This document shows, one piece after another, positions 1 through 64,000 of a DNA stretch of 64,000 nt. A program made the translations under genes and the position numbers. The stretch lies in the IMG/VR virus record IMGVR_UViG_3300021431_000082, positions 8,047-72,046 of that record; one strand, 5' to 3'. Positions within the stretch are counted from its first letter, which is position 1, and every line of letters starts with the position of its first letter. Origin of the DNA: a virus (taxonomy: Duplodnaviria > Heunggongvirae > Uroviricota > Caudoviricetes). The notes beneath the pieces were generated by a model. The model was not told where the DNA came from, ran no database searches, and worked only from the letters and a program-made list of their open reading frames with translations.

Positions 1-1385
1 ATTCGACCACGAAAGCTTTAACCACAGCTTCATTTATGCCATTTGGGGCCATTCTATTTTACAACAGTACGTATGCGGTTAATGCAAATGCAGTGATTCC
101 AAATGGTAGGCTGTACGATAGTTTGCTTATTGATCTTAGATATTCATTTAATATCGGAACAACTTTAACGGCTAACAAAGCTGTGTATATAGTTGCTGTT
201 CCACAGAGCGATGGCAAAGCAAAACTTCACGCCACAACCCCGATTTCTCAGACGTTGCCAACGACAGCCGATGGTAATTATTATATCTACCTTGGTATAG
301 CGTACAGCACCTATCAGGTAACGCTACCACGTAACTTCCATCCGGTGTTTATGTATGCGAACAGCGCTGTCAGAGAAGTAAGTCAATATGCTCCATATGC
401 CGGTGATTCAGCGACTGTATCTGGTCATACTGTTGCCAAGGATGTTCCAAGTGATGCTCTCTTCACTGATCACACCTATACAGCCGCAACTGCCGCTCCT
501 GGCGAAATCGCAACTACAGGTGCTAAAGGCTCATCTTCAAATTATGCCAGACAAGATCATACTCATGCGATCAGTCTTGCAACCGGAGATAGTAACGGAC
601 AGGTAAAGATTGCCGGTGAGAATGTCGATGTCAAAGGACTTGGAGCGCTTGCATACAAAGCCAGTCTCAGTAAGTCTGACGTTGGTCTTGGAAATGTGGA
701 TAACAAATCTTCCGCAACGATACGAGGCGAGATTACATCATAGAATGTGACTACCGCACTTGGATATACCCCAGTGAATAAGACTGGAGACACCATGAGC
801 GGCGATCTCGCTCTTAGTGCAGGAAGTGTTACTGCTAATGCCGGGTCTATCGTTTCAGGTGTGAGCACAAGAACAAGTGAGTCACAGGTCCATGCTATTA
901 GTAAATCTGGTGATATCTACCTGTATTCAACCGGTAACTCAAGTGGTAACGGGGCAAGGGGTCTTTATGTACCGGCTCATGGAACCGGCGGCGCTAAGAA
1001 TATTATCGCAGTTGACACAAACAACAACGTCACATTCTCTGGTTCTCTAAGTGGTGCCGCCTCATCCAATGTCTTAAAGTCCGGTGATACGATGTCTGGT
1101 CAGCTTACCCTTAAACCCGATTCAGGCGAAGGTGGTCAGATATGTCTTGATGCTTCAACGGCACAAACAACTCAGGGTGGTATTTATCTTGATCAGGTAA
1201 ACAGCTCATTCAGAATATTTGGTAAACCGTCCGCTGATGGAAGCACCTGTCAAGGATCAGGAACGATTCTCACATACTATCCATATAACTCAGGCAAGAT
1301 GACAATCGGAAGCGCAAGGGTCATGACATCTGCAATGTTCTCTCTCAGCGGAACGACCTTAACTATCACTATCCCAACTAACTAA
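1..1385 (+). CDS. tail fibre protein (5' end outside window; in-frame TAG at 741-743)
   Basis: ORF 36..743 stays open back to base 1 and continues in the same frame through a single TAG into ORF 747..1385. The protein is G/S/T-rich with repeated K-SGDTMSG-L motifs typical of phage tail fibres. Confidence 0.55.
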
Positions 1386-1393
1386 GGAGTAAA

Positions 1394-2026
1394 ATGGTAA
1401 ACATATACGGTTCAGGCGGTGGTGGTGTCTCATCTGAAGACATCACTGCTCGCCGAGCCGATGTTCTTGAGACAGTCTCAACTATAACATCAGATTCAAA
1501 TGATGAGATGGTCAAAGGAACATTGGCAAATATTGCTGCGGAAGAGTCATATAAAAGCGTAAGGACAGATTCTTCCAACCTTTATCTCGGCGTAACTTCA
1601 GGTGCTCATGTAACGAATACAGCCTCTGGTTATCCGGCGGTTTATATTCCGCTGTCAAAGCTTCGTGAAAAGATCGGAGTAACGGACGCTTCGAAGATCC
1701 TCTCCGGTGTAACTATTGCAGGTCTTACCGGGACTATGACAAACCAGGGATCAAAGAGTACGACTCTTGCCATCAATACATCTTACATAGTTCCAAAGGG
1801 TTATCACGATGGTACGGGCAAGGTTACTGCGGATAAAGATTACAGTACAAAGGCGGCATTCAGTTATACACCGAACAAGCCGACTTCAAATCATATGATC
1901 CAGGCCGCTGGCGTTTATATGTCCGGGGATATCACACTCAAAGGAGATGCTAATCTCGTGGCGTCAAACATTAAGAAGGGCGTAAAGATCTTTGGAATAA
2001 CTGGAACTTACGAATATGATTGGTGA
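1394..2026 (+). CDS. tail fibre / receptor-binding protein paralog A
   Basis: 210-aa ORF with an RBS. Its N-terminus (MVNI-GSGGG-V-S-D-TA) is shared with the next gene, and it is rich in G/T/S. Confidence 0.5.
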   Translation: MVNIYGSGGGGVSSEDITARRADVLETVSTITSDSNDEMVKGTLANIAAEESYKSVRTDSSNLYLGVTSGAHVTNTASGYPAVYIPLSKLREKIGVTDASKILSGVTIAGLTGTMTNQGSKSTTLAINTSYIVPKGYHDGTGKVTADKDYSTKAAFSYTPNKPTSNHMIQAAGVYMSGDITLKGDANLVASNIKKGVKIFGITGTYEYDW

Positions 2027-2032
2027 TTTAAA

Positions 2033-3193
2033 ATGGTAAATATAATTTGTTCAGGTGGTGGTAGTGTATTTTCTGATGACGTAACAGCTTCAAAAGCCCA
2101 AGTCGTTGAAGGATACTCCACAATCACTTCAGACTCAAATGATGAGATTGGTGAAGGTACGATGAAGGAAGTCGGAGCAAATGACCCATCAGTTTCAAAT
2201 GGAATTGCGAATTCAAACCTGTACCTTCGCATGACCAATGGAGCGCATCGGACTGCAAATGCGACCTCTGGATACCCGGAGGTTTCGATCCCGCTCGCTG
2301 ATCTCAGATCGACGATTGGATTTGCGGATACCGCCAATGTATTGGAGGGATATACGATTGCCGGCGCCGAAGGCACGATGCCCAATAAGGGTGCATGGAA
2401 TGGGAAAGTAGGACTTACAGGCTCTGTTACAATCCCGAAAGGATATCATAATGGGAGTGGAAAGGTCACAAGGTCTTTTCAGGTATATCCCGGTACTATT
2501 GCTACGCCGGCTGCAAATGATCAGGTAATTCTAACTTCAGGCAAGATTCTGACCGGCAATGTCAACTGTGCCGGTGATAAGAACTTAATTGCGGCCAACT
2601 TAAAACACGGCGTTTCTATCTTTGGAGTGACGGGAAGTTATGTGAGTCCCTATATCTACAATGGTGGAGACGCTACTGCTCTCTTTGGATCGAAGTCGTT
2701 TGGGTTCAAGATTAACGCCGGTGGTGATTATGGCGCAGCTTGGGGTGGATTAGTTTCCTATAATACGGCGAACATGACTGGGTCGTTCACTTTTAACAAT
2801 AACCTTAGTACATATAACTATGGAGCTTGTTATCTTGTTGCTAATAAAGCATTTGATATTAGCAATTACAATACATTAACATTATCATATACTGCTACAC
2901 CCGATGCAACATATCCAGGCTATTACTTTGTTCGTATCTATGTCGGGGTATCGGCGTCATGTGAGCGTCTAAGTTCAGATCCTTCAACACAGAGCTATTA
3001 TCGTCTTGCTGGACCTGAATATGACTCAAAGGTCAATGCAACAGCAAGTGGAACTGATACTTGTGTTCTTGATTTATCGAAAGCAAAAGCAAAAGGTAGT
3101 TTATACTACCCGTTTATTTATGCAACCATAAGCCATGATGCAAGTTATAATGCGACTGTTGGTGTAAAGGTTAACAGTCTTGTATTAAGTTGA
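2033..3193 (+). CDS. tail fibre / receptor-binding protein paralog B
   Basis: 386-aa ORF. The first ~120 aa are ~50% identical to 1394..2026 and the C-terminus is divergent. Confidence 0.5.
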   Translation: MVNIICSGGGSVFSDDVTASKAQVVEGYSTITSDSNDEIGEGTMKEVGANDPSVSNGIANSNLYLRMTNGAHRTANATSGYPEVSIPLADLRSTIGFADTANVLEGYTIAGAEGTMPNKGAWNGKVGLTGSVTIPKGYHNGSGKVTRSFQVYPGTIATPAANDQVILTSGKILTGNVNCAGDKNLIAANLKHGVSIFGVTGSYVSPYIYNGGDATALFGSKSFGFKINAGGDYGAAWGGLVSYNTANMTGSFTFNNNLSTYNYGACYLVANKAFDISNYNTLTLSYTATPDATYPGYYFVRIYVGVSASCERLSSDPSTQSYYRLAGPEYDSKVNATASGTDTCVLDLSKAKAKGSLYYPFIYATISHDASYNATVGVKVNSLVLS

Positions 3194-3253
3194 GGTAACT
3201 AATATACATTTTCATAATAAATCCAATATACAGCGAGCGCGATAAGCTGTATG

Positions 3254-3285
3254 TTGTGTTTATATATAAAAATCAATTGTATAAT
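3254..3285 (+). promoter_or_regulatory. sigma70-like promoter candidate (extended -10 TGTATAAT)
   Basis: TTGTGT ... TGTATAAT lies in the AT-rich gap upstream of the 3405 gene. Confidence 0.3.
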
Positions 3286-3404
3286 ATCGTCGCGAAATAT
3301 TATGCATGAGATTTTTATAACCTGTTGTTACTCAATCAAACAAAAAAACGAGGTAAAATTTAATTATGAATGAGAACGTCGATTATGGAATGTAGGGTAG
3401 CACT

Positions 3405-3929
3405 ATGTGGTTTCTTGCTCTGATGCTTCTGCTGTTTGGTGGCGGATTCGGTGGTGGATTTGGCGGTGGCCGTCCGATGCCTAATTTTGCAACACAGGAA
3501 CAGGTGCAGGAAGGTTTCAATAATCAGTCTGTGCAGAACCAGCTTCAGTAGATTGCTCTCAGCTCTGCAAACAACAACTATCAGACTGCTCTCCTGCTGA
3601 ATCAGCAAACCAATCAGCTTGAACAGCAGAACAATACAAACCTGATCAATGCTATCCAGGGATTCAATTCCGTGAATCAGGCAATTCAGAATCAGACAAA
3701 TGTTCTCCAGAGTCAGCTTCAGCAACTCGGCGCTCAGATGAACGAGTGCTGCTGCTCTATCAAGACTCAGATGCTTCAGGATAAGTATGAGGCTACTCAG
3801 TCTCAGCTTAATGCCGCTCGTAACGAAATCAGCAACTACAATCAGTCCCAGTATCTGCTCGGTCAGATGGGACGCTATGTGGCGTGGGCTGGTTCAGGCT
3901 CTCAGGCGGCTGCTGGCGCTAACGGCTAA
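3405..3929 (+). CDS. Gln/Asn-rich secreted or membrane-anchored protein with in-frame TAG (3549-3551)
   Basis: ATG at 3405 is followed by a hydrophobic N-terminus and G-rich linker, then Q/N-rich repeats. The frame runs through TAG (NQLQ-TAG-IALSS) into ORF 3672..3929. An alternative start at 3366 would add a second in-frame TAG at 3393. Confidence 0.45.
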
Positions 3930-3944
3930 TTTTGTTTTACCACT

Positions 3945-3970
3945 GGGGCTCCTTCGGGAGCCCCTTTTAT
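3945..3970 (+). terminator. rho-independent terminator
   Basis: GGGGCTCC-TTCG-GGAGCCCC hairpin followed by TTTT. Confidence 0.6.
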
Positions 3971-3988
3971 TAATGGAGAATATGGAGA

Positions 3989-4663
3989 ATGCCGATAAAG
4001 TTTGGCAATACGACTATAGATAAAATTATATATAACAACACCGATCTTGATAAAGTATATTTCAAGAATGGTAACAACGCTGCTGTACTTGTATTTTTTA
4101 CACCATACGCTTATAACGGATAGTCTTTTCGAGGGGATTTTAGTAGCGGTATCATCTCTGGTCCACAAGTTAAGAAAGGGGTTAACTCCGCGATATATGG
4201 GCCAATTGATCAAGCTCCCAGAGGCGCTACTTATACGAGCGGAGCTATATCTGATTCCTATACATAGACCACATCGGATGGGTATGGCCTAGGTGGCTTT
4301 GCAACAGTTGGACAAATTGATCTTACAAATATTTAGTCAATCAGGGTCAATCAAACATTCCACTGGTGGGTCAGAAATATTACTACAAGTAGTCCAGACT
4401 GGGTGTATGTGTAGCTGAATAGAGTGTATGCTTGCACTAAAAGCGGAAATGATTATGTAACACAGGCAGAGCTATATGGAACTTAGAGCGGTGTAGTCCC
4501 AGGCTACACTGGAAACAATGGTTATAATACGACCACTGGTGCTTGGACATTTAATTGCAGTTCTCTCACTGGTAATTATTATTTATTTTTTCAGATTGAA
4601 CATTCGAGTGAAGCGGTTGGAATAAACGCATAGACTACAATTAACAGTATAATACTATCATGA
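3989..4663 (+). CDS. tail/structural protein with six in-frame TAG codons
   Basis: ATG at 3989 to TGA at 4661. Six in-frame TAGs (4121, 4265, 4334, 4412, 4484, 4631) are the only stops in a 225-codon frame. The translation is a G/Y/T/N-rich tail-fibre-like protein. Confidence 0.55.
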
Positions 4664-4941
4664 AAAACAAAAAGAAAATCCAATTTACAAAGATAATCAT
4701 AACGATGGTGTTGATCTGGGCGATGCTTATGGTTAGCGCCACTTATGTTTTATAGGCATTTCATCGTGATCCGCCTGAGACTCTAAGCATCCGCATCGTT
4801 GAACTTATCATTGCGGCAATCATTACCTACTGTCTCAAGGCATTTTTTGAAACCAAAGAACAAGAAAAAAATCGATTGAAGGAAAAGGAACTAGATCGTG
4901 ACTATACAGATAGTGAGTCTTGTGAAGAACCTCGTGGATAA
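4660..4941 (+). CDS. holin-like small membrane protein with in-frame TAG (4753-4755)
   Basis: ATGA start/stop overlap with the previous gene. Two predicted TM helices (IIITMVLIWAMLMV, IVELIIAAIITYCL) precede a charged C-terminal tail. The frame is open through a single TAG. Confidence 0.4.
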
Positions 4942-4954
4942 AAGGAGAATGAAT

Positions 4955-5431
4955 ATGGAATTTAAACTGTCCCCGCCGTGGGCAATCTATTATCGTAAAA
5001 TCAATGCGCTGTTTGGAGAGGACCCTGAGATCAGGATTGTATACGATGAGGATGCTCCTGAGATCAAGCTGTATGTGGATAGCGTGGACAAGGCTGATGC
5101 CATGGCTCAGCTGCTCCCGGTCGAGAAGGAGTTCGGTAATGTCAAGCTGAAGATCACTGTCATTCCGCCGAACAAACTTGAAGCTGATAAGATCTCCGTA
5201 TTTGAGAAGATGTTCAAGGGTAACCCTGTGGTCTCCTTCATCACCGGCATTCAGGATATCTTTGCAACTCCGCTCCACTATATCGTTTTTAAGAATAAGG
5301 TTGTCCAGTATCACAACGATGATCTCAGCGATTTCTATGGCAACTGCTCCACGCTCTATCAGGATATTGCAAAAGATGTCTTCGGAAAACAAGAAAACAT
5401 TTACTTCTGCACCGACAGAGCAGACTGAATA
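4955..5431 (+). CDS. hypothetical protein
   Basis: AAAGGAG RBS sits 8 nt before ATG 4955. Same frame as ORF 4898..5428, ending in TGA. Confidence 0.5.
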
Positions 5432-5532
5432 TGCAAGTCTGATGCAGAGCCTCACTGAAGAAGTGAACGATATCAAGAAGTATGGCGAACCAAAAGGTAA
5501 GCGAATCACTCTTGAAATTATGAGGTCTTTAA

Positions 5533-6675
5533 ATGACAAAGTTAGAAATGATTGACGCCATCATCGCCTACATGAAAGCTGATGACGGCTATCTGGAGAA
5601 AGCCACGGCGAATTCGAAGTATCTCTACACGAAGCTTCAGAACGCCGGCTATAACAACTACACCAAGTACTGGGATATCATCTATAAGGCGACCGGTCTC
5701 AACTATCAGGGTGGAGCATGGTGCATGGGGAGCATCATGGCTATCATGATTGAGACCCTCGGCGTACATAATGCCCAGACTCTGATGTATCAGAAGGCTG
5801 CAATTAATTGTCAGCTTACTTATGATATTTTCAGAGAACATGGTCAAGTCTATAGCACTCCTGAAGTTGGTGACCTGATCGTCTTCTGGAATGGCAAGCG
5901 CTTCCATCATGTCGAGTATGTCATCAGGATCAGCGGCGATACCTTCTGGACCTGGGGCGGGAATACCTCAAGTGATACAAGTATCGTTGTTGATAATGGT
6001 GGTGCAGCTCGATATGGAAAGCAGTATTCCATTAAAGCATGTAAAGCTAACAAACATAAGTTTCTTAGACCTGACTATGATGCTATCGCAACAGAGAGCT
6101 CAAACACAAAGCTGTGCAGTGGAACGCTCGAAGTCGTAGCCGCACTGAACTGTAGAGCCTCTGCTGTGACCGGTGCGGTGAAGACTACGTACTCTGCCGG
6201 CACCAAGGTCGAAGTCAGCCGCTATACATTCCAGGGTAATGCCTACTGGTTTAAGACTCAGGATGGATGGGTTAGCGGCAACTACTTAAAAGGATGGGTC
6301 AAGGTAGATACGACCGATCCTCACAACCAATGGTGGTACATGACCGGAAGTAAGAAGTCTGAGACCGCCTATGGTATTAATCAGATTCTTGAAATCAATG
6401 GAGCCACCTATCTGTTCAAGCCGAATGGATACGCACTCCAGGATGACTGGTACAAGGAGAACGACACCTGGTACTACGCATATGACAACTGCCAGATCAT
6501 CAGGAGTAACTGGCTCGAATACAAAGATCACTCCTACTATTTCGACTCAACTGGAAAAATGGTGACCGATGCTTTCGTGAAAGCTAAGAACGCCGAAACT
6601 TACTATTACTTAGACAAGGATGGCGTTTGGGATGGTAAAGCCTACCCAGAGCCGGAAGGAAGGATTGTGAAATAA
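5533..6675 (+). CDS. cell wall hydrolase: CHAP peptidase + SH3b + choline-binding-type cell-wall-binding repeats
   Basis: Cys (GGAWCMG) and His (GDLIVFWNGKRFHHVEY) CHAP signature, an SH3b-like middle region, and C-terminal W/Y-rich repeats (YYFDSTGKMVTD, YYYLDKDGVW). Confidence 0.6.
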   Translation: MTKLEMIDAIIAYMKADDGYLEKATANSKYLYTKLQNAGYNNYTKYWDIIYKATGLNYQGGAWCMGSIMAIMIETLGVHNAQTLMYQKAAINCQLTYDIFREHGQVYSTPEVGDLIVFWNGKRFHHVEYVIRISGDTFWTWGGNTSSDTSIVVDNGGAARYGKQYSIKACKANKHKFLRPDYDAIATESSNTKLCSGTLEVVAALNCRASAVTGAVKTTYSAGTKVEVSRYTFQGNAYWFKTQDGWVSGNYLKGWVKVDTTDPHNQWWYMTGSKKSETAYGINQILEINGATYLFKPNGYALQDDWYKENDTWYYAYDNCQIIRSNWLEYKDHSYYFDSTGKMVTDAFVKAKNAETYYYLDKDGVWDGKAYPEPEGRIVK

Positions 6676-7235
6676 TGAACGAGTTGAATCAGTTTTTTCA
6701 GATTAACATGAGGCAGTTCCTGTTGGAATTGTTTATTATCGCCGTTGTATTTTTGGGCTTCGATGACATCTACAACAAACTTAAGACCCGTCTTGGGATT
6801 GTAACAAAGGCGGATCTGGAAAAACAAAAGGAGCATGAAGCCATCAAGCGTCATAGCGAAGAGCTGGATGAGATACGTGCAGGTCTGGATGCGGTCAGGG
6901 AGGAATCTGAAAGAGCTGATTCCGACTTCAAATCCTAGTTCAAGGCCCTTAACGATAAGATCAATGTGCTTTCTAGTATGCTTGTGGAAATGCAGAGAAA
7001 GTCTGATGAATCTGAGAGACACAAACTTCATGACAGGATCGGTCAATCATATCGGTATTATCATGAACGCTTCGTTAACAACGCACCAGGGGGAGTATGG
7101 ACTGCGATGGAGAAGGAAGCTTTTGATGGACTGATTCTGGACTATGAAAACCACGGCGGTAAGAACTCTTTCGTGCATACAGTGTGCCAACCTGAGAGTG
7201 CGCAGTGGACTATAAAGGAGAATTACAATGGTTAA
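6675..7235 (+). CDS. membrane protein with in-frame TAG (6939-6941)
   Basis: ORFs 6675..6938 and 6966..7235 share one frame and are separated only by TAG. There is an N-terminal TM helix followed by a coiled-coil region. Confidence 0.45.
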
Positions 7236-7587
7236 TTGGTTAATTGAAAACTGGGCGTTAATTGTCGTGCTTATCTGCATGGTGTTTCTGACTGTGAATT
7301 CAGTGAAAAACTTTTCAGATAAACCGACCGATGAGCAGATCGAGCAGATCAGGAAGTGGCTGCTGATTGCGGTGACGGAATGTGAGGCTCAGCTCGGAAG
7401 TAAGACCGGCAGACTGAAGCTGTCTATGTGCTATGACATGTTTGTAAAGGCACTGCCATCTCTCGCCGCTATCGTCCCGTTTGAGCTGTTCTCTGACCTT
7501 GTAGACGAGGTTTTAGATGAGATGGAGATAATCCTGAAGAACCAGCCTGAAGTCCTTCAGAAGGTCGCACAGGGGGCTCAGGATTGA
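7228..7587 (+). CDS. small membrane protein
   Basis: 119-aa ORF with an N-terminal TM helix (WALIVVLICMVFLTV). Confidence 0.4.
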   Translation: MVNWLIENWALIVVLICMVFLTVNSVKNFSDKPTDEQIEQIRKWLLIAVTECEAQLGSKTGRLKLSMCYDMFVKALPSLAAIVPFELFSDLVDEVLDEMEIILKNQPEVLQKVAQGAQD

Positions 7588-7787
7588 TCGAAGAATGGTA
7601 GAACAAAATTAATGGTAGTCGTGTCTGGGCTGAGGAAGCAATGCTTGGTCCAGACGATGGCTACAATGTTTGGCTAGTTAATGGCGCTGAACCTATGTGG
7701 TACTCGAAGTACCTATTTGAAGAATGCTATAGGAAGGTAAGAAATGATAGCACAACCACTTCAGTACAAACCTATATCACTTAATGA
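7584..7787 (+). CDS. possible small protein with in-frame TAG (7599-7601)
   Basis: AGGGGG RBS then TTG start. The frame has only one TAG before TAA at 7785, and the translation looks protein-like (INGSRVWAEEAMLGPDDGYNVWLVNGAEPMWYSKY). Confidence 0.2.
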
Positions 7788-8001
7788 TGGAGGTAAGGAC
7801 ATGGATTTCATTGAGTTCCTCGTAAAGACTATTAACGAAGAGGCGAACGATGCCGGTAAGTATATGCAATGGGCTGGAGCTTGCAGTGACAAGACATGCA
7901 AGGACACCCTAAATGAAATTGGAAATCAGGAACTAATGCATCAAAAGAAACTGATTGACCTGCTTGCTAATCTTGCGAAGAAGGGAGTTGATAAGGAGTG
8001 A
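7744..8001 (+). CDS. hypothetical protein
   Basis: ORF from the track. The stronger RBS (GGAGGTAAGGAC) precedes the internal ATG at 7801. Confidence 0.4.
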   Translation: MIAQPLQYKPISLNDGGKDMDFIEFLVKTINEEANDAGKYMQWAGACSDKTCKDTLNEIGNQELMHQKKLIDLLANLAKKGVDKE

Positions 8002-8360
8002 ATGAATTTTATCCTTATGGCGGAATAACCGCTCCTACCTTTCAGCAGCCACAGTCTCAACAGCCACAACCGATACAGAGTCGAATCCTCAATGTAAACG
8101 GAAGAGTAGGTGCAGAGAAGATCAATCTCGCTCCCGAATCTTCTATCTTTTTGCTCGACTCTAAAGACCCGGTAATATGGTTAGTCACGACTGACAGCGC
8201 TGCTACAAAAACAATCACGAAGATTAACGCAACTATTGAAGAGGAAAATACACAGGAAGCTACGGCCCCTGTAGTCACTGATAAACTTGAAGAAAAACTG
8301 GATGACGTAATCAAGCGGATTACCGATTTGGAAAAACGCTTTGATTCATGGGAGGCATAA
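7998..8360 (+). CDS. hypothetical protein
   Basis: 120-aa ORF with a Q/P-rich N-terminus. Its start overlaps the previous stop (GTGA). Confidence 0.4.
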   Translation: MNEFYPYGGITAPTFQQPQSQQPQPIQSRILNVNGRVGAEKINLAPESSIFLLDSKDPVIWLVTTDSAATKTITKINATIEEENTQEATAPVVTDKLEEKLDDVIKRITDLEKRFDSWEA

Positions 8361-8614
8361 TGAGTCTACAAGAACTTGCACTTCAAAACAGTCCACAGAT
8401 GAACGGGATTAATAATCTAATCAGTACAATAAAGGCGGCACAGAATCCTGCCGCTATGATCCAACAGTTAGTAATGAATAACCAGCAGGCAAAACAAGCC
8501 AAAGAGATCGCTGATCAATATGGTGGTTGGGAGCAGGCGGCTAGGGCCGTAGCTCAGCAAAAAGGGATTGACATTAATCTTGTTCTTAAACAACTTTCTG
8601 GAGAATATAAATGA
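8348..8614 (+). CDS. hypothetical protein
   Basis: 88-aa ORF, translationally coupled to its neighbours. Confidence 0.4.
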   Translation: MGGIMSLQELALQNSPQMNGINNLISTIKAAQNPAAMIQQLVMNNQQAKQAKEIADQYGGWEQAARAVAQQKGIDINLVLKQLSGEYK

Positions 8615-10098
8615 TCGACACGACAAACGAGTTAGTAAGAGACATCAACGAATCTGTTACTGGCCAGACCTCACATGCAAAGACAGTCAACGAACTTGTC
8701 AGGGAAATTCGTGATGCTGTCGATGGAGTTGTGAACGAAGACCAGATCAGAGAGATTGTTGCCGGCATCATTGGCAGCGCCCCTGAAGCACTGGATACTC
8801 TTGGTGAGATCGCTGATGCTCTCTCTGAAATTTATACGAAGGCTGAGGTAGATACTCTCCTGTCTGGTGTTGATACCGCCGTTAAGCGCGCCGAAGCTAC
8901 CGTCAGCTCACTACAGACCCAATTCGATCAGGCTATGACCGCTCTGACTGAAGACTCAGAAGTACAGAACGCAAGAGTTGGGTCTGATAATGTACAATAC
9001 AGCACTCTGAAGGCTCGCCTCGATGCTGAGAATACTGAGTTAAAGAAACATTTTGAGGAGAGCAGTGCGTATCTTGGATTTGATGCCACAAATGCAATCA
9101 CTTCTATAGCATCTGGCTACTACACAAATGATGGAGCATTTAGCAATAATGGAAATTATTCCCATACTAATGACATTGATGTAGTAGGCGTAAAGAGTGT
9201 ATATATATCTGGAACATTACACACATATACGTTACAGCAGTTTCCTGCTATCGGCGTATTCTTGGGCGCTAATGACCAGTTAATTGCAACGCTTTACAGC
9301 TTGGTGCAACCGAATCAGGCGCCTTGGTTAGTGCGTGTACCTGACGGGGCAACCAAATTAATCATAAACACTGAATATAGGAAAAACGACTATCCAACAT
9401 CCTTGCCTGATGGGGTACTTTGCCTTAAGGTGCAAAAAGAGATTGTGTACTACAACGATCTCAGTGCCGGGAAGCGTATTAAAATTCTTGCCGGGGTTAT
9501 CAGGAATACCGGGACAGGGTGGGCGTTTATTGACGATGCGAACCATAATCCGCTTAATATGTCCGCAGTATCAGTTGATGACAGTGGGCACATCGTTCTG
9601 GATTATGGGTTTACCGCCAAAAAAGTTTTGTCTCTCGTTGGTGCGCCTGATGAAACTTTCGCTTCAAAATACAGAATCGGTGGTTCTGTCGGTCTGTCTC
9701 AAACACTGTTTAATGTTTCAACATTGCATAAGACTATCGGGGGGATGGTATCATATAACGGATCAAGTTGGAATATTAACTACACATCATTTTCCGGGGC
9801 ATCTTTTGACACGGCTACAGGGGCTTTGACGCTCACGCATGAATCTGTTGCAGAGTATCCCACAAGGGAAAAGTTCAATGTGTCCGCAACTGGCAGACGA
9901 TGCAATGTGCAGTTGGGAGAAATGTCAGATACTTCTCTGATTTTATACTTTTTAAATCCTGATGGTACAGTAAAGAAAACACCAGATACTAATATGAGGG
10001 CATATATCACGCGAGATTTGAATTCCATTACAATAAACGCCGACAGTATCATATCCGCAAGCGGTAACTTCTGGCTGTTTGGCGTGATGGAAGTTTAA
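8611..10098 (+). CDS. tail fibre / receptor-binding protein
   Basis: 495-aa ORF with an N-terminal coiled-coil region and a C-terminal beta-rich G/T/S/N domain. It is the last gene of the plus-strand structural block. Confidence 0.45.
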   Translation: MIDTTNELVRDINESVTGQTSHAKTVNELVREIRDAVDGVVNEDQIREIVAGIIGSAPEALDTLGEIADALSEIYTKAEVDTLLSGVDTAVKRAEATVSSLQTQFDQAMTALTEDSEVQNARVGSDNVQYSTLKARLDAENTELKKHFEESSAYLGFDATNAITSIASGYYTNDGAFSNNGNYSHTNDIDVVGVKSVYISGTLHTYTLQQFPAIGVFLGANDQLIATLYSLVQPNQAPWLVRVPDGATKLIINTEYRKNDYPTSLPDGVLCLKVQKEIVYYNDLSAGKRIKILAGVIRNTGTGWAFIDDANHNPLNMSAVSVDDSGHIVLDYGFTAKKVLSLVGAPDETFASKYRIGGSVGLSQTLFNVSTLHKTIGGMVSYNGSSWNINYTSFSGASFDTATGALTLTHESVAEYPTREKFNVSATGRRCNVQLGEMSDTSLILYFLNPDGTVKKTPDTNMRAYITRDLNSITINADSIISASGNFWLFGVMEV

Positions 10099-10195
10099 CT
10101 GACCCGAAAGGACACTTTAAATTAGCCACCGACATAAATGTCGGGGCCATCTGAACATGTACAAAATAGACCTACACTTCTAAGCCATGTGTAAA

Positions 10196-10228
10196 CCCGG
10201 ATGGAGAAATCTGTCCGGGTATTTTTTT
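10196..10228 (+). terminator. rho-independent terminator (end of plus-strand late operon)
   Basis: CCCGGATGG...TGTCCGGG hairpin then TATTTTTTT. A second hairpin for the convergent minus-strand gene follows at 10238-10262. Confidence 0.55.
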
Positions 10229-10259
10229 ACGCAATAAAAAAGAGACCGGTCGCCCGATC

Positions 10260-11243
10260 TCAAGCATATTTCCTGTATGAGTTTTTGACATGCTCATTTT
10301 CTATGAACACATATCGCATTGTCGTGTCGATCTTATCATGGCCAAGGATGGCAGCAACTTCCTGGATTGACATCCCATGATTTATCAAATTGGTCGCAAG
10401 CGTTCTTCTGAATCTATGAGGATGCACATTATCTACGCCGGCCTTCCTCGCTATGGTGTTTAGTCTGAATCTAACTCCGCCTGGTGTCAATCGCTCAGAA
10501 CCTTTACCAATGAACAGAGCTTCACTGTTATCGAGTCGTTCGGCGAAGTATCTCTTCAGCAACATAGCAGTCACATTATTAATATATACGACTCTCTCCT
10601 TCTTACCCTTACCGTGTACCTTACATTCAAGGTTTTGGAAATCAATATCATCTCTGTTTAGTTTGCACACCTCTCCTATTCTGCATCCGGTAGAGAGTAA
10701 GAATGATATGATAGTTCTATCTCTAACGCACTTGCAGCTTTCTTTAAGGCGCTCGATGTCAACGTCATTAAATGGTTTGCGAACTATTTTAGCGCATTTA
10801 ATCGTATTGATATTCGCGCATGGATTCGCATCTATCAGTCCTTCTTTTTGTAACCAACCGAAGAACGAACTGAAAACACTTCTCACACCCTCAATGGTGC
10901 TGTCAGATATTCCTCGCTCACGCATTCCCATTAAATAGCTACGGAGATGATAGATTGTGATCTTGCGTATAGGCACCTTCACGACTTCTAACATACGTCT
11001 GATAACGTATGCATATCTTTCTGTCGTCTTCGGTGATCTTCCTTCGATCTGCTTCGCCTCGATGAATGCAGATATAAGATCTTCTGAGTCGATAGAGTAT
11101 CCGTCATTGGAAGCTTCTATATTATATTGTGCTATTTGATCCAAAAGCATACTCATTACTGCATTGGTATTATTCACAGTTAATATGTTTCCGAGTTGTT
11201 TTTCGATATCACGCAACATCATCTGTTTCGCAGAGATAGACAT
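10260..11243 (-). CDS. tyrosine recombinase / integrase (XerC/XerD-like)
   Basis: Core-binding and catalytic motifs: ...TGCRIGEV..., HRFRRTLAT, LGHDKIDTTMRYV. Confidence 0.8.
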   Translation of the reverse strand: MSISAKQMMLRDIEKQLGNILTVNNTNAVMSMLLDQIAQYNIEASNDGYSIDSEDLISAFIEAKQIEGRSPKTTERYAYVIRRMLEVVKVPIRKITIYHLRSYLMGMRERGISDSTIEGVRSVFSSFFGWLQKEGLIDANPCANINTIKCAKIVRKPFNDVDIERLKESCKCVRDRTIISFLLSTGCRIGEVCKLNRDDIDFQNLECKVHGKGKKERVVYINNVTAMLLKRYFAERLDNSEALFIGKGSERLTPGGVRFRLNTIARKAGVDNVHPHRFRRTLATNLINHGMSIQEVAAILGHDKIDTTMRYVFIENEHVKNSYRKYA

Positions 11244-11321
11244 GCTACACGCTCCTATTCTATGAGATTAAAGTCCTATTCGCCATGGCTATCCTCCTTT
11301 CTTCTTTTCTTGTTAGAAATA

Positions 11322-11486
11322 TTTTTACTCAAGAATCTTTGCCGGGTGATCATCACACCTGGATTCATATTCACCATTAGTGAATACATGAACATGAGTT
11401 GCTTTCTTGTAATATCCCATTCTCATACATGCCGCACACAGCGGATATTCCTTTAAGAACTTTTTCTTCTTAATCTTCTCGAACAT
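11322..11486 (-). CDS. small Cys/His protein
   Basis: 54-codon ORF not in the track. GGAGGAAAT RBS precedes ATG, and the sequence contains CAAC...H...DDH. Confidence 0.3.
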
Positions 11487-11714
11487 ATTTCCTCCTATTC
11501 TCTACTCAATAGAAAATTTCAATCAAAGACTGACGTCAAATATTCTTAATCTTTTCTTACGTTTCTTACAGAGTGTTTAAAAAGTGGCGTATTTACACTC
11601 CTCCTTATCCTTAATCGTAGAAAAAATCGTAGACGGCGATAAATCGTGAAAATAAAAAAGTCGTCAACCGCTCATTTACTGGGCTTGACGACATTAGATA
11701 GAGCAGATGACGGG

Positions 11715-11752
11715 AATCGAACGTCAGGAAACCCCTCGTTTTTGGCTTAAAT
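11715..11752 (-). other. tRNA 3'-end-like segment (attP core candidate)
   Basis: T-arm-like GACGTTCGATTCCCGTC overlaps the 3' end of the integrase gene. Short repeats AATCGTAG/AATCGTGA lie just downstream at 11617-11655. Confidence 0.25.
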
Positions 11753-13112
11753 CAATGACTTTCGAGGGTTGTTCCATCGTAGTTGCTTCATCTTCTACGA
11801 TTTGGAACTCCGGTATCCGACTCAGAATGTCTGCTTTTGTATCGACACTCTTCCTGTTCCGGTGGTAGTGCTTCTCCGTGACAAGAATATTTGAGTGCCC
11901 CATCTGCGAGGTTACAAAGTTTTTGTCGACCCCGGCATCCAGTAATATCGAGCCATAAGTTTTGCGGATTTTGTGTGGAGATTTGCGAACGATGTGTAGT
12001 TCGTCGCATAGATTTCTCAGGCGGGTCCTAAACGTGTTGGTTGTCAGTCTGTGCCGCCCATTCATGAAAATGAATTCTTTGTCCGGGTTCAGGCTGTTGA
12101 CGGTGTCATAGAGCCAGCTGAATCCCCTGGGCAGGATGATCTTCCTGATGCCGGCGAATGTCTTCGGGGCATCCTTGATGTTGTAGTGGTACTTGCCGTC
12201 ATCGCCAAACTCTCTCGTCTCTGTCCGGTGAATCTCAATCATCCCATCCTTGAAGTCATCATGTTTTAATACCACTAGTTCCCCGATCCTCATACCGGTA
12301 ACAAACATCAGCATGATCCCAAGGTTTGTCTGGTCCTGGTGTTCAGCGAGGTAGAGCATGATGCGCTCATACTCAGCCTCGGAGAACACTTCCTCTTCGT
12401 CACTTCTTATGATGTGCTTGAAGTCATGGTCTGAAGAGTCCAGTTCGGAAATCACCAGGTCGATATTAAAGTTGATGAAACCTCTGCGCTTTGCACGTTT
12501 CAGCATCCCGCGCATGATGGTCTTAAGGTTCGAGAAAGCTTTTGATGTGAGGTTGTGCTTTGACGGCTGCTCCTCAAGGAAGTCCAGGATAGATTCGGGA
12601 GTGAGCTCGTTGATCTGCTTCTTACCAAAAGACTCAGCGAAGTAGCGCCGGTATTCCTGATGGTATCTAAGATACGTGGCAGCTGATATCTTCTTTAAGT
12701 CAAGCTTCCTTCTTGCCCACTCCTCGAATATCTCGTCTACCAGTGGATACTCTTCAAGGCTCCGGTAGTATTCCACGACAACATCTTCAACTTCTTTCTT
12801 CGTCTTCCTGTCTACAGTCCTCCTGCCCTTTACCGGGTCTGGAAGATAGGTACGCCATCTTCCCTTCGTCTGCCAGAACTTGGACTTGTGTTTCTCAAGT
12901 AGCCTTTTTCTCTCTGCTGTTTTCATCTGGTCTTGTAAATACGCCAGATCTATTATACCAGAGTCTATGGCTTTTTGTAAAATTTCCTGTGTTGTCATTG
13001 TTAGCGGTGAAGTAAGATGCCCAGAATACATGGGATCGTAATACAAAACATCGTTGCTCTCATTCGTTCCCCAAGCGACACAGCCAGGTTGTCTTCGCCT
13101 ATCTCTTCGCAA
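11724..13112 (-). CDS. tyrosine integrase (phage integrase family)
   Basis: TGMRIGELVVLK, HKIRKTYGS, MGHSNILVTEKHYH catalytic region. The true start may be an internal Met near 13000. Confidence 0.75.
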   Translation of the reverse strand: MRRDRRRQPGCVAWGTNESNDVLYYDPMYSGHLTSPLTMTTQEILQKAIDSGIIDLAYLQDQMKTAERKRLLEKHKSKFWQTKGRWRTYLPDPVKGRRTVDRKTKKEVEDVVVEYYRSLEEYPLVDEIFEEWARRKLDLKKISAATYLRYHQEYRRYFAESFGKKQINELTPESILDFLEEQPSKHNLTSKAFSNLKTIMRGMLKRAKRRGFINFNIDLVISELDSSDHDFKHIIRSDEEEVFSEAEYERIMLYLAEHQDQTNLGIMLMFVTGMRIGELVVLKHDDFKDGMIEIHRTETREFGDDGKYHYNIKDAPKTFAGIRKIILPRGFSWLYDTVNSLNPDKEFIFMNGRHRLTTNTFRTRLRNLCDELHIVRKSPHKIRKTYGSILLDAGVDKNFVTSQMGHSNILVTEKHYHRNRKSVDTKADILSRIPEFQIVEDEATTMEQPSKVIDLSQKRGVS

Positions 13113-13189
13113 TCTTTAAGCCAGACAACGTACTGCCAGATATAGATTGATGCGTTGATAATCAGTGTGCTCAGAATAATTGTTATCAT
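13001..13189 (-). CDS. small membrane protein
   Basis: 62 aa with an N-terminal TM helix and a TAAAGGA RBS. Confidence 0.35.
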   Translation of the reverse strand: MITIILSTLIINASIYIWQYVVWLKDCEEIGEDNLAVSLGERMRATMFCITIPCILGILLHR

Positions 13190-13569
13190 ATAATATTCCT
13201 TTAAAAGGCAATTTCAACTTCGTGCCACTCAACTTCGATCATGTCTAAAGCATCGGTCATGACTGCATCATTAATCTCTTCGTCTGTGGCATTTTCATCC
13301 ACAAAAACGGTTGTTTCTCTTCTGCTTTCGCCAAAATAAATTGTAGCGTCAATTCGCTTTCTCATTGCTTTGCTCCTTTAGAGGCCAGTTCTTATGCTTC
13401 ATGCGGTACTCAACATACCGTTTCGCACCTTCCCTGTGCCACCATGCCTGTATCACCGTACCGATATAAATTCCGATAACAAAAGTTAAAATCGTCATAA
13501 ATGTTCCTTTAAATTATGGCTGCGGGGTAGGCTTTCCCTACATACTGGCATGGTTTTCTGCCAGCGTCC

Positions 13570-13782
13570 TTATCTCTCGGTCTTTGGGTGAGAGCAGTTA
13601 AACGACCCGCAATGTGTCCTTTGTGAGCGAATTATGTCATGCCCAAATTGTCCCGGCATACCACATTCAAATACTGTGTCTGCTGTTGTAGTTGTGCCGT
13701 AATACCGCTGACACTTGGAGCAGTCACCATCGCATCGTACCAAGTCACCGCCGCAAGGGCGTATCTGTATGTCCATAATCAA
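13570..13782 (-). CDS. Cys-rich small protein
   Basis: 70 aa with multiple CxxC pairs and a TAAAGGAAAC RBS. Confidence 0.4.
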   Translation of the reverse strand: MIMDIQIRPCGGDLVRCDGDCSKCQRYYGTTTTADTVFECGMPGQFGHDIIRSQRTHCGSFNCSHPKTER

Positions 13783-13833
13783 TCCTTTATGTTTCCTTTA
13801 AAGGTCAGTCCTTACAAGTAAATTTATTCTCTT

Positions 13834-14034
13834 TCATATCCCCTCTATGAAATCCAATTCCAGGTCTGCAATGTCAGCCTCAAACTCTTCGCCGCCGTAG
13901 GTTATGGTGACATTTCTGTTGATGGCATCAATGTATCTGTTATGCTCTGTATCAACAGGTAGTCTGAATATGGCGTCTGCAAATCTTATTGAATCCTCAC
14001 CGGACAGTACTATCGTTCCTGTTAGTCTTATCAA
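13834..14034 (-). CDS. hypothetical small protein
   Basis: 66-aa ORF in a tightly packed early array. Confidence 0.35.
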   Translation of the reverse strand: MIRLTGTIVLSGEDSIRFADAIFRLPVDTEHNRYIDAINRNVTITYGGEEFEADIADLELDFIEGI

Positions 14035-14225
14035 TAAATCATCACCACCGTTTCGTCTTTCCCAGCAAGGATATCCGCTTTTACATCAGTTACAATAAAA
14101 GCAAGGTCATCGTCATGTGCTAATGTGTAAACGAATGCGTCCGGGTTTTCATCATTCAAACGATCAATAAGTTCTCTCACTGTCATGTCAATCTCCGTCA
14201 AATCAAGTTGAACAGTACAAATCAA
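14031..14225 (-). CDS. hypothetical small protein
   Basis: 64-aa ORF with start/stop overlap to its neighbour. Confidence 0.35.
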   Translation of the reverse strand: MICTVQLDLTEIDMTVRELIDRLNDENPDAFVYTLAHDDDLAFIVTDVKADILAGKDETVVMIY

Positions 14226-14397
14226 TATCCATCTCTTTAGATCACTCCGTTTTGTCTTAGCAGAATTTCAAGCTGCTCTAACTCATCGTGCAGATTTGAG
14301 TAGATATACCAGTTCTCCGGTGAGACTACAAGATGCACATCATTTTCAACGATCATATTGATTTCGTCGAGCTGTTCACGAATTTCTTCTATTACCA

Positions 14398-14664
14398 TTA
14401 CGAATACATCTCCCCGACAATTGACCGAAGCATAAACTTCACATCCTTTTTATCCACTGTATCTCCTTCGATCTTATCAATATCAGATAAAATCCATTTG
14501 ATATAATCCGTCAGTTCCTCTTTAGGATTAAATGTTGGAAGGTTCTTCAGGTAGTTGGTCGATACGACATTGGCGAACTGGATTTCGCAGGAACCAGGCA
14601 TCAGCATATCAAATGCCCCGGCAAGTGCTGCTTCCTTGTTGATGTATTCCCCGGATGAACTCAT
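14398..14664 (-). CDS. hypothetical protein
   Basis: 88-aa ORF. TAATG overlap with a downstream 53-codon ORF (14237..14398). Confidence 0.4.
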   Translation of the reverse strand: MSSSGEYINKEAALAGAFDMLMPGSCEIQFANVVSTNYLKNLPTFNPKEELTDYIKWILSDIDKIEGDTVDKKDVKFMLRSIVGEMYS

Positions 14665-14966
14665 TCTCTAACCCTCGTATCAGCACCACAACACCCACAG
14701 AAGCGATGGTCATCTAAAAAGTCTTCAAGATGGGTATTGACTTTGAATTCGTGCCCACACTCCGAACATCTGCAAACACCACTGTTGTATATCCACGTAC
14801 CCTTCTTGTGAATGTTTTCGGGCGGGATGTTGAGGACCACGCCAAGCATATGGTTCTCCCACGACCTGGTAACCTCATCATCGTAAAGTGGATGGGTTGA
14901 ATTCTGGATTGCCTCTAATACTGTTCTGATCTTGACATATCCTTCGAGATCAATAATTTTGTGCAT
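14661..14966 (-). CDS. zinc-ribbon protein
   Basis: 101 aa with C-terminal CRCSECGHEF...CGCCGADT. Confidence 0.4.
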   Translation of the reverse strand: MHKIIDLEGYVKIRTVLEAIQNSTHPLYDDEVTRSWENHMLGVVLNIPPENIHKKGTWIYNSGVCRCSECGHEFKVNTHLEDFLDDHRFCGCCGADTRVRE

Positions 14967-15076
14967 TTTCTCTCCTGTAATTAGTGGGGTTTAACGTCTG
15001 TTTGTTTTAGATGAAACCTTCTCCACTGAAAACATTTGAATCGTTTAACTCTCCTATTTTCAATGGAGTTCTCAGC

Positions 15077-15361
15077 TCAGAATGGAAGTCTTGCGGCTCT
15101 TAATCTCTCTGCTGCTGCCCGTCTCTGTTCTTCAGTCATAACTCGTCGCTTACCCTTAACACTGATCAGGTCTTTGGGACAGACGTAAGTACGGCTTATG
15201 ACCTGCTTATCACACAGCCACTCATTCTTCAGCTTAAACTCTTTGTTCTCAGCGGCATACTTCTCTAACTTCCTCATCCACACCGGATGTGATGTGTAGA
15301 TGGTAGCCTCATCACTCTCATTATCAAAGCGGATAACAACTTCCTGTTCAGACCTTAACAT
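15077..15361 (-). CDS. hypothetical protein
   Basis: 94 aa with a basic C-terminus. Confidence 0.4.
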   Translation of the reverse strand: MLRSEQEVVIRFDNESDEATIYTSHPVWMRKLEKYAAENKEFKLKNEWLCDKQVISRTYVCPKDLISVKGKRRVMTEEQRRAAAERLRAARLPF

Positions 15362-15731
15362 TAGACTCCTCTCTGTAATTCACAATCTCTACTTTAACTC
15401 TAGCTCTCCTGGCCTGTTCGATCATATTCTTTGTTCCACGGCTTTGCCCATCCCAGAAAGCAATTACCATCGCCGTATCTTTCATAGCGTATTCAAGCAT
15501 CTGTTGATTCCTGATTGGTCCTGCACTTCGTCCGTATCTTTTCCAATCTGCCACGAAATACTTCCGTCTCAAGCCGTGAAACACAGCATATTCCTCACCG
15601 TATGTATCCGCACCTCTGGCATGGCCGGATATTATCTCCACATTTTCCAATCCAGAAAGCAAGCGGTCGAGGGAATCAAAGCATAGCTGTCTATCTGTGA
15701 AATCTCTCCCACCACATACAATCACTCTCAT
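15348..15731 (-). CDS. DUF2493 / SLOG-family Rossmann-like protein
   Basis: MRVIVCGGRDF...GHARGADTYGEEYA...AFWDGQSRGT pattern. Confidence 0.5.
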   Translation of the reverse strand: MRVIVCGGRDFTDRQLCFDSLDRLLSGLENVEIISGHARGADTYGEEYAVFHGLRRKYFVADWKRYGRSAGPIRNQQMLEYAMKDTAMVIAFWDGQSRGTKNMIEQARRARVKVEIVNYREESNVKV

Positions 15732-15902
15732 GGGGTGGTTCTCTCCAATTGATAATGGTTATCAATCTTATCTACATATTCATCCCAAATATCTTCAATA
15801 TAGGCCTCTATTTCTCTCATCGAAAACATCTCTGTTGAATTTGGCTCGATCCCAAACTTCTCACGCATTGTTTCGACGATGTAACCCCAGTTGATAGAGT
15901 AA

Positions 15903-16181
15903 TCAATCATTAAGGAATTCTTCATCCAATCTTTTCCATTCCTCATCAGAGAGCTTAGCGACGTTATAACGCCTTGAGAGTTCTTTATCCAGTCTTTTAA
16001 ATTCTTCCAACCATTCATATGGGATGTCATAGCCTGCGTCTTTATAACGCTTTACAGCTCCGTAGATATCACACATCCTCTTAGCCTTCCATAAATACTC
16101 TGGCATAAGACCAATCGGCGGAGGGTCTATAATCGATTTGATTCGTGTCCATTTAGCCTCAGCTTTTTCATCTGTATTCAT
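15903..16181 (-). CDS. hypothetical protein
   Basis: 92-aa ORF. The overlapping ORF 15728..16030 probably starts at an internal Met. Confidence 0.35.
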   Translation of the reverse strand: MNTDEKAEAKWTRIKSIIDPPPIGLMPEYLWKAKRMCDIYGAVKRYKDAGYDIPYEWLEEFKRLDKELSRRYNVAKLSDEEWKRLDEEFLND

Positions 16182-16195
16182 AACAACCTCTCTTA

Positions 16196-16489
16196 TTAAG
16201 TATTATACCTCACCCAAAGCTCTTCTGTTTTACCCTTATCCTCACCAAGTTGGGTTTTATATCTACTGTGCGGTTGATATCCTTCCGACATTAATCTCGT
16301 TCGTTCATCTTCGTGTTCTTCCGGGTCAATGATCGCAGCATACTCATTACTGTGATCGATGCTGAAATATTCAATGGTCTCTTCGCTAACTTCTTCGCCC
16401 ATCTCTTGTTCAATCTGATCGCAATCTTCTCCGGGATTGGCGTAGCAGCCTTCAAGCGAGTCGAGCATTACACAGTCAATGCATTTCAT
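16196..16489 (-). CDS. acidic small protein
   Basis: 97 aa, strongly acidic (E/D-rich). Confidence 0.35.
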   Translation of the reverse strand: MKCIDCVMLDSLEGCYANPGEDCDQIEQEMGEEVSEETIEYFSIDHSNEYAAIIDPEEHEDERTRLMSEGYQPHSRYKTQLGEDKGKTEELWVRYNT

Positions 16490-16654
16490 CTGTTACCTAT
16501 TATCCTCTGAGCCTCTTCGTAGATCGTGTGTCTATACCACTTCGTCCTTCCGATTGGCGTATCACCAATCATCAACAGTAACTTGTGGTAAAACTTTCTT
16601 ACCATTCTTCTCTCCTGGTTTTCCTTGATCCGTAGGCACAACCCATGCCAAACA

Positions 16655-17110
16655 TTAAGAATCCATACACCATAACCCAGTGTTCACGTAGGTCTTCTTT
16701 ACATCGATATTTTTCCCGATCAGAACGTAAAGACTCTGTGTTTTGGAACAAAATGTAGTCTGCCATTCGTTCACATAAGTTCCTTCGAACTCCGGGTAAT
16801 AGGTCTCGGTACTGTCATCGTCGTAATGTATTTCGATTGATGTGATGTCGTTATGCCGAACCCGTTCAAATTTCTTCATCCGGTATACCGGATCATCTTC
16901 AACGCCAAGCTCGAAGTGATCCGTATTTCCTTCCGGCAGAATTTCAATCACAACTTTTCCGACAAGCTCCATCTTTGCGATTGCATTGACGGCAATCCTT
17001 CTGATTCTTGTCCTGATATCATCGATTTCGAAAAATCCAATGTGCTTTTCCGGGATCGTCATCGAATCACAATTTTCAAAAACAAGCTCGATCTCTCTTA
17101 CGGTCTTCAC
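16655..17110 (-). CDS. hypothetical protein
   Basis: 151-aa ORF. Confidence 0.4.
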   Translation of the reverse strand: MKTVREIELVFENCDSMTIPEKHIGFFEIDDIRTRIRRIAVNAIAKMELVGKVVIEILPEGNTDHFELGVEDDPVYRMKKFERVRHNDITSIEIHYDDDSTETYYPEFEGTYVNEWQTTFCSKTQSLYVLIGKNIDVKKTYVNTGLWCMDS

Positions 17111-17464
17111 TCTTCTTCCTCTGCTTTCTTTTTCTCTTTAGATCGGGTAAGGATTTACACCTTACATGAGCGCTTGAATCTGTCTGTGGAGTCGACCGCT
17201 TTGCAGTGTCATCGTGCGCTTAGGCTGTACTCGTGTCTACTTATTCCACCACCGATCCGATTCATTTAAAGCCGTTCTCGTGCGCTTTATTCAGCCTATC
17301 CATTATTCTGTAGTACTCACCATCGGTTACTACATTTAACATCCACATCTTTAACATGGCGTTGGCACAATCCATATAGTCAATCGGCTTATCTTCTTTC
17401 ATGATATCTCCTTGACTTGCAGCACCTTGTATCCTTCAAGTTCAAGCCACTTGAAAGCATGTTC

Positions 17465-17695
17465 CTAATCCGTGAACCACCGAACAATCCTCTCTGTGAT
17501 TCTGTGAAACTTGACCAGGCATTCAAATTTCTTCATCGGTTTTTCAGTCGGCTGCGGGTCAAGTGCCTCAGCTCCCATCAGACAAGCCTCTTTGAAAATC
17601 GGGATCATACAATCTTTCAGCGGACTGTCTTTCCCCGTTTCAATAAGGGACTTCTCCATCGCCATAAGCACCTTTGCAGCTTCAACTTTTGTCAT
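17465..17695 (-). CDS. hypothetical small protein
   Basis: 76-aa ORF. Confidence 0.35.
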   Translation of the reverse strand: MTKVEAAKVLMAMEKSLIETGKDSPLKDCMIPIFKEACLMGAEALDPQPTEKPMKKFECLVKFHRITERIVRWFTD

Positions 17696-17910
17696 GGTTT
17701 ATACTCCTCTGGCAGTGGCATCCAGGCAGCGACCTTGCAATATTGGGCACATTGCCATCTCCAATCTGAAACACAACCCCTCCAAATACTGGCATTTGTC
17801 CATCTCGCTATATCTAAACCGCCACCTTCATAGGTCACGAGATATTCTTCGTGTACAACCTCATCTAATTTAGGTGACGGTGGATTCTCAGTATTCCATT
17901 TAATCCTCAT
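17692..17910 (-). CDS. DUF551-like protein
   Basis: C-terminal AWMPLPEEYKP motif. Confidence 0.45.
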   Translation of the reverse strand: MRIKWNTENPPSPKLDEVVHEEYLVTYEGGGLDIARWTNASIWRGCVSDWRWQCAQYCKVAAWMPLPEEYKP

Positions 17911-17985
17911 TCTTCACCTTTTTAATCTCTGCAATACGGATATGTAATAAATGCAATAATCAGCACGATAATTAGGCCGGCAAAG

Positions 17986-18366
17986 TCATCGTTCATCTAA
18001 TCTTTGTTGTGCCATTTCGATTTCTTCAAATACCTCAAAGATGCTTCCGCTCTTATATCCGGTCTTTGTGAATTCCTCTAGGTCATCAATATCAATAGCC
18101 CCGTCAAAGCTGCCATCCGCATACATCCATTCGACGCTTACGAGGTCATGCTCTGTGTTACTGGTGATAACCGCGACTCTACGCTCATCTCCATACGGCT
18201 TCACGATAACAATATCTCCAACATTAACGCTGTTATTGTCTTCAACGGGAGTCAGTTTATTGATGTCGAACTGTGCAGTGATGAGATCGTTATTTCTTGA
18301 AATAAAGCCATCGTCTGTACTTAAGTACATAGTGGTTTCAGGGAGCTCAATAATATACTTTTTCAT
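17986..18366 (-). CDS. hypothetical protein
   Basis: 126-aa ORF. Confidence 0.4.
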   Translation of the reverse strand: MKKYIIELPETTMYLSTDDGFISRNNDLITAQFDINKLTPVEDNNSVNVGDIVIVKPYGDERRVAVITSNTEHDLVSVEWMYADGSFDGAIDIDDLEEFTKTGYKSGSIFEVFEEIEMAQQRLDER

Positions 18367-18713
18367 ACGGTATCTCCTTTATAAGGCTCAGGGCAATATA
18401 GCGGCATCCATGCTTTGATATCATTTAGCCGGCGTGGGCGATATGCTTGCCACACAAAATCTCTGTCTGCATGATATGTTCCAGCGCACACACGCCCATC
18501 AGGTGTGGTTATATAAACACGGTCTCCGTCATCTGGTAGTTTCTCAGAGACCAAGAACCATCGCATTGCAGGTTGCATACCTTTTAATGAATGCTTCATC
18601 TCCTCATACAACTCTCTGCTGTGCTCGTTGTACTCATAGAATCCAGCTGCATTGAGGTCTTCAAGAATTTCGATTGTCTCTGATCTACTAATAAGATCGT
18701 TACTCCCCATCAT
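18363..18713 (-). CDS. DUF551-like protein
   Basis: C-terminal KAWMPLYCPEPYKG motif. Confidence 0.45.
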   Translation of the reverse strand: MMGSNDLISRSETIEILEDLNAAGFYEYNEHSRELYEEMKHSLKGMQPAMRWFLVSEKLPDDGDRVYITTPDGRVCAGTYHADRDFVWQAYRPRRLNDIKAWMPLYCPEPYKGDTV

Positions 18714-18924
18714 CTACCTCGTAAGCGTCTGCATACAGCTGGCTTATAGATACTTGTCCGACATCTTCTAAATAGTCATAAATCAATCCTTTGATTTTCC
18801 GGTTAAATTCACCATTCATAATGTCGCCTTTGATCATCGCAACCTCTTTTATGTTGTATTGGGTGGCCGGCGTATCAATATCAATTACGACCTGTGCTAC
18901 ATACCTACCCTTAAGTCTTTTCAT
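18700..18924 (-). CDS. hypothetical small protein
   Basis: 74-aa ORF. Confidence 0.35.
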   Translation of the reverse strand: MKRLKGRYVAQVVIDIDTPATQYNIKEVAMIKGDIMNGEFNRKIKGLIYDYLEDVGQVSISQLYADAYEVDDGE

Positions 18925-19048
18925 GGTCTTCTCCGTTAATTCTGCTCATCGACTGTACTTTTATCTTCGAAAAAGTACTCCATTTCATCTTGGCTCCAAA
19001 TTTCAATCGGGCCATAGTCCTTTGTTTCTATAACGTCTTCAAGCCTTG

Positions 19049-19300
19049 TCATGGCATGGGTCTCCTTCTATAGGGCAACTTCTGCAATCCACGAAGGTAT
19101 GCGTCAGCTTCTCCTGGGCGGTGATTCCAGATTTCGATTGCTTCCTCTGGTGTGGCACGACAACATGTGGAGGAATTTATAAGGCATTTCATGTTGTCAC
19201 ACTGTACATAGTAGGGGAAATCTTGCCCAATTGGTATTTGTTTCAAAACCGCCTTGCCACCGCAAAATGGACAGGGTTTAAGTTTCTCCATGCTTGTCAT
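19049..19300 (-). CDS. Lar-family restriction alleviation-like zinc-finger protein
   Basis: CPFCGG...CDNMKC...CC motif characteristic of Lar/Ral-type small proteins. Confidence 0.4.
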   Translation of the reverse strand: MTSMEKLKPCPFCGGKAVLKQIPIGQDFPYYVQCDNMKCLINSSTCCRATPEEAIEIWNHRPGEADAYLRGLQKLPYRRRPMP

Positions 19301-19563
19301 TTCCTTTCGTAGGGAGATTGTGTCATCATTACCACATTTACACTGTTAACCAAATAGGTATTCCCATCAATTACAATTTGCAGTTGTTCTCCTTCATAGT
19401 CTTGCCATGACTGCACCCGCCCTTTCAATACGGAACCATCAGGCATTTTTATAACTGCGTACTCGTAGGAGTATGTAAAATCCAAAATTTGCTTGTTACA
19501 GCCGCTAATCATCAGGGCAAATAACACCGCAATTGCTACCGTCACAACCTTATTTAGTTTCAT
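19297..19563 (-). CDS. lipoprotein
   Basis: Signal peptide MKLNKVVTVAIAVLFALMISGC with a lipobox Cys. The start is taken at the internal Met of ORF 19297..19662. Confidence 0.45.
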   Translation of the reverse strand: MKLNKVVTVAIAVLFALMISGCNKQILDFTYSYEYAVIKMPDGSVLKGRVQSWQDYEGEQLQIVIDGNTYLVNSVNVVMMTQSPYERK

Positions 19564-19873
19564 GTCCTTCTCCTTCCGGGTGATACTTAGCCGGGAGCGG
19601 CATCCACGCATCTGGATAGTCTTCTTCATCAACCTCAAAATCTTCTGTGTACCATCGGCCATCTATAATCCATGCAATATATGGACTATCACCGAAAAGA
19701 TATACGAATACTTCCTCGCCATCTTTAGGCTTTAGTTCCTTACTCAGAATCCACTGCTGTGCGGGTGGCAGCTGCTTGATCTGCTCTGCATACCAACCCG
19801 GGTAGTGTGCTTCTGGTGGTTGTCCTAATATCGCATTAATCGCCATCTGTCTATAGATCGTATCGTTACTCAT
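19550..19873 (-). CDS. DUF551-like protein
   Basis: C-terminal DAWMPLPAKYHPEGEGH. Confidence 0.45.
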   Translation of the reverse strand: MSNDTIYRQMAINAILGQPPEAHYPGWYAEQIKQLPPAQQWILSKELKPKDGEEVFVYLFGDSPYIAWIIDGRWYTEDFEVDEEDYPDAWMPLPAKYHPEGEGHETK

Positions 19874-20308
19874 TCATAAATCTCTTTCCTGCGGAGGTAT
19901 TGGACACCACGCATAAATGTCGAAGTAATCGTAATCAACTCCATCCGTCTCACCCCAGTATCCATTGGGATGATTTTGGGGTTTGATTCTGGGTGGAATA
20001 TATTTGCTGATCTCACAGGCGCCGAAAGGTGGTTGTATGATGACCATCTGAAACGCTTCTGGCGGCTTTACACTTGTTCGAGTCCACCGTTGTGCAGCCG
20101 GTAATGCTTTAATAGCTTTTTCAATCCGTTTCTGCCGCCCAATGTTGGTCATGCCGTCCCAACTATCAACTGCTTCTATTGCGGCATCAATTGCCGCATG
20201 TCTATAAACTGTATCTACGCTCATTTGAGCACCTCTTTTCCATGATCTTCTCCTTCCGGTCGGTATGGCTTCGGCAAGGGCATCCACGCCAGGACTCCAC
20301 CGTCCCAA
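19874..20308 (-). CDS. DUF551-like protein (divergent)
   Basis: C-terminal YAWCPIPPQERDL. Confidence 0.4.
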   Translation of the reverse strand: MGRWSPGVDALAEAIPTGRRRSWKRGAQMSVDTVYRHAAIDAAIEAVDSWDGMTNIGRQKRIEKAIKALPAAQRWTRTSVKPPEAFQMVIIQPPFGACEISKYIPPRIKPQNHPNGYWGETDGVDYDYFDIYAWCPIPPQERDL

Positions 20309-20628
20309 AATTCGCCGTTGTCGAAATTTGATGTCGCAACTTTGTCCCCTGTCAATCGTGACACGGTCACAAAATATCTCCCGGGTTTAGTTGGCGTCCC
20401 CTCATCAATTGGAGTCCACCGCTGTACGGATGCATCATCGTCTAACGTGTCTGACTTATCGTTTAACCATTCTGCCAACATCTTCTCGCATTTCGGGCAC
20501 AAATCAACAGGTTGCCACCCTAGCACGAAGTCTTCTAGTCTACTTATGGAGAGCGCAGGCAATACCATGTTTAATATTGGATTCGTGTTGATTTTAGCGC
20601 CACATTTGTCGCATGTTTTTATAGTCAT
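20221..20628 (-). CDS. DUF551-like protein with N-terminal zinc ribbon
   Basis: CDKCGAKI...CPKCEK plus C-terminal LAWMPLPKPYRPEGEDH. Confidence 0.45.
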   Translation of the reverse strand: MTIKTCDKCGAKINTNPILNMVLPALSISRLEDFVLGWQPVDLCPKCEKMLAEWLNDKSDTLDDDASVQRWTPIDEGTPTKPGRYFVTVSRLTGDKVATSNFDNGEFWDGGVLAWMPLPKPYRPEGEDHGKEVLK

Positions 20629-20648
20629 TCCTTCTCTCCTTCCATTTG

Positions 20649-20909
20649 TTATATTAATGATAGTTTATCCTGCATACATGCAATAACCTGTTCTTTGGTA
20701 TAGCTTTCACGGCCATAAAACTTATCTGCTGCATACTCTATTTGAAACATATTACACGACGGACAACTTACAATCCAGTTTTTATATGATCCATCCATGC
20801 CATAATTATGGTAAGTGATGCCAATCTGTAAAATATTATTGCAAATCGGGCACTTTAAATTACTCATTCCTGTTCCACTTCCCGGTATGATTTCGGCAAC
20901 GGCATCCAC
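20649..20909 (-). CDS. zinc-ribbon protein
   Basis: CPICNN...CPSCN. Confidence 0.35.
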   Translation of the reverse strand: MDAVAEIIPGSGTGMSNLKCPICNNILQIGITYHNYGMDGSYKNWIVSCPSCNMFQIEYAADKFYGRESYTKEQVIACMQDKLSLI

Positions 20910-21247
20910 GCCCGAACTTCCTCATCCCAATCGTCAAAGTCATCACCGTCAAAAAATTCGGACTTTACATAGTCACCAATCATCAGTGAGACAGTCACAA
21001 GGTAGTTCCCCGGTTTTGACGGCAGTTTCTCCGTCACTGGAGTCCACCGCTGTGCCGCTGCATATCCAGCTTGATAGCCCATGCGATAGGACTTAGGTTC
21101 GGACTGTGCGGACGGCAGTGCCTCAATTTCGTTATATAAGTCTTTAGGGCAAACCGTATCAGTCTCTAACATTCCGTCAAAATATCCATGTAATACATCC
21201 AATGCCGCATTAAGACTTATCAGTCTATCATCCTTCATGCTTATCAT
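20864..21247 (-). CDS. DUF551-like protein
   Basis: C-terminal RAWMPLPKSYRE. Confidence 0.45.
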   Translation of the reverse strand: MISMKDDRLISLNAALDVLHGYFDGMLETDTVCPKDLYNEIEALPSAQSEPKSYRMGYQAGYAAAQRWTPVTEKLPSKPGNYLVTVSLMIGDYVKSEFFDGDDFDDWDEEVRAWMPLPKSYREVEQE

Positions 21248-21608
21248 CTCCTTCCGGTCGGTACGGAGCCGGCAGAGGCATCCATGCGATTACTTTTAAT
21301 GTTTCCGCCGCCGAATCAACAACACCACCATCCACTCTGCCATACAGGTCATCGTCTCCCATAAACAATCCGTGGATGTATTGCATCTCTACAACACCGT
21401 TATACTCAGGTTTACATCCCTGATATGTAACCAAAACTTTTTCATAATTGTGTGGCATTGTTTTAGGGGTGCACGGTATCCACAGCCTGTGTACCACCCG
21501 AGTAGCATCCCGCCTTCCTTTTTCATAAGCCTCCCGATACAGCCGATCAATACATGTCTCTGTTTGTTTCTGTTTAATTCTCTCCAGATTGCACATTATC
21601 ATCTCCAT
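21228..21608 (-). CDS. DUF551-like protein
   Basis: C-terminal IAWMPLPAPYRPEGDDKHEG. Confidence 0.45.
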   Translation of the reverse strand: MEMIMCNLERIKQKQTETCIDRLYREAYEKGRRDATRVVHRLWIPCTPKTMPHNYEKVLVTYQGCKPEYNGVVEMQYIHGLFMGDDDLYGRVDGGVVDSAAETLKVIAWMPLPAPYRPEGDDKHEG

Positions 21609-21918
21609 TTGGACATAGGATTTCTAGGATACGCACAGCCTGGTCATAAGTAAGTTTGGTTTCTTCAAACATCTTACGACACTTTCTAACGGTCTCTTTC
21701 TCATATATCTGTCTTAGTCTTTCATCTGTCAGCGGAACGATCCGCTCATAACTCCAAATGTCATTAGAAAAAGCACTCCCGTCTTTTCGATAGGTTTCTT
21801 CGTACCCGGATTCAAAGCGAACAACCACTCTGCCTGTAGGTGTGATACGTTTTACAGTACCGATTGAGTCATTGGTGGTTACTACTAATTGACCAACCGA
21901 AAACTTATGTTCATCCAT
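21574..21918 (-). CDS. hypothetical protein
   Basis: 114-aa ORF. Confidence 0.4.
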   Translation of the reverse strand: MDEHKFSVGQLVVTTNDSIGTVKRITPTGRVVVRFESGYEETYRKDGSAFSNDIWSYERIVPLTDERLRQIYEKETVRKCRKMFEETKLTYDQAVRILEILCPNGDDNVQSGEN

Positions 21919-22046
21919 ATTCTTTCTCCAACCAAAATTACTATGACCACGATTTTAAAAACAACATCCATACAAAAGAGGCAAATATTAATCCGCAATT
22001 GATAATCGAAAAATCATCAATATAAGTATGGTGATTTTAACCAATA

Positions 22047-22526
22047 TCATTTAACGAATACCTCGTAATCGTATTTTCTATATCTGTTTATATCATCTGT
22101 GATAATATCGTAGCTTCTATCGTTGTCGTTTGCTGTCTCAACGAAAGAGCCTCCAGAGAATAGAAAGCGCATTAGTCTGTCCTCGTCATAAAGAATCTTT
22201 TCGAGTGTGTCGCCCCACTCATCGCTGTGATCAATGTAATAGTATTCTCTTGATCCTTCGTCGAGCTTAACGCCATTCTTTTCTAATACTCTGCGAAGCT
22301 GATCAATGTACACATCACGGTTTTCAGAACTGTAGATCATCGTGAGAAGGTAGTCAGCTTTGTCGTATTTGTTATCATAAACGCGGTGCTCCCACCAATA
22401 TTCACTGGTGGTACACCTTAAAACGCTGGGAATGTTGTCACCAGTTGGTTTATTATTTGAGATACAAATGCAATGCACCGAGCTACTATTAGTTTCAAAC
22501 ATCCATGTTCTAATCTTTCTCGCCAT
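22047..22526 (-). CDS. FETNSS-family protein (paralog of 51921-53194 genes)
   Basis: N-terminus MARKIRTWMFETNSSSVHCICI matches three tandem genes at 51.9-53.2 kb. Confidence 0.45.
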   Translation of the reverse strand: MARKIRTWMFETNSSSVHCICISNNKPTGDNIPSVLRCTTSEYWWEHRVYDNKYDKADYLLTMIYSSENRDVYIDQLRRVLEKNGVKLDEGSREYYYIDHSDEWGDTLEKILYDEDRLMRFLFSGGSFVETANDNDRSYDIITDDINRYRKYDYEVFVK

Positions 22527-22591
22527 ATTTTTCCTTGCTTTTAAATAAGTCCTTTGAGATTACGTTCAATCCCATAACTCTCGATCAGGCA

Positions 22592-22972
22592 TTAGAATCC
22601 GTCATTATAATGCGCACAATCTATACACCGTAACCAATATCCAACTCGCTCTGCTGGTGGCAACTCCTTCAGTCTTTTCTGTGCTAAAGCATTGAATTTA
22701 GTCAACCAACGCACCGCTGCTTGATCATCAATTATGTAATCATCAATGTGCTCATCGTAATGTTTATCGGCTGTTTTTGCCAGTTCTATACAAGTATCGC
22801 GAATCATCCAAGCCACTGCTTCTCTATTGACCATGTTCCCGATATTTATATCAGAGGACCATTTGTGGCAATGTATGTGATTACAGTCACCGCCATTCTT
22901 GATGCAATCTTCACAATTCATCTTTCTCATCACCATAACTGCAAAAGTCATCAGGCCCCCAAAGATGCCCAA
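22592..22972 (-). CDS. Cys/His-rich protein
   Basis: 126 aa with multiple C/H clusters. Confidence 0.4.
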   Translation of the reverse strand: MGIFGGLMTFAVMVMRKMNCEDCIKNGGDCNHIHCHKWSSDINIGNMVNREAVAWMIRDTCIELAKTADKHYDEHIDDYIIDDQAAVRWLTKFNALAQKRLKELPPAERVGYWLRCIDCAHYNDGF

Positions 22973-23264
22973 ACCCTTGTGCTTCCTCTGCGTAACATTC
23001 CCCGTTCCAGTCGTGCCACCACTTACAATGTTGGCATCTGACTATCTTGATTGTCGGCTGTCTATCCAGAATATCGAGGAAGGCATTCAGCGTTGTTTCA
23101 ACTGACGCTTTGATTTTCATCTGCCAGGACTCAGTCGCAAGTTTTTGGATCTTTCTTTGCAGCTTATCAGCGTCAATCAGTCTCATGGTCACCGTCCTTC
23201 CCGTCCATTGTCGACCCACAGTGAGGACAGAAATTTGGTTCATACTCCAAACAAATATAGTCAA
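22911..23264 (-). CDS. IDADAL-family zinc-ribbon protein
   Basis: Contains MRLIDADKL followed by CQHCKWWHD. Confidence 0.4.
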   Translation of the reverse strand: MTIFVWSMNQISVLTVGRQWTGRTVTMRLIDADKLQRKIQKLATESWQMKIKASVETTLNAFLDILDRQPTIKIVRCQHCKWWHDWNGECYAEEAQGFGHLWGPDDFCSYGDEKDEL

Positions 23265-23463
23265 TACTTCCGCAAAAATCGTCTACTGGCATTCCACACA
23301 CCGAACAGCTTATTCCGCACTGAGTATCCGAACCAGTCCACCGCCCATGCACCACAGGACGAACCTCTTTTAGCACCTCAATCAACTTTTCATACTCTCC
23401 AAGCGTTATGTCGTTGTGATCAAGCTTATGATCCGCATCCCGAATTATTTCAATCGCATTCAT
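23173..23463 (-). CDS. zinc-ribbon protein
   Basis: HGRW...CSVCG...CPHCG. Confidence 0.4.
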   Translation of the reverse strand: MNAIEIIRDADHKLDHNDITLGEYEKLIEVLKEVRPVVHGRWTGSDTQCGISCSVCGMPVDDFCGSIDYICLEYEPNFCPHCGSTMDGKDGDHETD

Positions 23464-23469
23464 TTCCGT

Positions 23470-23718
23470 TCACCTCATTCGCGCACCGCAGTGATAACAG
23501 AAAAAACTTCTGAACTCCTCCCGAATATCTATCATCGCCCCACACTCTGAACACTTACGCATATTTCTGTACCCATCTGCATAACAACTGACCCACTTCC
23601 CCTTCTTCTGCTCAGGCTGTGCGGATGGCAACTACACCAACATCCTGTGTGCTTCGCTTTTGTCCTTTGCTTTGCGGACGGTATCAATTGCCGCCTGTTT
23701 ACTGATTAATTCGTCCAT
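23470..23718 (-). CDS. IDADAL-family-like zinc-ribbon protein with in-frame TAG (23632-23634)
   Basis: ATG 23718 to TGA 23470 is a single frame with one TAG. The two halves together reproduce the paralog architecture (N-terminal helical part, GKW, CSECG...CYHCG). Confidence 0.35.
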
Positions 23719-23921
23719 TCTTTAATTCTTACTCCTATTGCAGTTCTGATTTTATCCACGCAGTTCGGGCAAATTGTTCTTACATCATTGCAAGATGACA
23801 GTTCAAATCCTTCACAGCAAATAACGCACATCCTTCCGTATGATTTCATTGGTACGGTTTCAATCTGCGTTATCTCAATACATTCAGGATTGTACCGTAG
23901 TTCATCCTTCATTACCTTCAC
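23706..23921 (-). CDS. zinc-ribbon protein
   Basis: CVICCEGF...CPNC. Confidence 0.35.
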   Translation of the reverse strand: MKVMKDELRYNPECIEITQIETVPMKSYGRMCVICCEGFELSSCNDVRTICPNCVDKIRTAIGVRIKEWTN

Positions 23922-24134
23922 CGTCCTTCCGTTTCAACTCACGGCGTATTTCTTTAAGTTCCATCTGCACATCTCTCATTACAAGCAGGATTAGAACAAT
24001 GAAAGAAAACATAAGACCTTCAAATGATTCAATCATGCCGTTCAACGTCCTTCATCCCGTGCGTGTATCCGACAGCATAGCCCATTATCCATGCAAACAT
24101 AGCGCATACCACTGTAATGTATTCAGCAATAAAT

Positions 24135-24401
24135 TCAGTCATGGTGGTCACCGTCCATTCTTGCACCGCACACTGGGCAGAACTTATACAACATATTCGC
24201 CGCACTTGCTTCTGAGACAAATCCACAAGCAGAGCAAATCCAAAAGCCGTATCCGCTTGGGTCTTCCTTCCAGTGTCCATGCACCACAGGGACAGCATCC
24301 ACGGTCTGCTGTTCGTCAATCAGCTTTCTTGCCACTACTTCTCCATCGTAAAATCGTGTGAGGTCTTTCTTCAGCGCATCTGCGTCAATCAGTCTTCCCA
24401 T
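24135..24401 (-). CDS. IDADAL-family zinc-ribbon protein
   Basis: MGRLIDADALKK...VHGHWK...CSACG...CPVCG, with a GAGGTG RBS. Confidence 0.45.
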   Translation of the reverse strand: MGRLIDADALKKDLTRFYDGEVVARKLIDEQQTVDAVPVVHGHWKEDPSGYGFWICSACGFVSEASAANMLYKFCPVCGARMDGDHHD

Positions 24402-24404
24402 TTT

Positions 24405-24710
24405 CTACACCTCCATACTTGCACCACACCACGGACAGTGCGGGTATAACAAGTAGACTTCTTCAATTTCATCGTATGGGGCTTCTTTCCCACAGCATGA
24501 ACAGATACGCCTGTATTCCTCTCCGTCTTCTGTCACTGCTTTCCACTGTCCATGCACCGCAGGGACAGCATCCACGGTATCCTCGTTATCCACGATAGCA
24601 TCAATGGCATCATTCCACCCTTGACGGTAGAACGCACCGTCACCGAATTTGTTACACAGAATTTCCGGGAACTTACGCTCTGGTAACGCATCAGCGTCAA
24701 TCATTCTCAT
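24405..24710 (-). CDS. IDADAL-family zinc-ribbon protein (terminates with TAG)
   Basis: MRMIDADAL...VHGQWK...CSCCG...CPWCG. It is the only gene seen ending in TAG, and the next paralog follows in frame. Confidence 0.45.
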   Translation of the reverse strand: MRMIDADALPERKFPEILCNKFGDGAFYRQGWNDAIDAIVDNEDTVDAVPAVHGQWKAVTEDGEEYRRICSCCGKEAPYDEIEEVYLLYPHCPWCGASMEV

Positions 24711-25012
24711 ATCTTACCCTCATAGTCGGGGATGTAAACATGTCCTGTGCTCATGTACCATCTATTGAAGACTTTCAGTGGCTGTATTCTAATGTGGCCT
24801 CTCCACCACAAAGTATTCCACCAATGCTTCAGCCATTCATTCGTATGAAAGTCGTACACATTACCATCATCTCGGTCGTACCACATAAAGTGGGGGATAC
24901 CTGGGACACCATCATTGATTACCGGTGGAATGAAGATAATCCTGATGCTATCCCAGTACCTCAGCTTGGCCTTAATGGCCTCGATGAGACAGTTAGAGTA
25001 ATACTCTCTCAT
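24707..25012 (-). CDS. hypothetical protein
   Basis: 101 aa, W-rich. Confidence 0.4.
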   Translation of the reverse strand: MREYYSNCLIEAIKAKLRYWDSIRIIFIPPVINDGVPGIPHFMWYDRDDGNVYDFHTNEWLKHWWNTLWWRGHIRIQPLKVFNRWYMSTGHVYIPDYEGKI

Positions 25013-25242
25013 GTTTTACTCTTTACTACCTCGCTGATCAAAATCCCGATAAACCACACAACAGTTCCGATCTTCCAGGTGAAAGTTTGACCGATTAACA
25101 TACAAATTAGATACACAATTCCACATGTCGCTGCCCAACTGATAGCCATACAGACGATCACAAACAGAATGGTCAGGACGATCAGACCGCCCCACTCTTT
25201 AAGAAACTCAATCACCGAACCCCTCCCTACTAAGCTTTTCAA
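25009..25242 (-). CDS. small membrane protein
   Basis: 77 aa with two TM helices. Confidence 0.4.
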   Translation of the reverse strand: MKSLVGRGSVIEFLKEWGGLIVLTILFVIVCMAISWAATCGIVYLICMLIGQTFTWKIGTVVWFIGILISEVVKSKT

Positions 25243-25426
25243 ACAGCATCCTCATAACCTCTCGCTGGACAAGGAAGTCATCCTTTGACGGGTTGACCTT
25301 GTCGATCCAATCAATGTGCCTCTTAACTTCTGCGTCCTGAATGCGAAGGTTGATTGCATTCTGCGTGATACGAATGATCTGAGTGATCACCAGGATTGTC
25401 ACCATGATCGTCAGATAAGTATTCAT
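25208..25426 (-). CDS. small membrane protein
   Basis: 72 aa with an N-terminal TM helix. Confidence 0.35.
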   Translation of the reverse strand: MNTYLTIMVTILVITQIIRITQNAINLRIQDAEVKRHIDWIDKVNPSKDDFLVQREVMRMLFEKLSREGFGD

Positions 25427-25677
25427 TCTTCAATCTCCTTGACTTCATATTTGTCTGAATCGAAAATGACAAGCTTCATATGACTACCATCTTTGTGATT
25501 GAGGTTATAACCTGCGAGCTTGTAATCCATGTATTCTTTCTGTGACATAAGATGAGCAGCCACGGCCCCAACAGCATCGTATGTCACATCTACTCGGTCG
25601 GTCGAAGACATCAGGCCATTCTTTAAAATCTTCCCGTAGTAAATTGTTCCAAAGCATCCACACACAAGTTTCTTCAT
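25423..25677 (-). CDS. hypothetical protein
   Basis: 84-aa ORF. Confidence 0.35.
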   Translation of the reverse strand: MKKLVCGCFGTIYYGKILKNGLMSSTDRVDVTYDAVGAVAAHLMSQKEYMDYKLAGYNLNHKDGSHMKLVIFDSDKYEVKEIEE

Positions 25678-25982
25678 TCGTGCCTCGCATCAATAATGAT
25701 TTCAGCTTTATCTAATGCCGACGTCAGTCTTCTGCAAAAATCCCTGTCCGCATCAGTAACCGCATAGCTCAAACACTTCTCAAGGAACTCATCCGCATCA
25801 ATGATACGTCCGTGATTAGTTACAATCGGACAAAGCTTATGCCGCTTATCATCAATAACCTGGTGGTACTTCAGTCCACATGAAATCGCACAATCATTGC
25901 ATGACTTCGGGACCTTTTTAAGCCGTAACAGAACCATCGTTACCCTCCTGAATTTCATCGCAGTGAATATTAAACCATCCAT
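25674..25982 (-). CDS. hypothetical protein
   Basis: 102 aa, Cys-rich. Confidence 0.35.
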   Translation of the reverse strand: MDGLIFTAMKFRRVTMVLLRLKKVPKSCNDCAISCGLKYHQVIDDKRHKLCPIVTNHGRIIDADEFLEKCLSYAVTDADRDFCRRLTSALDKAEIIIDARHE

Positions 25983-26175
25983 GCCAGTCTCCAGTTCTTT
26001 CGAAAACTTCCCAATTACTTATATCTGTGGCATACTTGACGGCTTCATACTGCTCTTTCGTAAGATAGACATAGCCGGCTATATCATCTTCAGCTGCCAA
26101 CGCAACCTCACACTTGTACTTTCTCATCTTCCTCCCACGGGTATCTAACCTTGTTGCCGCAGTCGGGGCAAACAT
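25918..26175 (-). CDS. hypothetical protein
   Basis: 85-aa ORF. Confidence 0.3.
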   Translation of the reverse strand: MFAPTAATRLDTRGRKMRKYKCEVALAAEDDIAGYVYLTKEQYEAVKYATDISNWEVFERTGDWHGWFNIHCDEIQEGNDGSVTA

Positions 26176-26362
26176 TCAGATAATCTCTACGGTGTTCAAT
26201 CCCGTATACATGTATGCCGCCGCCGCAAAATGGACAGCTCCATACCGGATCACCACCCGCTGTTACAAACCCAGGTGTTTTGACCCAAACGCCTTTAGAA
26301 TTCTCCGACACTCTGCGCACCATCCTTATCTGACACATAGAGAGCACACTGAAGATCACCAA
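26108..26362 (-). CDS. zinc-ribbon protein
   Basis: CPFCGGG...CPDCGNK. Confidence 0.35.
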   Translation of the reverse strand: MVIFSVLSMCQIRMVRRVSENSKGVWVKTPGFVTAGGDPVWSCPFCGGGIHVYGIEHRRDYLNVCPDCGNKVRYPWEEDEKVQV

Positions 26363-26993
26363 TCGGCTCGAAGTAATACCACTTACCGTCGATCTTCTCC
26401 CACTCAGTCACAGCATAACCAAGGCTGTTGAAGTAATACTTGTGCTTGTTGATGACTTTCCAAGTATTCCACAGGTACTGTTTACCATCTTCCGAGTACC
26501 ACCATCCACCGGCATCGTGAGACCATCCGATCCTGTACTTCGGCGTATCAAACAGTTCCTTCTCTTTATTGCGGCGGACTGTCAGTCCCTTCACATGGCG
26601 GTATGTTCCATCAGGATTCTTTACCCGGTCATGGTTTGGAATGTCAGCGGAGATTTCAGCGATTGTCCGCTTGCCGTTATCAACGAGCTTATCAATTGAC
26701 CCGATATTGTAAGCGTATGAGACCATGGCATCGAACTGATTCTGGTTGAAGCGGTAGTGATCCTGCCACTTTGAAACCTTCGGGACGTAACGCTTCTGGA
26801 TGGTCTTCTTGAGCCATTCATCCGCCTGAGCCTGGGTGATCGTCATACCTTCTTTGATCTCGCCGATGATATCCTTGTCGTAGTTGGTATTGCCATAGCC
26901 GATAGTCAGAACGCCGACGATGTCATAGTAGGCCGTCAGTTTACATCCTTCGAACTGCTTAATTAATTCGAGACCGGCATCTGATATTGTCAT
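26295..26993 (-). CDS. GH24 (T4-type) lysozyme with C-terminal cell-wall-binding repeats
   Basis: LIKQFEGCKLTAYYDIVGVLTIGYG lysozyme motif with catalytic Glu, plus C-terminal GWWYSEDGKQYLWN / KYYFNSLGYAV repeats. Confidence 0.65.
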   Translation of the reverse strand: MTISDAGLELIKQFEGCKLTAYYDIVGVLTIGYGNTNYDKDIIGEIKEGMTITQAQADEWLKKTIQKRYVPKVSKWQDHYRFNQNQFDAMVSYAYNIGSIDKLVDNGKRTIAEISADIPNHDRVKNPDGTYRHVKGLTVRRNKEKELFDTPKYRIGWSHDAGGWWYSEDGKQYLWNTWKVINKHKYYFNSLGYAVTEWEKIDGKWYYFEPIGDLQCALYVSDKDGAQSVGEF

Positions 26994-27325
26994 TCCTTAC
27001 CTCTCCTAATCATAAAAGCTGCAACACTAGGATTGTTGCCGATCTTAGTAACCAAATCCTGAGAAAATGAATGCCATTCCATCGAGGTATCAAATCCTTC
27101 CACTACATTGAGTCCGACATAGAACACCGTAAATACCAGTAATCCGTTCCTTACTATATCCCCGACCGAAATTACATCATTGAAAGGTGTGAGTTTATCG
27201 AGCCCGTTCTGATCAAAGACAAGAGAGTTAAAGCCTTTAGCCTTCCAAAGCCCATTGGTAATCGGTTCGTCCTCAAGTTCAATTACGTACTTCTTCCCCA
27301 TCAATTTCCTCCTTAAGGTTCTCAA
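26990..27325 (-). CDS. hypothetical protein
   Basis: 111-aa ORF. Confidence 0.4.
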   Translation of the reverse strand: MRTLRRKLMGKKYVIELEDEPITNGLWKAKGFNSLVFDQNGLDKLTPFNDVISVGDIVRNGLLVFTVFYVGLNVVEGFDTSMEWHSFSQDLVTKIGNNPSVAAFMIRRGKE

Positions 27326-27704
27326 GGTTTACAGTGTCGGTCACCTTATCTATCGGATAGAGAGAATCTTTAGTACAGGTATTGATCTCTCCGTCGGAGT
27401 TAATAACATTGCAGTAGATCGTGCCCTTCATAGAGATGATGATCCCCTTTCTTCTATATGGAAGATTCGCCTCATCAACATCATCATAGAAGACATGTCT
27501 GCCGACTGTGAGCTTACCTTCCATATCCTGTTGATCCAGATAAGCTATGGCGTCTGCATATGTAACCCCGGTAAACTTCTCGTTACTTCTAAGCTGCTTG
27601 TAAAGGTTCCACCCATATTCAGGCGTATCCTCATACACATATGCTTTGACTACCGTACAGTTAGTCACAAGATTGATATCGTCTGCTTCAATTATGTAAG
27701 TCAT
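27279..27704 (-). CDS. hypothetical protein
   Basis: 141-aa ORF. Confidence 0.4.
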   Translation of the reverse strand: MTYIIEADDINLVTNCTVVKAYVYEDTPEYGWNLYKQLRSNEKFTGVTYADAIAYLDQQDMEGKLTVGRHVFYDDVDEANLPYRRKGIIISMKGTIYCNVINSDGEINTCTKDSLYPIDKVTDTVNLENLKEEIDGEEVRN

Positions 27705-27988
27705 TAAACCTCCGTATGCTGAAGCTTGAGCATGAGCAGTTCAGGAAGCTCTGTATACTCACCGGTTGGAGTCAGATGCATCTTATACGCCTTCTCAATG
27801 CATCCATTTTCCGTGAAGATCCAGGCACTATCACCATCGGTGTCCATCACTGCGGCCATAAGTCCATCGTCATAACATACAATCGCCCCAACTTCAATCT
27901 CGTCAATGTTACTATTGATAGTGATTGTTAAATTTTTTGCGTCAATTTTCATCTTTTTTTTCTCCAGGTTAAAATCCGTCCTAACCAC
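27704..27988 (-). CDS. hypothetical protein
   Basis: 94-aa ORF. Confidence 0.35.
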   Translation of the reverse strand: MVRTDFNLEKKKMKIDAKNLTITINSNIDEIEVGAIVCYDDGLMAAVMDTDGDSAWIFTENGCIEKAYKMHLTPTGEYTELPELLMLKLQHTEV

Positions 27989-28075
27989 TTTGGTATCTGG
28001 AACAGTACCTTATGCCCAGTGCAAACAAAATACTGGTCAGCCTGTCCTCTTGTGTTGTGCCATACATTCATCATA

Positions 28076-28396
28076 CTAAACTTGGTGTCCAATATTTTGG
28101 TCACCATTAACCTTGCTGATCAACTGGAATATACCGCTTATCTTTTCTGGAACCCCGTCCTTATATATCTCCACCTCAGACTCACCAATGTCTATGTCAA
28201 AGTCGTACGGTGGGAACGAGATCAGAATTGTGCCAGATGCCGTAGGAAATATCTCTGCATTTTTAGGGCACCAAATCAACATGAGCAGCGTTTTAAGTAT
28301 CACAAACCTCGGAATAGGATCGGCCTGGTATCCATTCCAGTTCTTTTTTAATCCTGCGATCTTCCAAAGCTTCTTTAGATTTGTCAGGTTTATCAT
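28076..28396 (-). CDS. hypothetical protein
   Basis: 106-aa ORF. Confidence 0.35.
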   Translation of the reverse strand: MINLTNLKKLWKIAGLKKNWNGYQADPIPRFVILKTLLMLIWCPKNAEIFPTASGTILISFPPYDFDIDIGESEVEIYKDGVPEKISGIFQLISKVNGDQNIGHQV

Positions 28397-28541
28397 GTAT
28401 ATACTCCTTTAGAATCCTGCATCCACCACAGCCATTGCGGTTCTTACATGGCCAGCAGTTGTCTGTGTCCCAGTAGAAATACGGCGGAGGTTCAGGTCTT
28501 TTCTTTCTCCGCTTTGATCCCATTCTTAGTGGCCTCATCAA
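28293..28541 (-). CDS. hypothetical basic protein
   Basis: 82-aa ORF with CWPC...CGGC. Confidence 0.3.
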   Translation of the reverse strand: MMRPLRMGSKRRKKRPEPPPYFYWDTDNCWPCKNRNGCGGCRILKEYIHDKPDKSKEALEDRRIKKELEWIPGRSYSEVCDT

Positions 28542-29061
28542 TCGTCAGGCGATGGTAGTTCGGGATGTTTGCCAGGACTCCTTTTTTAATTAGTTTCCCA
28601 AGATTAACCGGAGTATATCCACACACATTTGCTGCCAGATTCATATGATTCCGATGCTGTGTGCCGGCATGATCATGACCATGGAAGTTGAAGCAGAAAT
28701 CTTCGAGTCCAAAGATCGGTTCATGTGACAGAAGGATTCGGTCTGCGATAAACACCGGCCCATTGAACACTTCAGTGAAGTGACCATACATCTCAGACAC
28801 CTTGTCGTGATTACCAGTGATAAGGATCTTTCTTTTTGCTCTGACAAAATCAAACCAGGCTGTGTTTCCAACGTCTCCCAGATGAATCAAAGTGTCACAC
28901 GGCTGAACCTTTTGATTTATAATCTCTGCCTGAAGAAACGATGGAATCCATTTGGGGTCCATCAGCTTACAATCTTCATCATCAAAATGAGTATCTGAGA
29001 TTAGCCAGATTGAACCACCACGGCTCCACTCTGCGAAGCGATCATAAAGACTGTTAATCAT
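28492..29061 (-). CDS. metallophosphoesterase (calcineurin-like)
   Basis: ISDTHFDD, LGDVGN, ITGNHD motifs. Confidence 0.65.
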   Translation of the reverse strand: MINSLYDRFAEWSRGGSIWLISDTHFDDEDCKLMDPKWIPSFLQAEIINQKVQPCDTLIHLGDVGNTAWFDFVRAKRKILITGNHDKVSEMYGHFTEVFNGPVFIADRILLSHEPIFGLEDFCFNFHGHDHAGTQHRNHMNLAANVCGYTPVNLGKLIKKGVLANIPNYHRLTIDEATKNGIKAEKEKT

Positions 29062-29362
29062 ACTTTCTCCATTTATTTACAGTGAAGTCATCAGTGTTTG
29101 AACTATTGATTGTCCAACCTCCGGTGTCCTTATCCCATGTTGCATAGCTGAGATAAGAAATTCCGGTTGTATTGTCAGTCCAATCGGCCATTACTTGCTC
29201 ACCGTTCTTAGGAACATCCTGATCCACATTGATCCATCGTCCTGTAGACATCCTTGCTCTTCTCCTTGAGTGTGTGTTTCTTGATAGTTTCGAGTTCGAT
29301 CTCTGCTGCAATTTTGATTTCATGTTTTTCCTCGTCTGTAAGGTCTGGAAAGAGGTCGACAC
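29054..29362 (-). CDS. hypothetical basic protein
   Basis: 102-aa ORF. Confidence 0.35.
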   Translation of the reverse strand: MSTSFQTLQTRKNMKSKLQQRSNSKLSRNTHSRRRARMSTGRWINVDQDVPKNGEQVMADWTDNTTGISYLSYATWDKDTGGWTINSSNTDDFTVNKWRKYD

Positions 29363-29389
29363 ATTTGAGCTTCTTTAATACTTCCCTCA

Positions 29390-29839
29390 TTAGTTCGTCC
29401 CGGTAGAACCAAAGCCACCATCACCACGCTCGGTGTCATCAAGATCATCAACCTCTGTCAGTGTCACCTCTGGATACGGCTGAATGATGAGCTGTGCAAT
29501 ACGTTCATGTTTGTCATATGACACCAGACTGCCTGAGTCATTGTGGAGCGGGACCTTAATACTTCCGCGATAATCAGAATCAATCACACCTACACAGTTG
29601 GCAGGTCTTAATCCTTTCTTAGTTGCAAGACCAGATCTCGCATACACTGCTCCGAAATAACCTTTAGGGATCGCCATTGCAATTCCTGTATCAACGAGCT
29701 GTGTTTCTCCTGGATAGATCGGCGCGGAAGGTTTATCAGTATCTGCATACAGATCAAACCCGGCAGAATCCGACGTTCCTTTTGTTGGTACCTGAGCTGT
29801 TTCAGTAAGTCTCTTAAACTTTACTTCCAATCTTGTCAC
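29390..29839 (-). CDS. dut: dUTP diphosphatase
   Basis: AGFDL, RSGLATKKGL, VIDSDYRGSIKV, GDGGFGSTG dUTPase motifs. Confidence 0.8.
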   Translation of the reverse strand: MTRLEVKFKRLTETAQVPTKGTSDSAGFDLYADTDKPSAPIYPGETQLVDTGIAMAIPKGYFGAVYARSGLATKKGLRPANCVGVIDSDYRGSIKVPLHNDSGSLVSYDKHERIAQLIIQPYPEVTLTEVDDLDDTERGDGGFGSTGTN

Positions 29840-29861
29840 TCCTTTCTAATGTTATGTGACC

Positions 29862-29890
29862 ATATTATCATCTCTATCTAATGTTGTCAA
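29862..29890 (-). promoter_or_regulatory. promoter: TTGACA-N17-TAATAT containing conserved ACATTAGATA element
   Basis: Minus-sense TTGACAACATTAGATAGAGATGATAATAT lies upstream of the dut operon. It is one of ~9 copies of the motif. Confidence 0.5.
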
Positions 29891-29895
29891 CAATT

Positions 29896-30681
29896 TCAAA
29901 GAAATTTTGTTGTCGGTAAGACCTGCTTATTATCGGTGATTTGATATTTCATATCATCTGTAACCTTGATTCTAACCTGGGCAGACTTTGCACCGAATGG
30001 AAGAAACGCACTTCTCCAATAATCTTTAACTAAATCGTCACCCTCAAACCTGAACCCATCGTAAGTGCAGTCACGATTACATGTGCTAATGTAAGCCCAT
30101 TTTCCAACATAATTCGGAACCATATCCTTATAAGAAGGGTCTAATTCGAGTAGACCATTATAGATATCTGGAAATACTTCGGAGATACGTTTTAAGATAA
30201 ACGGTACATCTTCTGTCTTGTAGCTTTTGATCTTCTCAAAGAATCCATGTGGTGTATATTTTAGAAGTTTGTCGGCGAATTCAACTGTGAATTTTTCTCT
30301 AGGAACCAGTTCGATGCTGTTACCAAACGGTGCGTCGCTTATTTTCATAGTCTCCGGGTCAATATTGACATATGTAATATCCAACAGGACATCGTTACCA
30401 ACCGTATCAATATATCTCCTGAGTGGGCGTTTGAGCTTGTTATAACACTCATGTTGACGCCATTTTGCCATCATTTCATCATGTTTCTTTGCATACTTTG
30501 TGGCTTGATCTACAATACTTGTATGCCCAACCTTACAATATGATCCAAATATTGTCGGCTTTTGAAGGCATTTACCATCTTTGTACAGGCTGCACTCTTC
30601 AGCACGATCACATTCTATTTGCCTGACTTTATGTGGGTATTTTCTTGACCCATCGCCATAAATGTTTACATCAATTACCAT
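29896..30681 (-). CDS. hypothetical protein
   Basis: 261-aa ORF. Confidence 0.45.
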   Translation of the reverse strand: MVIDVNIYGDGSRKYPHKVRQIECDRAEECSLYKDGKCLQKPTIFGSYCKVGHTSIVDQATKYAKKHDEMMAKWRQHECYNKLKRPLRRYIDTVGNDVLLDITYVNIDPETMKISDAPFGNSIELVPREKFTVEFADKLLKYTPHGFFEKIKSYKTEDVPFILKRISEVFPDIYNGLLELDPSYKDMVPNYVGKWAYISTCNRDCTYDGFRFEGDDLVKDYWRSAFLPFGAKSAQVRIKVTDDMKYQITDNKQVLPTTKFL

Positions 30682-31024
30682 AGGCGTCTCCTGTTATAGT
30701 CATAAAATCTGGATCAAGCGGTTCATAGTAATTGTCGATCTTCAGTCTGAATGCACCGTTCTTATATACAACCTCGCACCCATACACATTTAAGGAGTTT
30801 AGCGGAAAGTAATCCACAAGATCGTGCTCGTAAATCTCCTTACCATTTGTATCAACCTCTCCGGTATACTCGCATATAGTAGACTCTACAACTGCATGTG
30901 AACATCCATCTATATCTATGATCAGGTGGTGGCAACATTCCATATCAATGTCATACAGTTTGTAATACCCACCATAAATCCAATTATTGTGACTGTCCTT
31001 CGCTCGAAACTTTATGTCTCTCAT
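30671..31024 (-). CDS. hypothetical protein
   Basis: 117-aa ORF. Confidence 0.4.
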   Translation of the reverse strand: MRDIKFRAKDSHNNWIYGGYYKLYDIDMECCHHLIIDIDGCSHAVVESTICEYTGEVDTNGKEIYEHDLVDYFPLNSLNVYGCEVVYKNGAFRLKIDNYYEPLDPDFMTITGDAYGN

Positions 31025-31138
31025 GCAATCTCTCCGCTTTTTCGTCTGCTCTTTTGGCTGCCGTACATAAGCTTATACAGAACATCAGCGAGCCAAGGAT
31101 AATACCGGCAATAATGATAAAAACATTACACTCTCCCA

Positions 31139-31507
31139 TTAGTCATATTCCTCATAAAAGTCAGGCTTGTCGTGCTTAAATGCATAAGCGAGTTCCAACT
31201 TGGCCCCTCGTGATCCGCTCCATCCTCGCATCATATATATCCCATCCGACAGATCAATCATCGAATAGCAGAGATGCATCATCTGATAGTACGATAATGA
31301 GTCATGGAATATAGATAAAACTTTAGCGGGGTTGATTGGCTGAAACCCCATGGATCTCAGCCTTTCTTCCACCGCCTCAAATTCAGCGAGGTAGTTCGGA
31401 TGTCCGGTTATCGGGCCACTGATATAAAGCCTTTTCTTCTGCCCAAAGCCTGTCAGCCTCGTCGGCGTCGTGCTCATCCTTGAGCCGCTTTCTTTCGTAG
31501 TCAACAT
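31139..31507 (-). CDS. DUF4406-like (nucleoside deoxyribosyltransferase-fold) protein
   Basis: KKRLYISGPITGHPNYLAEF pattern. Confidence 0.35.
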   Translation of the reverse strand: MLTTKESGSRMSTTPTRLTGFGQKKRLYISGPITGHPNYLAEFEAVEERLRSMGFQPINPAKVLSIFHDSLSYYQMMHLCYSMIDLSDGIYMMRGWSGSRGAKLELAYAFKHDKPDFYEEYD

Positions 31508-31537
31508 CTTCTACCTCATACCATTCTGTGAAATTGT

Positions 31538-32452
31538 TCATTGCCCAATGTTCATAAGTAATCCAGGATCACTGCCGCCATAGTATACCGGGACAGCGCC
31601 GTTCCACTTAGATATCCACTGTCGTTCAAGAAGTTCTCTGGTAAGTGACTGAGTCACAAGCTCATTGGACTTCTTCTCTGCTTCTGCCTGAATGATTCTT
31701 GTTTCAGCTGAGATTCGTGCAGCATCCTGGTCGGCCTGAGCCTGTACGGACTTCTGCTTAGCCTCGGTCTGAGCCTTTCTTAATTCCTGTTCAGCAGTTT
31801 CAACGGCTTTCTTGGCGACTGCCTCCGCTGTAATTGCATTTTCAATGGCGTCTCCTGCATCCATATCTACTATAGAGATGGAGCAGAACTGGATGCCGTA
31901 TTTATCGAACTCCTCGGCAAGGCTCTTTTCAAGTTCCTGGTACACAGCACCGCGCTCTTCTCCGAGGATGTCTATCACATTGTATTTAACTGTGACAAGT
32001 TCAAGCACACGCTGAACTGTGGGGGCGATCATCTGATCTGAAAGATTCTTAAGTGTCCTGAACTGCTTGAATACAACGTAGGCATTCGTCGGATTCACCC
32101 GGTACTTCACATCAAGCTGGCTGGCAACGTACTGTGCATCTTTCGTCTGTGATGTTACGCCAGCAACAGAGACCGTCTGGACCTCAGTGCTAATGTTATA
32201 GACTTTGTCAAAGAGGTTCTTCATGTGAATACCTTCAGGAACTGTATTCTCACTCGTCCCGGTAAATGCTGAGTACTTAATACCAACTGAATTCGCCGGC
32301 ACCTTTGTGATGAATCCTGGGACTAAAATAAGAAGTGCCAGTACAGTTGTGAACTGCTTCTTTGCGAATCGCCATTCATGTTCATACGGGTCAAGTCCGG
32401 TGACAGTAAAAATCACAATAGCCAGTATTACAGATAAAATAATCCAGATCAT
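31538..32452 (-). CDS. SPFH / band-7 (prohibitin-like) membrane protein
   Basis: N-terminal TM helix, SPFH core, and C-terminal coiled coil (AEQELRKAQTEAKQKSVQAQADQDAARISAE). Confidence 0.55.
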   Translation of the reverse strand: MIWIILSVILAIVIFTVTGLDPYEHEWRFAKKQFTTVLALLILVPGFITKVPANSVGIKYSAFTGTSENTVPEGIHMKNLFDKVYNISTEVQTVSVAGVTSQTKDAQYVASQLDVKYRVNPTNAYVVFKQFRTLKNLSDQMIAPTVQRVLELVTVKYNVIDILGEERGAVYQELEKSLAEEFDKYGIQFCSISIVDMDAGDAIENAITAEAVAKKAVETAEQELRKAQTEAKQKSVQAQADQDAARISAETRIIQAEAEKKSNELVTQSLTRELLERQWISKWNGAVPVYYGGSDPGLLMNIGQ

Positions 32453-32454
32453 TC

Positions 32455-32712
32455 TTACTCCTCAAATTTATACATAATAATTGGTGCTTTCTCACCGTAA
32501 TATGGGATTCCTCGTATGATGTTGTATTCAACCCATTCTATAGCATCGATGTCGGACATTCCCTCTTTCATCAGACAGTCAACGAGTAGATTGTAATCGT
32601 AAATCACCCTACCATCATCTGAGTATCCAACAGCCGCATCATTGTAATATTCATCTGTTAGGTAAACAGCATCTTCAAGATCGTATTCAAGAAGCTTTTC
32701 TTCGAACGTCAT
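32455..32712 (-). CDS. hypothetical acidic protein
   Basis: 85-aa ORF. Confidence 0.35.
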   Translation of the reverse strand: MTFEEKLLEYDLEDAVYLTDEYYNDAAVGYSDDGRVIYDYNLLVDCLMKEGMSDIDAIEWVEYNIIRGIPYYGEKAPIIMYKFEE

Positions 32713-33350
32713 ATCTCAGGAAGCCTCTTTCCTCGATCTTTGAATCCTTGATGCTGGGTTTTGTATGTTACACGATCAATTGGTGCTGATGTTTTGACAC
32801 CAAATATATTCGTATATATCCCAAGATCGTTCCGCTCTTTTGTCATAGCTTTGACTACGGCCCAAAGAGCCTTGACATCATCAATCGCCCGGTGAGAATT
32901 CTCAACACCTTCACACTCGTAATGCTCAATAGCATTGGCAAGCTTATGAGGTTTGTTCGCTCTGTCTCGATATACCGTTAATGTGTCGAGAAAATCACAG
33001 TTCTTGAACGCCTCATTAAAATCCATGTTGTTCCTGTCGTATGTCGATCTTAAAAACGACAGGTCGAACTGGGCATTGTGTGCAATCCATAGTGTCGGTT
33101 TTATATTGATCCCATGGATGAGATTAAGAAGGCTACCTTCGGTGATACCACCATCAGTATCTTCCTTCGTGATCCCGGTCAACTCTGTAATTCTCTCCGG
33201 TATCTCTTTAGCTTTAATGAACTGGTCAATCTCCGCAATCACTTCCGCATTCTCATCTAAGACAAGCGCGGCGAATTCGATGATCTGACACTCATCTGGT
33301 TTTAATCCTGTTGTCTCTGTATCAAAGACAACATAGCGTTCGTATTTCAA
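32709..33350 (-). CDS. DEDDh 3'-5' exonuclease (DnaQ/epsilon-like)
   Basis: VVFDTETTG, WIAHNAQFDLSFL, HRAIDDVKAL motifs. Confidence 0.7.
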   Translation of the reverse strand: MKYERYVVFDTETTGLKPDECQIIEFAALVLDENAEVIAEIDQFIKAKEIPERITELTGITKEDTDGGITEGSLLNLIHGINIKPTLWIAHNAQFDLSFLRSTYDRNNMDFNEAFKNCDFLDTLTVYRDRANKPHKLANAIEHYECEGVENSHRAIDDVKALWAVVKAMTKERNDLGIYTNIFGVKTSAPIDRVTYKTQHQGFKDRGKRLPEI

Positions 33351-33817
33351 CTGATTTTCCTCGCATATTGATTGCTTGATGCAAGCTTTACACCAAGCAC
33401 TTCGTCATACCGTTCTTTGTCGTTTGTGATATAACGACCGAATTTGACAATGATGTTCTTGAAATGGGTACTAAGTAATAAAAGCTCGCTACTAATTTCA
33501 AACTCATCATATCCTGTGTAAATAACCACATCATCATCACATTGTAATTCATCTCGTAAAACTGAGATAAATTCGAAAACATCTCCAAAGCTATCCATAG
33601 GTTCAAGCCCTTGCATCACAATGGCCTCTGTGATTGGGCTATCCACATACTGTTCGGCGAGTTTTCTTGCATGGCATTCAATGTTGGGACTGAGAGCCAA
33701 TGCGCTATTTTGGCACACTGACTCTCCACACTTGAACGAGCATTTCGGAAACTGAAGAACCATGCTCGGTCTCTTATAGTTTACAAAGTCTTCAAAGATT
33801 ACACCTTTAAGTGTCAT
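33347..33817 (-). CDS. nrdG: anaerobic ribonucleotide reductase activating protein (radical SAM)
   Basis: Cys cluster FPKCSFKCGESVC, and translational coupling to nrdD. Confidence 0.6.
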   Translation of the reverse strand: MTLKGVIFEDFVNYKRPSMVLQFPKCSFKCGESVCQNSALALSPNIECHARKLAEQYVDSPITEAIVMQGLEPMDSFGDVFEFISVLRDELQCDDDVVIYTGYDEFEISSELLLLSTHFKNIIVKFGRYITNDKERYDEVLGVKLASSNQYARKIS

Positions 33818-35748
33818 ACCTTCTCCGCTGTATTATTGATTGCTTCCCATTCACGCATTTTATATTCATTCTTACGTTCATGACTCCAGGATTTAATCGG
33901 TGTGTAAAAGCCCACGATTCTTGTGTACTCAGTATCCACCGGTTCTCCGCACTCAGGACAAAGCTTACCATAGAAAGCATGGTTGTGTTCGCAGGCTGAA
34001 ATCTTTGTGTTAAAAGCAAAGTATGTCACGCCTTTATCTGCAATATACTCTACCATCTTCCGGGCTTTCTCGTAGTTGTCGAACGGAGCGTCGATGTTTA
34101 CATGAAGGATTGAACCGCCATTGCAATAGCCATCGAACTCAGCTGCGATTCTCACTCGTTCCTGAAGTGTTGTCTGGATACCAAGTGGAATGAACTGATT
34201 ACCATACAGAGGAAGGTCATAGATGTTTGCGTCAGGATAGAAGAACTTATCCTTCTGCATAAGCTTGACTGCCGCTGACTCACCAGGGATCTGTTCACAG
34301 TTCACCATGTAACCTTTGTTTTTAGCAAAGGCGTCCTTAGTTTTATGGATAACCTGGAAGATCTTATTGCCAAAAGCGGAAGCTTTGTCTGTATAGTATG
34401 TGTTACCGAATTCATCAAGCCTGATATAACCGAAACGCTTCATTGTCTCATAGATACCGATGAAGCCCACAGTGTTATATAGATGCTCGAAGTCGATAAT
34501 GCCGTAGGTGAAATTCTTTAGTAATCCTTTATCAACATTGCGCTTGATGATATGGCGCACACAGTCGAGTGCCTTTAGATCAAGGGTTACTCTCCTCTCA
34601 AGTTCTTCGAGATACTCTTCTTCTGAGTTTGTATCAAGTGCAATACGAGCAAGATTGACTGTTGACACCTTAAGTGATCCGACCTTCAGCGCCGTGCCCC
34701 CAATGGAATTAAAATAACCTAGGTCTTCAATGTTACTCTTAAGCCGGCAGCAATTTGAAAGACTGTTAACTGAGTCATCACAGAAGATATTCGAATCTGA
34801 CCACTTCATATTATGGCGGATTCCCCATTCAGCAAACTCTTCGTCAGCAAACTTGCGGTTTTGACGGAGTAAACTAATGGTACTTACCGGAAACGTGAAC
34901 ATGTTCTTGTGTCTAATCTCAGCCATTACTTCCATATAAAGCTTCTGGAACTTCATGATATCTTCGATCTCATCAATCATGTACGCTCCATCAGGGAATG
35001 TCGATCCTCCAAATAATGCTTCGAGATAAGATCTGTCAAACACTGATGTATTTGTAAATGCCGACTGAATACCACCTCTTAAGAACGGCTGATTCATAGC
35101 GTAGATGAATCTCTGGCATTCCTGTCTGGCATATCTCTCAGGTGAGCCGGCATAATATCCATGCTTTACATCTCTATCCCAAAAGTAATACATATAAGGG
35201 ATGACGTTTGGGAGACCTACGGCTCCAGATGTGCGATTACAATTCCATGAGACAAACTCTTTCACAAAGTCCACAAATGTCTCAAGATGTTTCGGAGGTT
35301 CCGCATTGAAACCGTCTCCGATGAAATACAACCCCTTTTCAGCCAGGTCCTTCAGATCATATGCAAAGCAATACGATACAAACGAAGTCGTATTAGCATC
35401 GTGCATATACAGTTCGCCAATCCACTCAGCCTTCAGCCACTCATTCGCCGTCTTAAACCCATACTTCTTATTCAGCTCATAATAAATCTTATTAAAAGCA
35501 AGAAGTTTCTGGTGTGGCTTCGGCATCTCATTGATCAGTGTGACGATATCCTTATGTGAAACATTACTGTTACCATCGACACTTGCATCAGCCACCGTAT
35601 CACTGTCGATAAAGTTATCAATGAAGTCGGTGTAGCTCAGCTGCTGATCTCCGAATCCGTTAATCTTTGCGATCTCGGTGCCGTAGTCACCCATAAGCCT
35701 GTTGAATTGTGTCTGGAAATTTCTGTCAAGTTTGATATTTATATTCAC
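33814..35748 (-). CDS. nrdD: anaerobic ribonucleoside-triphosphate reductase
   Basis: 644 aa with a C-terminal Zn ribbon (CEHNH...CPECG) and glycyl-radical motif TRIVGFYT. Confidence 0.8.
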   Translation of the reverse strand: MNINIKLDRNFQTQFNRLMGDYGTEIAKINGFGDQQLSYTDFIDNFIDSDTVADASVDGNSNVSHKDIVTLINEMPKPHQKLLAFNKIYYELNKKYGFKTANEWLKAEWIGELYMHDANTTSFVSYCFAYDLKDLAEKGLYFIGDGFNAEPPKHLETFVDFVKEFVSWNCNRTSGAVGLPNVIPYMYYFWDRDVKHGYYAGSPERYARQECQRFIYAMNQPFLRGGIQSAFTNTSVFDRSYLEALFGGSTFPDGAYMIDEIEDIMKFQKLYMEVMAEIRHKNMFTFPVSTISLLRQNRKFADEEFAEWGIRHNMKWSDSNIFCDDSVNSLSNCCRLKSNIEDLGYFNSIGGTALKVGSLKVSTVNLARIALDTNSEEEYLEELERRVTLDLKALDCVRHIIKRNVDKGLLKNFTYGIIDFEHLYNTVGFIGIYETMKRFGYIRLDEFGNTYYTDKASAFGNKIFQVIHKTKDAFAKNKGYMVNCEQIPGESAAVKLMQKDKFFYPDANIYDLPLYGNQFIPLGIQTTLQERVRIAAEFDGYCNGGSILHVNIDAPFDNYEKARKMVEYIADKGVTYFAFNTKISACEHNHAFYGKLCPECGEPVDTEYTRIVGFYTPIKSWSHERKNEYKMREWEAINNTAEKV

Positions 35749-35954
35749 TGTTCATTTACCCATTTGTTTGCAGCGCCGAAATCCAGCATCTTATCTCCAA
35801 CTCCTAATGTTGGCGCTGTCTGAATCCCGAGCTGTTCCATAGCATCCATATCAGTAACAACTTCATACTCGATATGTTTAGCATTCAGTTTAGCCTCAAG
35901 GACTTTGCATCGAGGGCAACCTGTAGTGTAAAGAATAGGTTTTTCAGTTCCCAT
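35745..35954 (-). CDS. glutaredoxin-like protein (NrdH-like)
   Basis: YTTGCPRCKVL CxxC thioredoxin-fold motif, coupled to nrdD. Confidence 0.6.
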   Translation of the reverse strand: MGTEKPILYTTGCPRCKVLEAKLNAKHIEYEVVTDMDAMEQLGIQTAPTLGVGDKMLDFGAANKWVNEQ

Positions 35955-36192
35955 TTTCAGTTCCTTTTATAATACTAATTATCGGGTACATACTCCCACA
36001 TGATGACCGGACTTCAGATGGAGTTTTTAATCTCCACCTGACCCGACCATCTACTTCCTCATTAGTGACCCTGTCATCGTTGTTTCCTGTGGCCCCGATC
36101 TTGCCACATTCGCAACAATAGCTTGCAAGGTCGTACAACTTCTCCTCGCCGATGTAGATTAAACAGGGCTTAAAGTTGCATTTGTGTCTCAT
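35944..36192 (-). CDS. hypothetical Cys-rich protein
   Basis: 82-aa ORF. Confidence 0.3.
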   Translation of the reverse strand: MRHKCNFKPCLIYIGEEKLYDLASYCCECGKIGATGNNDDRVTNEEVDGRVRWRLKTPSEVRSSCGSMYPIISIIKGTENGN

Positions 36193-36524
36193 TCCACGCC
36201 ATCGTTATAAAGTTCGTGTGGGTATCTTCTGCTCGCCTTGATTTCAGCGGCTTTCTTCAGATACCAGTCAGACTTTTCGAGGTCCTCTTTGACAGGGCCT
36301 TTCTGTCCAGCTCTATGCCTATACTTCCATGCTGTCACCCTACAGAAATCGAAGACCGCTTTCTCCCCGAACACAACGAGCATTTCATTGATGCATTCCA
36401 TAGGTCTTGAAGTGTAGTGTGGCGGATGATTCACATAGTCAACAACTGCCGAGCTAGACTTAGGCTTGAAATCATCCTTATGCTTAAAGTCAGGCTTCGG
36501 CTGAGTAGTTTTAATATCTGCCAT
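36189..36524 (-). CDS. DUF3310-like protein
   Basis: VNHPPHYTS pattern. Confidence 0.35.
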   Translation of the reverse strand: MADIKTTQPKPDFKHKDDFKPKSSSAVVDYVNHPPHYTSRPMECINEMLVVFGEKAVFDFCRVTAWKYRHRAGQKGPVKEDLEKSDWYLKKAAEIKASRRYPHELYNDGVE

Positions 36525-36527
36525 CAG

Positions 36528-36950
36528 TTACCTCTCAAAGGGGAGCCCTTCATCATCGTCATTAGGCACATTCATGAAATCTTCACGGCGATTGTTCGTT
36601 GCTTTTGAAGCCGGTTTAGTCTGAGTCTGCTGCCCACCACCAGAGCTCTTGTTACCGCCGAACTCGACGCTACTGATCATGACCTGGTAAGTGTAGACCT
36701 TCTTGCCATCCTTACCATCATAGCTGCCAGACACATTGGAACCGGTAGCAATGATAAAGTCACCCTTGCGGAAGAACTTTTCAATGAACTCAGCAGTTTT
36801 TCCGAACGCCACACAGTTGTGGAAGTCAGCTGATCTCTCACCCTTCACAAACTTATCAGTTGCAATGCTGATATTTGCGATTGCTGTCTCACCGGAATAT
36901 TTGATATCAGGGTCTTTGGTGAGTCTTCCACCTAAAATCACATTATTCAT
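36528..36950 (-). CDS. ssb: single-stranded DNA-binding protein
   Basis: OB-fold N-terminus, Gly-rich linker, and acidic tail DDDEGLPF. Confidence 0.75.
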   Translation of the reverse strand: MNNVILGGRLTKDPDIKYSGETAIANISIATDKFVKGERSADFHNCVAFGKTAEFIEKFFRKGDFIIATGSNVSGSYDGKDGKKVYTYQVMISSVEFGGNKSSGGGQQTQTKPASKATNNRREDFMNVPNDDDEGLPFER

Positions 36951-36961
36951 AGTCTCATCCT

Positions 36962-36977
36962 TATCTAATGTTGTTGG
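36962..36977 (-). promoter_or_regulatory. conserved ACATTAGATA promoter element (degenerate -35)
   Basis: Plus-strand TATCTAATGTTGTTGG sits upstream of ssb. Confidence 0.35.
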
Positions 36978-36979
36978 TA

Positions 36980-37222
36980 TTAAATAAAACTTTTTCCAAA
37001 CTCTCGCCTAAAGTCATCTCTCGTACCATAGTGCTCTTCATAGTACTCCTGAGCTTTACGCTTCCAATACAGATCGAACTCTTTGTCCTGATGGATACAC
37101 TTATGACCACCCATGTTATGTTCGACCGGAGTGAGCGGTATCAGGAAACCATACTTTTCAGATAGCTTCCTCTCACTCTTCCCGAAGATGTGGTGAATTG
37201 CTACTGGAGATAGCCCACTCAT
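36980..37222 (-). CDS. hypothetical protein
   Basis: 80-aa ORF. Confidence 0.35.
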   Translation of the reverse strand: MSGLSPVAIHHIFGKSERKLSEKYGFLIPLTPVEHNMGGHKCIHQDKEFDLYWKRKAQEYYEEHYGTRDDFRREFGKSFI

Positions 37223-37273
37223 AATAGAATGATCAAAGTCATCAGTGAAAACCGACCACAGCTACTTCACGCT

Positions 37274-37822
37274 TTATACTCCTTCTTTCTTTGATGCCCA
37301 CTTCCCAAGAATCCGTTGCAGTTCGGAATCGGAAACCGGCATAGTGATACCAAGCTGAGTCATTTCTGACTTCGCGCCCTCTATCAAGGTCTGCATCTCC
37401 TTAGAATCGTAGGTGTGCGAGCCTCTAATGACAAAGTACTCTCTATATGAAACACCATTCGCCTCCTGTGAATTACCGGTAGGTTTCAGGTGGAGTGTTT
37501 CAAACTCGCTCGTATCAATCTCATCATTAAGAAGGATTGTTCCAAGCTCCGTATCATACTTGCCGTAGTCTTTCAACAGCTGATTCTTGACAAAAGCCTG
37601 ACTTTCACCGACCTTATCAGAAATCAGTGAAACGATAAGATGGAAAAGCGCATTCGCACTCAGGCTCCTGGCTGGACTGTAAGTCTTAACTTCACATTTT
37701 ACTTTCTTCCCAACCAGGTTATTTAATTCGTCAGGCATATATTCGAGTAACAGATGTGCCGTCCTCTGACCATTTGAAAAATCATAGCTGATATCATTCA
37801 GCGTCCCAATCACCGATATCAT
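37274..37822 (-). CDS. hypothetical protein
   Basis: 182-aa ORF. Confidence 0.45.
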   Translation of the reverse strand: MISVIGTLNDISYDFSNGQRTAHLLLEYMPDELNNLVGKKVKCEVKTYSPARSLSANALFHLIVSLISDKVGESQAFVKNQLLKDYGKYDTELGTILLNDEIDTSEFETLHLKPTGNSQEANGVSYREYFVIRGSHTYDSKEMQTLIEGAKSEMTQLGITMPVSDSELQRILGKWASKKEGV

Positions 37823-38063
37823 CTTCGCCTCGTCGGATTGTTTCTCGACTCACATTATTCTTCTTCGGTTTAGTGACCCACTTCTTTGTATAAGCGTGAA
37901 TCATTTCATCCTCATAGATGTCCGGGCACTCCTGCTTGCCGTTTCTTAGCGTCGGCAGTGTTGCGGTATATTCCGAAATCTCGGTAACATCCTCTCTAAA
38001 TCTGTCGGCCTGTTTGCGCTTGCTGTTGCTGTGCGGGAAATGTCTTAAACCGTGAAGTCTCAT
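37794..38063 (-). CDS. hypothetical protein
   Basis: 89-aa ORF. Confidence 0.35.
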   Translation of the reverse strand: MRLHGLRHFPHSNSKRKQADRFREDVTEISEYTATLPTLRNGKQECPDIYEDEMIHAYTKKWVTKPKKNNVSRETIRRGEDDIGDWDAE

Positions 38064-39094
38064 CTGTATTCCTCCAGAAATTTTACAATCTGTTTTGGTG
38101 TCAGCGCCATTATCATGTCCTTTGTTGTAAGGTTAGAATCAAGCGCTTTAAATCCAAAATACGAATACTTATCTTTCTTTATATAATTAGCAATGACTTT
38201 GCGCTGGTTGTTGTACTCTTCCTGGAGTCTTCGTGCTGTAAGAATCATAGCCTCGACTCCATGTTTTAGTTCGGCCAACTGCCACTGATAATAGCGTAGG
38301 AATCTCTCATGCTGTGGAAAGATTTCACACAGGGAGTTAATATCCTCTGGATGACTGGTAATTAACGCCACATATCTCTCAGGTGACAACACATGATTAT
38401 TGACCGACCGATGCATCTCCAGGTATTCAGGCGATTTGATTTTCACTCGGTTGAAGTTGCCATCAACTACGACAAATCCTTCTTTTTCTAATCCATCTTC
38501 ATTAAGATGTTCAACAGCACTCATGCAGTCATCAAGTGTTTTCAGTGGATATCTGGTCGGTTGTTCAACCCCAATATCACGGATTAAATTTTCACCGAAC
38601 ATATTCCCGATTGTACCGATGTGATATATTTTTGTGAATGGATATCTGATGACCACTTGTGTGTCAGGCGACACGAGTTCAAACAAGTATGTATTCATCT
38701 TGCTCATATCATGCCATCTGATCGAACTGTAATTCACAGCATTTACAAATAGGTTGTAAAATGTTTTACCGGTCTGAGTGTCAGCTTCACGAGCATCTAT
38801 TGCGGACATTGTAGAAACCTGCCACATATTAGATTCCCAGTTCCACCAGACTTTGATCAGACTCCCGTCAATCTTATCTTCAACAACAGCTGTATCCCAG
38901 TCAATTTTAGCGGCTTGTGGTTCTTGGATATTGAAGAACTTCTCAAATGGCCAGCAGACAACATCTAATGTATCACGGTTAATGATGATTCCTCGTGCTT
39001 CACATACAATAGGGTCATTGAAGTCGGCACCAATACCATACTTAAACAATGAGAGCCGGCCATCGTTTTTAACTTTGATGTTCTTCTGCTCCAT
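38060..39094 (-). CDS. ATP-dependent RNA ligase (Rnl1-like)
   Basis: Nucleotidyltransferase motif I EDKIDGSLIKV matches the T4 Rnl1-type KxDGSL lysine motif. Size is 344 aa. Confidence 0.55.
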   Translation of the reverse strand: MEQKNIKVKNDGRLSLFKYGIGADFNDPIVCEARGIIINRDTLDVVCWPFEKFFNIQEPQAAKIDWDTAVVEDKIDGSLIKVWWNWESNMWQVSTMSAIDAREADTQTGKTFYNLFVNAVNYSSIRWHDMSKMNTYLFELVSPDTQVVIRYPFTKIYHIGTIGNMFGENLIRDIGVEQPTRYPLKTLDDCMSAVEHLNEDGLEKEGFVVVDGNFNRVKIKSPEYLEMHRSVNNHVLSPERYVALITSHPEDINSLCEIFPQHERFLRYYQWQLAELKHGVEAMILTARRLQEEYNNQRKVIANYIKKDKYSYFGFKALDSNLTTKDMIMALTPKQIVKFLEEYR

Positions 39095-39428
39095 CAGGTC
39101 ACGCCAGTCAGGGTGATCTCTAATAAATCTACAAATTAGCTATGCTTCAGTCATAAATCTCCTTAGAATAATTCGTCTGGCATTTGATCATAGATCGGGT
39201 TGACAACGTATTTGCGTCTTTCCTGGATCTCGTCATATGTCATTACATCACCAGTAGCAAACAGGTAGGCTTCAATCGCTTTTATGATGAGCTCACACTG
39301 GTCTTTATCAAGGTTTAGCTGAACTGTCTTTTGATCCATTCTTCTCTCTTTCTTCTTTGCGACGCTTCATCTCTTTACGAATCTGATTCGCCACATACTT
39401 ATCTGCAATCTTTCTGTTTCTGTTCATT

Positions 39429-39650
39429 TCAGTCCTTCCGAAAATTTGGATGATAATTTTTTTCTGTACTATTTTTCATACACGACAAGCACGGCTCTGT
39501 CGACATAGAAAACTGCTTATTCCACCTCTCACAAAACCAACATTCTCTATGGTATCTTTCAAGATATTCTTTTGAAGGGTGACCGTAAGGGTCTTTTATC
39601 GGTCTCATTACCGCTTCCTCCTGAAGTATTCTTTGAGCTTTTCTGGACAA
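39429..39650 (-). CDS. small Cys-rich protein
   Basis: 73-aa ORF. Confidence 0.35.
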   Translation of the reverse strand: MSRKAQRILQEEAVMRPIKDPYGHPSKEYLERYHRECWFCERWNKQFSMSTEPCLSCMKNSTEKNYHPNFRKD

Positions 39651-39783
39651 TCTTCTTCTGGTTGCCGGCTCTTCTTATACATGTTCTCAATGCAGAAGTA
39701 TTCAGCCACACATCCATCACAGCCATAAGCTTTCAACTTGCTAAGGTATTCTCGGATTACGACGTCATATGCGCTTTTAATAT

Positions 39784-39975
39784 TCAAAATACCAACACCC
39801 CGGATATTTCTCTCTCGTATATACCACAGTCATCAGATCGTATTGTGTAATAACAAGAATCCTCTTTTATGATATAGCCGAAAGTCCCGATACCATGCTT
39901 AATAATGAAATAGCACCGTTTCCCAATGTTAGTGGGCTGCTTCGTCGCACTCATGTAGCCTCCATATATCACCAA
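39784..39975 (-). CDS. hypothetical small protein
   Basis: 63-aa ORF. Confidence 0.3.
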   Translation of the reverse strand: MVIYGGYMSATKQPTNIGKRCYFIIKHGIGTFGYIIKEDSCYYTIRSDDCGIYEREISGVLVF

Positions 39976-40783
39976 ACATCTGATTTCCCATCATATTATG
40001 ATCTTTATCCATCTTCTGAGGACTCTGCTTCCACTCCACATAGGGAGCCATATGCCAGTTGATCAGGTTACCAACATACAGATCGTTCATTGAAATCTCG
40101 TTGAACCCAGACAGGTAAAGATACGCACCAACATTGTGGTGATTATAGTAGTGAGCCTCACCATCATCAGAAATTGTCTGTGTAATACGCTTCCCAATGT
40201 CATGATAGAGAGCGGCACCTTGAACGAACTTACCGTAGTTATGCTCGAACGCAAACTTCTCAGCGGCATCCTGGTGCCCAATAAGACTCAGTGCATGACG
40301 CTTGCTCTTCTGATCCATGTCATCGGTCGGATACACATATGCTTCCTCATTCGGAACACATGCGATCTGATTCCAACCTTCGTAAAGCCACGGAGCATTG
40401 AAGCCGCCTATCATTCGCATAATTACATCCTTGCCAACCGGGTTCTCACGTTTTGAATCACGCTCGATACAAATATCAAGCGGTGTTGTAAACAGGACCG
40501 CAACTCTCAAAACAGGAAGCTGAGATACCTGCCGAAGGAACTCCATTCTCTTCTTGCGACTCATGTTCGTGGCATCATAAATTGCAGATTCACCACTGCT
40601 TAAAGCTTCGATGATTCTTTTATGAAGCTCCTCAAAAGTCTTGTTGTTATCTTCTTTCTTAGTGGGATCAAGTCCAAGCTCTTCTCTGATAGCATCTGAT
40701 GAGTAGATCTGAAATCCTGTTGTAGCTGCCCAGGTAGATTTACCGGAGCCAGGTAACCCGATGGTCATGTATAAGGTGTTCAA
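39929..40783 (-). CDS. polynucleotide 5'-kinase fused to HD-domain phosphohydrolase (Pnk-HD end-healing enzyme)
   Basis: N-terminal P-loop TIGLPGSGKSTWA as in T4 Pnkp, and C-terminal H...HD...D HD-domain motifs (ALYHDIGK). Confidence 0.55.
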   Translation of the reverse strand: MNTLYMTIGLPGSGKSTWAATTGFQIYSSDAIREELGLDPTKKEDNNKTFEELHKRIIEALSSGESAIYDATNMSRKKRMEFLRQVSQLPVLRVAVLFTTPLDICIERDSKRENPVGKDVIMRMIGGFNAPWLYEGWNQIACVPNEEAYVYPTDDMDQKSKRHALSLIGHQDAAEKFAFEHNYGKFVQGAALYHDIGKRITQTISDDGEAHYYNHHNVGAYLYLSGFNEISMNDLYVGNLINWHMAPYVEWKQSPQKMDKDHNMMGNQMFGDIWRLHECDEAAH

Positions 40784-40975
40784 AGCGCCTCCACGTTCTG
40801 CATCTTAGGATATGGTGTATAAGCTGTCTGAAGGTGATTGCACTGTGGACATCTGTGCATGTACAGATCATGTGGAAATTCGTGAATTACTTCCCCGGTA
40901 AAATCCATATCCGCTCCACAGATGTCACAAACAAGTTCAATAATATTTCCTTTATTCTTCTTCTCCATCATTCGT
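40780..40975 (-). CDS. zinc-ribbon protein
   Basis: CDICG...CPQCN. The start is taken at the internal MMEKKNK of ORF 40780..41079. Confidence 0.35.
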
Positions 40976-41209
40976 CCACTCGATAGCCTCGCGATCAATA
41001 TTGAAATGTTGTATAAGTGCTGAAACCAATAGCGTCGCGCCAACTTTGCCGTCATTACCCATTCTGTCGAATAGTGCAACCAGAAGATTGAATGCCTGTT
41101 CTACTAACTCAAGGAATGTACCTCTCATAGCCGTGGTTACATATCCGAATTCATCGTATTCAAGTTTTAGCATTAGCTTTAATCTTTTCACGGCGCGTGT
41201 ATATATCAA
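40952..41209 (-). CDS. hypothetical protein
   Basis: 85-aa ORF. The start may be the internal MLKLEY. Confidence 0.35.
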   Translation of the reverse strand: MIYTRAVKRLKLMLKLEYDEFGYVTTAMRGTFLELVEQAFNLLVALFDRMGNDGKVGATLLVSALIQHFNIDREAIEWTNDGEEE

Positions 41210-41314
41210 TCAGTGTTAAGATTGTAGTGTTCAACCTGTTGTTCTCGATACACAGATCAACATACTGGTCGTACAGGTTTTCGTATAACTCTTTGTAGTC
41301 TATCTTCTTCTTGC

Positions 41315-41767
41315 TCATTTCTTCTTTACAAAAACCTCTCTGTACTTAATTCCAAGATCATTGCATAACCGATGCGACTCATAGAATACGTCCAGATGAT
41401 AACCTTTTACTCCACTACCTGTGTCTTGGACAATTCTTTTCCCATAACCTTCGATCATGACCTCGGTGCCAGGTGGAAGTATTGCACAAGCAGCCGTTAC
41501 ACCTTCAGTACATCTGGCTCCACTCGAAGTCTGATGCCCCCATTGACCGGAGCAAGTATGGCAAGCACAGTAATGTGTGATCTTCCACTTTCCGAGTGAG
41601 ACCCACTCTTCTGGTTGTGTAGCAGACTGAGTTGCTTCAGTCGGTGGAGCTTCGGTCGGGAGGACTTCGCTCGCATAGACATTTGTACAGCCCATCACAG
41701 CCGCGAGCATTACTGTGATGAGCAGTCGTGCTATCATTTCCACCTCACGTTGTCCATGTTGACCCAA
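41315..41767 (-). CDS. secreted 3D-domain protein (MltA/YabE-like)
   Basis: Signal peptide or lipobox (LAAVMGC), and C-terminal 3D-domain motifs (RIVQDTGSGVKGYHLDVFYES). Confidence 0.5.
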   Translation of the reverse strand: MGQHGQREVEMIARLLITVMLAAVMGCTNVYASEVLPTEAPPTEATQSATQPEEWVSLGKWKITHYCACHTCSGQWGHQTSSGARCTEGVTAACAILPPGTEVMIEGYGKRIVQDTGSGVKGYHLDVFYESHRLCNDLGIKYREVFVKKK

Positions 41768-41908
41768 CGGCCATCTGGCTCATTCTTCTTATTTGGGATG
41801 TCATCGGACCACACCCTGTTGGTTTCCGGGTCCCAGTTAGTAAATGCATACAGCTTGCCGCTATAACGGCCATAACGAATAAACTTGCTTAAGATCATTT
41901 TGTTCCCC
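41744..41908 (-). CDS. hypothetical small protein
   Basis: 55-codon ORF not in the track, with an AGGGGGAAC RBS. Confidence 0.3.
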
Positions 41909-41952
41909 CTGTTTGTTTTTATTAACGTAAACTATATTAATGTTCACGATAA

Positions 41953-42032
41953 TGCACCCAGCGAGATTTGAACTCGCACGGTTTCCCATAAGATCCTAAG
42001 TCTTACGTGTCTGCCAATTCCACCATGGGCGC
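41953..42032 (-). tRNA. tRNA-Leu (anticodon TAG)
   Basis: Cloverleaf read by hand: acceptor GCGCCCA, anticodon loop CTTAGGA, long variable arm, T-arm GCGAGTTCAAATCTCGC. Confidence 0.6.
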
Positions 42033-42113
42033 TTTTGCATCTTATGGAGAGATGCTGACCCACCTTATTCCTTTTTGAGCGGTGATGAATAAAGTGCAAG
42101 AACGTCCACCGCA

Positions 42114-42184
42114 TCGGGACGGCAGGAGTCGAACCTGCAAACGCCCTTTGCTCAGGGTCTCTTTCCCAATTAAATTACGTCCCG
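42114..42184 (-). tRNA. tRNA (anticodon arm irregular; Cys-GCA or Leu-GAG possible)
   Basis: Acceptor CGGGACG/CGTCCCG and T-arm GCAGGTTCGACTCCTGC are clear. The anticodon stem has mismatches. Confidence 0.4.
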
Positions 42185-42189
42185 CATTG

Positions 42190-42372
42190 TTAGTATTCAT
42201 AGAGAGAAACAACTCTCTCTATTACATTGTCTTCATCGTCAAGCACTTCTTCCTCGTAGCACCCTAATATTTCATCCTGTTCATCTACGCCGCATCTTCC
42301 ATGTGAGTACAACAAGACACGCATATCATCATCGTATTTACTCAGTTCTGAAATTAGCTCTTTGACTTTCAT
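42190..42372 (-). CDS. acidic small protein embedded in tRNA array
   Basis: AAAGGAG RBS then MKVKELISELSKYDDD..., very acidic. The track ORF 42190..42450 is trimmed because its N-terminus overlaps tRNA-Asn. Confidence 0.35.
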   Translation of the reverse strand: MKVKELISELSKYDDDMRVLLYSHGRCGVDEQDEILGCYEEEVLDDEDNVIERVVSLYEY

Positions 42373-42392
42373 GTATTCTCCTTTCATTAGCG

Positions 42393-42467
42393 CGGGAACA
42401 GAAGGACTTGAACCTTCGACGGCGCGGTTAACAGCCGCGTGCTCTACCAACTGAGCTATGCTCCCAT
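42393..42467 (-). tRNA. tRNA-Asn (anticodon GTT)
   Basis: GGGAGCA-TA-GCTCAGTTGGTAGAGC-A-CGCGG-CTGTTAA-CCGCG...GAAGGTTCAAGTCCTTC-TGTTCCC-G. Confidence 0.65.
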
Positions 42468-42643
42468 GGCTGGGTTAAGGTCCCCAGAACCGCACATCCC
42501 GCATATTGGCCTGACTATTTGCTTCCGCCTCAGAGTAAAGGTCTTCGGTGTCCAACTGAGTATCAGGTAGCTACTCTGACAGTTGTCTCAGTTAAGTCAG
42601 CTTTCGTCACTGGGTAAGCGGATAATTTGCTCTCTACCCCGCA

Positions 42644-42733
42644 TCGGGACGGCGAGATTTGAACTCGCATCACAAGTAGGTGACGAACCCCTTGTTGTTT
42701 ACCGTCAAAGCTTTACTTTTAAGCTACGTCCCG
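42644..42733 (-). tRNA. aberrant tRNA-like gene (about 90 nt; expanded anticodon region)
   Basis: Acceptor CGGGACG/CGTCCCG-A is identical to the 42114 tRNA. The D-arm is GCTT..AAGC and the T-arm GCGAGTTCAAATCTCGC. The stem TGACG..CGTCA encloses a 17-nt loop. Confidence 0.3.
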
Positions 42734-42996
42734 TGGTGCACGACAGTAGGATAATCAGTCGTGCCCTGGTTGATTATTTTTAGTCGCCACACAGCATATT
42801 TTATATCCAACGACATCCGGCTTTTCTGAGTACCTAGGATCATGGCAAGCCTTCAGCTCCGGAGAGTGGAGTGGAATCGGTAGCGTTCTATCCACCATAT
42901 GCATCCGATTGTAATTTATCTGCCACCCAAATATGTCATCGACATATCAACGAGGATTTACGCATCAATTTCCAACCCTCAAACAACCACTCTAAA

Positions 42997-43125
42997 GCGT
43001 ACGGGTGGGAGTCGAACCCACTATGACCTTTCCCATTGCGTATTGGTACTCAGTTTGTTTCTTAGGAGCGTCCGCTTCGGATGATTGCATTACGCACTGC
43101 AACTTCTCTATAGCTCCACCGTACG
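42997..43125 (-). tRNA. atypical long tRNA-like element (about 129 nt)
   Basis: Perfect T-arm GTGGGTTCGACTCCCAC plus acceptor 3' CCGTACG. The complementary CGTACGG-TG-GAGC 5' end lies 120 nt upstream, with an unexplained insert between them. Confidence 0.25.
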
Positions 43126-43280
43126 ATGAAGGAATCTTTGACTGTTTAACGACACCCTTACCATGATGTCGGGTCTTGTCCTACTGTCGGGTCACGCCCG
43201 TAGGTTAGCTGAGAGCCGTCATCTGACTCAGCACAATCATCTCCGATCCTGCCCGGAGAACCCCGTCATACCAATCCTCT

Positions 43281-43310
43281 ACCAACGAGTCGGATTCGAA
43301 CCGACACTTG
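43281..43310 (-). other. orphan tRNA 3' fragment (T-arm + acceptor half)
   Basis: GTCGGTTCGAATCCGAC-TCGTTGG with no matching 5' half nearby. Confidence 0.3.
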
Positions 43311-43397
43311 CGCGAACGGATGGATTTGAACCATCGGAACGATTGCTCGTTCGTCGATTTTCAAGACCGATGCAATAAGCCACTCTGCCACGTTCGC
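43311..43397 (-). tRNA. tRNA-Ser (anticodon TGA), type II
   Basis: GCGAACG acceptor, D-arm GCAGAGTGGCTTATTGC, loop CTTGAAA, long variable arm ACGAGCAATCGT, discriminator G. Confidence 0.6.
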
Positions 43398-43400
43398 AAA

Positions 43401-43471
43401 TTGCAGGCTGTGGAGTTGAACCACACTATCCAGATAATGAGTCTGGCAAGTAACCGCTACTTTAGCCTGCG
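43401..43471 (-). tRNA. tRNA-Met (anticodon CAT; C1-A72 mismatch, initiator-like)
   Basis: Anticodon stem CCAGA/TCTGG with loop CTCATTA, and T-arm TGTGGTTCAACTCCACA. Confidence 0.55.
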
Positions 43472-43674
43472 ATATTCAAGCGGCTTTTTAATTGCGAACT
43501 TGGGGAAGCCACATAAACCCCGGCTCATTTAATTTCTCCTGATGCCGTAGCACCGGATATGCCGCAGTGACATAACTGCGGATTTGCAGGATTTTTTACA
43601 GCCTGTTTCATCCTGCCCAGCAAATACAGGTATCCACCGTCTCTTAGCCAACCTTACTCGTCAGTAAGGATCAA

Positions 43675-43747
43675 AGCTCCCGAAGAGATTTGAACTCTTG
43701 CTTCAGCATTACAAGTGCCGCACTCTATCCAGCTGAGCTACAGGAGC
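43675..43747 (-). tRNA. tRNA-Thr (anticodon TGT)
   Basis: GCTCCTG-TA-GCTCAGCTGGATAGAGT-G-CGGCA-CTTGTAA-TGCTG...AAGAGTTCAAATCTCTT-CGGGAGC-T. Confidence 0.6.
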
Positions 43748-43750
43748 TTA

Positions 43751-43837
43751 CGTGGAGTGAGGGCTTCGAACCCCCGAATCGGTCGCCCGATTATCAGATT
43801 TAGAGTCTGACGCAATCAACCGCTCTGCCAACTCCAC
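43751..43837 (-). tRNA. amber suppressor tRNA (anticodon CTA), Ser-type type II architecture
   Basis: GTGGAGT-TG-GCAGAGCGGTTGATTGC-G-TCAGA-CTCTAAA-TCTGA, long variable arm AATCGGGCGACCGATT, T-arm GGGGGTTCGAAGCCCTC-ACTCCAC, discriminator G. The D-arm closely resembles the adjacent tRNA-Ser. Confidence 0.6.
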
Positions 43838-43865
43838 TGGGTGGCCACTCGTTACACCACCCTAA

Positions 43866-43938
43866 TCGGAGTGACAGGTCACGATCCTGCGGCATCCAGC
43901 TCCCAAAACTGGCGCTCTACCAACTGAGCTACACCCCG
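43866..43938 (-). tRNA. tRNA-Pro (anticodon TGG)
   Basis: CGGGGTG-TA-GCTCAGTTGGTAGAGC-G-CCAGT-TTTGGGA-GCTGG. The T-loop is unusual (ATCGTGA). Confidence 0.5.
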
Positions 43939-44227
43939 AAATTTGGAAAGGAGGTTCGTCCTCGAAGTTCTTACTTCTTAACAGCATGTTTCATGCTAAG
44001 GACTACCAAATAAGAGTTACACGATAGTCGCAAAAAAATCAGCGCCCAAAAAAACGACCATCGATAAAATCATTTTTACCGGCTGTCACGGTCACATGTT
44101 AGTGACTTGAATTCCACATCAAGGTCAATTGCTAATGAGATTTCTCATAAAGTCTATTGCTTCTGGGTTTATCTATGATTTGATTATGGAATGATAAGTT
44201 TATGATGATTTCATTAACAACCTTGAG

Positions 44228-44299
44228 CTGGGGTTGGCAGTTTCGAACTGCCGATACAGGATTCAAAGTCCTGTGCCTTAACCACTTGGCGAAACCCCA
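44228..44299 (-). tRNA. tRNA-Gln (anticodon TTG)
   Basis: TGGGGTT acceptor, anticodon stem CAGGA/TCCTG with loop CTTTGAA. Confidence 0.55.
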
Positions 44300-44316
44300 T
44301 TGGGTATCGCACCTTC

Positions 44317-44389
44317 ACCTCACCATTGGACTTGAACCACATCTGCGGACTACCCATTCCGCCGCTCTACCGTATTGAGCTAGGCGAGG
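44317..44389 (-). tRNA. atypical tRNA-like gene with apparent 8-nt anticodon loop
   Basis: Acceptor CCTCGCC/GGTGAGG, D-arm GCTC..GAGC. Stem GCGGA/TCCGC encloses ATGGGTAG, and the T-stem is weak. Confidence 0.3.
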
Positions 44390-44401
44390 ATTCAGTGCGA
44401 A

Positions 44402-44475
44402 TGGATCTTCATGGACTCGAACCATGGCACTTCCGGTTATGAGCCGGAGGCTCTCACCAACTGAGCTAAAGATCC
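44402..44475 (-). tRNA. tRNA-Met/Ile2 (anticodon CAT)
   Basis: GGATCTT-TA-GCTCAGTTGGTGAGAGC-C-TCCGG-CTCATAA-CCGGA...CATGGTTCGAGTCCATG-AAGATCC-A. Confidence 0.6.
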
Positions 44476-44690
44476 AGGCTGAATAGTGACCGGATATTCA
44501 GTTGCTCCTAAAGGTTTCAATTATATTTTTTGTTAATTAATATTCCACTGCCTACCTGCCTCGCAGGTTACCAAAGGTCATACGCAACCAAACCTGAACT
44601 GTTAGTCGAGGATTTTAAAAAGCTTTATTCTTTTTGGGAAGAACGGTCCCTCTTTAATCCTTCAACTTTACTCAAATTAAACTTTGAGCT

Positions 44691-44731
44691 TTTAGCTTTA
44701 AGCCTTTAGCTTTAAGCCTTAACCTTTAAGC
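44691..44731. repeat. tandem 14-bp repeat (TTTAGCTTTAAGCC x2.6)
   Basis: A direct tandem array sits in the 580-bp non-coding gap between protein genes and the tRNA array. Confidence 0.6.
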
Positions 44732-44801
44732 AAACGATGTTAATCAACATCACAATCTCCAATAGCCGATTTACAGTCGGTTTTGAAAATATTCTTGTTT
44801 T

Positions 44802-44847
44802 ATATATGTATTAAGAATATTTGCATATATGTATTAAGAATATTTGC
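44802..44847. repeat. 23-bp perfect direct repeat x2 (ATATATGTATTAAGAATATTTGC)
   Basis: Two exact head-to-tail copies are flanked by the palindrome GATGTTAATCAACATC at 44737-44752. The arrangement is iteron-like. Confidence 0.6.
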
Positions 44848-44879
44848 TATTAAGGTGACGGTTTATTCATTTGTTTTAC

Positions 44880-45050
44880 TTCGACCCAAACCGTCTAATG
44901 ACCGAAGGGTTGCAGTTTATGATTTCCGGTAGGTAGTGGATGCTGCGGGTGGGGATCTGCACCCCACATGACATCGCCCTCAGTAGTCACGAAGCGACAG
45001 CCTCCACTCGTGCCAGTAGCGTTTACCTGTTCCGCCACCGCAGCGTTGCT
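44880..45050 (-). ncRNA. GC-rich structured element (candidate ncRNA or processing site)
   Basis: Local GC content is far above the surrounding sequence, with hairpins such as GTGGGGATCTGCACCCCAC and no ORF. Confidence 0.2.
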
Positions 45051-45055
45051 TTTGA

Positions 45056-45250
45056 TTACCGCTTTTTATTGTTAACAATGATGCATGAGACATCCTCGAT
45101 GTTATAGCAATAAACCCATACTCCACATCTTTTGACTACGAAAAGCTTTCCATTATATTCATAGTCATCCCATAATTTTCTTGGGATTACATCGACTTTA
45201 CCGTCTCGAAAGTAAATCTTGATTTTTCCGAATTTCAATTTATCTGACAT
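45056..45250 (-). CDS. hypothetical small protein
   Basis: 64-aa ORF. Confidence 0.35.
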   Translation of the reverse strand: MSDKLKFGKIKIYFRDGKVDVIPRKLWDDYEYNGKLFVVKRCGVWVYCYNIEDVSCIIVNNKKR

Positions 45251-45291
45251 TATGCTGACCTCCTGATTTATGCGATGCTGTGGGTAATGAT

Positions 45292-45930
45292 TTAATATTC
45301 GATCTCAATCGTCGTCAGTGCATTGCTGACACTGAGAGCAGAGTCGATCTTGGCCTCGAATGCGGAGATCTCTTCGGACAGTGCCTGGATCTTCTCCTCA
45401 ATCTTCAGCGGGTCAATCAGTTCGATGGACTTCATCTCAATGAAATCCTCTCTCGCCTTCTGAATTTCAGCCGCCGCAGTCTTTACTTCCTTGGTTCCAA
45501 ACATGGAGACCAGGTAGTTATCAGCGGAATTCTGGAGTTCAGCCGACTCGTTGTAGCTAAGCTTCCTACGTGCTGCATCAAACTGTTTGGTGAGCGCCGA
45601 AAGAAGCATGGACTTCAGTTCCATTCCGTGCTGCTTCAGATCAATAGCCTCAGCAACGGTGAACTGTTCGCCATTTACCGTAACCATCGTCTTGGCGTTT
45701 GAGAGCGTGATCGCCTTCTTCAGTGCAGTACGTCTTCTGATGAGATCGGACACCTTATCGAAAGATGCCTGAATCTCTTTCTTAACATCTTCCACATCAA
45801 CGCCGTTGATCTTCTTGGCGGAGTGCGACTTCGTAGTTACAAACACACTGTACAGCGCATCATTAACTCTGCCATCCATCCTCTTCAGATCACTCAGTGC
45901 CTCATGAACAGTCATAGTCTCCTTAATCAT
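45292..45930 (-). CDS. hypothetical coiled-coil protein
   Basis: 212-aa ORF preceded by a conserved promoter element. Confidence 0.45.
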   Translation of the reverse strand: MIKETMTVHEALSDLKRMDGRVNDALYSVFVTTKSHSAKKINGVDVEDVKKEIQASFDKVSDLIRRRTALKKAITLSNAKTMVTVNGEQFTVAEAIDLKQHGMELKSMLLSALTKQFDAARRKLSYNESAELQNSADNYLVSMFGTKEVKTAAAEIQKAREDFIEMKSIELIDPLKIEEKIQALSEEISAFEAKIDSALSVSNALTTIEIEY

Positions 45931-45942
45931 GGTATCATTCCT

Positions 45943-45957
45943 TTCTAATGTTGTCGG
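45943..45957 (-). promoter_or_regulatory. conserved ACATTAGAAA promoter element (weaker copy)
   Basis: Plus-strand TTCTAATGTTGTCGG. Confidence 0.35.
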
Positions 45958-45996
45958 CTTTGTTTAAGAGGCACGGTCGCCTCAACTTTCTTGCTC

Positions 45997-46025
45997 ATCT
46001 TACCACTTCTATCTAATGTTGTCAA
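45997..46025 (-). promoter_or_regulatory. promoter TTGACA-N17-TAAGAT with ACATTAGATA element
   Basis: Minus-sense TTGACAACATTAGATAGAAGTGGTAAGAT. It is part of a ~38-bp unit repeated at 46645-46690. Confidence 0.55.
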
Positions 46026-46630
46026 GCATTTTGAAGAAAGTTTTTTAAATAAGGGAGCCTCTTTAGTTCTTCAATGAAGCGATCCCAATCCTTCAGTTTA
46101 TGTCCGGTTCTCTGCTTGATGATTTCGACAATCGTAGCATAACTCATTGTCCAGGTTCTCCGCTGCATGTAAGATTCTGGCAACATTCCAATCATATCAT
46201 ACCAGCAGGACATCTCTTTGGTATTAAGATATGAGGTGCGACGTTCATTCAGATACTCAACGATCAGTTCGAGATAAGTCCTTCCGGTATCAGACATCTC
46301 ATCGGTGTTGAAGTCATCAACCGAGAACTCTTTAGCCTGGATCTTATGCATCGTACTACAGGCGTTAGCTGTGGTTCCGACCTTATATGTGTCGGCCTGC
46401 TTCCACCACGCAAGACTCGCAGTCACATCCATGGTTACAAAGATCTGCCTGAGAAACTTATTGTGCGGCGATCCGGCCTTAGCTAATCTCTCAGCAAGAT
46501 CAAGATCATTGGGACCAAGCACATCATTCTCAATGTCGCTGTCACTCTTATCCCACGAGTCGTAACTGTTTCTCGTGGAATACACTGCCCTTCCAATGTT
46601 ATATACCCTTACGTTCTCTACTTTAATCAT
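46022..46630 (-). CDS. hypothetical protein (weak ThyX-like features)
   Basis: 202 aa with a Ser-rich R-x-S-Y-x-S segment. The family assignment is uncertain. Confidence 0.4.
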   Translation of the reverse strand: MIKVENVRVYNIGRAVYSTRNSYDSWDKSDSDIENDVLGPNDLDLAERLAKAGSPHNKFLRQIFVTMDVTASLAWWKQADTYKVGTTANACSTMHKIQAKEFSVDDFNTDEMSDTGRTYLELIVEYLNERRTSYLNTKEMSCWYDMIGMLPESYMQRRTWTMSYATIVEIIKQRTGHKLKDWDRFIEELKRLPYLKNFLQNA

Positions 46631-46654
46631 TTATCCCCCTCAAACTATATGCTC

Positions 46655-46683
46655 ATCTTACCACTTCTATCTAATGTTGTCAA
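46655..46683 (-). promoter_or_regulatory. promoter TTGACA-N17-TAAGAT with ACATTAGATA element
   Basis: Near-identical copy of the 45997-46025 unit. Confidence 0.55.
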
Positions 46684-49600
46684 GCAATTTTTGAAAGTTT
46701 TGTAATCCAATTTACTTTTGTTCCAGGGATCGGGACCCAGATATCCTTACCCTTCTTATCCTTTTTTGGATTACCGTCTTCATCAAGAAGCTTCTGCTTC
46801 CTCGGTCTCACCTCTTCAGATTCGACTGCGATGAAACATGGCTCGTTGATGCCGCTCACTTTAGTTCGAGCCTGGTCTACAATACCAGTTGCTAGATTGT
46901 ATCTTGTCATATAGGTATTTCCCCAAGCCCTACTTAACTCAACCACATAATAGATTCCATTATAAATTGGATTATGTGAATAGGCATATCCGAGATACTC
47001 ATACTGGTCTTTGACCATCTGCCTGATATCATCCTTGCCGGCAGGTGTAGCATCCTCTATATAATGAAGCAGCGCCACGGTATCTACGCCGGTGTATGAC
47101 TTCTCTGTGGTCTTAGTGGCGAACTTGGCAACATCAATCCTAAGCTTGTCACTATAATCCAGACTCAACAGCTTCTTAAACTTCTTCCCGGTCTTACTCC
47201 ATAAAAGATTGAAGCACTCGTTTACCCTGAGCAGCTTGGCAACAGTCCCGAATTCACTGAAGAATCCAAGCCTGATCAGGATTTCAGTTTGCCTGGTATC
47301 AATCTGACTCGGTCCAATTTTAGCCAGGATATCAGAGAAGTATTTCGTATCAATATCTCTTATCTTGTAGAGTTCGTCAGCTACCATAGCATTCAGATAC
47401 TTAACAGCTCCGATTCCTTTATAGATTACATTCTGTTCTTTATCAAAGGAGTGTGTTGCCTGGGAGAAGCGGAACTTGATCGGTTTGATCTTGATTTTTC
47501 TCCTGTTGGCATAGGCAATGATGTTAGCGGTTTTTTCTTTATCATCTGAGAATACATCCAATGCCGCAGTCAGGAATTCGAGTGGGTAATAATAGCGGAG
47601 ATAACCGGCAGCATATCCGGTTGCAGCATAAGCGTCCGAGTGATTCCAGGAGAATCCGTATTCACTCGCATCCAAGATAACCTGTAAGAACGGTTTAATA
47701 ACCTCGGCACACTTTTCTTTGCTTACGTCATAGTGCTCTGATGCATAGTTAATAAAGCGCTCCTCAATCTCCGGTAGTAGCGTGGCGGTTCCTTTCTTCT
47801 TAGCAATCGCACGACGGACATTATCAGACTCTGCATCGCTGTATCCACAGAATAGCGTCAGGAACTTCATGATGTCTTCCTGTAACGCCAGTCGCCCAAG
47901 CGTATTCGACAGGAACTGATTTAGCTCAGGCAGACCATTATCGTATGCATCACCCTTTGCGACCTCATCTCTAAATGATTCACAGGCCGGTCTGAGCGCT
48001 GCCGATCCAAAGCTAAACCACTTTAACATGCTGAGGTTTGGATTGGTCTTTCTTACTTTTCTGATTGTCTCATCTGATAGAAAGTTCTTTAAGAATTCGT
48101 GCGCTGAATCAGACTCGAACTGGAAGATTAATGTTGAATCTTCTCTGATCGAATTCCACACATCCATGTCATCGTAGTTCAGATCAGATGGATTAATCCT
48201 TGGAATCCCGATAAGCCTGCAAGTCTCATTAATTACACCGATAGTATCGAGTCCAAGGATATCAAGCTTGACATACATCATCCTGTCGAGTGACTTCATG
48301 TCTAACATGGAGACTGGGTAGTCACTACCCTTAATCCTACATAGGCCAATCTCAGATTCGATATCATGATCTGATACCAATACACCCGATGGGTGTGTTC
48401 CAATCGAGACATAGACTCCAACAAGAAGGTCAACATACCTGAATAGTTCACTGTGCTTCTCACGGCATTCTTTACTCGGGATATCATCCTTATCTAATCC
48501 ATCTTTTATCTCGTCAACTTCTTTAAGTGACAACCCCAACGCACGACCTACATCTTCAATCGCTCCTCTCATTTTAATTGAGTTGAACGTGATGATCTCA
48601 GCCGTCTTGATATTCGGAAGATCCATGTGATCTCTCAGTAGATATGTCTTAACCTTTGTCCGTGCAGAATCCTCATAGTCACAGTCAATATCACAGTTTG
48701 TAACACGGCTTGGATTCATAAAGCGGAAGAAGTTGAGGTTATTATCAATAGGATCGAGATAAGTGATGCCAAGCAGCGCAGAAATCAGCGACCCAGTACA
48801 TGATCCTCTGCCATATCCTCTCAGGATTCCGTTTTTCCGCTCCCACTCTACCATATGACGCTCAAGGAGCATGAAGTCAATAGATTTACACTTCTTATAC
48901 ACCTCGAATTCGTCACTGATAATCGGTTTTAGTTCGGAAAGCTTGTGTCTCTTCTTGATGAAGTCGCATTCTTTGTACCCTTCATTGATTTTCTGCTTAA
49001 ATGCAGCCTCAGAGTCATCGTAGATATGAGGATACTTTGGCTCAAAGTCAAGTGTGAACGGTTCGATCATATCAGCCATTACATTTGTGTTGTTAATGGC
49101 TTCAAGATATACATTTTTCGGCAGCGAGTCCTGGATTCTGTACGCTTCAACCAATTCATCATAGGTTTTGAAGGTAAGATCAAAATTTTCCTCACCATCA
49201 AAGTGAACGCCTTTGCTTTTCTGTAAAATCGACCTGGCTTCAGCATGTTCAGCGTTAAGCGCATGAGTATCTGTGCCAGCGATCAACCTCACACCATATT
49301 CTTTGCTCAATCCAAAGAGCAGACGGTTATATTTAACCTGCTCAGGATCAATATGGTGCTGAATTTCAAGAAAACAACGATCTTTATGCTCCACAATCCA
49401 ATCAAGATAGCGCTCAACTACTTCTCCCTGACCTTTATGGAGCGGGCCCGTAAGACAGGCGGTAGTTACGATTACATTATTGCTCGTACCAAACAGTTCG
49501 CCGAAAGTAATACGGGGATCATAGTAATAGTGACCATCTCTATCAAAAGACCTGGACACAAGCCGGTTGATTTCCTGTACACCATCATAATTCCTGGCAA

Positions 49601-49883
49601 TCAGAACCGTATGGTAGTTATCTCTTACTTTTTCTTCAAGTGATACGGTAAGATAAACCTCGACCGCATAGATAAACTTCATTCCTGCGGCTTCGATCTC
49701 CGTTTTCTTAGCTTCCCATGCGAATGCGTTACCATGTTCGGAAAAACCGAGCGCAGTCATTCCACACTCCTTAGCTTTCTTCACATAGTCTTTGTACTTC
49801 GTAACGCTGTCGACCTTAAACACACTCAAATCAGAGTGGCAATGATAGACAACATAATTCACCCGACTTCCTCCATCTCCCAC
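46680..49883 (-). CDS. dnaE: DNA polymerase III alpha subunit (PHP + polymerase core), DnaE-like
   Basis: 1067 aa with N-terminal PHP histidines (YVVYHCHSDLS...GFSEHGN) and a large Pol III alpha core. Confidence 0.8.
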   Translation of the reverse strand: MGDGGSRVNYVVYHCHSDLSVFKVDSVTKYKDYVKKAKECGMTALGFSEHGNAFAWEAKKTEIEAAGMKFIYAVEVYLTVSLEEKVRDNYHTVLIARNYDGVQEINRLVSRSFDRDGHYYYDPRITFGELFGTSNNVIVTTACLTGPLHKGQGEVVERYLDWIVEHKDRCFLEIQHHIDPEQVKYNRLLFGLSKEYGVRLIAGTDTHALNAEHAEARSILQKSKGVHFDGEENFDLTFKTYDELVEAYRIQDSLPKNVYLEAINNTNVMADMIEPFTLDFEPKYPHIYDDSEAAFKQKINEGYKECDFIKKRHKLSELKPIISDEFEVYKKCKSIDFMLLERHMVEWERKNGILRGYGRGSCTGSLISALLGITYLDPIDNNLNFFRFMNPSRVTNCDIDCDYEDSARTKVKTYLLRDHMDLPNIKTAEIITFNSIKMRGAIEDVGRALGLSLKEVDEIKDGLDKDDIPSKECREKHSELFRYVDLLVGVYVSIGTHPSGVLVSDHDIESEIGLCRIKGSDYPVSMLDMKSLDRMMYVKLDILGLDTIGVINETCRLIGIPRINPSDLNYDDMDVWNSIREDSTLIFQFESDSAHEFLKNFLSDETIRKVRKTNPNLSMLKWFSFGSAALRPACESFRDEVAKGDAYDNGLPELNQFLSNTLGRLALQEDIMKFLTLFCGYSDAESDNVRRAIAKKKGTATLLPEIEERFINYASEHYDVSKEKCAEVIKPFLQVILDASEYGFSWNHSDAYAATGYAAGYLRYYYPLEFLTAALDVFSDDKEKTANIIAYANRRKIKIKPIKFRFSQATHSFDKEQNVIYKGIGAVKYLNAMVADELYKIRDIDTKYFSDILAKIGPSQIDTRQTEILIRLGFFSEFGTVAKLLRVNECFNLLWSKTGKKFKKLLSLDYSDKLRIDVAKFATKTTEKSYTGVDTVALLHYIEDATPAGKDDIRQMVKDQYEYLGYAYSHNPIYNGIYYVVELSRAWGNTYMTRYNLATGIVDQARTKVSGINEPCFIAVESEEVRPRKQKLLDEDGNPKKDKKGKDIWVPIPGTKVNWITKLSKIA

Positions 49884-50013
49884 CTAAATCCACAGCGATC
49901 ACATGTGTAGCACAGGACTCTTACGATCTTCGGAAGCATCCGCACCCACTTTGTGTATGTCCTGATTGTTGGGGTCGGCACCCGAATGTTACCGCATTTC
50001 GGACATACGTTTT

Positions 50014-50214
50014 TCAAATGCTCACCTCGAACTTTCCTTCAATTACCTCGAACTGATCAGGCTTATCGAGCATGGAAACAATAAAGTCCGCATCCTTTTT
50101 AGAATCATATTGGGCAGCATCCTCAAAATAGTCAGTAGGCGTATGCTCATCTGTTAAAAACTGAATCGGTCTCTCTTTCCACATGATAAAGTAAACAGGT
50201 CTTGTTAAAATCAT
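50014..50214 (-). CDS. hypothetical small protein
   Basis: 66-aa ORF. Confidence 0.35.
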   Translation of the reverse strand: MILTRPVYFIMWKERPIQFLTDEHTPTDYFEDAAQYDSKKDADFIVSMLDKPDQFEVIEGKFEVSI

Positions 50215-50576
50215 TCTTCACCCTCGCACACTTTGCATTTAATTCTGATTGGTGTTTTGTATCTCCCACAGATCGGGCAAATATGACCGCTCATCCTCTC
50301 GTACTTGTTGATTATGTCCTCAATCTGATCGTTAGTAGGAGCGACATAAATCCGAAGCATATTCCACTTTTCTTTGGCGTCGAGAATTTCAAAATCATCT
50401 CTGCAACGATAGAATTCTATGGCATCATCAAGTTCATCAATCATGTCAAGTGCCATATCTTCCCATCCAACCGGAATGAAGTCAAGGATTTCCACACAAT
50501 CGTAGTCATCGTCAATCTTTAACCACGGATACCGCTCGCACAACTTCTTGTTGTCTTCCTTCGTTCTCATATACAT
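50211..50576 (-). CDS. zinc-ribbon protein
   Basis: C-terminal CPICGRY...CKVCEG. Confidence 0.4.
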   Translation of the reverse strand: MYMRTKEDNKKLCERYPWLKIDDDYDCVEILDFIPVGWEDMALDMIDELDDAIEFYRCRDDFEILDAKEKWNMLRIYVAPTNDQIEDIINKYERMSGHICPICGRYKTPIRIKCKVCEGEE

Positions 50577-50662
50577 TGATCTCCCACTTTATATGACACT
50601 TAGGACAGCTGAATATAACTCGATTGTATTTCGTTACTTTCAGCTGCCCATTCTTACAACAA

Positions 50663-51025
50663 TCACATGTCATTATCATTTAAACTCACATCAGCCCTAT
50701 CAATATAATCCTGAAGAATCTCTTTAATCTTTAACTCCACGTCACGATCTGTATCCGTATAGCGCTTCGCACCGACATAACCATAAAACAGATCACGTAT
50801 TTCGCCATCAAACTCATCATCAAAAGCTTTATTCTCAAAACCGATACTTGTTTCGAGTTTTGCAAATTTGTTCTGAACGTCAAACAGCTTTTCTCTTTCT
50901 GTCTTTGTCAGCTTTAACGAACTTGAAATTTTCGTACAAGCGTCGGCGATCAGATCCTTTACGAGTCTGTAATATGCACCGGCTGTAATATAATCTCTAT
51001 CCTTCTTCATCTTAATAATCCTCAT
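50663..51025 (-). CDS. hypothetical protein
   Basis: 120-aa ORF. Confidence 0.4.
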   Translation of the reverse strand: MRIIKMKKDRDYITAGAYYRLVKDLIADACTKISSSLKLTKTEREKLFDVQNKFAKLETSIGFENKAFDDEFDGEIRDLFYGYVGAKRYTDTDRDVELKIKEILQDYIDRADVSLNDNDM

Positions 51026-51911
51026 TCAGTGTGCTTTTTCCTTTTACATTCTGGAACATTTCCTTCACACTCAGATCTCCAATCGGGAGTTCAAGCATAT
51101 CAAGTGAACTCGGACTATAAGTTCCATTAACAAGATTGATATAAAAGCTAGACGTTGCCTCTTTTCCCATGTAAAACTCCTCCCATGCTGCATCAGACAC
51201 AAGTCCTTTGACTTTCAGCTGTTTCAGTGCCAGGTTATCGAAGCTGACCGCTTTGAACATGTGCAGTAACACCGGGAGATAATGTCTCATCATCCGCTGC
51301 TTACGATTCACTTCATCATTCGCCTCAGAATGATACGCAACGCCACGGCCTTTATCCTTATAGCCGAGGATCAGGAGCTTAAGGTCTTTGCCACCAAGCA
51401 TCAGCAGGTCTGTCATCGTTACCACTCCATTGATCACATGGATAACCGCATTGTCAAACTGCTTCACCGCATCAATGAACTGCGGAGTAGCCTGGACGAG
51501 CGAGATGCCAACGCCCCAGAGGAGCTTCTCATCTACCAGGGTTGCGATATAGTCTTCATGCTTCTCAAAGTGGCGCTGATTGATAGTAGCATTGACGATT
51601 ACGCCCTGGTCCTTCATCCTCTTAAGGAAGTCTTCAAAGCCATCAGGGAGCGGGAACTGCATGTTAATTGCCATCTCAACTCCAGCCGGGATTCCGTTTA
51701 AGAAATCCCAGTTGAAGTTAGCGACCTTGCCATCAGGAGTGCAGTTCGCATAGCAGAACTTGCATCCGTTATCACAGCGCTCAGAGATGCAGACATCCAT
51801 GCTTGAAGCAAATTCAAAATCGAATTCATCATCGTCAGTTTCCATGATCTTGGTGCCATCATCATACAGTTCGATAGTTGCGTTTCCATTTTTGTATTTG
51901 CTCAGTAGCAT
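51012..51911 (-). CDS. radical SAM enzyme (function unknown)
   Basis: CDNGCKFC (Cx3Cx2C) motif near the N-terminus; 299 aa. Confidence 0.55.
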   Translation of the reverse strand: MLLSKYKNGNATIELYDDGTKIMETDDDEFDFEFASSMDVCISERCDNGCKFCYANCTPDGKVANFNWDFLNGIPAGVEMAINMQFPLPDGFEDFLKRMKDQGVIVNATINQRHFEKHEDYIATLVDEKLLWGVGISLVQATPQFIDAVKQFDNAVIHVINGVVTMTDLLMLGGKDLKLLILGYKDKGRGVAYHSEANDEVNRKQRMMRHYLPVLLHMFKAVSFDNLALKQLKVKGLVSDAAWEEFYMGKEATSSFYINLVNGTYSPSSLDMLELPIGDLSVKEMFQNVKGKSTLNEDY

Positions 51912-51920
51912 AAAACCTCC

Positions 51921-52205
51921 TTAATCGTGTCCGTAGTATCCAAACACTACAACCTTCTGTCCGTTCGTCAGAGTGGTCTCCTGTTTGAACGTCTCAAACC
52001 AATCCTCATTATCCCAACGATCATACGACCAGAATTCATCTTCATCGTCTTCTAGCGGATCAATTTCCTCTTTCATCTCGTTAGAATAATGATTCCACAG
52101 CAATTCTCCATCTTCAAACTTCTCCCATTCCTCTGGCGTACAAATGCAAAGCGCATGTACCATAGAAGAGTTCGTTTCAAACATTCCTTTTCTTACTTTT
52201 CTCAT
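51921..52205 (-). CDS. FETNSS-family protein
   Basis: N-terminus MRKVRKGMFETNSSMVHALCIC. Confidence 0.45.
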   Translation of the reverse strand: MRKVRKGMFETNSSMVHALCICTPEEWEKFEDGELLWNHYSNEMKEEIDPLEDDEDEFWSYDRWDNEDWFETFKQETTLTNGQKVVVFGYYGHD

Positions 52206-52211
52206 AGTTCT

Positions 52212-52652
52212 TTAGTCGCGGTACTCCTTTACCATAACCGGCGAAAAGATAAAGCTAATCACCGAATCCCTGTCACATGTATCAACAAACTCGTCAGTGT
52301 AATCACCCCATTGTGCCTGATGATTGATGCCGGGTTCCGTGCTGTAATCAATCTTGATGTCTTTTGCGCCTGTGTAATCACACACAAACTCTTTTACTGT
52401 CTTATACTCATAATCTTCTTCGAGGTCTCTCCAATTCCATCCGCAATTCTTATATGCAATCTGCGTAATTAGGTAAGACAGTTTAGATTCCTGCGTGTCA
52501 CAAGGAAACTCAAAGTCGTCATTTAAGAATGAAACCTTTATCTTACCTCTGGTTATCTTAAGATTGGATTTCTCAATGTATTTCTCCGGCATGACCAGGC
52601 AATGTACCGCCGAACTATTTGTTTCAAAAACTCCTGCTCTTACCTTTCTCAT
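52212..52652 (-). CDS. FETNSS-family protein
   Basis: N-terminus MRKVRAGVFETNSSAVHCLVM. Confidence 0.45.
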   Translation of the reverse strand: MRKVRAGVFETNSSAVHCLVMPEKYIEKSNLKITRGKIKVSFLNDDFEFPCDTQESKLSYLITQIAYKNCGWNWRDLEEDYEYKTVKEFVCDYTGAKDIKIDYSTEPGINHQAQWGDYTDEFVDTCDRDSVISFIFSPVMVKEYRD

Positions 52653-53194
52653 TTCTGCACGACCTCCAACTCCTCTAAAAGCCCAGCATTCTGATATTTC
52701 TGCAACTGCCAGTATTCATCTCCGTCAATAACAACGACATACTTCGGATTGAGAAGGAATTCTTCGAGCGATATCTTGTTGTTATCCAGAAATCTCTGAA
52801 GCAATCCCCTAGACTGATGATCAATATCGCCATAATAAACCTCATCATCATAATCAGTGTCGAAACAAAACTCCCTCATATGGTCTTCGCCAACTTTATC
52901 AGCTGCTTCATTGTATGCTTTTACAAATATTCTCGTAATTTCATCCGATCTCTCAGCTCCGAATGATGCAAAAGCATATAAAGTCTTGCGGAATAGATTG
53001 CAAAGAATTTCAAAAGGTTCTCTTCCAAATGAACATTCATCATAACTAAGTTCTACAGATCCGTCTCCAAAGACCCAGACGCCATCGACTATCTCTTTTG
53101 GCGTATATCTATCTTCTGTCTTATTCTTTACAATGCAGATCGAATGCATTGACGAACTGTTGGTTTCAAATACTTCATTCCTGATCTTTTTCAT
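52649..53194 (-). CDS. FETNSS-family protein
   Basis: N-terminus MKKIRNEVFETNSSSMHSICIV. Confidence 0.45.
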   Translation of the reverse strand: MKKIRNEVFETNSSSMHSICIVKNKTEDRYTPKEIVDGVWVFGDGSVELSYDECSFGREPFEILCNLFRKTLYAFASFGAERSDEITRIFVKAYNEAADKVGEDHMREFCFDTDYDDEVYYGDIDHQSRGLLQRFLDNNKISLEEFLLNPKYVVVIDGDEYWQLQKYQNAGLLEELEVVQK

Positions 53195-53934
53195 ACGATT
53201 CTTTCAATCCTTTCATACAAACAAATCTCTTTTCCGAATGACTCATCTCTGTGATGATGACCGAAGTACCAACGGTGATATTTCACGTTGCTTTGGACTT
53301 CTTGTAGATAACGGTTCAGATCATTCACATCAACCGCCCCATTCGGATACATATGCATCGCAATTCCGGTTGGGCAGTCATGTGTAATGATAAAATCGAC
53401 ATCATTATCGGCCAGTTCGAGATTGTAAATTCCGTTATTCATCTCAGCTTCATTAGGCATCTCTTCCTTCCACCATGAATAGTGATTGATTCGAAAGAAT
53501 TTGCCCTGTTTCTGCCAGAGTTTTGCTTTCTGTAGCCATCCATCTTCAGACGGATCAATAATTCCATCGAAAATGTCATGCGAAGCTGCACCACCAAACG
53601 TAAAGAACACTTTATTCTGTAGCGCGAACACTTCTCCACGCATCAGGTGAAAGATACTGTCTGTTACTCTGTGTATCTTCCCGCCGTTCCACTCTTCGAC
53701 CGGTAACTTGTTCAGCTGATCAAAGTTTTCATGGTTACCATCGACAAATAATGTTGTCCATGGCTTTTCGGTGAGCCACTTGAACCAATAGCGCTGATCA
53801 GGTGTGTCATGCCAGATTCCAAAGTCTCCGCAGACAATCACATAATCATCTTTGGTGGCGTCTTTACCTTCGGGAAAAGTCTTAGAAGAAAATTTATTAA
53901 ACTCAGCATGGCAATCGCCGGTAACCCAGATCAT
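53191..53934 (-). CDS. metallophosphoesterase (calcineurin-like)
   Basis: VTGDCHAE, VCGDFG, DGNHENF motifs. Confidence 0.65.
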   Translation of the reverse strand: MIWVTGDCHAEFNKFSSKTFPEGKDATKDDYVIVCGDFGIWHDTPDQRYWFKWLTEKPWTTLFVDGNHENFDQLNKLPVEEWNGGKIHRVTDSIFHLMRGEVFALQNKVFFTFGGAASHDIFDGIIDPSEDGWLQKAKLWQKQGKFFRINHYSWWKEEMPNEAEMNNGIYNLELADNDVDFIITHDCPTGIAMHMYPNGAVDVNDLNRYLQEVQSNVKYHRWYFGHHHRDESFGKEICLYERIERIV

Positions 53935-54037
53935 ACGCCGTACCTCGGTGGATTCTGATCGTCATGAAGCACGACAATCGTGATCGCAATTAAAAATCCA
54001 GTTAAAATACCTAAGATAAAGAATGCCGGTACAATCA

Positions 54038-54823
54038 TCAATCATCCTCCAAGTATTCACAGCTGTGTCTATAGTTACAAATGTTATGGCAGTAGAAGTA
54101 ATCCTCTTTATTCTCAAAGATTTCTTCACATTTGATCCTGTCGATCAGTTCAGTTGCCCACTCCCATGCTTCCCTATACTCATCCCAATCAAAAGGAACC
54201 ACAGTCAGGTCTCCGGTCTTAAAATGATTCCAGACCAACTTCTTTGGAGTCTTGTTGTACTTCTCAATAATAGGTGTGGAGTATAAGTACAGCTGCCTTT
54301 TATATTCCTGGAGAGTTTTCATCTCGGTCTTTAGCGGCTTTCCATTCTTACCGAGCAGCTTCTTATGTGACTTGTGATCAACCAGGATAAGGTCTCCTGT
54401 GTCCTTTTCCTCAAGTAGCAGGTCAATGAATCCCAGAAAATTCTCTCCGTTTCTGGTGAATCTGACTTCACCTTCTGTCATAAGAATATTGTACTTATCC
54501 AGTTCATGGCCGGTAAGCCCACCGAGATAGTCAATGCATCCCCAGTATGTGTTCTCAACGATTGAATCCTTGACTTCAGAGGTATCAACCGAGGACCACA
54601 GTTCATCGAATTTTTTAATTGCATCCTCAACCTTTATGGTTCCTTTAGCCAGGTACTCCAGTGTCTCGTGCATCGCTGATCCTGCCTCGGAAAAGAAGTT
54701 CCGTTCTCCGTTATCGTGCAGGACATAATGCAGGTAGAATGCATATGGACACTGCTCAAATGCATTCAGTTTTGTAAAGCTCCATGTCAAAGCCTGTATC
54801 TCTCCTTGTATAACTGTTCCCAT
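54038..54823 (-). CDS. PD-(D/E)XK nuclease, Cas4/RecB-like with C-terminal 4-Cys cluster
   Basis: GFIDLL...LVDHKSHKK (D-E-K motif), plus N-terminal C and C-terminal CHNICNYRHSC cysteines. Confidence 0.55.
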   Translation of the reverse strand: MGTVIQGEIQALTWSFTKLNAFEQCPYAFYLHYVLHDNGERNFFSEAGSAMHETLEYLAKGTIKVEDAIKKFDELWSSVDTSEVKDSIVENTYWGCIDYLGGLTGHELDKYNILMTEGEVRFTRNGENFLGFIDLLLEEKDTGDLILVDHKSHKKLLGKNGKPLKTEMKTLQEYKRQLYLYSTPIIEKYNKTPKKLVWNHFKTGDLTVVPFDWDEYREAWEWATELIDRIKCEEIFENKEDYFYCHNICNYRHSCEYLEDD

Positions 54824-55773
54824 ATCTCCTTACCCCTATCCACCGGCGCTTCCTTTTCACCAAGCAGGTCTGGGTTCGATATGATATCTACGTTCAAAAA
54901 CTTTACCAGTGTTCCGATCCCCTTTACTGTTTCAGGGTTAACATCAGAGTCAAAAGCAATCACAACATCAGCTCCGAGTTTGATCAGTAGCTTTATCTGC
55001 TCTCGGTTAATCTCATGGGACTCAACAGAAACTGTATTCAGGTAACCGTAGTCATAAGCTTTCATACAGCTCTTGATTCCTTCGAACAGGATGACTTCGC
55101 CTTTCGCTTTTATATACGGTAATGCCTGTTGCCATCCCTGAAAGTAGTCAATTGTCCCCGACTTTACATAGTTCACATACTTCGGGATTCCAAGTTCCTT
55201 ATACAGTTTTCGTCTTGTCCGTCCTTTGATGTTGATAAAATTGCCGGCCGCATCGAAGACAGGATAGACAATTCTTTTTTTACCTTCATCTATCCTGACA
55301 TAGTAGCGGCGCATCGCATCTGGGCTAATCTCTTCCTCTAACCATTCTTCCGGTAGCTCCTTTTTGAATTGATCGTAAATTGACTTGTCCAAAATCTGAT
55401 GCTGTACACGTTGGTTCTTAATTGGAGCCAACGACCGATTGACGATAACCGTCTGCGACCTATATCCATCTTTCTGCTCGACATTCCCAAGGTGAGCTGC
55501 TTTTTGGACAGCATCCTTAAAGCTTAGATGTTCTACAAACCGCAGCCAGCTAATGATTCCGCCGCCGGCCCCACAGGCGAAGCACTTGAAGATGTTCATC
55601 TCAGGATTGATACAAAGACTAGCTGTGTCATCCTGATGTTCCGTGCTCGGACAATGAGTGAAGTAATTTCCACTCTTCTCTTCAAAGTCAAAGCTTTGCT
55701 TTGCGTAATCCAGAAGATTGACTGACTTGTTTATCTCCTCAAGATATCCGGGATCATACGATTCCTGCGTCAT
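54787..55773 (-). CDS. DNA primase (DnaG-like; zinc finger + TOPRIM)
   Basis: CPSTEHQDD...CFACGAGG zinc ribbon, followed by a TOPRIM acidic region (EGIKS...DSD). Confidence 0.65.
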   Translation of the reverse strand: MTQESYDPGYLEEINKSVNLLDYAKQSFDFEEKSGNYFTHCPSTEHQDDTASLCINPEMNIFKCFACGAGGGIISWLRFVEHLSFKDAVQKAAHLGNVEQKDGYRSQTVIVNRSLAPIKNQRVQHQILDKSIYDQFKKELPEEWLEEEISPDAMRRYYVRIDEGKKRIVYPVFDAAGNFINIKGRTRRKLYKELGIPKYVNYVKSGTIDYFQGWQQALPYIKAKGEVILFEGIKSCMKAYDYGYLNTVSVESHEINREQIKLLIKLGADVVIAFDSDVNPETVKGIGTLVKFLNVDIISNPDLLGEKEAPVDRGKEIWEQLYKERYRL

Positions 55774-57094
55774 GTCGTGCAGCCTCCTGGATCGTCAGTC
55801 CTTTAGCCCACTGAAGGTCAAGGTACTCGCTTTCCATCATCGAAGGCCCGAGGCGATTTAACTTTACTAACAGCCCCATAGTTCCGCAGTCAGCGCCATC
55901 GTTTAAGATCTGCTCTTGCGTTTTCTTAAAAAGGCTACATGAAACCGAGCAGTATCTTTCGATTGCATCCGACTCGGCGATCTCTCCAGACCTACCTACC
56001 TGAGCAAATGCCAGGACTGCAAGATCAAGTTCGCCACCGATTCTGTTCTTAAGGAAGTCTGTCATGGCTCCCATCTGATTGGAGCGGCGCGATGCCTCAA
56101 CTTCATCGCCACCCTTAATGTAGTCATAAATGACAAACTCAAGTCCGTTCTGGATTTTCTGTTGGTAGCAGAGCGAATAAAGCTGATCCATATTCATGCT
56201 CGGATTAAAGATGTGAACGAGCGGGAGCTTATCAATAGCCTTCATTGCATTCTCAACAATGGCATTTTCATCTCCGGTAAGCTGTTCATTCTCAAGCCTC
56301 AGCGGCGTAATCCCGGTGTAGTGTGAAAGAACTCTCAGGTAAAACAGTTTGTCTGACATCTCACTGTCGTATATCATCGTCGGAATATTATGCTGGGCCG
56401 CATTGAGCGCTTCAAGCATTCCAAAGATTGACTTACCTGTTTTCATTCTTGCTCCAACCAGAACCATCTCCTGTTTCTGATAGATGAAATAGTTCTTCAG
56501 CGTTGGAAGGATAGATGGGAAACCATTCATCTCACCGGCTGCTTTGCGTTTCTGAATATCATTCCAGATTTGCGTTCCAACCTCACCGATCTGACGTATC
56601 TCATCGTGAGTGATGTATCTCGTCATGATCTCCTGGAAGTCCTTGTAGACCTTAGAGCTCAGCTTATCTACTCCAATGTCAGGATTGGCAAGTGTATAGT
56701 TCGCAGTGGCCTCGCAGTTGTTGATCACATCTCTCGCCACAGCAAGATCAAGAACTCTCTTGACATACATCTTGTAAGCCTGAATATCATCTGTCTTGCT
56801 GTTGTTTGCGAGGTCGATATAATCCTGCATCGACTTCACATTGTTTGCTTTCTTCCACTCTTTAGCGACGCTTCCATTGCTGTTGATAACATTCTCAAGT
56901 TCGAGCGGACCAATCTGTGATACATGCTGATCCTTAAATAACTTCGAGATTGCCCAGAACATGAGCTGATTATCTGTGTTATGGAAGCAGCGCTCCCTTA
57001 GCGCCGGCGAATGTGCAATAAACTCAGGATGATAAAGAAGCGTACTGATTACTACCGCTTCAGCTTTATTATCTTTAATGGTGTCAGTCTTCAT
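55754..57094 (-). CDS. replicative DNA helicase (DnaB-like)
   Basis: 446 aa with Walker A GARMKTGKS and RecA-like motifs. Confidence 0.7.
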   Translation of the reverse strand: MKTDTIKDNKAEAVVISTLLYHPEFIAHSPALRERCFHNTDNQLMFWAISKLFKDQHVSQIGPLELENVINSNGSVAKEWKKANNVKSMQDYIDLANNSKTDDIQAYKMYVKRVLDLAVARDVINNCEATANYTLANPDIGVDKLSSKVYKDFQEIMTRYITHDEIRQIGEVGTQIWNDIQKRKAAGEMNGFPSILPTLKNYFIYQKQEMVLVGARMKTGKSIFGMLEALNAAQHNIPTMIYDSEMSDKLFYLRVLSHYTGITPLRLENEQLTGDENAIVENAMKAIDKLPLVHIFNPSMNMDQLYSLCYQQKIQNGLEFVIYDYIKGGDEVEASRRSNQMGAMTDFLKNRIGGELDLAVLAFAQVGRSGEIAESDAIERYCSVSCSLFKKTQEQILNDGADCGTMGLLVKLNRLGPSMMESEYLDLQWAKGLTIQEAARHDAGIV

Positions 57095-57546
57095 AGCCCC
57101 TCCGTAATTCTCGACAACCTTGGTGGCGGTGAAGGTGTGTACTTATAATCGGTTGGCTTCTTCTGTTCCGCTAAGGTGATTTTACTAATGATCTTCTGAG
57201 CTTCTCGCTGTCTCCATTTCTGGATTCGATCATCATCTTTGACGAGATAATACAAACCGTATGGAGCTTTGATCGGGACTTTCTCAGTAACAGCTCCCTT
57301 AAGCGCGAACAATAAGAACTCTGGGTCTGTCTTCCGGTCAAAGACGATCTTATTAATTACCTTATAAAGAACCGCCGGCATTACAGTGGAATCAATTTCC
57401 CTCTTGTAGAGCTCCACAACTTCTCTGATTGCCCAACTATATCTGGCACATTCAGGGTGCATGTAATAGCCCTTCTTTACCTGAACTTCCGATCCTTTTT
57501 CGATCTCACCGCCACCATACAGGCATTTGTTATATCTGCACTTCAT
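57091..57546 (-). CDS. hypothetical protein (possible helicase loader)
   Basis: 151-aa ORF coupled to the helicase gene. Confidence 0.35.
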   Translation of the reverse strand: MKCRYNKCLYGGGEIEKGSEVQVKKGYYMHPECARYSWAIREVVELYKREIDSTVMPAVLYKVINKIVFDRKTDPEFLLFALKGAVTEKVPIKAPYGLYYLVKDDDRIQKWRQREAQKIISKITLAEQKKPTDYKYTPSPPPRLSRITEGL

Positions 57547-57557
57547 TCAATCACACC

Positions 57558-57573
57558 TATCTAATGTTGTCAG
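57558..57573 (-). promoter_or_regulatory. conserved ACATTAGATA promoter element
   Basis: Plus-strand TATCTAATGTTGTCAG. Confidence 0.45.
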
Positions 57574-58265
57574 CGAACGGCAAGAAGCTTTTTCTTCAGC
57601 TCCTCAAGGGTTTCCTTGTCCTGACACTGCTTCGGGTCTCCACCCTGATCAGGCAGCATCTCTTTACAGATCTCAGCTACCTTCTTTTTCTGAGTGTCAC
57701 CGATCTTACACTTCTTTCCAATCAGCTCATAGCAAGCGGTCTGAAGTTTCTGAAGCGCAAGGTCTTCATCGGAGAATTCCTCACCGTCATACACATGAAG
57801 TCCTAAACCGAAAGCTGCAATGTTCTTAACGATACATCTCATTGTCGCCTTATTAACATCCATAGATGTGATAGTATCCAGGGTGACCGGCTGCTTTTTC
57901 AGGTTCATTACCGGAAGCCACATCTCTTCTACGATTTCAACCGGATCATCCTTGTCATATGGAATTTCCAGCGTCTCATAAACCCGCTTTGCGTTTAGAG
58001 TGATCCTCGTCCTTACCTCAGCTGTATTACCAACAGACCAGTATGGTCTCGGTTCTCCGTCTATAATTGATTCACCAAGCAGAATCTTCGGTACATACTC
58101 AAGCCGCTCAATCCTTGCATATGGATCAATCTTTTTAAGTTCCGTTTCAGCTGATGCCCAGGACACATAATTAAGCCCTTGGTTCTTTTTAATCTGATCT
58201 GTCAGCGAAATTGAGTTTAGCTTCGAGAAATAATTTTTACTTGTACTCATAATACCTCTTGTCAA
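57570..58265 (-). CDS. possible single-strand annealing protein (Rad52/Sak-like)
   Basis: GLNYVSWA segment and an acidic C-terminus. Weak evidence. Confidence 0.3.
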   Translation of the reverse strand: MTRGIMSTSKNYFSKLNSISLTDQIKKNQGLNYVSWASAETELKKIDPYARIERLEYVPKILLGESIIDGEPRPYWSVGNTAEVRTRITLNAKRVYETLEIPYDKDDPVEIVEEMWLPVMNLKKQPVTLDTITSMDVNKATMRCIVKNIAAFGLGLHVYDGEEFSDEDLALQKLQTACYELIGKKCKIGDTQKKKVAEICKEMLPDQGGDPKQCQDKETLEELKKKLLAVR

Positions 58266-58399
58266 AATTTAAATTCAGGTGCTTATCTTCTTCAAACTTT
58301 ATGATGCGAACCTTTCCACACTCTGGACACCTGGCCAAGTATGTTATGTAAGTTCCGCCGCTGTAATCGACAGCATTTATCATATCTGTCTTGCAGTCT

Positions 58400-59485
58400 T
58401 TACATTTCATCTATCCCTTCAACTATCTTCTGCTCCATTCTGATTTTGTTGATAGCCCGTACAACAGTGTCTGCATCTTCAGCGGAGATACCGTTCCCTA
58501 CCGAGATGCGAAGACTTCTGTTGCACTCTTCATCCGTAAGCCCCATAGCCTTGAGCACATGACTCGGAGTCGCTGACGAAGCATTACAGGCTGACCCAGC
58601 GCTTAAGTAAATCTCCATCTTACTGAGCGACTGGATCATTGTGTCATTGTGAACATCCAACCGAAAGTTGATGATGTTCTTATATGGATCATCGTGGCAG
58701 CTGGTTCCGTTGATGACAGCGCCACATTCTGACACCAACCTATCCTCAAACCAGCCGAGGTTAACCGGCTGTGGGTTAGCATGTAACTTCGTGGCTTCAG
58801 CAAGCCCTACGATAAGCGGAATCGGCTCCGTTCCAGACCTAAGTCCGAACTCCTGGCCACCACCAAACATTGATGGGTACAATCCTTTTCGAAATTTTCG
58901 ATTCGCAAAGAGGAATCCAATTCCCTTCGGCCCATTGAACTTATGCCCACTAACACTCATTGCGTCAACATGTGTAATATCAATCGGCCTATGCCCAAAT
59001 GCCTGAACGGCATCGGTATGGAATAAGATGCTCCGTTCATGGCAAAGCTTACCGATTAGATCATACGGCTGAACAACTCCTGTTTCATTGTTAACAGTCA
59101 TAAGAGAGACAAGATTAGTGAATTTGTTTAGCTTGTATAGAAAATCCTGGATGTCTATTACACCGTTGGAGCATGTTTTGAATCTCCACTCGCTGTATGT
59201 CAATACAGCCTTATGTTCAATATCGCTTATTAAATCCTCATCAGAAGTAGATAACATCGCCATATTGTCAGACTCCGTTCCACCAGATGTAAATATGATC
59301 TCATCCGGGAAACAGCCAACTACCTCTGCGATCTCGCTTCTGGCTTTTTCCATTGCCTCTTTCGCAATCTTACCAAACTTATGGGTTGAACCGGCGTTCC
59401 CGTAGTTCTCAGTAAACCACGGAAGCATCGCTTCGACTACCCTCGGGTCTGTCTGCGTTGTAGCGGCATTATCTAAATAGATCAT
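58400..59485 (-). CDS. cysteine desulfurase (IscS/NifS-like, PLP-dependent)
   Basis: 361 aa with PLP-lysine motif SGHKFNGPKGIGFL and active-site Cys in SAGSACN. Confidence 0.7.
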   Translation of the reverse strand: MIYLDNAATTQTDPRVVEAMLPWFTENYGNAGSTHKFGKIAKEAMEKARSEIAEVVGCFPDEIIFTSGGTESDNMAMLSTSDEDLISDIEHKAVLTYSEWRFKTCSNGVIDIQDFLYKLNKFTNLVSLMTVNNETGVVQPYDLIGKLCHERSILFHTDAVQAFGHRPIDITHVDAMSVSGHKFNGPKGIGFLFANRKFRKGLYPSMFGGGQEFGLRSGTEPIPLIVGLAEATKLHANPQPVNLGWFEDRLVSECGAVINGTSCHDDPYKNIINFRLDVHNDTMIQSLSKMEIYLSAGSACNASSATPSHVLKAMGLTDEECNRSLRISVGNGISAEDADTVVRAINKIRMEQKIVEGIDEM

Positions 59486-59787
59486 GCACCCTCCTTAAAC
59501 GAAATGATCGTATTGTCATCAATGAAATACGAGATGCTATCCTCAGTATAAATATCTTTCCAGTCGGTGTATGTATGGCTTCCATTTTCTGTATCGATAT
59601 AGATTGCATTCTCTGTCACGAACACATACTTGATGAGTTCATTTGTCGTGCTAACGCTTCTCTTGTTTCCAACAGTGAAAGCCACATATTTTCCAATGTT
59701 CTCTTCGAGTAACTGTGTAAACTCCATCTTCTTCCTCCTCGAACATCTGTTTGTTCTAATCATACACCGAACAACCGTTCTTGTCAA
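59482..59787 (-). CDS. hypothetical protein
   Basis: 101-aa ORF. Confidence 0.4.
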   Translation of the reverse strand: MTRTVVRCMIRTNRCSRRKKMEFTQLLEENIGKYVAFTVGNKRSVSTTNELIKYVFVTENAIYIDTENGSHTYTDWKDIYTEDSISYFIDDNTIISFKEGA

Positions 59788-59804
59788 TACTTATATTTCA
59801 CCCG

Positions 59805-59820
59805 TATCTAATGTTGTCTC
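59805..59820 (-). promoter_or_regulatory. conserved ACATTAGATA promoter element
   Basis: Plus-strand TATCTAATGTTGTCTC. Confidence 0.4.
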
Positions 59821-59838
59821 ACAAAAAATTTAGAGCGA

Positions 59839-60699
59839 TCAAAAGATCGCCCTATCATAGTATTTCAAATTAACAAGTGATGTATCAGCCAAATCCTTCT
59901 TATTATATTGATCCAGAAGATCTTCAAACTCTGGTCTGATTTCCTTTGTGTAAGTTCTTCCTTTTAATATTTCCATATACCTATTGAAGAACCCACTCAT
60001 ATACAGTCTTCGCAGTGTGATACGTTCGTCACCATTTGCCTCTCTATACCGACCCAACCAGTTATATAATACAGCCGGACTCATTGTGTTCTTGCCACTC
60101 CTGAGCTTTTTGATTCTGATTATCTTTCCATTTTCTACCGTCTCGATCATTCTCCCCTTCGTATCTGGGTAAGCGTCTTCACCGGCAGATAAAACAGCAA
60201 TATCAATCAGCTTCTGACTGCATTTATATATATGCCCCGACTTGGCGGTAATCGTCTTCTGTTGCCTGTTAATTCCGTCTGCGTCGGTTTCAAGGATATC
60301 TGCGACATCATAAGTTCCGATCCCTTCGTATGCACCAAGGATAATAAACTTCAGTGCAAAACGATCTTCATAATCAACGATATCCATAATATCTTTTTCA
60401 GTCAGCCTAATTGATTCTCTTGCTGAGAAATCGACATACTGTGCAGGTCTCTCCATTACTAGAGTTTTACATAGCCTTTCACCGAAAAAAGCTTCCTCAT
60501 AGTCCTGCATATATTTGTTAATCAGGTCGGTGCATTTTTTTACATCAGTAATTGATGCACAGTGGCAATCGGAAATAACTTTCAGGATATCGTCGTTACT
60601 CATTTTATAAAGTTCGATATCATTTTCAGCATTCGAGAATACTTCAAATTCCTTATCAGTCAAGGACTCCCTCGAATACAAACTAAACTTCCTCTCCAT
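59839..60699 (-). CDS. hypothetical protein
   Basis: 286-aa ORF. Confidence 0.45.
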   Translation of the reverse strand: MERKFSLYSRESLTDKEFEVFSNAENDIELYKMSNDDILKVISDCHCASITDVKKCTDLINKYMQDYEEAFFGERLCKTLVMERPAQYVDFSARESIRLTEKDIMDIVDYEDRFALKFIILGAYEGIGTYDVADILETDADGINRQQKTITAKSGHIYKCSQKLIDIAVLSAGEDAYPDTKGRMIETVENGKIIRIKKLRSGKNTMSPAVLYNWLGRYREANGDERITLRRLYMSGFFNRYMEILKGRTYTKEIRPEFEDLLDQYNKKDLADTSLVNLKYYDRAIF

Positions 60700-60723
60700 T
60701 GTCCTAATTCCTTTCGTCTTCTG

Positions 60724-60739
60724 TATCTAATGTTATCAC
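60724..60739 (-). promoter_or_regulatory. conserved ACATTAGATA promoter element
   Basis: Plus-strand TATCTAATGTTATCAC. Confidence 0.4.
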
Positions 60740-60753
60740 AATCATTTTGAATG

Positions 60754-61704
60754 TCAAGCATAGAATCCGTTGGCTCCTTTGTTAGCTTTTGCACTCGCTT
60801 CGTTCTTATTCTGTAAATAAATTTCAGTTGTGTGAGGCGATGCGTGTCCGAGTAACTGCTGAATGTCATAGACAGAATAACCGTCCTGAGAAAGCAGCGT
60901 AGCTGTTGACGCTCTGATCTTATGCGGAGTGATGTGCTTACCGGTGACTTCGCAACGCCTGGTAATCATGGCTTCAATCATATACCTGGTCATCCGCTCT
61001 CCCTTATCGCTCACGAATAATGCGTTGGTTTTGATACGAGGGGCAAGATAGTTGCGCTCCTTCAGGTAATCGGCGGTAAGCTTCAGGACGCTGTCAGAAG
61101 GATAGAAAGTCCTAATCTTGTTTTCCTTCTCAATAACCTTCATCTCCTTCCTGTCGAAGTTGATACTGTCAACATTCAGTTCAAACAGGGCGTTGAGTCG
61201 CATTGCGTTGGTCAGGAAGAGAACAAAGATCAGCTCGTCTCGCTTGGCATACTTGTCGCCAGACATTCTGATTTCCCTAACGACAGCATCGATCTCTTTT
61301 TTGGTAAGATAGGTGCGCTTCACCTGGTCAGACGGTTTGGCTGCCGGCCTATCCATCTCTTCCATAGGATTCTCAGTGATGCGCTTTGTCTTCCGAAGAT
61401 AACTGAAGTATTTCTTCAGACCGGAATACACAGCAACCATCCACGACCCGGATGTCTTGCCGCCGTTTGACTTCTCGTCCATATAAGTCAGGACATCGTC
61501 GTACGTCACCTCGCTTACCGGCTTATCGAGCCAGTTCATAAATGCAATTACGATCTGAAGATAGGACTTCTGCGTCATAAAGGACTTGGTCTTACCGGAG
61601 TGGATCATATCAGAATAGAATCCACGGACCTCAGCCGGCTGTCCTTCCAACATCTCAGCCATTTTCGCTTTCGCTTTCATGATGCTTTCTTCTCTTCCAG
61701 TCAT
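60754..61704 (-). CDS. tyrosine recombinase (XerD-like)
   Basis: HKIRASTATLL, LLGHASPHTTEIYL catalytic motifs. Confidence 0.75.
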   Translation of the reverse strand: MTGREESIMKAKAKMAEMLEGQPAEVRGFYSDMIHSGKTKSFMTQKSYLQIVIAFMNWLDKPVSEVTYDDVLTYMDEKSNGGKTSGSWMVAVYSGLKKYFSYLRKTKRITENPMEEMDRPAAKPSDQVKRTYLTKKEIDAVVREIRMSGDKYAKRDELIFVLFLTNAMRLNALFELNVDSINFDRKEMKVIEKENKIRTFYPSDSVLKLTADYLKERNYLAPRIKTNALFVSDKGERMTRYMIEAMITRRCEVTGKHITPHKIRASTATLLSQDGYSVYDIQQLLGHASPHTTEIYLQNKNEASAKANKGANGFYA

Positions 61705-61705
61705 G

Positions 61706-62317
61706 TCAGCCTCCTATTCTTGCTGTATCAAGGATGTCTAAACTCCTGATCAGTTTGTCTTCAAGTTCTAACAGCTCTTCGTTCCTTGTCGTTGCATACT
61801 TCTCATCTTCAATGGCCTGCTGCACATCATCAAGCGCCCTGTTTCCGTACCAGAGAGCTTTGTCAATGCGCTGTGCCGTCAACTGATTCACTGTTTCTTT
61901 GTAGTGAGGTTTAATTCCTTTGATCTTAGCCAAGGATTTGAGGTCGGTAACAGTTGCTCTCCTTCCTTTGTCATCCTCTACCGTCCAGCTTCCTTCTGAT
62001 TTAAGAAAGTTGATAAGCTGTGTGAAGTTGTAGATTCCAAGCGCCGTAAGATCGGACATATAGAACCCGTCTTCGGTTGTGATCCCGATCAGAAATTTAT
62101 AATCGTTCTCCGTTTCTTTAATCGCGGTATCAAGCATCTCCTGGAAGCGGTCACAGAACTTTTCCCCATATGCCTGGTTGATTACTGTCCCGTCTCTTTC
62201 CTTGCAGTAGCGAAGCATCCTGAGATAGAATGCCTTGCCAGCTTTCTCATATTGCTTGTGGAAATTGTCGTACTCTTGCCGCTGTGCTTTATTGATAAGA
62301 TAGTATCTGATTTTCAT
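61706..62317 (-). CDS. hypothetical protein
   Basis: 203-aa ORF. Confidence 0.4.
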   Translation of the reverse strand: MKIRYYLINKAQRQEYDNFHKQYEKAGKAFYLRMLRYCKERDGTVINQAYGEKFCDRFQEMLDTAIKETENDYKFLIGITTEDGFYMSDLTALGIYNFTQLINFLKSEGSWTVEDDKGRRATVTDLKSLAKIKGIKPHYKETVNQLTAQRIDKALWYGNRALDDVQQAIEDEKYATTRNEELLELEDKLIRSLDILDTARIGG

Positions 62318-63228
62318 GTATCCCCTTCGCCACAGAACTCGCGTAGCTCTTCTTCTGTTAATACCTGGTTTGTTTCCATTTCACTGATCTTTAATTCTTC
62401 GTTGCAATCATACAGTGGGTTGATGTATTTTAAAAATTTACTTTGCACATTTGAATTTTCAAGCGCTAATTGAAGTGCGTTTACATGCAGACGGATTATA
62501 AACAACAACCTCTTTGTCTTTTCTCCGTATAACAAATGTATTTCGCTCTGATCTAATTCTGGATCATATTCTATGTATCGAATAATATGTGTATGGAATT
62601 TCGTTCTTTTATTACCAAGAAAAATATGACAGAAATCGTGTATGCCGTTCAATATCAAAACATCACTTCCGCCATTGCTAACAAATTTATATAACTGACT
62701 TAAAACAAACCATCTATCTTGCAAATCTGCATACTTCCTTGCCCCAACAGACGATTTAACCTCTATTGGAGTATAATATTCTGCTATCGTTTGTGCGTAA
62801 TCTTTTAAAAGTGGGTTCTCTTCTGGAAGATTAAACCTACACACATCGACCTCTGGTGTGTCCTTCTTTTTGCATTTCTTTTTCTCCTCATCTTCTGCTT
62901 TATATTCAACGAAGCTATCAAAAGAATTAAATGATATTAATTCAATACCACCATCATATTTTTCTGCGTCATTTAATTCCGGTTTATAGAGGTTGATAAG
63001 AAACAGCTCAACGATTCTCTCTTCAGCAGCACTCTTCAATGAAATATAATCAATCTTAAAGTCTTCATATGCCATATGATGATCCTTACAGTAACTTAAG
63101 AACTTATCACTTTGAGAATCTGTCTTATGTTGCTTAACACGCTGTTGCATAGAGATCGTTCTACCAACATAAACGACTGTTTCATTATGTATATAACGAT
63201 ACACATAATAACCCGTACTCATTTCCAC
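62314..63228 (-). CDS. GIY-YIG-domain endonuclease-like protein
   Basis: N-terminal YYVYRY...VVYVGRT...RVKQH GIY-YIG pattern. Confidence 0.45.
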   Translation of the reverse strand: MEMSTGYYVYRYIHNETVVYVGRTISMQQRVKQHKTDSQSDKFLSYCKDHHMAYEDFKIDYISLKSAAEERIVELFLINLYKPELNDAEKYDGGIELISFNSFDSFVEYKAEDEEKKKCKKKDTPEVDVCRFNLPEENPLLKDYAQTIAEYYTPIEVKSSVGARKYADLQDRWFVLSQLYKFVSNGGSDVLILNGIHDFCHIFLGNKRTKFHTHIIRYIEYDPELDQSEIHLLYGEKTKRLLFIIRLHVNALQLALENSNVQSKFLKYINPLYDCNEELKISEMETNQVLTEEELREFCGEGDT

Positions 63229-63524
63229 CTCTTTTCTACCCAGTACTTATACAGCTTGCAATTCGAGCGAAGATATCTATCAACAACTTCAAGATCGTCC
63301 TTATGCGCGTATCTGATAATCAGATCGACAATCTTCTTTGCGTTCTTCATCGGAAGATCTACATAGTAGACCTTGTTTTTCTTGTCGTATTTCCTCTTCC
63401 CCGCATCAGCTGCAATTGCTTCAAGATCAACTTCCATTGACCACGCATTATCCCAACTATCTCCAAACTGAATTACGTTTTCCATATCATCTCCTCGGGG
63501 TATACCCATATCTTCTGCTCTCAT
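63219..63524 (-). CDS. hypothetical protein
   Basis: 101-aa ORF. Confidence 0.35.
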   Translation of the reverse strand: MRAEDMGIPRGDDMENVIQFGDSWDNAWSMEVDLEAIAADAGKRKYDKKNKVYYVDLPMKNAKKIVDLIIRYAHKDDLEVVDRYLRSNCKLYKYWVEKRWK

Positions 63525-63538
63525 CTCGATCTCCTTTC

Positions 63539-63748
63539 TTAATCGATGTATACGTAACCTTTCTTCCGGTTCGCTTCTCGCTTCTCTTCCAGGTATCTCT
63601 GATGTCTATCCCACAGCTTCGCTTCACAGTAAAGCTCGTATGCAAACCAACTCCAAACCATGATGATCCCGGCAACTCCACCGGGAATCAACAGCATAAT
63701 CACTGACAGTACCAGATAGCAAATGATCCTTGTTCCAATCATAATCAC
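63539..63748 (-). CDS. small membrane protein
   Basis: 69 aa with two TM helices. Confidence 0.35.
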   Translation of the reverse strand: MIMIGTRIICYLVLSVIMLLIPGGVAGIIMVWSWFAYELYCEAKLWDRHQRYLEEKREANRKKGYVYID

Positions 63749-63978
63749 ACCTCCGCAATCTCTTCGATTGTAGCGGCAGCTTCCTCGATAGAATCCATCG
63801 CTTCATCCATCTGATCAATGTACTCCTGCATCTCCGCTCCCTTTTCTCCATCCTGGAATGACTCAGGGAGATTATCGTATGCCTCCTCCTCTTCATCTCT
63901 GCAACACTGAATGATATCGCAAGCCTCTCTTAACATATCTGCCGCTCTTCCAAGTTCTTTTCTTCTCATCTTATTCAT
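63745..63978 (-). CDS. acidic small protein
   Basis: 77 aa, E/D-rich. Confidence 0.35.
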   Translation of the reverse strand: MNKMRRKELGRAADMLREACDIIQCCRDEEEEAYDNLPESFQDGEKGAEMQEYIDQMDEAMDSIEEAAATIEEIAEV

Positions 63979-64000
63979 AGATAGCCCTCACTCCCCAACT

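Follow-up and report, generated by a model that had tools for sequence, protein, structure and literature searches.

Late-gene amber codons in a large phage are probably read as serine by a phage-encoded type II tRNA(CUA)

Results and Discussion

Late genes with in-frame TAG codons

The window, by which we mean the whole 64-kb stretch of DNA analysed here, carries a late block with tail-fibre and lysis genes on its plus strand (1-10.1 kb) and an early/replication block of 54 kb on its minus strand (10.2-64 kb). Our analysis centres on a plus-strand gene of 224 codons (3989..4663; ATG 3989 to TGA 4661-4663), in which an earlier note, made from the letters of the sequence, had counted six TAGs as the sole internal stops. 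The count is exact: TAG occupies codons 45, 93, 116, 142, 166 and 215 (nucleotides 4121, 4265, 4334, 4412, 4484 and 4631), and neither TAA nor TGA occurs inside the frame. Directly 5' of the gene lies a terminator-like hairpin, GC-rich and followed by a T-tract (3945..3964, plus strand), which is kept in the related locus L081. None of 20,000 shuffles of positions 3989-4663 was free of TAA and TGA (mean 11.1). The open frame by itself is no proof of coding, because non-coding shadow frames of the window are also long and free of TAA and TGA while containing several TAGs (e.g. 19034-19828, 264 codons, five TAGs). Frame length was hence dropped as an argument, and the proof is comparative. L081 carries a homolog that is 79% identical, with the same frame open; its codons at the six TAG sites are, in order, TCT, TAG, TCG, GAA, TCG and AAG, at least four of the six being sense codons. 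Differences between the two genes are concentrated at the third codon position (36/31/75 at positions 1/2/3); 59 of the codon changes are synonymous, 41 non-synonymous. To judge by these substitutions, the whole frame is under purifying selection. Identical or near-identical copies are found in three ENA assemblies and one JGI contig, and because the same six TAGs recur in all of them, they are not sequencing errors. Full-length homologs of the protein exist as well (P0125-P0127).

The product is a putative receptor-binding or tail-fibre-tip protein with a modular N-terminus and a predicted C-terminal beta-sandwich. Its N-terminal module of ~45 residues is common to otherwise different proteins; fold searches with the protein gave weak matches to beta-sandwich folds, carbohydrate-binding modules (CBMs) and phage tail proteins, which were left out as proof of function. 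A PDB sequence search with the fibre region gave nothing useful. The designation as a tail gene in the earlier note is plausible in view of the adjoining fibre genes, the shared N-terminal module and the predicted beta-sandwich, though weakly shown.

Internal TAGs occur in five or six further plus-strand genes. The 3' part of a tail-fibre gene, whose 5' end lies beyond the window start (3..1385), has a TAG at 741-743 within the motif KSSATIRGEITS[TAG]NVTTALGYTPVN, which is conserved on both flanks in 32 homologs. A membrane-anchored Q/N-rich protein is encoded at 3366..3929 (TAG 3549-3551); a second TAG of this gene, at 3393, is in frame if translation starts at ATG 3366, not at ATG 3405. The match of the Q/N-rich protein to phrog_16490 (residues 4-144) spans TAG 3549, and P0004 is 46% identical to it over 136 aa across the same TAG, with Ala at that site. 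TAG 3549 is kept in a second related locus, L092; furthermore, both L092 and L091, the latter a strain >99% identical to the window, have a TAG opposite the TCT at 3528 of the window. The gene that follows the six-TAG gene (4660..4941) encodes a small protein with two transmembrane helices, holin-like by inference, and its TAG at 4753-4755 is kept in L081 and L092. The endolysin gene (5533..6675; CHAP-like N-terminus, choline-binding repeats) is TAG-free in the window; its L092 ortholog has a TAG opposite the TCG (Ser) at 5614. Overlapping the endolysin stop codon is a gene for a protein with an N-terminal transmembrane helix and a coiled coil (6675..7235; TAG 6936-6938); this TAG is kept in L092, where TAG also stands opposite CAG 6699 and GCG 6810 of the window. 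The weakest site, near the start of a small gene (7584..7784; TAG 7599-7601, codon 6), is GAA in the L092 homolog. A TAG at 4892 was taken as lying upstream of the true start. The five further TAG genes proposed earlier are thus largely as described, with TAGs present at 741, 3549, 4753 and 7599, while the one placed at 6939 is actually at 6936-6938. As also stated there, plus-strand genes never end in TAG: 15 of 15 terminate at TAA (8) or TGA (7). The late block holds 11-12 in-frame TAGs and no gene ending in TAG.

Read-through in the late block and standard decoding in the early block

When genes were re-called with a coding-potential gene caller, treating TAG as sense raised coding density in the late block from 85.4% under code 11 to 96.5% and median gene length from 119 to 186 aa. 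Taking TAA or TGA as sense gave no comparable gain there, and the early block gained nothing with TAG as sense. This test covered the 64-kb window, in which the late region is represented by its tail end alone; the criterion for recoding used by Borges et al. is a density rise of >5-10%. Naive ORF coverage under single-stop reassignment was dropped, since removal of any stop lengthens ORFs and the measure did not discriminate. Homolog alignments cross the TAGs, including those at 741 and 3549, and homologs that align to fragments only did not occur. These alignments, the encoded tRNA(CUA) and the TAG-only density gain of the late block bear out the earlier interpretation as a TAG-sense phage, and sequence comparison supports TAG as a sense codon in the late (tail-fibre, lysis) genes of a stop-codon-recoded phage.

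The two blocks differ clearly. In-frame TAGs account for 10 of 3,125 late codons vs at most 4 of 13,802 early codons (Fisher p = 2e-5); off frame, TAG has the same density (0.9%) in the two blocks. No convincing internal TAG was found in the minus-strand early/replication block, and the integrases, polymerase, helicase and other genes located there have none; several minus-strand ORFs have TAGs among their first 7 codons, which were taken as upstream of the true starts. One early gene ends at TAG 24405..24407 (minus strand; junction ggaggtgTAGaaaATG): the ORFs on either side of this codon are paralogs in tandem, from one family of ~105 aa, and both match phrog_22543 to its C-terminal end. A second early gene probably ends at TAG 28076..28078 (minus strand), where read-through would add 12 codons only. 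The TAG-sense code proposed in the earlier note therefore holds for the late genes but is not genome-wide, at least one early gene terminating at TAG.

A phage-encoded type II tRNA(CUA)

On the minus strand, at 43751..43837, lies a type II amber suppressor tRNA of 87 nt, which has the anticodon CUA and matches Rfam tRNA with 52 bits. It has 7/5 acceptor/T stems, a variable-arm stem of 6 bp (AATCGG/CCGATT), a G73 discriminator and the pair G3:C70; CCA is not encoded. The same tRNA array includes a phage tRNA-Ser(UGA) (43310..43397, minus strand), which is like the suppressor in D-arm sequence, variable-arm length and G73. Among the tRNAs compared, those for Ser all share G73 with the suppressor, those for Tyr and Leu have A73, and the variable stem of 6 bp contrasts with 3 bp in the Tyr tRNA. 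The window's own tRNA-Gln(UUG), of 73 nt, is unlike the 87-nt type II suppressor. Matches in annotated phages over suppressor positions 7-80 are tRNA-Ser. The 5' half (positions 1-41), on the other hand, shows 85% identity with a jumbo-phage tRNA, tRNA-Tyr(GUA), and the anticodon stem-loop also resembles that of E. coli tRNA-Tyr. Identity over the whole sequence (75% to phage tRNA-Ser, the best value, and 71% to phage tRNA-Tyr) does not separate the two. The exact pattern of the tRNA, with the anticodon left free, has no match in IMG/VR, and blastn of the suppressor against E. coli genomes gave none either. A tRNA(CUA) is encoded by ~40-50% of TAG-sense phages.

Serine as the most likely residue at late-gene TAGs

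The window and its two relatives L092 and L081 yield 21 pairs of a TAG and a sense codon in true frames, with the partner residues S8, A5, Q3, E2, K1, V1 and L1. Among the Ser partner codons are TCA, TCT, TCC and AGT, none of which can be turned into TAG by a single mutation. Log2 likelihood ratios, based on substitution frequencies from the same alignments as the TAG pairs, are +7.3 for Ser, -3.1 for Ala, -15.7 for Gln and -55 for Tyr. In this pairwise set Ser is ahead of Gln by ~23 bits and of Ala, a fairly close second, by ~10 bits. BLOSUM62 sums over 22 sites, i.e. the 21 pairs and the Ala of P0004, rank the residues in the same order (S 34, A 25, Q 10). Ser is found at 8 of 21 pairs, as compared with a self-conservation of 61% for ordinary Ser codons. 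In the six-TAG gene, codons 45 and 116 are each Ser in three of four homologs. At site 741, the residues are S15, E4, A4, G4, D2, K2, T1 and Q0 across the 32 homologs whose context is conserved, and among the closest contexts Ser accounts for 10 of 14. On these alignments, the amino acid at late-gene TAGs is most likely Ser, not Gln.

Gln was implied at these sites by the earlier references to translation table 15 and to a Q-rich context, and genetic code 15, as used by crAss-like and Lak phages, is one alternative. Gln is the sole TAG reassignment reported for phages, three TAGs pair with CAG, the TAG at 3549 is in a Q-rich stretch, and an ENA pipeline has already put Q at the TAGs in its translation of the six-TAG gene (P0001). 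The pairings and the tRNA nevertheless favour Ser. Gln at 3 of 21 pairs falls far short of the 75% self-conservation of ordinary Gln; all its partners are CAG, a single transition from TAG, and none is CAA; P0004 has Ala at 3549; and a type II suppressor with G73 differs from a Gln-type tRNA, which would be type I with a short variable loop. The method is able to detect Gln, because distant recoded loci submitted to the same analysis give a Q/E/K pattern. We consider code 15 improbable in this phage. About equally improbable is insertion of Ala, or of an ambiguous small residue (Ser or Ala). After Ser, Ala is the most frequent partner, being present in P0004 at 3549 in addition to the five pairs and at 4 of 32 sequences at site 741, and some engineered amber tRNAs do insert a mixture of Ala and Ser (Mukai et al., PMC5389517). 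However, Ala stands at 4 vs 15 for Ser at site 741, and Ala partners are expected under Ser decoding because Ser-to-Ala is the commonest Ser substitution. AlaRS needs a G3:U70 pair, according to the identity rule given in the same study, where Ser was inserted by a G73 amber variant only; the suppressor described here has G3:C70.

A supF-like origin from tRNA-Tyr, with GUA changed to CUA by one mutation and TAG read as Tyr, would fit the jumbo-phage similarity of the 5' half, and bacterial Tyr tRNAs are also type II. Against this, Tyr is absent from all 21 pairs and all 32 residues at site 741, its likelihood is the lowest of the four, and both the discriminator and the variable stem of the suppressor differ from those of tRNA-Tyr, so that we rate it as quite unlikely. 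The notion that TAGs are real stops, leaving pseudogene debris or separate short genes, gains something from the TAG-containing shadow frames that are likewise long and free of TAA and TGA; it is refuted, as far as sequence comparison goes, by purifying selection over the whole frame, full-length homologs with sense codons at TAG sites, motifs conserved on both sides of TAGs, recurrence of the same sequence in four other assemblies, an encoded suppressor and a density gain that is specific for TAG. Finally, pyrrolysine decoding owes its mention to the ARAGORN label 'tRNA-Pyl', given automatically to any CUA anticodon. The variable loop of tRNA-Pyl is very short, whereas the suppressor, a type II cloverleaf, has a long variable arm. 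The label was rejected on this architecture, the aligned residues are Ser and Ala rather than Lys-like, and no pyl genes are present among the annotated proteins of the 64-kb window; the probability of this alternative is negligible.

A model with two decoding regimes

Decoding of the late TAGs as Ser by the phage's own tRNA(CUA), within a genome that uses two decoding regimes, is the reading to which we assign a probability of roughly 0.8. The window is part of a large phage genome (>64 kb), of which the early/replication block on the minus strand is read correctly by the standard code, and the late-block TAGs on the plus strand would be decoded by tRNA(CUA) 43751-43837. SerRS does not read the anticodon. 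Since the tRNA combines a long variable arm with G73, both of them recognition features of serine tRNAs, it is therefore presumably charged with Ser by the host enzyme, making TAG = Ser. Termination by host RF1 is presumably still in competition at UAG; the full-length yield of a gene would therefore drop with each added TAG, roughly as a power of the per-site suppression efficiency with the TAG number as exponent. Under these assumptions, the six-TAG fibre-tip gene, the holin-like gene and lysis-associated genes could be expressed efficiently only after the suppressor has accumulated, so that late functions would be gated at the level of translation. This gating role is a conjecture, the suppressor lying on the early strand. 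Multi-site gating is testable: one gene would need six suppression events and the holin-like gene one, and the 3' context is biased to A, with A following the in-frame TAG at 16 of 26 sites vs 29% after ordinary Ser codons (p = 6e-4), in keeping with competition between suppression and termination. The proposed coupling of recoding to late-function timing is thereby brought within reach of experiment.

Relation to known recoding systems

Stop-codon recoding of late phage genes is already known; what is new here is the residue, most likely Ser. To our knowledge, no NCBI translation table corresponds to a code with UAG = Ser. Phages with code 15 (TAG = Gln) include crAss-like, Lak and other phages (bioRxiv 10.1101/2021.08.26.457843; Peters et al., PMC9523058; Cook et al., PMC11210395). 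As in those, TAG is found in late, structural and lysis genes while early and integrase genes are TAG-free, a phage tRNA(CUA) is encoded, TAA and TGA still act as stops, and the code is used block-wise in one genome. Borges et al. (bioRxiv 10.1101/2021.08.26.457843) report that such phages show TAG -> Gln and TGA -> Trp only, the current mechanistic idea being that phages exploit GlnRS and TrpRS specifically, and among the 180 phage suppressors that Kienbeck et al. assigned to Gln, Trp, Ile or Tyr there is none for Ser. Our phage departs from the code 15 phages in the inferred residue, Ser not Gln, and in having a type II G73 suppressor instead of a Gln-type tRNA. Functional parallels are E. 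coli supD, a tRNA-Ser with CUA, and T4 psu1+, a phage-encoded mutant tRNA-Ser, both of which insert Ser at UAG. In both, a tRNA-Ser body with CUA is accepted by the anticodon-blind SerRS; the present tRNA, with CUA, a long variable arm and G73, would act likewise, and it is phage-encoded as in T4. However, supD and psu1+ are laboratory mutants that rescue nonsense mutations, whereas here the suppressor appears to be native and needed for wild-type genes.

A standard-code block next to a recoded one has been described in the Mgcod preprint (bioRxiv 10.1101/2022.06.29.495998), and the present phage is similar in that TAG is a stop at 24405 and sense in 1-10100. The phages described there are crAss-like, with amber or opal reassignment; ours is of another lineage, with no megablast relative in INPHARED. 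The 8/4 allo-tRNAs of Mukai et al. (PMC5389517) are Ser-identity tRNAs of phages and rumen organisms, but their amber variants were engineered, while the present suppressor is a canonical 7/5 cloverleaf whose CUA anticodon is natural. That study does not report phage genes naturally recoded with TAG = Ser, and the literature searched contained no case of TAG = Ser. If true, UAG = Ser contradicts the published generalisation for phages. Code 15 pipelines would then mistranslate TAG-bearing tail-fibre, holin-like, structural and lysis proteins – P0001 being an example – with consequences for structure prediction and metaproteomic searches. A Ser suppressor would also be a simpler route to recoding, given a synthetase blind to the anticodon, and would widen the range of reassignments to look for.

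Spread and relatives

One strict pattern retrieved 12 other IMG/VR contigs with type II CUA suppressors. G73 is present in 11, and two of these suppressors are 85-86% identical to a bona fide tRNA-Ser(UGA). In the portal, terminase and structural genes of these contigs, the residues opposite TAGs are mostly S, A, T or N. We lean, by a small margin over even odds, towards UAG = Ser being a natural code variant, used in the late genes described here and probably in several unrelated lineages with a type II G73 tRNA(CUA).

An all-against-all tally of TAG partners from 80 endolysin-anchored IMG/VR loci was dominated by L, W and Q; it was rejected as an artefact, because this excess stems from single-mutation neighbours of TAG in conserved non-coding frames. 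Restricted to supported frames, the set contains five distant loci that are recoded, with the Q/E/K pattern mentioned above; none of them has homologs of the window's TAG genes. A concatenated query of four proteins was flooded by the Q-rich segment and had P0004 as its sole yield. Megablast of positions 1-12000 against INPHARED gave no match. A scan of genome contigs returned relatives of the endolysin only, at a distance (35-38% identity), from Ruminococcus, Lachnospiraceae, Erysipelotrichaceae and other MAGs. Record names and relatives suggest a Firmicutes host from the rumen or gut.

Amber codons in the late genes

The frame of the putative tail-fibre-tip gene runs from ATG 3989 to TGA 4661-4663 on the plus strand and holds, as the earlier note had counted, exactly six TAG codons (nt 4121, 4265, 4334, 4412, 4484 and 4631) and neither TAA nor TGA. 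None of 20,000 shuffles of this segment left the frame free of TAA and TGA. However, non-coding shadow frames opposite real genes, taken as a control, are likewise long, free of TAA and TGA, and carry several TAGs (e.g. 264 codons with five TAGs at 19034-19828). Hence, the open frame alone is no proof, and the case depends on the comparison with related sequences.

Among 5.8 billion proteins searched, two full-length relatives of 224 residues were found. One (P0001) is the product of the same gene from other samples, in which the pipeline translation puts Q at each TAG; its DNA (L082-L084) has the same six TAGs as the window. The other (P0002, encoded on L081) shares 79% identity and has the same terminal TGA; its codons at the six sites are TCT, TAG, TCG, GAA, TCG and AAG, and it has a TAG of its own opposite a CAG of the window. 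Differences between the two genes are distributed 36/31/75 over codon positions 1/2/3, and 59 codon changes are synonymous versus 41 non-synonymous, which indicates purifying selection along one continuous frame. An exhaustive HMMER search added three full-length homologs (45-34% identity). For the C-terminus, a beta-sandwich is predicted (pLDDT about 80) that weakly matches carbohydrate-binding modules as well as phage tail proteins, and the first ~45 residues occur in otherwise different proteins; this fits a modular receptor-binding protein but does not prove it.

The late block (1-10100, plus strand) comprises tail-fibre genes, small membrane proteins and an endolysin that combines a CHAP-like N-terminus with choline-binding repeats. 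Among the further interrupted plus-strand genes listed previously, the TAGs at 741, 3549, 4753 and 7599 are in frame, while the one placed at 6939 lies at 6936-6938; a candidate TAG at 3393 (plus strand) is in frame only with ATG 3366 as the start of its gene. Each of the 15 plus-strand genes has TAA or TGA as its stop, in agreement with the claim that none ends in TAG. Alignments cross the TAG positions, as the note had asked to check, not only in the full-length homologs of the six-TAG protein: for gene 3366-3929, both a PHROG match and the protein homolog P0004 (46% identity over 136 residues) extend across TAG 3549, and in fibre gene 3-1385 the motif KSSATIRGEITS[TAG]NVTTALGYTPVN is kept on both sides of TAG 741 in 32 homologs. 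Re-calling genes with TAG as sense, the check suggested earlier, raised the coding density of the late block from 85.4% to 96.5% and the median gene length from 119 to 186 aa with the one gene caller used; with the same caller, TGA or TAA as sense gave no comparable gain in 1-10100, and TAG as sense gave none in the rest of the window. Based on the homologs that span TAGs and on the purifying selection, read-through of TAG in late genes is almost certainly real.

The adjacent fibre genes 1394-2026 and 2033-3193 (plus strand) have their first ~145 residues in common. In L081 (1-148), a 2033-like gene directly precedes the six-TAG gene, and the 3366-3929 gene is absent between them; in L092, the late genes stand in another order than in the window. 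The fibre and lysis region is shuffled modularly.

The amino acid at TAG

L092 is a JGI contig from a diverged relative that covers the whole late module (endolysin 78% identical) and is richer in TAG than the window. Comparing the window with L092 and L081 in true coding frames only, we obtained 21 TAG/sense pairs, in which the partner of TAG is Ser (8), Ala (5), Gln (3), Glu (2), or Lys, Val and Leu (1 each). The Ser partners use TCG (three times), TCT (twice), TCA, TCC and AGT, so that five of the eight are two or three mutations away from TAG, whereas all three Gln partners are CAG, one transition away. Substitution frequencies were taken from these alignments, so that composition and divergence are accounted for; relative to background, the log2 likelihood ratios come to +7.3 for Ser, -3.1 for Ala, -15.7 for Gln, -20 for Thr and -55 for Tyr. 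BLOSUM62 sums over 22 sites (the 21 plus the Ala of P0004 at 3549) rank these residues likewise: S 34, A 25, Q 10.

Glutamine, the residue of code 15, is incompatible with these data: ordinary Gln codons are 75% conserved in the window/L092/L081 alignments, yet Gln stands opposite TAG at only 3 of 21 sites. Alanine is the second most frequent partner but is disfavoured by its lower likelihood and by the G3:C70 pair of the phage's suppressor tRNA. The alignments rule out tyrosine. In the 32 homologs that keep the context of site 741, the residues there are S15, E4, A4, G4, D2, K2, T1 and Q0, with Ser in 10 of the 14 closest contexts; at codons 45 and 116 of the six-TAG gene, three of four homologs have Ser at each. 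A strain more than 99% identical to the window (L091, AUXO012440419.1) has TAG opposite TCT 3528, a two-nucleotide difference, and so does L092; this points to an exchange of alleles or to TAG and Ser codons that replace each other freely. Applied to five distant recoded loci as a control, the same analysis returned the Q/E/K pattern expected for code 15. The IMG/VR loci L012, L015, L067, L069 and L078, which are TAG-recoded with a Q/E/K pattern, have only the endolysin N-terminal domain in common with the window.

The CUA suppressor, detected by ARAGORN (Rfam tRNA, 52 bits), lies within the tRNA array at 43751-43837 (minus strand). It has 87 nt, a canonical 7/5 acceptor/T architecture, a variable-arm stem of 6 bp, and G73. 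Its 5' half is 85% identical to tRNA-Tyr(GUA) of jumbo phages, and identity over the whole sequence (Ser 75%, Tyr 71%) does not separate the two. What does separate them is the discriminator, which is G in the suppressor and all Ser tRNAs compared and A in Tyr and Leu tRNAs, as well as the variable-arm stem, which has 3 bp in the Tyr tRNA compared. Matches in annotated phage genomes that span positions 7-80 are tRNA-Ser. Seryl-tRNA synthetase reads the long variable arm and G73 and ignores the anticodon. According to Mukai et al. (PMC5389517), only a G73 amber variant inserted Ser. We conclude, with a probability of about 0.8, that late-gene TAG is read as Ser by a Ser-type suppressor tRNA.

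An RNA ligase (38060-39094) and a polynucleotide-kinase-like gene (39929-40783), both on the minus strand, adjoin the tRNA array; the pair looks like tRNA repair and could shield phage tRNAs, including the suppressor, from host anticodon nucleases. The tRNA-like gene 44317-44389 (minus strand; Rfam 36 bits) takes a tRNA fold in ARAGORN only if the anticodon loop is enlarged and the anticodon has four bases (GGGT); it could decode quadruplets or suppress frameshifts, or be a degenerate tRNA. Another tRNA, at 42644-42733 (minus strand; Rfam 45 bits), escapes ARAGORN unless a 10-nt intron is permitted, and is then read as Pro GGG; recoded jumbo phages are reported to have tRNAs with introns (PMC13037316).

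Similar suppressors and published codes

Scanning IMG/VR for a strictly defined tRNA structure (conserved D-arm, CUA loop, long variable arm, T-loop), we found type II CUA tRNAs on 12 contigs (L173-L184), 11 of them with G73. Three adjoin a tRNA-Ser(UGA), and two are 85-86% identical to bona fide tRNA-Ser(UGA). On several of these contigs, the genes for portal, large terminase and virion structural proteins contain many in-frame TAGs. Between two diverged relatives among them, TAG stands opposite S/A/T/N at 10 of 16 sites and opposite Q/K/R at 4. To judge from these alignments, an independent lineage points the same way as the window, with weaker evidence, and the 12 contigs may represent a wider class of phages that read TAG as Ser.

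Amber suppressors that insert Ser have long been familiar as laboratory mutants (E. coli supD, T4 psu1+), and the chemistry is thus unsurprising. Already published are phage stop-codon recoding, its bias to late and lysis genes, integrase avoidance, phage CUA suppressors and block-wise code use. In such phages, Borges et al. (bioRxiv 10.1101/2021.08.26.457843) describe only TAG to Gln and TGA to Trp, in contrast to the Ser inferred here; Gln at TAG was confirmed by proteomics (Peters et al., PMC9523058), and the types that Kienbeck et al. assigned to 180 phage suppressors were Gln, Trp, Ile or Tyr. No report of natural TAG-to-Ser recoding emerged when 8 million open-access papers and preprints were searched by phrase and keyword. 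The novelty appears to be a native code of this kind in wild-type phage genes.

Context of TAG and the early block

In the window and L092 together, 16 of 26 in-frame TAGs are followed by A; for ordinary Ser codons, the figure is 29% (p = 6e-4). A 3' purine, above all A, favours amber suppression over RF1 termination. The bias therefore suggests competition between the suppressor and a host RF1 that is still active. In that case, full-length yield would scale roughly as per-site efficiency raised to the number of TAGs, and suppressor level would matter most to the six-TAG gene; likewise dependent on it would be the holin-like gene 4660-4941, the endolysin-coupled gene 6675-7235 and the fibre genes. 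That the suppressor gates late functions is a tentative proposal, to which we give somewhat less than even odds; it is patterned on what Borges et al. proposed for code-15 phages.

The minus-strand block (10260-64000) includes genes for a PolIII-alpha-like DNA polymerase, NrdD, DnaB, primase, exonucleases, the RNA ligase with its PNK-like protein and several tyrosine recombinases, besides the tRNA array. No convincing internal TAG was found in this block. In-frame TAG occurs 10 times in 3,125 late codons and no more than 4 times in the 13,802 codons of the early block (Fisher p = 2e-5), while off frame the two blocks have the same TAG density, 0.9%. At 24405-24407 (minus strand; ggaggtgTAGaaaATG), a TAG separates two ORFs that both match one ~105-residue family (phrog_22543) up to its C-terminal end; they are therefore tandem paralogs, and this TAG is a genuine terminator. 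The alternative code claimed in the earlier note holds for the late genes, with Ser as the probable residue, while TAG is a stop in at least one early gene, a block-wise use already published for recoded phages. At the junction (24401-24410), the downstream gene is in frame with the TAG-terminated one, and read-through with an active suppressor would fuse the two paralogs.

The window has three to four tyrosine-recombinase/integrase genes (10260-11243, 11724-13112, 60754-61704 and, weakly, 59839-60699), all on the minus strand and without internal TAG. A second endolysin-like gene (26295-26993, minus strand; phrog_7, E = 1e-42) stands well away from the lysis cassette, on the early strand. Auxiliary genes on the same strand encode a cysteine-desulfurase-like class-V aminotransferase (58400-59485), an Fe-S oxidoreductase (51012-51911), the anaerobic ribonucleotide reductase NrdD (33814-35748) and a GIY-YIG nuclease (62314-63228).

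Follow-up and report, generated by a model that had tools for sequence, protein, structure and literature searches.

A conserved in-frame TAG in a holin-like gene of a sheep rumen phage, most likely decoded as serine

In a phage from sheep rumen, a small gene in the lysis cassette encodes a protein with two transmembrane (TM) helices and carries one in-frame TAG at 4753-4755, which, judged from its conservation pattern, is translated as an amino acid. The residue is most likely Ser rather than Gln, and a Ser-type tRNA with the anticodon CUA is encoded by the phage itself. We propose that TAG in the late genes is decoded as Ser, that the two-TM protein is a holin or a holin partner, and that the lysis cassette is gated by the suppressor, and we put the probability of this account as a whole at about 0.6. 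The recoded cassette is a clear example of a phage strategy that has already been described, not a new one.

The late operon and its lysis cassette

The stretch of DNA analysed here (64,000 nucleotides, referred to as the window) is part of a phage genome of ~152 kb. Two tyrosine integrases suggest that the phage is temperate, and the type of lysin together with the relatives of the phage suggests a host among the Firmicutes. When genome contigs were searched with the PolIII alpha subunit as query, neither the host nor a prophage of the clade was found, and the PolIII relatives that it gave in Firmicutes genomes were at only 38-48%. A megablast search of GenBank phages with 12 kb of the window returned zero matches. 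The last late operon spans 3989-10098 and opens with a tail-fibre-like gene. Its features, and the two tRNA genes discussed below, are as follows.

3945-3964: strong terminator-like hairpin, just 5' of 3989-4663
3989-4663, plus strand: tail-fibre-like or receptor-binding-like protein of 224 aa with six in-frame TAGs, first gene of the last late unit
4660-4941, plus strand: holin-like protein of 93 aa with two TM helices, phrog_27228 family, synteny conserved in relatives
4753-4755, plus strand: in-frame TAG, codon 32, where TM1 ends on the outer side; sense codon, most likely for Ser
4955-5428, plus strand: soluble 157-aa protein, function not assigned, strong Shine-Dalgarno sequence, between the holin-like gene and the lysin
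5533-6675, plus strand: endolysin with a CHAP-like N-terminal part, an SH3b-like middle and choline-binding-type repeats (Pfam, homologues, Foldseek)
6675-7235, plus strand: 186-aa protein with an N-terminal TM helix, a coiled coil and a C-terminal domain
7228-7587, plus strand: 119-aa protein with an N-terminal TM helix, phrog_36029 (function not assigned), no TAG, alternative holin candidate
10195-10220, plus strand: terminator-like hairpin closing the late operon that holds the lysis cassette
43311-43397, minus strand: phage tRNA-Ser(UGA), structurally more like the suppressor than any other tRNA of the window
43751-43837, minus strand: suppressor tRNA, anticodon CUA, type II, Ser-type (ARAGORN; Rfam tRNA, 52 bits)

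The gene order is kept in relatives, where tail fibres are followed by the two-TM protein, the 157-aa protein, the lysin and two TM proteins. The initial annotation had described 4660-4941 as a two-TM protein with a charged C-terminal tail and one in-frame TAG, and these coordinates hold. The gene runs from an ATG at 4660 to a TAA stop at 4939-4941, and on the Kyte-Doolittle scale residues 12-30 (2.27) and 41-59 (1.96) stand out as hydrophobic segments. The protein starts with a basic stretch (MKNKKKIQFTK), and its last 30 residues are highly charged, with a net acidic tail. A Shine-Dalgarno sequence is not recognisable for this gene, and its ATG overlaps the TGA stop of the tail-fibre-like gene (ATGA). 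In that upstream gene, the C-terminal SIILS encoded 3' of the last TAG is conserved in one relative. L083/L084 have an additional 33-codon copy of the 5' end of the two-TM gene; it could have been a TM1 gene in its own right but was judged to be a recombination scar. RNAalifold predicted a hairpin around the TAG with zero compensatory changes, and we therefore claim no structure there.

The annotation of 5533-6675 as a CHAP-SH3b-choline-binding lysin was borne out on several counts. Choline_bind_3 passes the Pfam cut-off, with CHAP (E 8e-5) and SH3_3 (E 0.02) below it; homologues carry PF05257; the repeats match LytA-type repeats (E 1e-12); and an AF2 model (pLDDT 83.6) gave a Foldseek match to the CHAP-SH3b lysin Ly7917. 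H126 is invariant in the lysin and C64 nearly so. The lysin has no TAG in this genome, and in four relatives a TAG replaces Ser28 (TCG). The two membrane proteins said to follow it, one of them with a TAG, are both present. The TAG of 6675-7235 lies at 6936-6938 (codon 88) and is conserved in all examined homologues, including those of the outgroups L244 and L245; 7228-7587 has none, and its counterpart has a TAG in some relatives. What did not stand was the placement of the holin-like gene just upstream of the lysin, as the gene for the 157-aa protein intervenes; a homologue of this gene has a TAG in three examined relatives (L083, L085 and L087). Elsewhere in the window, a second endolysin-type gene (GH24; 26295-26993) is TAG-free.

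Translation through TAG

TAG terminates none of the 48 genes of the window. In-frame TAG occurs 11 times in 3,179 late codons (0.35%) versus 0 times in 9,290 early codons, and the integrases and replication genes are without it. By these counts, the empty early set shows selection on where TAG is permitted. Structural genes and the lysin gain and lose TAG positions quickly, with a TAG in 1-4 of 4-7 orthologues. Among families with at least 6 members, both fixed TAGs fall in the membrane proteins that flank the lysin. The gene for the tRNA(CUA) sits among the TAG-free replication genes and is co-oriented with them. No ribozyme turned up beside the suppressor when the tRNA cluster was scanned with Rfam by E-value, and neither a release factor nor a seryl-tRNA synthetase was found among the larger proteins scanned in the window.

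By our own estimate, an open frame as long as 4660-4941 across a single TAG could arise by chance with a probability of ~0.1. The frame is more than chance because the TAG at codon 32 is kept in all nine distinct relatives and pN/pS is 0.07 on its 5' side and 0.06 on its 3' side. Synonymous divergence around the TAG is near-saturated (pS 0.46-0.59). Alternatively, the TAG could be a genuine stop, leaving a 31-aa peptide and a dead remnant, or the gene could be a pseudogene; standard-code callers indeed yield only fragments of 31-32 aa (P0034 and P0124), or nothing on an identical contig. However, the 45 codons downstream of the TAG show a pN/pS of 0.06 at a pS of 0.59, non-recoded members of the family are single contiguous ORFs, and a suppressor tRNA is encoded. 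The conservation pattern already refutes a genuine stop as far as sequence can do so, and we leave this explanation almost no probability. The proposal that the full-length protein requires read-through was thus upheld: no in-frame ATG, GTG or TTG is present 3' of the TAG, both halves are under equal purifying selection, and the non-recoded family is contiguous.

The amino acid encoded by TAG

Seryl-tRNA synthetase ignores the anticodon, and a Ser-type tRNA with a CUA anticodon therefore inserts Ser at UAG. The suppressor of the window is 87 nt long and combines an 18-nt variable arm with C11:G24, a discriminator G (G73) and the anticodon CUA, which are the features of an amber-decoding Ser tRNA. 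Its D arm resembles that of the phage's own tRNA-Ser. E. coli supD is likewise a Ser-type amber suppressor with a CUA anticodon, but the anticodon arm in the window (CAGACU-CUA-AAUCUG) differs from that of supD and is also found in many phage-encoded amber suppressors with other isotypes. In the relative L222, the suppressor has the same acceptor stem and D arm together with a classic Ser (supD-like) anticodon stem. The likeness of the anticodon arm to that of tRNA-Tyr/supF was not taken as diagnostic, since many unrelated phage CUA tRNAs share this arm. TRNAs of the same type (Ser-type, CUA) occur in at least 22 IMG/VR contigs.

Protein alignments point in the same direction. Within the clade, TAG columns hold mostly S (7) or A (6), and the log-likelihoods for the residue at TAG are -69.3 for S, -74.2 for A and -84.8 for Q. 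Of 90 pairwise cases, 39 place TAG opposite Ser, with AGT, TCA, TCC and TCG among the codons, and TAG28 of the lysin relatives falls on the conserved Ser of an SNSQ motif. In the holin-like family (47 members), the column at the codon-32 TAG comprises 37 A, 7 S and one each of E, P and G. A tail-fibre TAG (g36 codon 236) aligned to D and L in two GenBank phages and was uninformative on the residue.

Databases translate TAG in this clade as glutamine (genetic code 15), which is the commonest amber reassignment in gut phages and a validated one. CAG and TAG are separated by a single transition, and a few TAG columns do align with Q (e.g., g3366 codon 108 and g6675 codon 9). On the other side, the long variable arm (type II) and the Ser-like D arm set the tRNA apart from a Gln-type one, Q lies 15 log-likelihood units below S, and none of the 47 family members has Q where the holin-like gene has TAG. 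The lysin alignment provides an internal control, as other phage clades in it do align TAG with Q. Gln-aligned TAGs in company with a Gln-type tRNA, the pattern of code 15, were not found; S and A dominate the TAG columns. The Q at TAG in database homologues was rejected as evidence for Gln: it is there because the genes were called with code 15, the homologue DNA itself has TAG, and under code 11 these homologues "do not translate to query". We consider Gln improbable and retain Ser as the most likely residue. Amber-to-Ser reassignment by a phage Ser-tRNA(CUA) is attributed to Ivanova et al. 2014 in the summary of PMC4695839, and this secondary citation is the only place where we found TAG = Ser in phages in the literature. 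As far as that summary describes them, those phages resemble the window in having a Ser-type tRNA with a CUA anticodon.

Holin candidacy and the proposed gating of lysis

Class II holins, e.g. those of the S21 type, have two TM helices with both termini inside (N-in/C-in). Like them, the two-TM protein is small, has two TM helices that follow a basic N-terminus, ends in a charged cytoplasmic tail and is encoded within the lysis cassette; unlike them, it belongs to no holin sequence family, its tail is net acidic, and another gene stands before the lysin. It also has the attributes of an operational holin definition (small size, at least one TM helix, charged C-terminus, lysis cassette), with one gene before the lysin. 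The protein matches the phrog_27228 profile with an E-value of 8e-4, 23 of 50 family members match it as well (best E 4e-23), a profile search connects the protein with these members, and in four other phages distant family members lie directly 5' of amidase, NlpC/P60 or lysozyme-like genes. A degenerate DNA pattern for FFETKEEEK hit only 7 loci, one of them false, and a back-translated search of IMG/VR with the holin-like protein found no relatives. No holin family in Pfam or NCBIfam was matched by this protein or by the 50 family members, and its best PHROG holin match (phrog_6384, E 0.028) was not significant. The initial annotation had made its holin label depend on homology to holin families, and because such homology is absent the label is not established; "holin" here refers to size, topology and position only.

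The two-TM protein may instead act as an antiholin, in the regulation of lysis or in superinfection exclusion, with 7228-7587, 6675-7235 or a gene paired with the GH24 endolysin as the holin. The missing holin-family match would fit such a role, as would the net acidic C-terminal tail, which is unusual for holins. The family also co-occurs with further small TM proteins beside the lysin (L235, L238 and L232; in L232 the homologue of 7228-7587 comes after the phrog_27228-family gene), and a PHROG holin family matches 7228-7587 weakly (E 0.02). Yet the position, size, N-in/C-in two-TM topology and cassette link across distant phages fit a class II holin, and the other candidates are likewise without holin-family membership. 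We give the alternative roles somewhat less than even odds, and our working assignment of the two-TM protein is a holin or holin partner.

In the mechanism that we propose, the late genes use TAG as a sense codon decoded by the Ser-type tRNA(CUA) of the phage. Where the suppressor is lacking, release factor 1 would cut synthesis of the two-TM protein short at 31 residues, and where the suppressor is present the membrane protein would be made in full length. The membrane components of the cassette would thus be conditional on the tRNA(CUA), and the code switch may act as a fail-safe against premature or lysogenic expression and not as a fine timer. A role of the TAG in lysis timing would be compatible with the data. 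Against gating, the structural genes hold as many TAGs or more (e.g., six in 3989-4663), and the TAG therefore would not delay the two-TM protein relative to virion assembly; in addition, neither the lysin nor the GH24 endolysin-type gene has a TAG.

A different explanation is that the TAG of this gene arose neutrally when the code changed across the whole genome. With an efficient suppressor, TAG would be just a seventh codon for Ser, entering late genes by drift and playing no specific part in lysis timing. The quick turnover of TAG in structural genes and the lysin would follow from such drift. The nearest outgroup homologue, that of L245, has Glu and no TAG at this position; the TAG is therefore particular to a lineage, and the family can function without it. 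Because TCG is its only synonymous single-step neighbour in the codon table, TAG would persist under ordinary purifying selection and its persistence needs no regulatory selection. Genes with six or seven TAGs (g3989 and homologues of g2033) imply that suppression is efficient and that one TAG is a small barrier. However, drift alone sits poorly with the absence of TAG from all 9,290 early codons and with the restriction of both fixed TAGs to the membrane proteins beside the lysin. Furthermore, synonymous diversity within 4660-4941 reaches its minimum exactly around the TAG (0.13, the lowest of 62 windows, whose median is 0.40). On balance we regard a purely neutral TAG as unlikely, though it deserves serious weight, and we favour suppressor gating.

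It is also conceivable, although in our judgement very doubtful, that the TAG is a programmed switch between two products in the manner of an antiholin and a holin: low suppressor levels would yield a 31-aa peptide with TM1 only and high levels the full two-TM protein, with the ratio set by the abundance of tRNA-Ser(CUA). Such a switch would be the stop-codon counterpart of the dual-start motif of lambda S, and the upstream gene with its six TAGs would strengthen it through translational coupling and possibly through polarity. The TAG position that is fixed across the subclade, the dip in synonymous variation around it and the missing Shine-Dalgarno sequence with the ATGA overlap are each compatible with it.

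Lysis timing by recoding has already been published, both in the model of Borges et al. 2021/2022 (bioRxiv 10.1101/2021.08.26.457843), which concerns stop-codon recoding of phage structural and lysis genes, and with the suppressor-TAG holins of phAss-1. The fit to this model suggested by the initial annotation was confirmed by the layout of recoded late and lysis genes. As in the phages of that model, in-frame TAGs in the window occur only in structural and lysis genes of the late set and are missing from replication genes and integrases, a suppressor tRNA is encoded, and the lysis cassette includes a recoded protein with a TM domain; the integrases are shared with recoded prophages of this type. 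In contrast to them, TAG in the window most likely encodes Ser instead of Gln, neither a release factor nor an aminoacyl-tRNA synthetase was found in the 64 kb, TAG density is low (0.35% of late codons), and the endolysin is TAG-free. The gut phage phAss-1 (~136 kb; "Caudoviricetes code 15 clade") has tRNA-Sup(CTA) genes and a TAG in ~28% of its ORFs, including a holin-annotated gene in two of three genomes, and its TAG was assigned to Gln by tRNAscan and a TerL alignment (PMC10607447). One of its proteins is distantly related to the holin-like family (39% identity, E 2e-4), whereas nucleotide similarity to the window is not detectable.

The cassette offers a clean and well-conserved test case for the hypothesis that recoding gates lysis; because the candidate holin has one TAG and the lysin none, single-codon swaps would be informative. 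Gene callers for phages and large protein databases currently translate TAG as Gln (code 15) as a matter of routine, which is probably wrong for a clade with Ser-type suppressor tRNAs. Calling with the standard code misses 4660-4941 entirely on the identical public contig. Finally, the uncharacterised phrog_27228 (137 clusters at 50% identity) is now tied to lysis cassettes and becomes a candidate family of holins or lysis regulators.

Organization of the lysis cassette

On the plus strand, positions 36-10098 of the window carry late genes, namely tail-fibre-like genes and the lysis cassette, and terminator-like hairpins at 3945-3964 and 10195-10220 bound a single late operon. From approximately 10.2 kb to 64 kb, the genuine genes lie on the minus strand and include two tyrosine integrases, DNA polymerase III alpha subunit, DnaB, DnaG, the Sak annealing protein, NrdD, and an RNA ligase, among others. 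The window is 100% identical to a sheep-rumen metagenome contig (151.8 kb) across 16.7 kb, and a nucleotide-level search returned no match among GenBank phages.

Features of the lysis cassette and the suppressor tRNA
4660-4941, plus strand: holin-like gene; ATG at 4660, TAG at 4753-4755 (codon 32), TAA at 4939-4941; 93-aa read-through product
4955-5428, plus strand: gene for a 157-aa protein, between the holin-like gene and the lysin
5533-6675, plus strand: lysin; no TAG
6675-7235, plus strand: single-TM protein; in-frame TAG at 6936-6938
7228-7587, plus strand: single-TM protein; no TAG
43751-43837, minus strand: tRNA(CUA), the suppressor, one of 10-12 clustered tRNAs, with replication and RNA-repair genes on either side

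The initial annotation described 4660-4941 as a two-TM protein with a charged C-terminal tail and one in-frame TAG, and the sequence bears this out: a basic N-terminus (MKNKKKIQFTK), Kyte-Doolittle hydrophobic segments at residues 12-30 and 41-59, and 30 strongly charged C-terminal residues. The gene does lie upstream of the lysin but not immediately next to it, with 4955-5428 intervening, and the two membrane proteins expected after the lysin, one with a TAG, are present. The CHAP-SH3b-choline-binding assignment of the lysin is sound. Choline-binding repeats were matched in 5533-6675, its homologues carry a CHAP domain with a near-invariant Cys64 and an invariant His126, and the structural matches of its AF2 model (pLDDT 83.6) are to choline-binding modules and to Ly7917, a CHAP-SH3b lysin. 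A second endolysin-type gene (26295-26993, minus strand), encoding a GH24 phage lysozyme with choline-binding repeats (phrog_7 endolysin, E = 6e-42), is TAG-free and sits among minus-strand genes far from the cassette; two genes downstream of it, 25208-25426 encodes a 72-aa N-terminal-TM protein.

Several neighboring features were also recorded. The 187-aa protein of 3366-3929 (plus strand; phrog_16490) combines an N-terminal TM and a GGGFGGGFGGG stretch with a long coiled coil that is rich in Q/N and includes a CCC motif. Its gene contains two TAGs, and in the related contig L083 the homologue is found on the opposite side of the cassette. Another relative, L086, has an HNH/RRXRR endonuclease gene (12194-13642) inserted between the lysin and the homologue of 6675-7235, and a reverse-transcriptase-like ORF (17061-18353; faint RVT_1) downstream of the endonuclease gene. 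In the more distant relatives L244 (4217-5983) and L245 (4220-5986), a 588-aa Peptidase_C1 (papain-like) protein with choline-binding repeats, which may be a further wall-active enzyme of the cassette, is encoded between the homologues of 6675-7235 and 7228-7587. Directly after the late operon lie the two neighboring integrase genes, 10260-11243 and 11724-13112 (both minus strand), with no in-frame TAG in the integrases scanned. A putative third, recombinase-like ORF (60754-61731, minus strand), judged by eye, has its sole TAG in a probable start-codon over-extension.

The holin-like family and translation across the TAG

The holin-like protein matched no Pfam, NCBIfam, or PHROG holin model, and its sole significant family was phrog_27228 (function unknown). 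A profile search of 1.84 billion representatives gave 137 clusters, with members typically of 80-120 aa. They share a basic N-terminus, (F/Y)(T/S)K, TM1, SY(I/V)LAF, a short loop, TM2, and GY..K(S/A)FFETKEEEK, followed by a variable acidic tail. Among 50 members, 23 matched phrog_27228 (best E = 4e-23) and none matched a holin family. Within the clade, the order of tail fibres, holin-like gene, 157-163-aa gene, lysin, TM/coiled-coil protein, and TM protein is kept. Four unrelated phages from IMG/VR likewise carry a family member after tail-fibre genes and immediately before an amidase, an NlpC/P60 enzyme, a lysozyme-like protein, or a homologue of 7228-7587, often with additional small TM proteins nearby. 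Based on this conserved synteny and these lysis-gene neighbors, the family is assigned as a lysis-cassette component. The label "holin" is not established by homology, and calling the product a putative holin is a reasonable but unproven guess; it may instead be an antiholin or regulator, or another TM protein of the cassette may be the true holin. As a separate observation, L083 (9181-9282) and L084 (1647-1748) carry, between tail-fibre genes, a 33-codon copy of the holin-like gene's 5' end (MKKKIQFTKIIITMVLIWAMLMVSAAKLVKPCT), whose sequence resembles the window's allele more closely than the resident full-length copy. An exchange of tail-fibre cassettes with its breakpoint inside the gene appears to have left this scar.

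All 11 close homologues from a word-indexed search (78-99% identity) show "Q" at the TAG position. In the encoding contigs examined, standard translation never reproduces the database protein and the codon is TAG in 9/9 distinct relatives; the "Q" is therefore an artefact of gene calling under code 15, which reads TAG as Gln. Across nine sequences, mean pS is 0.46 upstream and 0.59 downstream of the TAG, with synonymous sites near saturation, and pN/pS is 0.07 and 0.06, respectively, indicating conserved amino acids. Because both sides are conserved, in-frame ATG, GTG, and TTG codons are absent after the TAG, and more distant family members are uninterrupted single ORFs, the downstream part is obtainable solely by read-through, as had been proposed for the full-length protein. 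In-frame TAGs occupy 11 of 3,179 late-gene codons and none of 9,290 codons in 34 minus-strand genes, and TAG terminates none of 48 window genes. That 4660-4941 is an amber-recoded lysis-cassette gene is well supported.

The amino acid inserted at TAG

Recent phage work and tools assume that TAG is Gln. The suppressor is an 87-nt type II tRNA with an 18-nt variable arm, a C11:G24 pair, discriminator G, and a D arm (GGCAGAGCGGTTGATTGC) almost identical to the one in the tRNA-Ser(UGA) that the phage itself encodes. Its Tyr-like anticodon arm was rejected as an isotype marker because many unrelated phage amber suppressors have the same arm. In pairwise comparisons among relatives, the codon opposite TAG specifies Ser 39 times out of 90, with AGT, TCA, TCC, and TCG all represented. 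In multiple alignments, the majority residue at 20 informative TAG columns is S in 7, A in 6, N in 2, and P, E, T, G, and Q in 1 each, and by a BLOSUM-based likelihood S (-69.3) scores better than A (-74.2) and much better than Q (-84.8). Where the lysin of four relatives has TAG28, the window has TCG, and 70 of 90 distant lysins have the conserved Ser of a YLEK.SNSQ motif at that position; as an internal control, the same alignment has TAG opposite Q in other phage clades. Across the wider holin-like family, the TAG column holds A37, S7, E1, P1, G1, and Q0. Of the type II tRNA amino acids (Ser, Leu, Tyr), Ser alone is compatible with the tRNA and alignment data, and we put the probability that this phage reads TAG as Ser at roughly four in five. 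Amber-to-Ser decoding by a phage Ser-tRNA(CUA) was described by Ivanova et al. 2014, as summarised in PMC4695839.

When IMG/VR was scanned for a Ser-type D arm with CTCTAAA after it, Ser-type tRNAs bearing the CUA anticodon turned up on 22 contigs (L210-L231), many of 80-415 kb, a result suggesting that TAG may be read as Ser in a broader group of phages. In most of these tRNAs the anticodon stem is supD-like (GCGGTCTCTAAAACCG); the tRNA of L222 shares the acceptor stem and D arm of the window's, with the anticodon stem of a classic tRNA-Ser. Other IMG/VR contigs (L093, L102, L107, L139, L151, L155, L166, and others) encode CUA tRNAs of 88-93 nt whose acceptor and D arm are Gln-like and whose extra arm is unusually long. 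The window's tRNA cluster (41953-44476, minus strand) includes one tRNA called with a 4-nt anticodon (44317-44389) and two additional tRNA-like elements found by Rfam only (42644-42733 and 42114-42184), which have a common 3' half. Beside it, a T4 Rnl1-type RNA ligase (38060-39154) and an AAA_33 kinase (39929-40783) suggest a tRNA repair module.

Lysis timing and implications

The first gene of the operon, 3989-4663, contains six TAGs and ends in a TGA that overlaps the start codon (ATG) of the holin-like gene, the only cassette gene missing a Shine-Dalgarno (present at 4955, 5533, 6675, and 7228). If the cell lacked the suppressor, translation would break off early in 3989-4663 and, in the holin-like gene, at codon 32; such premature termination would be expected to impair reinitiation at the ATGA overlap and possibly, via polarity, to reduce distal operon transcription. 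The suppressor gene is located with, and co-oriented to, TAG-free replication genes. In the model of Borges et al., recoded stops prevent production of late and lysis proteins before the code switch, also in lysogens; the window matches it in its late-gene TAGs, its suppressor among replication genes, and its TAG-free integrases. Relatives of phAss-1 have been noted to carry suppressor TAGs in holin genes (PMC10607447), and a distant homologue of the holin-like family is present in the phAss-1 genome. The proposed lysis-timing mechanism is a hypothesis already published for such phages, with which the anatomy here is compatible.

Virion genes depend on the suppressor at least as much as the holin-like gene does. 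The TAG load of 3989-4663, together with seven TAGs in some homologues of the window gene g2033, implies efficient suppression; a single TAG may therefore be a fail-safe or cut yield, and cannot delay the holin-like protein relative to assembly. Also counting against timing, both the lysin and the GH24 gene are free of TAG. L245, the nearest outgroup (64% identity), has Glu at the TAG position, and its holin-like gene is wholly TAG-free though the genome is recoded; the TAG of 6675-7235 is more deeply conserved. Since TAG has only one synonymous single-step neighbor (TCG), its retention in 9/9 relatives is explained by ordinary purifying selection. Some specific constraint is favoured by two other results. 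Among families of at least six members, fixed TAG columns occur only in the two membrane proteins flanking the lysin, and synonymous diversity across nine relatives reaches its minimum at 4738-4767 (codons 27-36; 0.13 vs a median of 0.40), ranking 1 of 62 overlapping windows. The effect at the other fixed TAG is weaker (rank 25 of 170), and no RNA structure with covariation support was found around the holin-like TAG as the cause of the dip.

In L249 (8591-9423), the public 151.8-kb rumen contig identical to the window, standard-code calling leaves the holin-like gene uncalled and breaks 6675-7235 in two. Elsewhere, contigs called under code 15 have Q in place of the TAG, and the protein set searched includes 31-32-aa fragments (P0034, P0124). 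Public protein databases therefore probably mistranslate this clade, or miss the holin-like gene under the standard code. Our analysis adds the probable decoding of TAG as Ser instead of Gln and the assignment of phrog_27228 to lysis cassettes.

What the first reader, a model, noticed from the sequence alone, without database searches (positions are those of the whole stretch)
41953..44475. Large tRNA array containing structurally aberrant tRNA-like elements
About 11 recognisable tRNAs are packed on the minus strand: Leu-TAG, Asn, Ser-TGA, Met x2 (one with a C1-A72 initiator-like mismatch), Thr, Sup-CUA, Pro, Gln, plus one with an irregular anticodon stem. Several elements are not standard cloverleaves:
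- a 90-nt element with a normal acceptor, D- and T-arm but a 17-nt loop in the anticodon arm (42644-42733)
- a 129-nt element whose perfect acceptor halves are separated by ~120 nt (42997-43125)
- an orphan T-arm/acceptor 3' half (43281-43310)
- a tRNA with an apparent 8-nt anticodon loop, ATGGGTAG (44317-44389)
- an acidic 60-aa ORF embedded in the array (42190-42372)

Aberrant or expanded-loop tRNAs next to a suppressor could indicate further decoding tricks (frameshift suppression, intron-containing or decoy tRNAs). Alternatively they may be decaying duplicates.
Basis: seen in the sequence. Interest (0 to 1): 0.6.

Follow-up and report, generated by a model that had tools for sequence, protein, structure and literature searches.

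The report
Phage tRNA array with non-standard members
A gut or rumen phage carries a cluster of ten working-type tRNA genes plus five tRNA-derived oddities; one (a tRNA with an eight-base anticodon loop) and part of another are conserved and clearly selected, while the rest look like by-products of frequent gene swapping inside the cluster.

Summary
ARAGORN and Rfam place 12 tRNA-type genes on the minus strand at 41953-44476, and none elsewhere in the 64 kb.

Comparison with about 8 syntenic arrays from related uncultured phages sorts the aberrant elements into three kinds.

1. **8-nt-loop tRNA (44317-44389).** It is conserved in three lineages. All 8 stem substitutions form 4 compensatory pairs, and the loop AUGGGUAG never varies. 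It is functional, not decaying.
2. **"Orphan T-arm".** It is the first hairpin of a conserved, covarying ~180-nt RNA after tRNA-Ser (43126-43309). This RNA matches no Rfam family.
3. **The 90-nt element A, element B and the 129-nt element C.** These are lineage-specific. A and B derive from a second tRNA-Pro gene that is intact in relatives. They keep the acceptor and T arms but have lost the anticodon arm. The 60-aa ORF is an ordinary small phage gene.

No intron, tmRNA, split tRNA or +1 frameshift target was found. The amber suppressor, however, appears to be used: the nearby RNA ligase gene has an in-frame TAG where relatives have Ser.

Best reading: a recombination-prone tRNA operon serving translation and counter-defence, with a few selected non-standard tRNA-shaped RNAs of unknown role.

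The parts
44401..44476 (-). tRNA with anticodon CAU, first gene of the array. Probably an Ile2-type (AUA-reading) or elongator Met tRNA.
   Evidence: ARAGORN and Rfam at 69.9 bits. It occupies the slot held by tRNA-Ile(UAU) in L032, L035 and L037, and it resembles the CAU tRNA of L040.
44317..44389 (-). Conserved non-canonical tRNA with the 8-nt anticodon loop AUGGGUAG, a 3-nt variable loop and two conserved mismatches at the base of the T stem.
   Evidence: ARAGORN anticodon gggt and Rfam at 36.1 bits. Orthologues are present in L032, L035 and L036. All stem substitutions are compensatory (4 pairs) and the loop is invariant.
44227..44299 (-). tRNA-Gln(UUG).
   Evidence: The allele differs at 18 of 73 positions from that of the near-identical phage L032.
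43940..44226 (-). Conserved non-coding spacer between the Gln and Pro tRNAs.
   Evidence: 70-98% identical in seven relatives. No gene is called there. In L035, L037 and L038 an HNH/NUMOD4 endonuclease gene follows it.
43865..43939 (-). tRNA-Pro(UGG).
43751..43837 (-). Amber suppressor tRNA(CUA) of serine type. It has a long variable arm, discriminator G73 and a D arm like that of tRNA-Ser(UGA).
   Evidence: It is present in every related array, with an invariant loop CUCUAAA and strongly covarying stems.
43674..43748 (-). tRNA-Thr(UGU).
43473..43673 (-). Spacer between the Thr and Met tRNAs, conserved in some relatives.
   Evidence: 86-87% identical in L050 and L051, and replaced in L032.
43400..43472 (-). 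tRNA-Met(CAU) with initiator-like traits: a C1xA72 mismatch, A11:U24 and A73.
   Evidence: ARAGORN only; Rfam reports nothing here. Relatives keep a 1:72 mismatch of varying identity, read from the sequences.
43310..43397 (-). tRNA-Ser(UGA).
43126..43309 (-). Conserved structured RNA of about 180 nt after tRNA-Ser.
   Evidence: 79-100% identical in 7 relatives, and recognisable in L035 by nhmmer at E = 3e-29. Ten pairs change on both sides, 97% of cells are paired, and 0 of 500 shuffles reach the observed value. No Rfam family matches, and no 5' acceptor partner exists.
42997..43125 (-). 129-nt tRNA-derived element C. It has a 7-bp acceptor-like stem and a T arm, with a three-way junction and a roughly 40-nt unstructured stretch in place of the D and anticodon arms.
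   Evidence: Sequence and fold. It is identical in L032 and absent from all other relatives; L040, L049 and L051 have tRNA-Met there. No Rfam hit.
42734..42996 (-). Spacer found only in the window phage and in L032.
42644..42733 (-). 90-nt element A, a derivative of a second tRNA-Pro gene. The acceptor stem (C1-G72, A73), D stem and T arm are intact, the anticodon arm is replaced by about 36 nt, and the D loop lacks GG.
   Evidence: Rfam at 45 bits and fold z = -3.1. L040 and L047 have an intact tRNA-Pro(UGG) at this site, followed by the same spacer at 92% identity. Its T arm is identical to that of tRNA-Leu(UAG).
42466..42643 (-). Spacer after element A. It is homologous to the spacer after the intact second tRNA-Pro of L040.
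   Evidence: 92% identity over 170 nt.
42392..42465 (-). tRNA-Asn(GUU).
   Evidence: It lies inside the roughly 570-nt block that L032 lacks.
42190..42372 (-). 60-aa acidic ORF, an ordinary conserved small phage gene.
   Evidence: Called as a gene in 4 assemblies. It has 115 homologue clusters, nearly all exactly 60 aa. In other phages it lies among small early genes with no tRNA called in the loci examined. PHROG hits are weak.
42114..42184 (-). 71-nt element B, new here: a second degenerate copy on the same Pro-like scaffold. The acceptor and T arms are intact, the D stem is degenerate, and the anticodon-like loop has G33.
   Evidence: Rfam at 37.6 bits with permissive filters. It shares 5' CGGGACGTA and 3' GCCGTCCCGATGCGG with A. 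ARAGORN reports it only at a low threshold.
41953..42032 (-). tRNA-Leu(UAG), last gene of the array.
38060..39154 (-). Context: T4 Rnl1-type RNA ligase gene with an in-frame TAG (39142-39140) at codon 5. It depends on the array's suppressor tRNA.
   Evidence: Pfam RNA_lig_T4_1. The N-terminus MTEA*LICRF... aligns with the 365-366-aa ligases of L032, L037, L040 and L052, all of which have Ser at that codon.
39929..40783 (-). Context: polynucleotide kinase (AAA_33) with a weak C-terminal HD-domain match. It is the partner of the ligase in an RNA repair pair.
   Evidence: Pfam and PHROG.

Best explanation
**What it is.** This is the tRNA operon of a large Firmicutes-type phage from gut or rumen metagenomes. 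It sits in the replication, nucleotide and RNA-repair gene block and reads on the minus strand. It contains ten cloverleaf tRNAs that can decode:
- an AUA/AUG-reading CAU tRNA
- Gln
- Pro
- a serine-type amber suppressor
- Thr
- an initiator-like Met
- Ser
- Asn
- Leu
- the 8-nt-loop tRNA

It also contains tRNA-derived elements of different origin.

**Shown**
1. The 8-nt-loop tRNA is a selected gene. Its stems change only by compensatory pairs, and its loop is as invariant as the loops of the normal tRNAs.
2. The 'orphan T arm' is the first hairpin of a conserved, covarying ~180-nt RNA that follows tRNA-Ser.
3. Elements A and B are two copies of a second tRNA-Pro gene that is intact in relatives. 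Each has lost its anticodon arm to a different replacement. C is a remodelled tRNA-like element found in only two near-identical phages.
4. Between phages that are otherwise 97-100% identical here, individual tRNA genes are exchanged for alleles 25-45% different. The array is therefore a recombination hot spot. Relatives carry HNH homing endonuclease genes inside it.
5. The 60-aa ORF is an ordinary small phage gene.

**Inferred**
- The array is transcribed as one or a few precursors. It is cut by host RNase P and RNase Z at every element that keeps an acceptor and T-arm helix, including A, B and C. These three are then released as non-decoding RNAs, and their excision also frees the ORF's mRNA.
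- The decoding tRNAs supply A-ending codons and read amber as Ser.
- Together with the adjacent kinase and Rnl1 ligase, they keep translation going when host defences cleave tRNAs.
- The conserved non-standard members are most likely nuclease-insensitive or decoy tRNA bodies rather than a programmed frameshifting device. These members are the 8-nt-loop tRNA here and the 4-6-nt-loop tRNA-likes in relatives.
- A, B and C are most likely recent recombination by-products.
For: **Array and context**
- tRNA calls.
- Flanking genes are PolIII alpha, a ThyX-like protein, a polynucleotide kinase (weak HD match), Rnl1, SSB and NrdD.

**8-nt-loop tRNA**
- Present in the window, L032, L035 and L036.
- Eleven substitutions separate the window from L035. 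Eight lie in stems and form 4 compensatory pairs, and none lies in the loop.
- The loops of the canonical tRNAs are likewise conserved while their stems vary.

**Post-Ser RNA**
- Alignment of 8 arrays gives 97% of cells paired and 10 pairs changed on both sides. None of 500 shuffles reaches this, and slid controls give 1-2 such pairs.
- nhmmer finds it only in this clade.

**Elements A and B**
- They share scaffold ends.
- L040 and L047 have an intact tRNA-Pro(UGG) at the site, followed by a 92%-identical downstream spacer.
- L032 has a single hybrid element with a third, unrelated middle. It lacks the ~570 nt that carry tRNA-Asn and the ORF.

**Mosaicism, window versus L032**

| Element | Substitutions |
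|---|---|
| Gln | 18/73 |
| Pro | 34/75 |
| Suppressor | 28/87 |
| Met | 21/73 |
| 8-nt-loop tRNA | 2/73 |
| Ser, post-Ser RNA, C, Leu | 0 |

**Homing endonucleases.** HNH/NUMOD4 genes lie inside the arrays of L035, L037 and L038.

**Non-decoding tRNA-likes in relatives.** They have 4-6-nt loops, 97.5% of cells paired, 4 pairs changed on both sides and a variable loop sequence.

**Anticodon-loop variation among alleles.** C33 appears in Pro and Thr tRNAs of relatives.

**Suppressor in use.** The Rnl1 gene has an in-frame TAG at a conserved Ser codon.

**Published precedents**
- Phage tRNAs with altered anticodon loops evade anticodon nucleases (PMC10264068).
- Phage tRNAs neutralise PARIS and retron effectors (PMC11464382, PMC11555353).
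- The homing endonuclease SegB amplifies the T-even tRNA locus against Septu (PMC13096335).
Against: - No expression or processing data exist, and the host and its defence systems are unknown.
- The decoy or nuclease-evasion role of the 8-nt-loop tRNA is inferred from context only.
- Its loop is exactly one inserted G away from a Thr(GGU)-type loop (U33-GGU-A37). That is the classical frameshift-suppressor design, and its invariance would also fit a decoding role.
- It was found in only 3 of about 7 distinct lineages and rests on 3 distinct sequences.
- A, B and the L032 hybrid keep all 12 acceptor and T-stem pairs intact despite losing the anticodon arm. That hints at selection rather than neutral debris, although a recent origin explains it equally well.
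- The single-sequence fold energies of the post-Ser RNA and of C are not better than shuffled sequence (z = +0.5 and -1.35).
- Most covariation in the post-Ser RNA comes from two divergent sequences, L035 and L037.
Confidence: 0.55

Rival explanations
1. The 8-nt-loop tRNA is a natural +1 frameshift suppressor. On this reading it is a Thr(GGU)-type tRNA with an extra G 5' of the anticodon, giving the 4-base anticodon GGGU. It would read ACC-C as one amino acid, and the phage would use it for programmed quadruplet decoding alongside its amber suppressor.
For: - The loop AUGGGUAG equals U33-GGU-A37 plus one G. This is the design of sufD (C inserted between positions 33 and 34) and is related to sufJ, a tRNA-Thr(GGU) with an 8-nt loop that reads ACC-N (PMC4238358).
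- The loop is invariant while the stems covary.
- Its discriminator is U73, like the phage's tRNA-Thr(UGU).
- The same array demonstrably recodes TAG.
Against: - The 64-kb window has no ORF pair that needs a +1 shift at ACCC. The one candidate, at 63501, sits just inside an ORF that has its own ATG start.
- Comparison with relatives that lack this tRNA revealed no split genes.
- There are 26 in-frame ACC-C sites, including sites in the NrdD, lysin and integrase genes.
- ACC-C is no more depleted than GCC-C or TCC-C.
- The T stem has two conserved mismatches at the end bound by EF-Tu, and the variable loop is only 3 nt. Both are atypical for an efficient elongator tRNA.
- Positions 32 and 38 are A and G, which is unusual.
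- Natural 8-nt-loop tRNAs known so far are not known to frameshift (PMC5009743).
- Only about 40% of the roughly 152-kb genome could be examined.
Confidence: 0.15
2. A, B and C are retained, useful RNAs rather than by-products. The intact acceptor and T-arm scaffold would serve one of two purposes. It could act as a processing and stability handle for a variable payload hairpin (a natural tRNA-scaffolded small RNA). Alternatively it could act as punctuation that releases the ORF's mRNA and the neighbouring tRNAs.
For: - All 7 acceptor and 5 T-stem pairs are intact in A, B and the L032 hybrid, although their T-arm sequences differ (GCGAG/CTCGC, GCAGG/CCTGC, TCAGG/CCTGA).
- A and the L032 hybrid both fold into the same layout, with folds better than shuffled sequence (z = -3.1 and -3.4). 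The layout is an acceptor stem, a D arm, a short stretch, a 9-10-bp hairpin and a T arm.
- B lies directly between the ORF and tRNA-Leu.
Against: - None of the three middles is conserved in any diverged relative.
- A's T arm is identical to that of tRNA-Leu(UAG). That fits gene conversion rather than compensatory evolution.
- A's D loop lacks the GG needed for the tRNA elbow.
- C is invariant in the only two phages that have it, so selection cannot be assessed.
- No target for any payload is known.
Confidence: 0.15
3. All the aberrant elements are neutral, decaying tRNA pseudogenes with no function.
For: - A, B and C are lineage-specific and lack a usable anticodon arm.
- Phage tRNA arrays commonly contain pseudo-tRNAs (general knowledge).
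Against: - In the 8-nt-loop tRNA every stem substitution is compensated and the loop is invariant across about 15% divergence.
- The post-Ser RNA, including the 'orphan' T arm, is more conserved than the neighbouring tRNAs and it covaries.
Confidence: 0.08
4. The odd elements are intron-containing, split or permuted tRNAs, or a tmRNA, that mature into normal adaptors.
For: - ARAGORN in intron mode calls A as tRNA-Pro(GGG) with a 10-nt intron.
- At a relaxed threshold it calls C as tRNA-Gly with a 43-nt intron.
- An RNA ligase and a kinase are encoded nearby.
Against: - No group I intron, tmRNA or other family hit appears even at E <= 10.
- No bulge-helix-bulge motif lies around the proposed intron (read from the sequence).
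- Pfam and PHROG scans of about 25 window proteins gave no splicing-endonuclease match; the other ORFs were not scanned.
- No 5' acceptor strand complementary to the orphan 3' half exists in any of 7 arrays.
- The proposed 'introns' are not conserved in relatives.
Confidence: 0.03

Closest known systems
Phage tRNA clusters that counter tRNA-targeting host defences (mycobacteriophage tRNAs with altered anticodon loops, PMC10264068; T5 tRNA against PARIS, PMC11464382; tRNAs against retron effectors, PMC11555353; T4 Pnkp and Rnl1 repair of PrrC-cleaved tRNA, from general knowledge)
   Same: - A dense array of mostly U34 (A-ending-codon) tRNAs in a large phage.
- A polynucleotide kinase and an Rnl1-type ligase lie a few kb away.
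- Alleles differ at anticodon-loop positions 32 and 33 and in their stems.
- Homing endonuclease genes lie in related arrays.
   Different: - No host, nuclease or cleavage is known here.
- The conserved odd members go beyond point changes. They have an 8-nt loop here, and 4-6-nt loops in relatives that cannot decode at all.
Classical +1 frameshift-suppressor tRNAs sufD, sufJ and SufB2 (PMC4238358; bioRxiv 10.1101/2020.12.31.424971)
   Same: - An 8-nt anticodon loop.
- The loop reads as a Thr(GGU) loop plus one inserted base next to the anticodon. This complements ACC-C, one of the codon sets that sufJ reads.
   Different: - Those are laboratory-selected mutants of cellular tRNAs. This one is a wild-type gene conserved across phage lineages.
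- It has further deviations: a 3-nt variable loop, mismatches at the base of the T stem, and A32/G38.
- No site that needs it was found.
Natural tRNAs with non-standard anticodon-loop size: the yeast mitochondrial tRNA and 'tRNAs in a phage that has many relatives' noted by Atkins et al. 2016 (PMC5009743). From memory, the phage in question is the Cluster M mycobacteriophages of Pope et al. 2014.
   Same: - Wild-type tRNA genes with enlarged anticodon loops, including genes in phage tRNA arrays.
- No frameshifting role has been demonstrated.
   Different: - A different phage group (Firmicutes-type, gut or rumen) with unrelated sequence.
- Here conservation with compensatory change is documented.
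- Here it coexists with short-loop tRNA-likes and a serine-type amber suppressor.
T4 tRNA region with stable non-tRNA RNAs (species 1 and 2) and the homing endonuclease SegB (from general knowledge; SegB-driven amplification in PMC13096335)
   Same: - A tRNA cluster interspersed with conserved non-tRNA small RNAs that have tRNA-like ends.
- A homing endonuclease promotes rearrangement of the cluster.
   Different: - There is no sequence or Rfam relationship.
- The window itself has no endonuclease gene in the array; only relatives do.
- The post-Ser RNA carries its T-arm mimic at the 5' end, not the 3' end.
Suppressor tRNAs of stop-codon-recoded gut phages (bioRxiv 10.1101/2021.08.26.457843)
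   Same: - A phage-encoded tRNA(CUA) from animal gut metagenomes.
- TAG is rare as a stop codon (8 of 106 crude genes).
- There is an in-frame TAG in a real gene.
   Different: - There is no genome-wide recoding in the 64 kb examined.
- Only one well-supported in-frame TAG was found.
- The suppressor looks serine-type.

Membership tests
Canonical tRNA (Rfam RF00005) | Covariance-model score at or above the gathering threshold of 29 bits. | tested here: met
   Met for three elements: the 8-nt-loop tRNA at 36.1 bits, A at 45 bits, and B at 37.6 bits (B only with permissive filters). Not met for C (no tRNA hit; tRNA-Sec 14.2 bits at E = 4.4) or for the orphan T arm (13.6 bits, 5'-truncated).
Canonical tRNA (Rfam RF00005) | A 7-nt anticodon loop with U33 and a purine at position 37 on a 5-bp stem. 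| tested here: not met
   None of the four elements meets it. The 8-nt-loop tRNA has 8 nt. A has about 36 nt in place of the 17-nt arm. B has G33 and a mismatched stem. C has no recognisable anticodon arm.
Canonical tRNA (Rfam RF00005) | Elbow nucleotides: GG in the D loop and a TTCRA-type T loop. | tested here: met
   Met in the 8-nt-loop tRNA (D loop AAUACGGUA, T loop UUCAAGU) and in B. Not met in A, whose D loop AAAAGUA has no GG.
+1 frameshift-suppressor tRNA (sufD/sufJ type) | An 8-nt anticodon loop created by one extra base in or next to the anticodon. | tested here: met
   The loop AUGGGUAG becomes the Thr(GGU)-type AUGGUAG when one G is removed. It is identical in 3 lineages and several independent assemblies. 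The parent tRNA is inferred, not known.
+1 frameshift-suppressor tRNA (sufD/sufJ type) | Genes that require a +1 shift at the cognate quadruplet (ACC-C). | tested here: not met
   No convincing site exists in 64 kb. No genes are split relative to phages lacking this tRNA. ACC-C is not specifically avoided. About 60% of the genome was not available.
+1 frameshift-suppressor tRNA (sufD/sufJ type) | Aminoacylation and quadruplet reading on the ribosome. | not testable with these tools
   This needs charging assays and frameshift reporters.
Intron-containing bacterial or phage tRNA | A group I (or group II) intron in the anticodon loop, or a bulge-helix-bulge motif together with a splicing endonuclease. 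| tested here: not met
   No intron family appears at E <= 10. The 10-nt 'intron' from ARAGORN's intron mode has no helix flanked by bulges. The Pfam/PHROG scans of about 25 window proteins gave no endonuclease match; the other ORFs were not scanned.
tmRNA (standard or permuted) | Detection by ARAGORN or Rfam, a G3:U70 pair and a tag reading frame. | tested here: not met
   ARAGORN calls no tmRNA. Rfam gives only a 17-nt T-arm match at 15 bits. C has U3-A70.
Split or permuted tRNA | A 5' acceptor strand complementary to the orphan 3' strand, covarying across relatives. | tested here: not met
   No consistent complement of CGTTGGT, CAATGGT or CATTGGT occurs in 7 arrays. There is also no covariation with the acceptor of the adjacent tRNA-Ser.
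tRNA pseudogene or recombination remnant (A, B, C) | An intact gene or a different element at the orthologous site in relatives, and loss of an essential arm. | tested here: met
   An intact tRNA-Pro(UGG) sits at A's site in L040 and L047. L032 has a hybrid with a different middle. At C's site L040, L049 and L051 have tRNA-Met.
tRNA pseudogene or recombination remnant (A, B, C) | Random decay of the remaining stems. | tested here: not met
   All acceptor and T-stem pairs are intact in A, B, C and the L032 hybrid. This fits either a recent origin or retained processing function.
Anticodon-nuclease-evading phage tRNAs (PMC10264068) | Anticodon-loop differences from the host tRNA that block cleavage. 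| not testable with these tools
   The host is unknown. Indirect support comes from C33 and from position-32 variation among alleles of the Pro and Thr tRNAs in relatives, and from the adjacent RNA repair genes.

The most novel reading that the evidence does not exclude
A wild-type phage gene encodes a natural, selected quadruplet-reading tRNA: a Thr(GGU)-type tRNA with an extra G, giving the anticodon GGGU for ACC-C. The phage would use it together with its serine-type amber suppressor to gate expression of a gene lying outside the stretch examined. This would be the first programmed use of a frameshift-suppressor tRNA in nature. A related reading that is also not excluded: this clade's tRNA-shaped RNAs with 8-, 6-, 5- and 4-nt loops form a family of non-decoding tRNA mimics that disarm host tRNA-targeting immunity.
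Probability: 0.13. Interest if true: 0.85.

Novelty: new variant of a known kind. Interest (0 to 1): 0.5.

Why it matters
Phage tRNA arrays are now seen as counter-defence as well as codon supply. This array adds several testable points.

1. **A conserved 8-nt-loop tRNA.** It is a wild-type tRNA with a classical frameshift-suppressor loop, maintained by compensatory evolution. It could show whether nature uses such tRNAs for decoding, for evading nucleases, or as decoys.
2. **A new conserved RNA.** The ~180-nt structured RNA with a T-arm mimic is embedded in the array and matches no Rfam family.
3. **Gene-by-gene exchange.** tRNA alleles are swapped between phages that are nearly identical in this region. 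tRNA scaffolds survive the loss of their anticodon arm. Both observations show how such arrays evolve.
4. **Coupling of decoding and repair.** An RNA-repair ligase apparently depends on the array's own amber suppressor.

None of this changes the basic picture of what a phage tRNA cluster is.

Tried and rejected
- **Known phages.** Near and distant BLAST of the array against 50,697 phage records found only one 49-nt tRNA-Asn match and nothing for C or the post-Ser RNA.
- **Pattern scans for the 8-nt-loop arm.** IMG/VR and 185,579 reference genomes gave no match. Orthologues came only from ENA/Logan contigs reached through the upstream 212-aa protein.
- **Post-Ser RNA in reference genomes.** No match.
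- **Two extra contig look-ups.** P0004 and P0007 ended before the array.
- **Intron, tmRNA, ribozyme or other Rfam family.** Nothing appeared at E <= 10 except a sub-threshold RAGATH-27 hit upstream.
- **Split or permuted tRNA for the orphan T arm.** No partner strand was found. There is no covariation with the tRNA-Ser acceptor.
- **Orphan T arm as the phage attP core.** Rejected for four reasons:
  - it lies 30 kb from the integrase gene;
  - it is embedded in a 180-nt conserved block whose other hairpins also covary;
  - its implied acceptor begins CC;
  - this conclusion is by inference only.
- **Programmed +1 frameshift at ACCC.** A scan of all six frames, a comparison with relatives and codon-context statistics were all negative.
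- **Genome-wide TAG recoding.** Not seen in the window.
- **Simple promoter and terminator scan.** At background level.
- **The ORF as an array-specific factor.** Rejected: its homologues lie among small early genes with no tRNA called in the loci examined. One of them (L055) has what looks, by eye only, like a degenerate tRNA-like stretch upstream.

Full report
**1. Observation**

ARAGORN finds ten tRNA genes in the window, all on the minus strand between 41953 and 44476. In order of transcription they are:

| Gene | Coordinates |
|---|---|
| CAU tRNA | 44401-44476 |
| tRNA with a 4-base 'anticodon' gggt | 44317-44389 |
| Gln-UUG | 44227-44299 |
| Pro-UGG | 43865-43939 |
| CUA suppressor with a long variable arm | 43751-43837 |
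| Thr-UGU | 43674-43748 |
| second CAU tRNA | 43400-43472 |
| Ser-UGA | 43310-43397 |
| Asn-GUU | 42392-42465 |
| Leu-UAG | 41953-42032 |

Rfam's tRNA model confirms nine of these. It adds the 90-nt element at 42644-42733 (45 bits), which has 36 nt where the model expects the 17-nt anticodon arm. I call these two elements A and B, the 129-nt element C, and the orphan T arm D.

A simple T-arm motif occurs 11 times on this strand inside the array and twice on that strand elsewhere. Contigs from several independent assemblies are 99.9-100% identical over the array. The oddities, including the GGG run in the 8-nt loop, are therefore not assembly errors.

**2. Context**

The window is part of a roughly 152-kb uncultured phage. 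Its recognisable genes include:
- PolIII alpha, DnaB and primase
- NrdD and SSB
- a tyrosine integrase
- a CHAP/choline-binding lysin
- a polynucleotide kinase (weak HD-domain match) at 39929-40783
- a T4 Rnl1-type RNA ligase at 38060-39154

No isolated phage resembles it at the DNA level.

The 212-aa protein just upstream of the array has graded homologues. Their contigs, together with DNA pattern scans, gave about eight distinct syntenic arrays: L032 (98% neighbour), L035/L036 (72%), L037/L052 (64%), L038, L040 (62%), L049, L050 and L051.

**3. The 8-nt-loop tRNA (44317-44389)**

Orthologues sit in the same slot, between the Ile/CAU tRNA and Gln, in L032, L035 and L036. Eleven positions differ between the window and L035. 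Eight are in stems and make four compensatory pairs (6:67, 7:66, 27:43, 52:62). Three are in the D loop, T loop or a junction. None is in the anticodon loop AUGGGUAG.

The same pattern is seen for every ordinary tRNA of these arrays: the loop is fixed and the stems are free to covary. This is therefore a selected gene, not a decaying copy.

Its minimum-energy fold is a cloverleaf, and the elbow nucleotides are present. It also has a 3-nt variable loop and two conserved mismatches (U·U and G·A) at the base of the T stem.

Removing one G from the loop gives AUGGUAG. That is a Thr(GGU)-type loop with U33, U36 and A37. The loop therefore has the design of sufD-type suppressors (a base inserted between positions 33 and 34). 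It targets ACC-C, one of the codons read by sufJ, which is a tRNA-Thr(GGU) with an 8-nt loop (PMC4238358).

I tested for use of that capacity. All four tests were negative:
- No ORF pair in the 64 kb needs a +1 shift at ACCC. The one formal candidate, at 63501, lies just inside an ORF that has its own ATG start.
- No gene is split relative to phages that lack this tRNA.
- There are 26 in-frame ACC-C sites, including sites in NrdD, the lysin and the integrase.
- ACC-C is no more depleted than GCC-C or TCC-C.

The tRNA is also absent from L037, L038, L040 and L049-L051. A programmed frameshifting role is not excluded, because about 60% of the genome is unseen. It is, however, unsupported.

**4. 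The 'orphan' T arm**

The hairpin at 43289-43305 opens a 184-nt stretch after tRNA-Ser (43126-43309). That stretch is 79-100% identical in seven relatives and recognisable in L035. Its 3' half is almost invariant among phages whose tRNAs differ by 10-25%.

The consensus structure has eight helices. On eight sequences, 97% of cells are paired and ten pairs change on both sides. None of 500 column shuffles reaches that, and slid controls give one or two such pairs. The T-arm mimic itself changes by three compensatory pairs.

Several alternatives were checked:
- No Rfam family matches.
- The stretch has no coding potential.
- No complementary 5' acceptor strand occurs anywhere in seven arrays.
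- It does not covary with the acceptor of tRNA-Ser.

It is therefore not a split or permuted tRNA. I regard it as a new candidate structured RNA, possibly built from old tRNA remnants. In L035 its second hairpin still carries a T-loop consensus. The single-sequence fold energy is unremarkable, so the case rests on conservation and covariation. Most of the covariation comes from L035 and L037.

**5. Elements A, B and C**

*Shared scaffold.* A and B share the 5' end CGGGACGTA and the 3' end GCCGTCCCGATGCGG. This is a tRNA-Pro-like acceptor with C1-G72 and A73.

*Origin.* In L040 and L047 an intact tRNA-Pro(UGG) (64.8 bits in L040) occupies A's position. It is followed by a spacer 92% identical to the one after A.

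*The L032 hybrid.* L032 is 97-100% identical to the window in the flanks. It has a single 85-nt hybrid with A's 5' part, a B-like T arm and a third, unrelated middle. It lacks the ~570 nt that carry A's 3' part, tRNA-Asn, the ORF and B's 5' part.

*Signs of gene conversion and decay.*
- A's T arm is identical to that of tRNA-Leu(UAG).
- A's D loop lacks GG.
- B has G33 and a degenerate D stem.

*Element C.* C and the 263-nt spacer after it exist only in the window phage and L032, where C is identical. In L040, L049 and L051 a tRNA-Met sits there. C pairs a 7-bp acceptor-like stem with a consensus T arm. By my estimate the chance of such a complement within 150 nt is about 1%. The rest of C is a three-way junction plus about 40 unstructured nt, and the fold is not significant.

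*Assessment.* No relative conserves any of the three middles. These elements therefore look like recent products of recombination. One feature argues for caution: all twelve scaffold pairs are intact in A, B and the hybrid. They should still be substrates for RNase P and RNase Z, and they may act as processing punctuation.

*Introns.* ARAGORN's intron mode proposes a 10-nt intron in A and a 43-nt intron in C. No intron family, bulge-helix-bulge motif or conservation backs either proposal.

**6. A recombination hot spot**

Substitutions between the window and L032 are very unevenly distributed:

| Element | Substitutions |
|---|---|
| first tRNA | 30/76 |
| Gln | 18/73 |
| Pro | 34/75 |
| suppressor | 28/87 |
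| Met | 21/73 |
| 8-nt-loop tRNA | 2/73 |
| Gln-Pro spacer | 5/287 |
| Ser, post-Ser RNA, C, Leu | 0 |

The window's Gln allele is closer to those of L040 and L049, which are 62% relatives, than to that of L032. Whole tRNA genes are thus exchanged like cassettes.

L035, L037 and L038 carry HNH/NUMOD4 homing endonuclease genes inside the array. This recalls SegB in the T-even tRNA region, which drives amplification of that locus under defence pressure (PMC13096335).

**7. The ORF**

The 60-aa ORF has 115 homologue clusters, almost all exactly 60 aa. In other phages it lies among small early genes with no tRNA called in the loci examined. It is a normal small phage gene that travelled into the array together with tRNA-Asn.

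**8. Related observations bearing on mechanism**

*Short-loop tRNA-likes.* After tRNA-Leu(UAG), relatives carry a tRNA-like gene with a 4-, 5- or 6-nt 'anticodon' loop. Its stems covary (97.5% of cells paired, four pairs changed on both sides), its loop sequence varies, and it has a 1:72 mismatch. Such an RNA cannot decode.

*Unusual canonical tRNAs.*
- Alleles of Pro and Thr tRNAs in relatives have C33.
- More distant relatives have class I tRNAs with long variable arms.

*The suppressor is in use.* The suppressor is serine-type, with G73, a long variable arm and a Ser-like D arm. The RNA ligase gene of the window begins ATG ACT GAA GCA TAG CTA..., while four relatives have Ser at that codon and 365-366-aa products. 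Full-length ligase therefore seems to depend on the array's own suppressor.

*Interpretation.* These facts, the adjacent kinase and ligase, and published work on phage tRNAs and tRNA-cleaving defences all point the same way (PMC10264068, PMC11464382, PMC11555353). They make a translation-plus-counter-defence role the best-supported reading. In that reading the conserved non-standard tRNA bodies act as nuclease-insensitive variants or decoys. This step is inference.

**9. Comparison with known kinds, and verdict**

Known kinds:
- Phage tRNA arrays, pseudo-tRNAs within them, suppressor tRNAs in gut phages, and even phage tRNAs with non-standard loop sizes are all known (PMC5009743; bioRxiv 10.1101/2021.08.26.457843).
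- The 8-nt-loop tRNA matches the structural definition of a frameshift-suppressor tRNA. It fails the test for a target, so I do not file it as one.
- A, B and C meet the criteria for tRNA remnants, except that their scaffolds show no decay.
- The post-Ser RNA matches no described family.

Verdict: a real and partly interesting feature, best classed as a new variant of a known kind.

Noticed in passing
window 39140-39154 (minus strand), within the RNA ligase gene 38060-39154: The Rnl1-type RNA ligase ORF appears to start at the ATG at 39154 and has an in-frame TAG at codon 5 (39142-39140). The ligases of L032, L037, L040 and L052 have Ser there and are 365-366 aa long. Gene callers report a truncated 344-aa product in four assemblies. 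The array's CUA tRNA is serine-type, so amber is probably read as Ser, and the ligase would depend on the array.
   Followed up: partly
window 36-1385 (+), 6675-7235 (+), 24135-24710 (-): Three pairs of same-frame ORFs are separated by a single TAG. The pairs are 36-743 with 747-1385 (tail-fibre-like), 6675-6938 with 6966-7235, and two phrog_22543 paralogues. These are possible amber read-through fusions. TAG is the rarest stop codon (8 of 106 crude genes).
   Followed up: partly
window 44856-44940 (-), within the non-coding 44477-45055: There is a sub-threshold RAGATH-27 match (51 bits against a gathering score of 76). It lies in a ~580-nt conserved non-coding region between the 212-aa gene and the array. 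In distant relatives (L042, L044-L046) a full-score RAGATH-27 (88 bits) lies directly after the homologous gene and before tRNAs, so the window hit is probably a real, divergent member.
   Followed up: partly
window 41953-44476 compared with L032 10680-13530: Individual tRNA genes (first tRNA, Gln, Pro, suppressor, Thr, Met) differ by 25-45% between two phages whose spacers and other tRNAs are 97-100% identical. This amounts to cassette-like exchange of tRNA alleles.
   Followed up: yes
L035 13310-13380, L037 8972-9040, L052 4749-4817, L040 15071-15141, L051 8705-8774: A conserved tRNA-like gene follows tRNA-Leu(UAG) in relatives. Its anticodon loop has only 4-6 nt and a variable sequence, its stems covary, and it has a 1:72 mismatch. 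It cannot decode. The window lacks it.
   Followed up: partly
L032 11802-11875, L035 12275-12348, L040 13370-13443 (Pro); L037 6682-6754, L050 866-939 (Thr): Otherwise normal Pro(UGG) and Thr(UGU) tRNAs in relatives carry C33 instead of the near-universal U33. Position 32 also varies among alleles.
   Followed up: no
L044 7407-7501, L042 7723-7808, L001 2137-2224, L004 1325-1412, L007 1494-1580: More distant relatives have class I tRNAs (Gln, Ile-UAU, Thr, Lys, Arg) of 86-95 nt, with a long hairpin in the variable region. L045 has a 74-nt Gln at the same site as L044's 95-nt version.
   Followed up: partly
L035 11687-12265, L037 5779-6474, L038 11904-13133: HNH/NUMOD4 homing endonuclease genes are inserted in the related arrays, between the Gln-Pro spacer and tRNA-Pro. 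The window has none there.
   Followed up: no
window 43400-43472 (-): This CAU tRNA has a C1xA72 mismatch, A11:U24 and A73, all initiator-like. It lacks the three G-C pairs in the anticodon stem. Relatives keep a 1:72 mismatch of varying identity (A·A, U·U). Rfam gives no hit here even at E <= 10.
   Followed up: partly
window 43940-44226, 43473-43673, 42466-42643 (-): Three further gene-free spacers of 180-290 nt inside the array are conserved at 70-98% in subsets of relatives. They could hold more small RNAs or regulatory sites. A simple promoter and terminator scan was at background level.
   Followed up: no
L037 5280-5395 and L038 11432-11545: Where the 8-nt-loop tRNA sits in other phages, these two have a 116-nt element. 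By inspection it has a long-range closing stem (CCGCACT/AGTGCGG) and an internal T-arm-like hairpin, a layout reminiscent of element C.
   Followed up: no
window 45292-45930 (-): This 212-aa protein matches phrog_1491, which is annotated 'tail fiber protein'; the annotation is doubtful here. It has more than 1,500 homologues. In both close and distant relatives it is followed by a gene-free stretch holding RAGATH-27 and/or tRNAs.
   Followed up: partly
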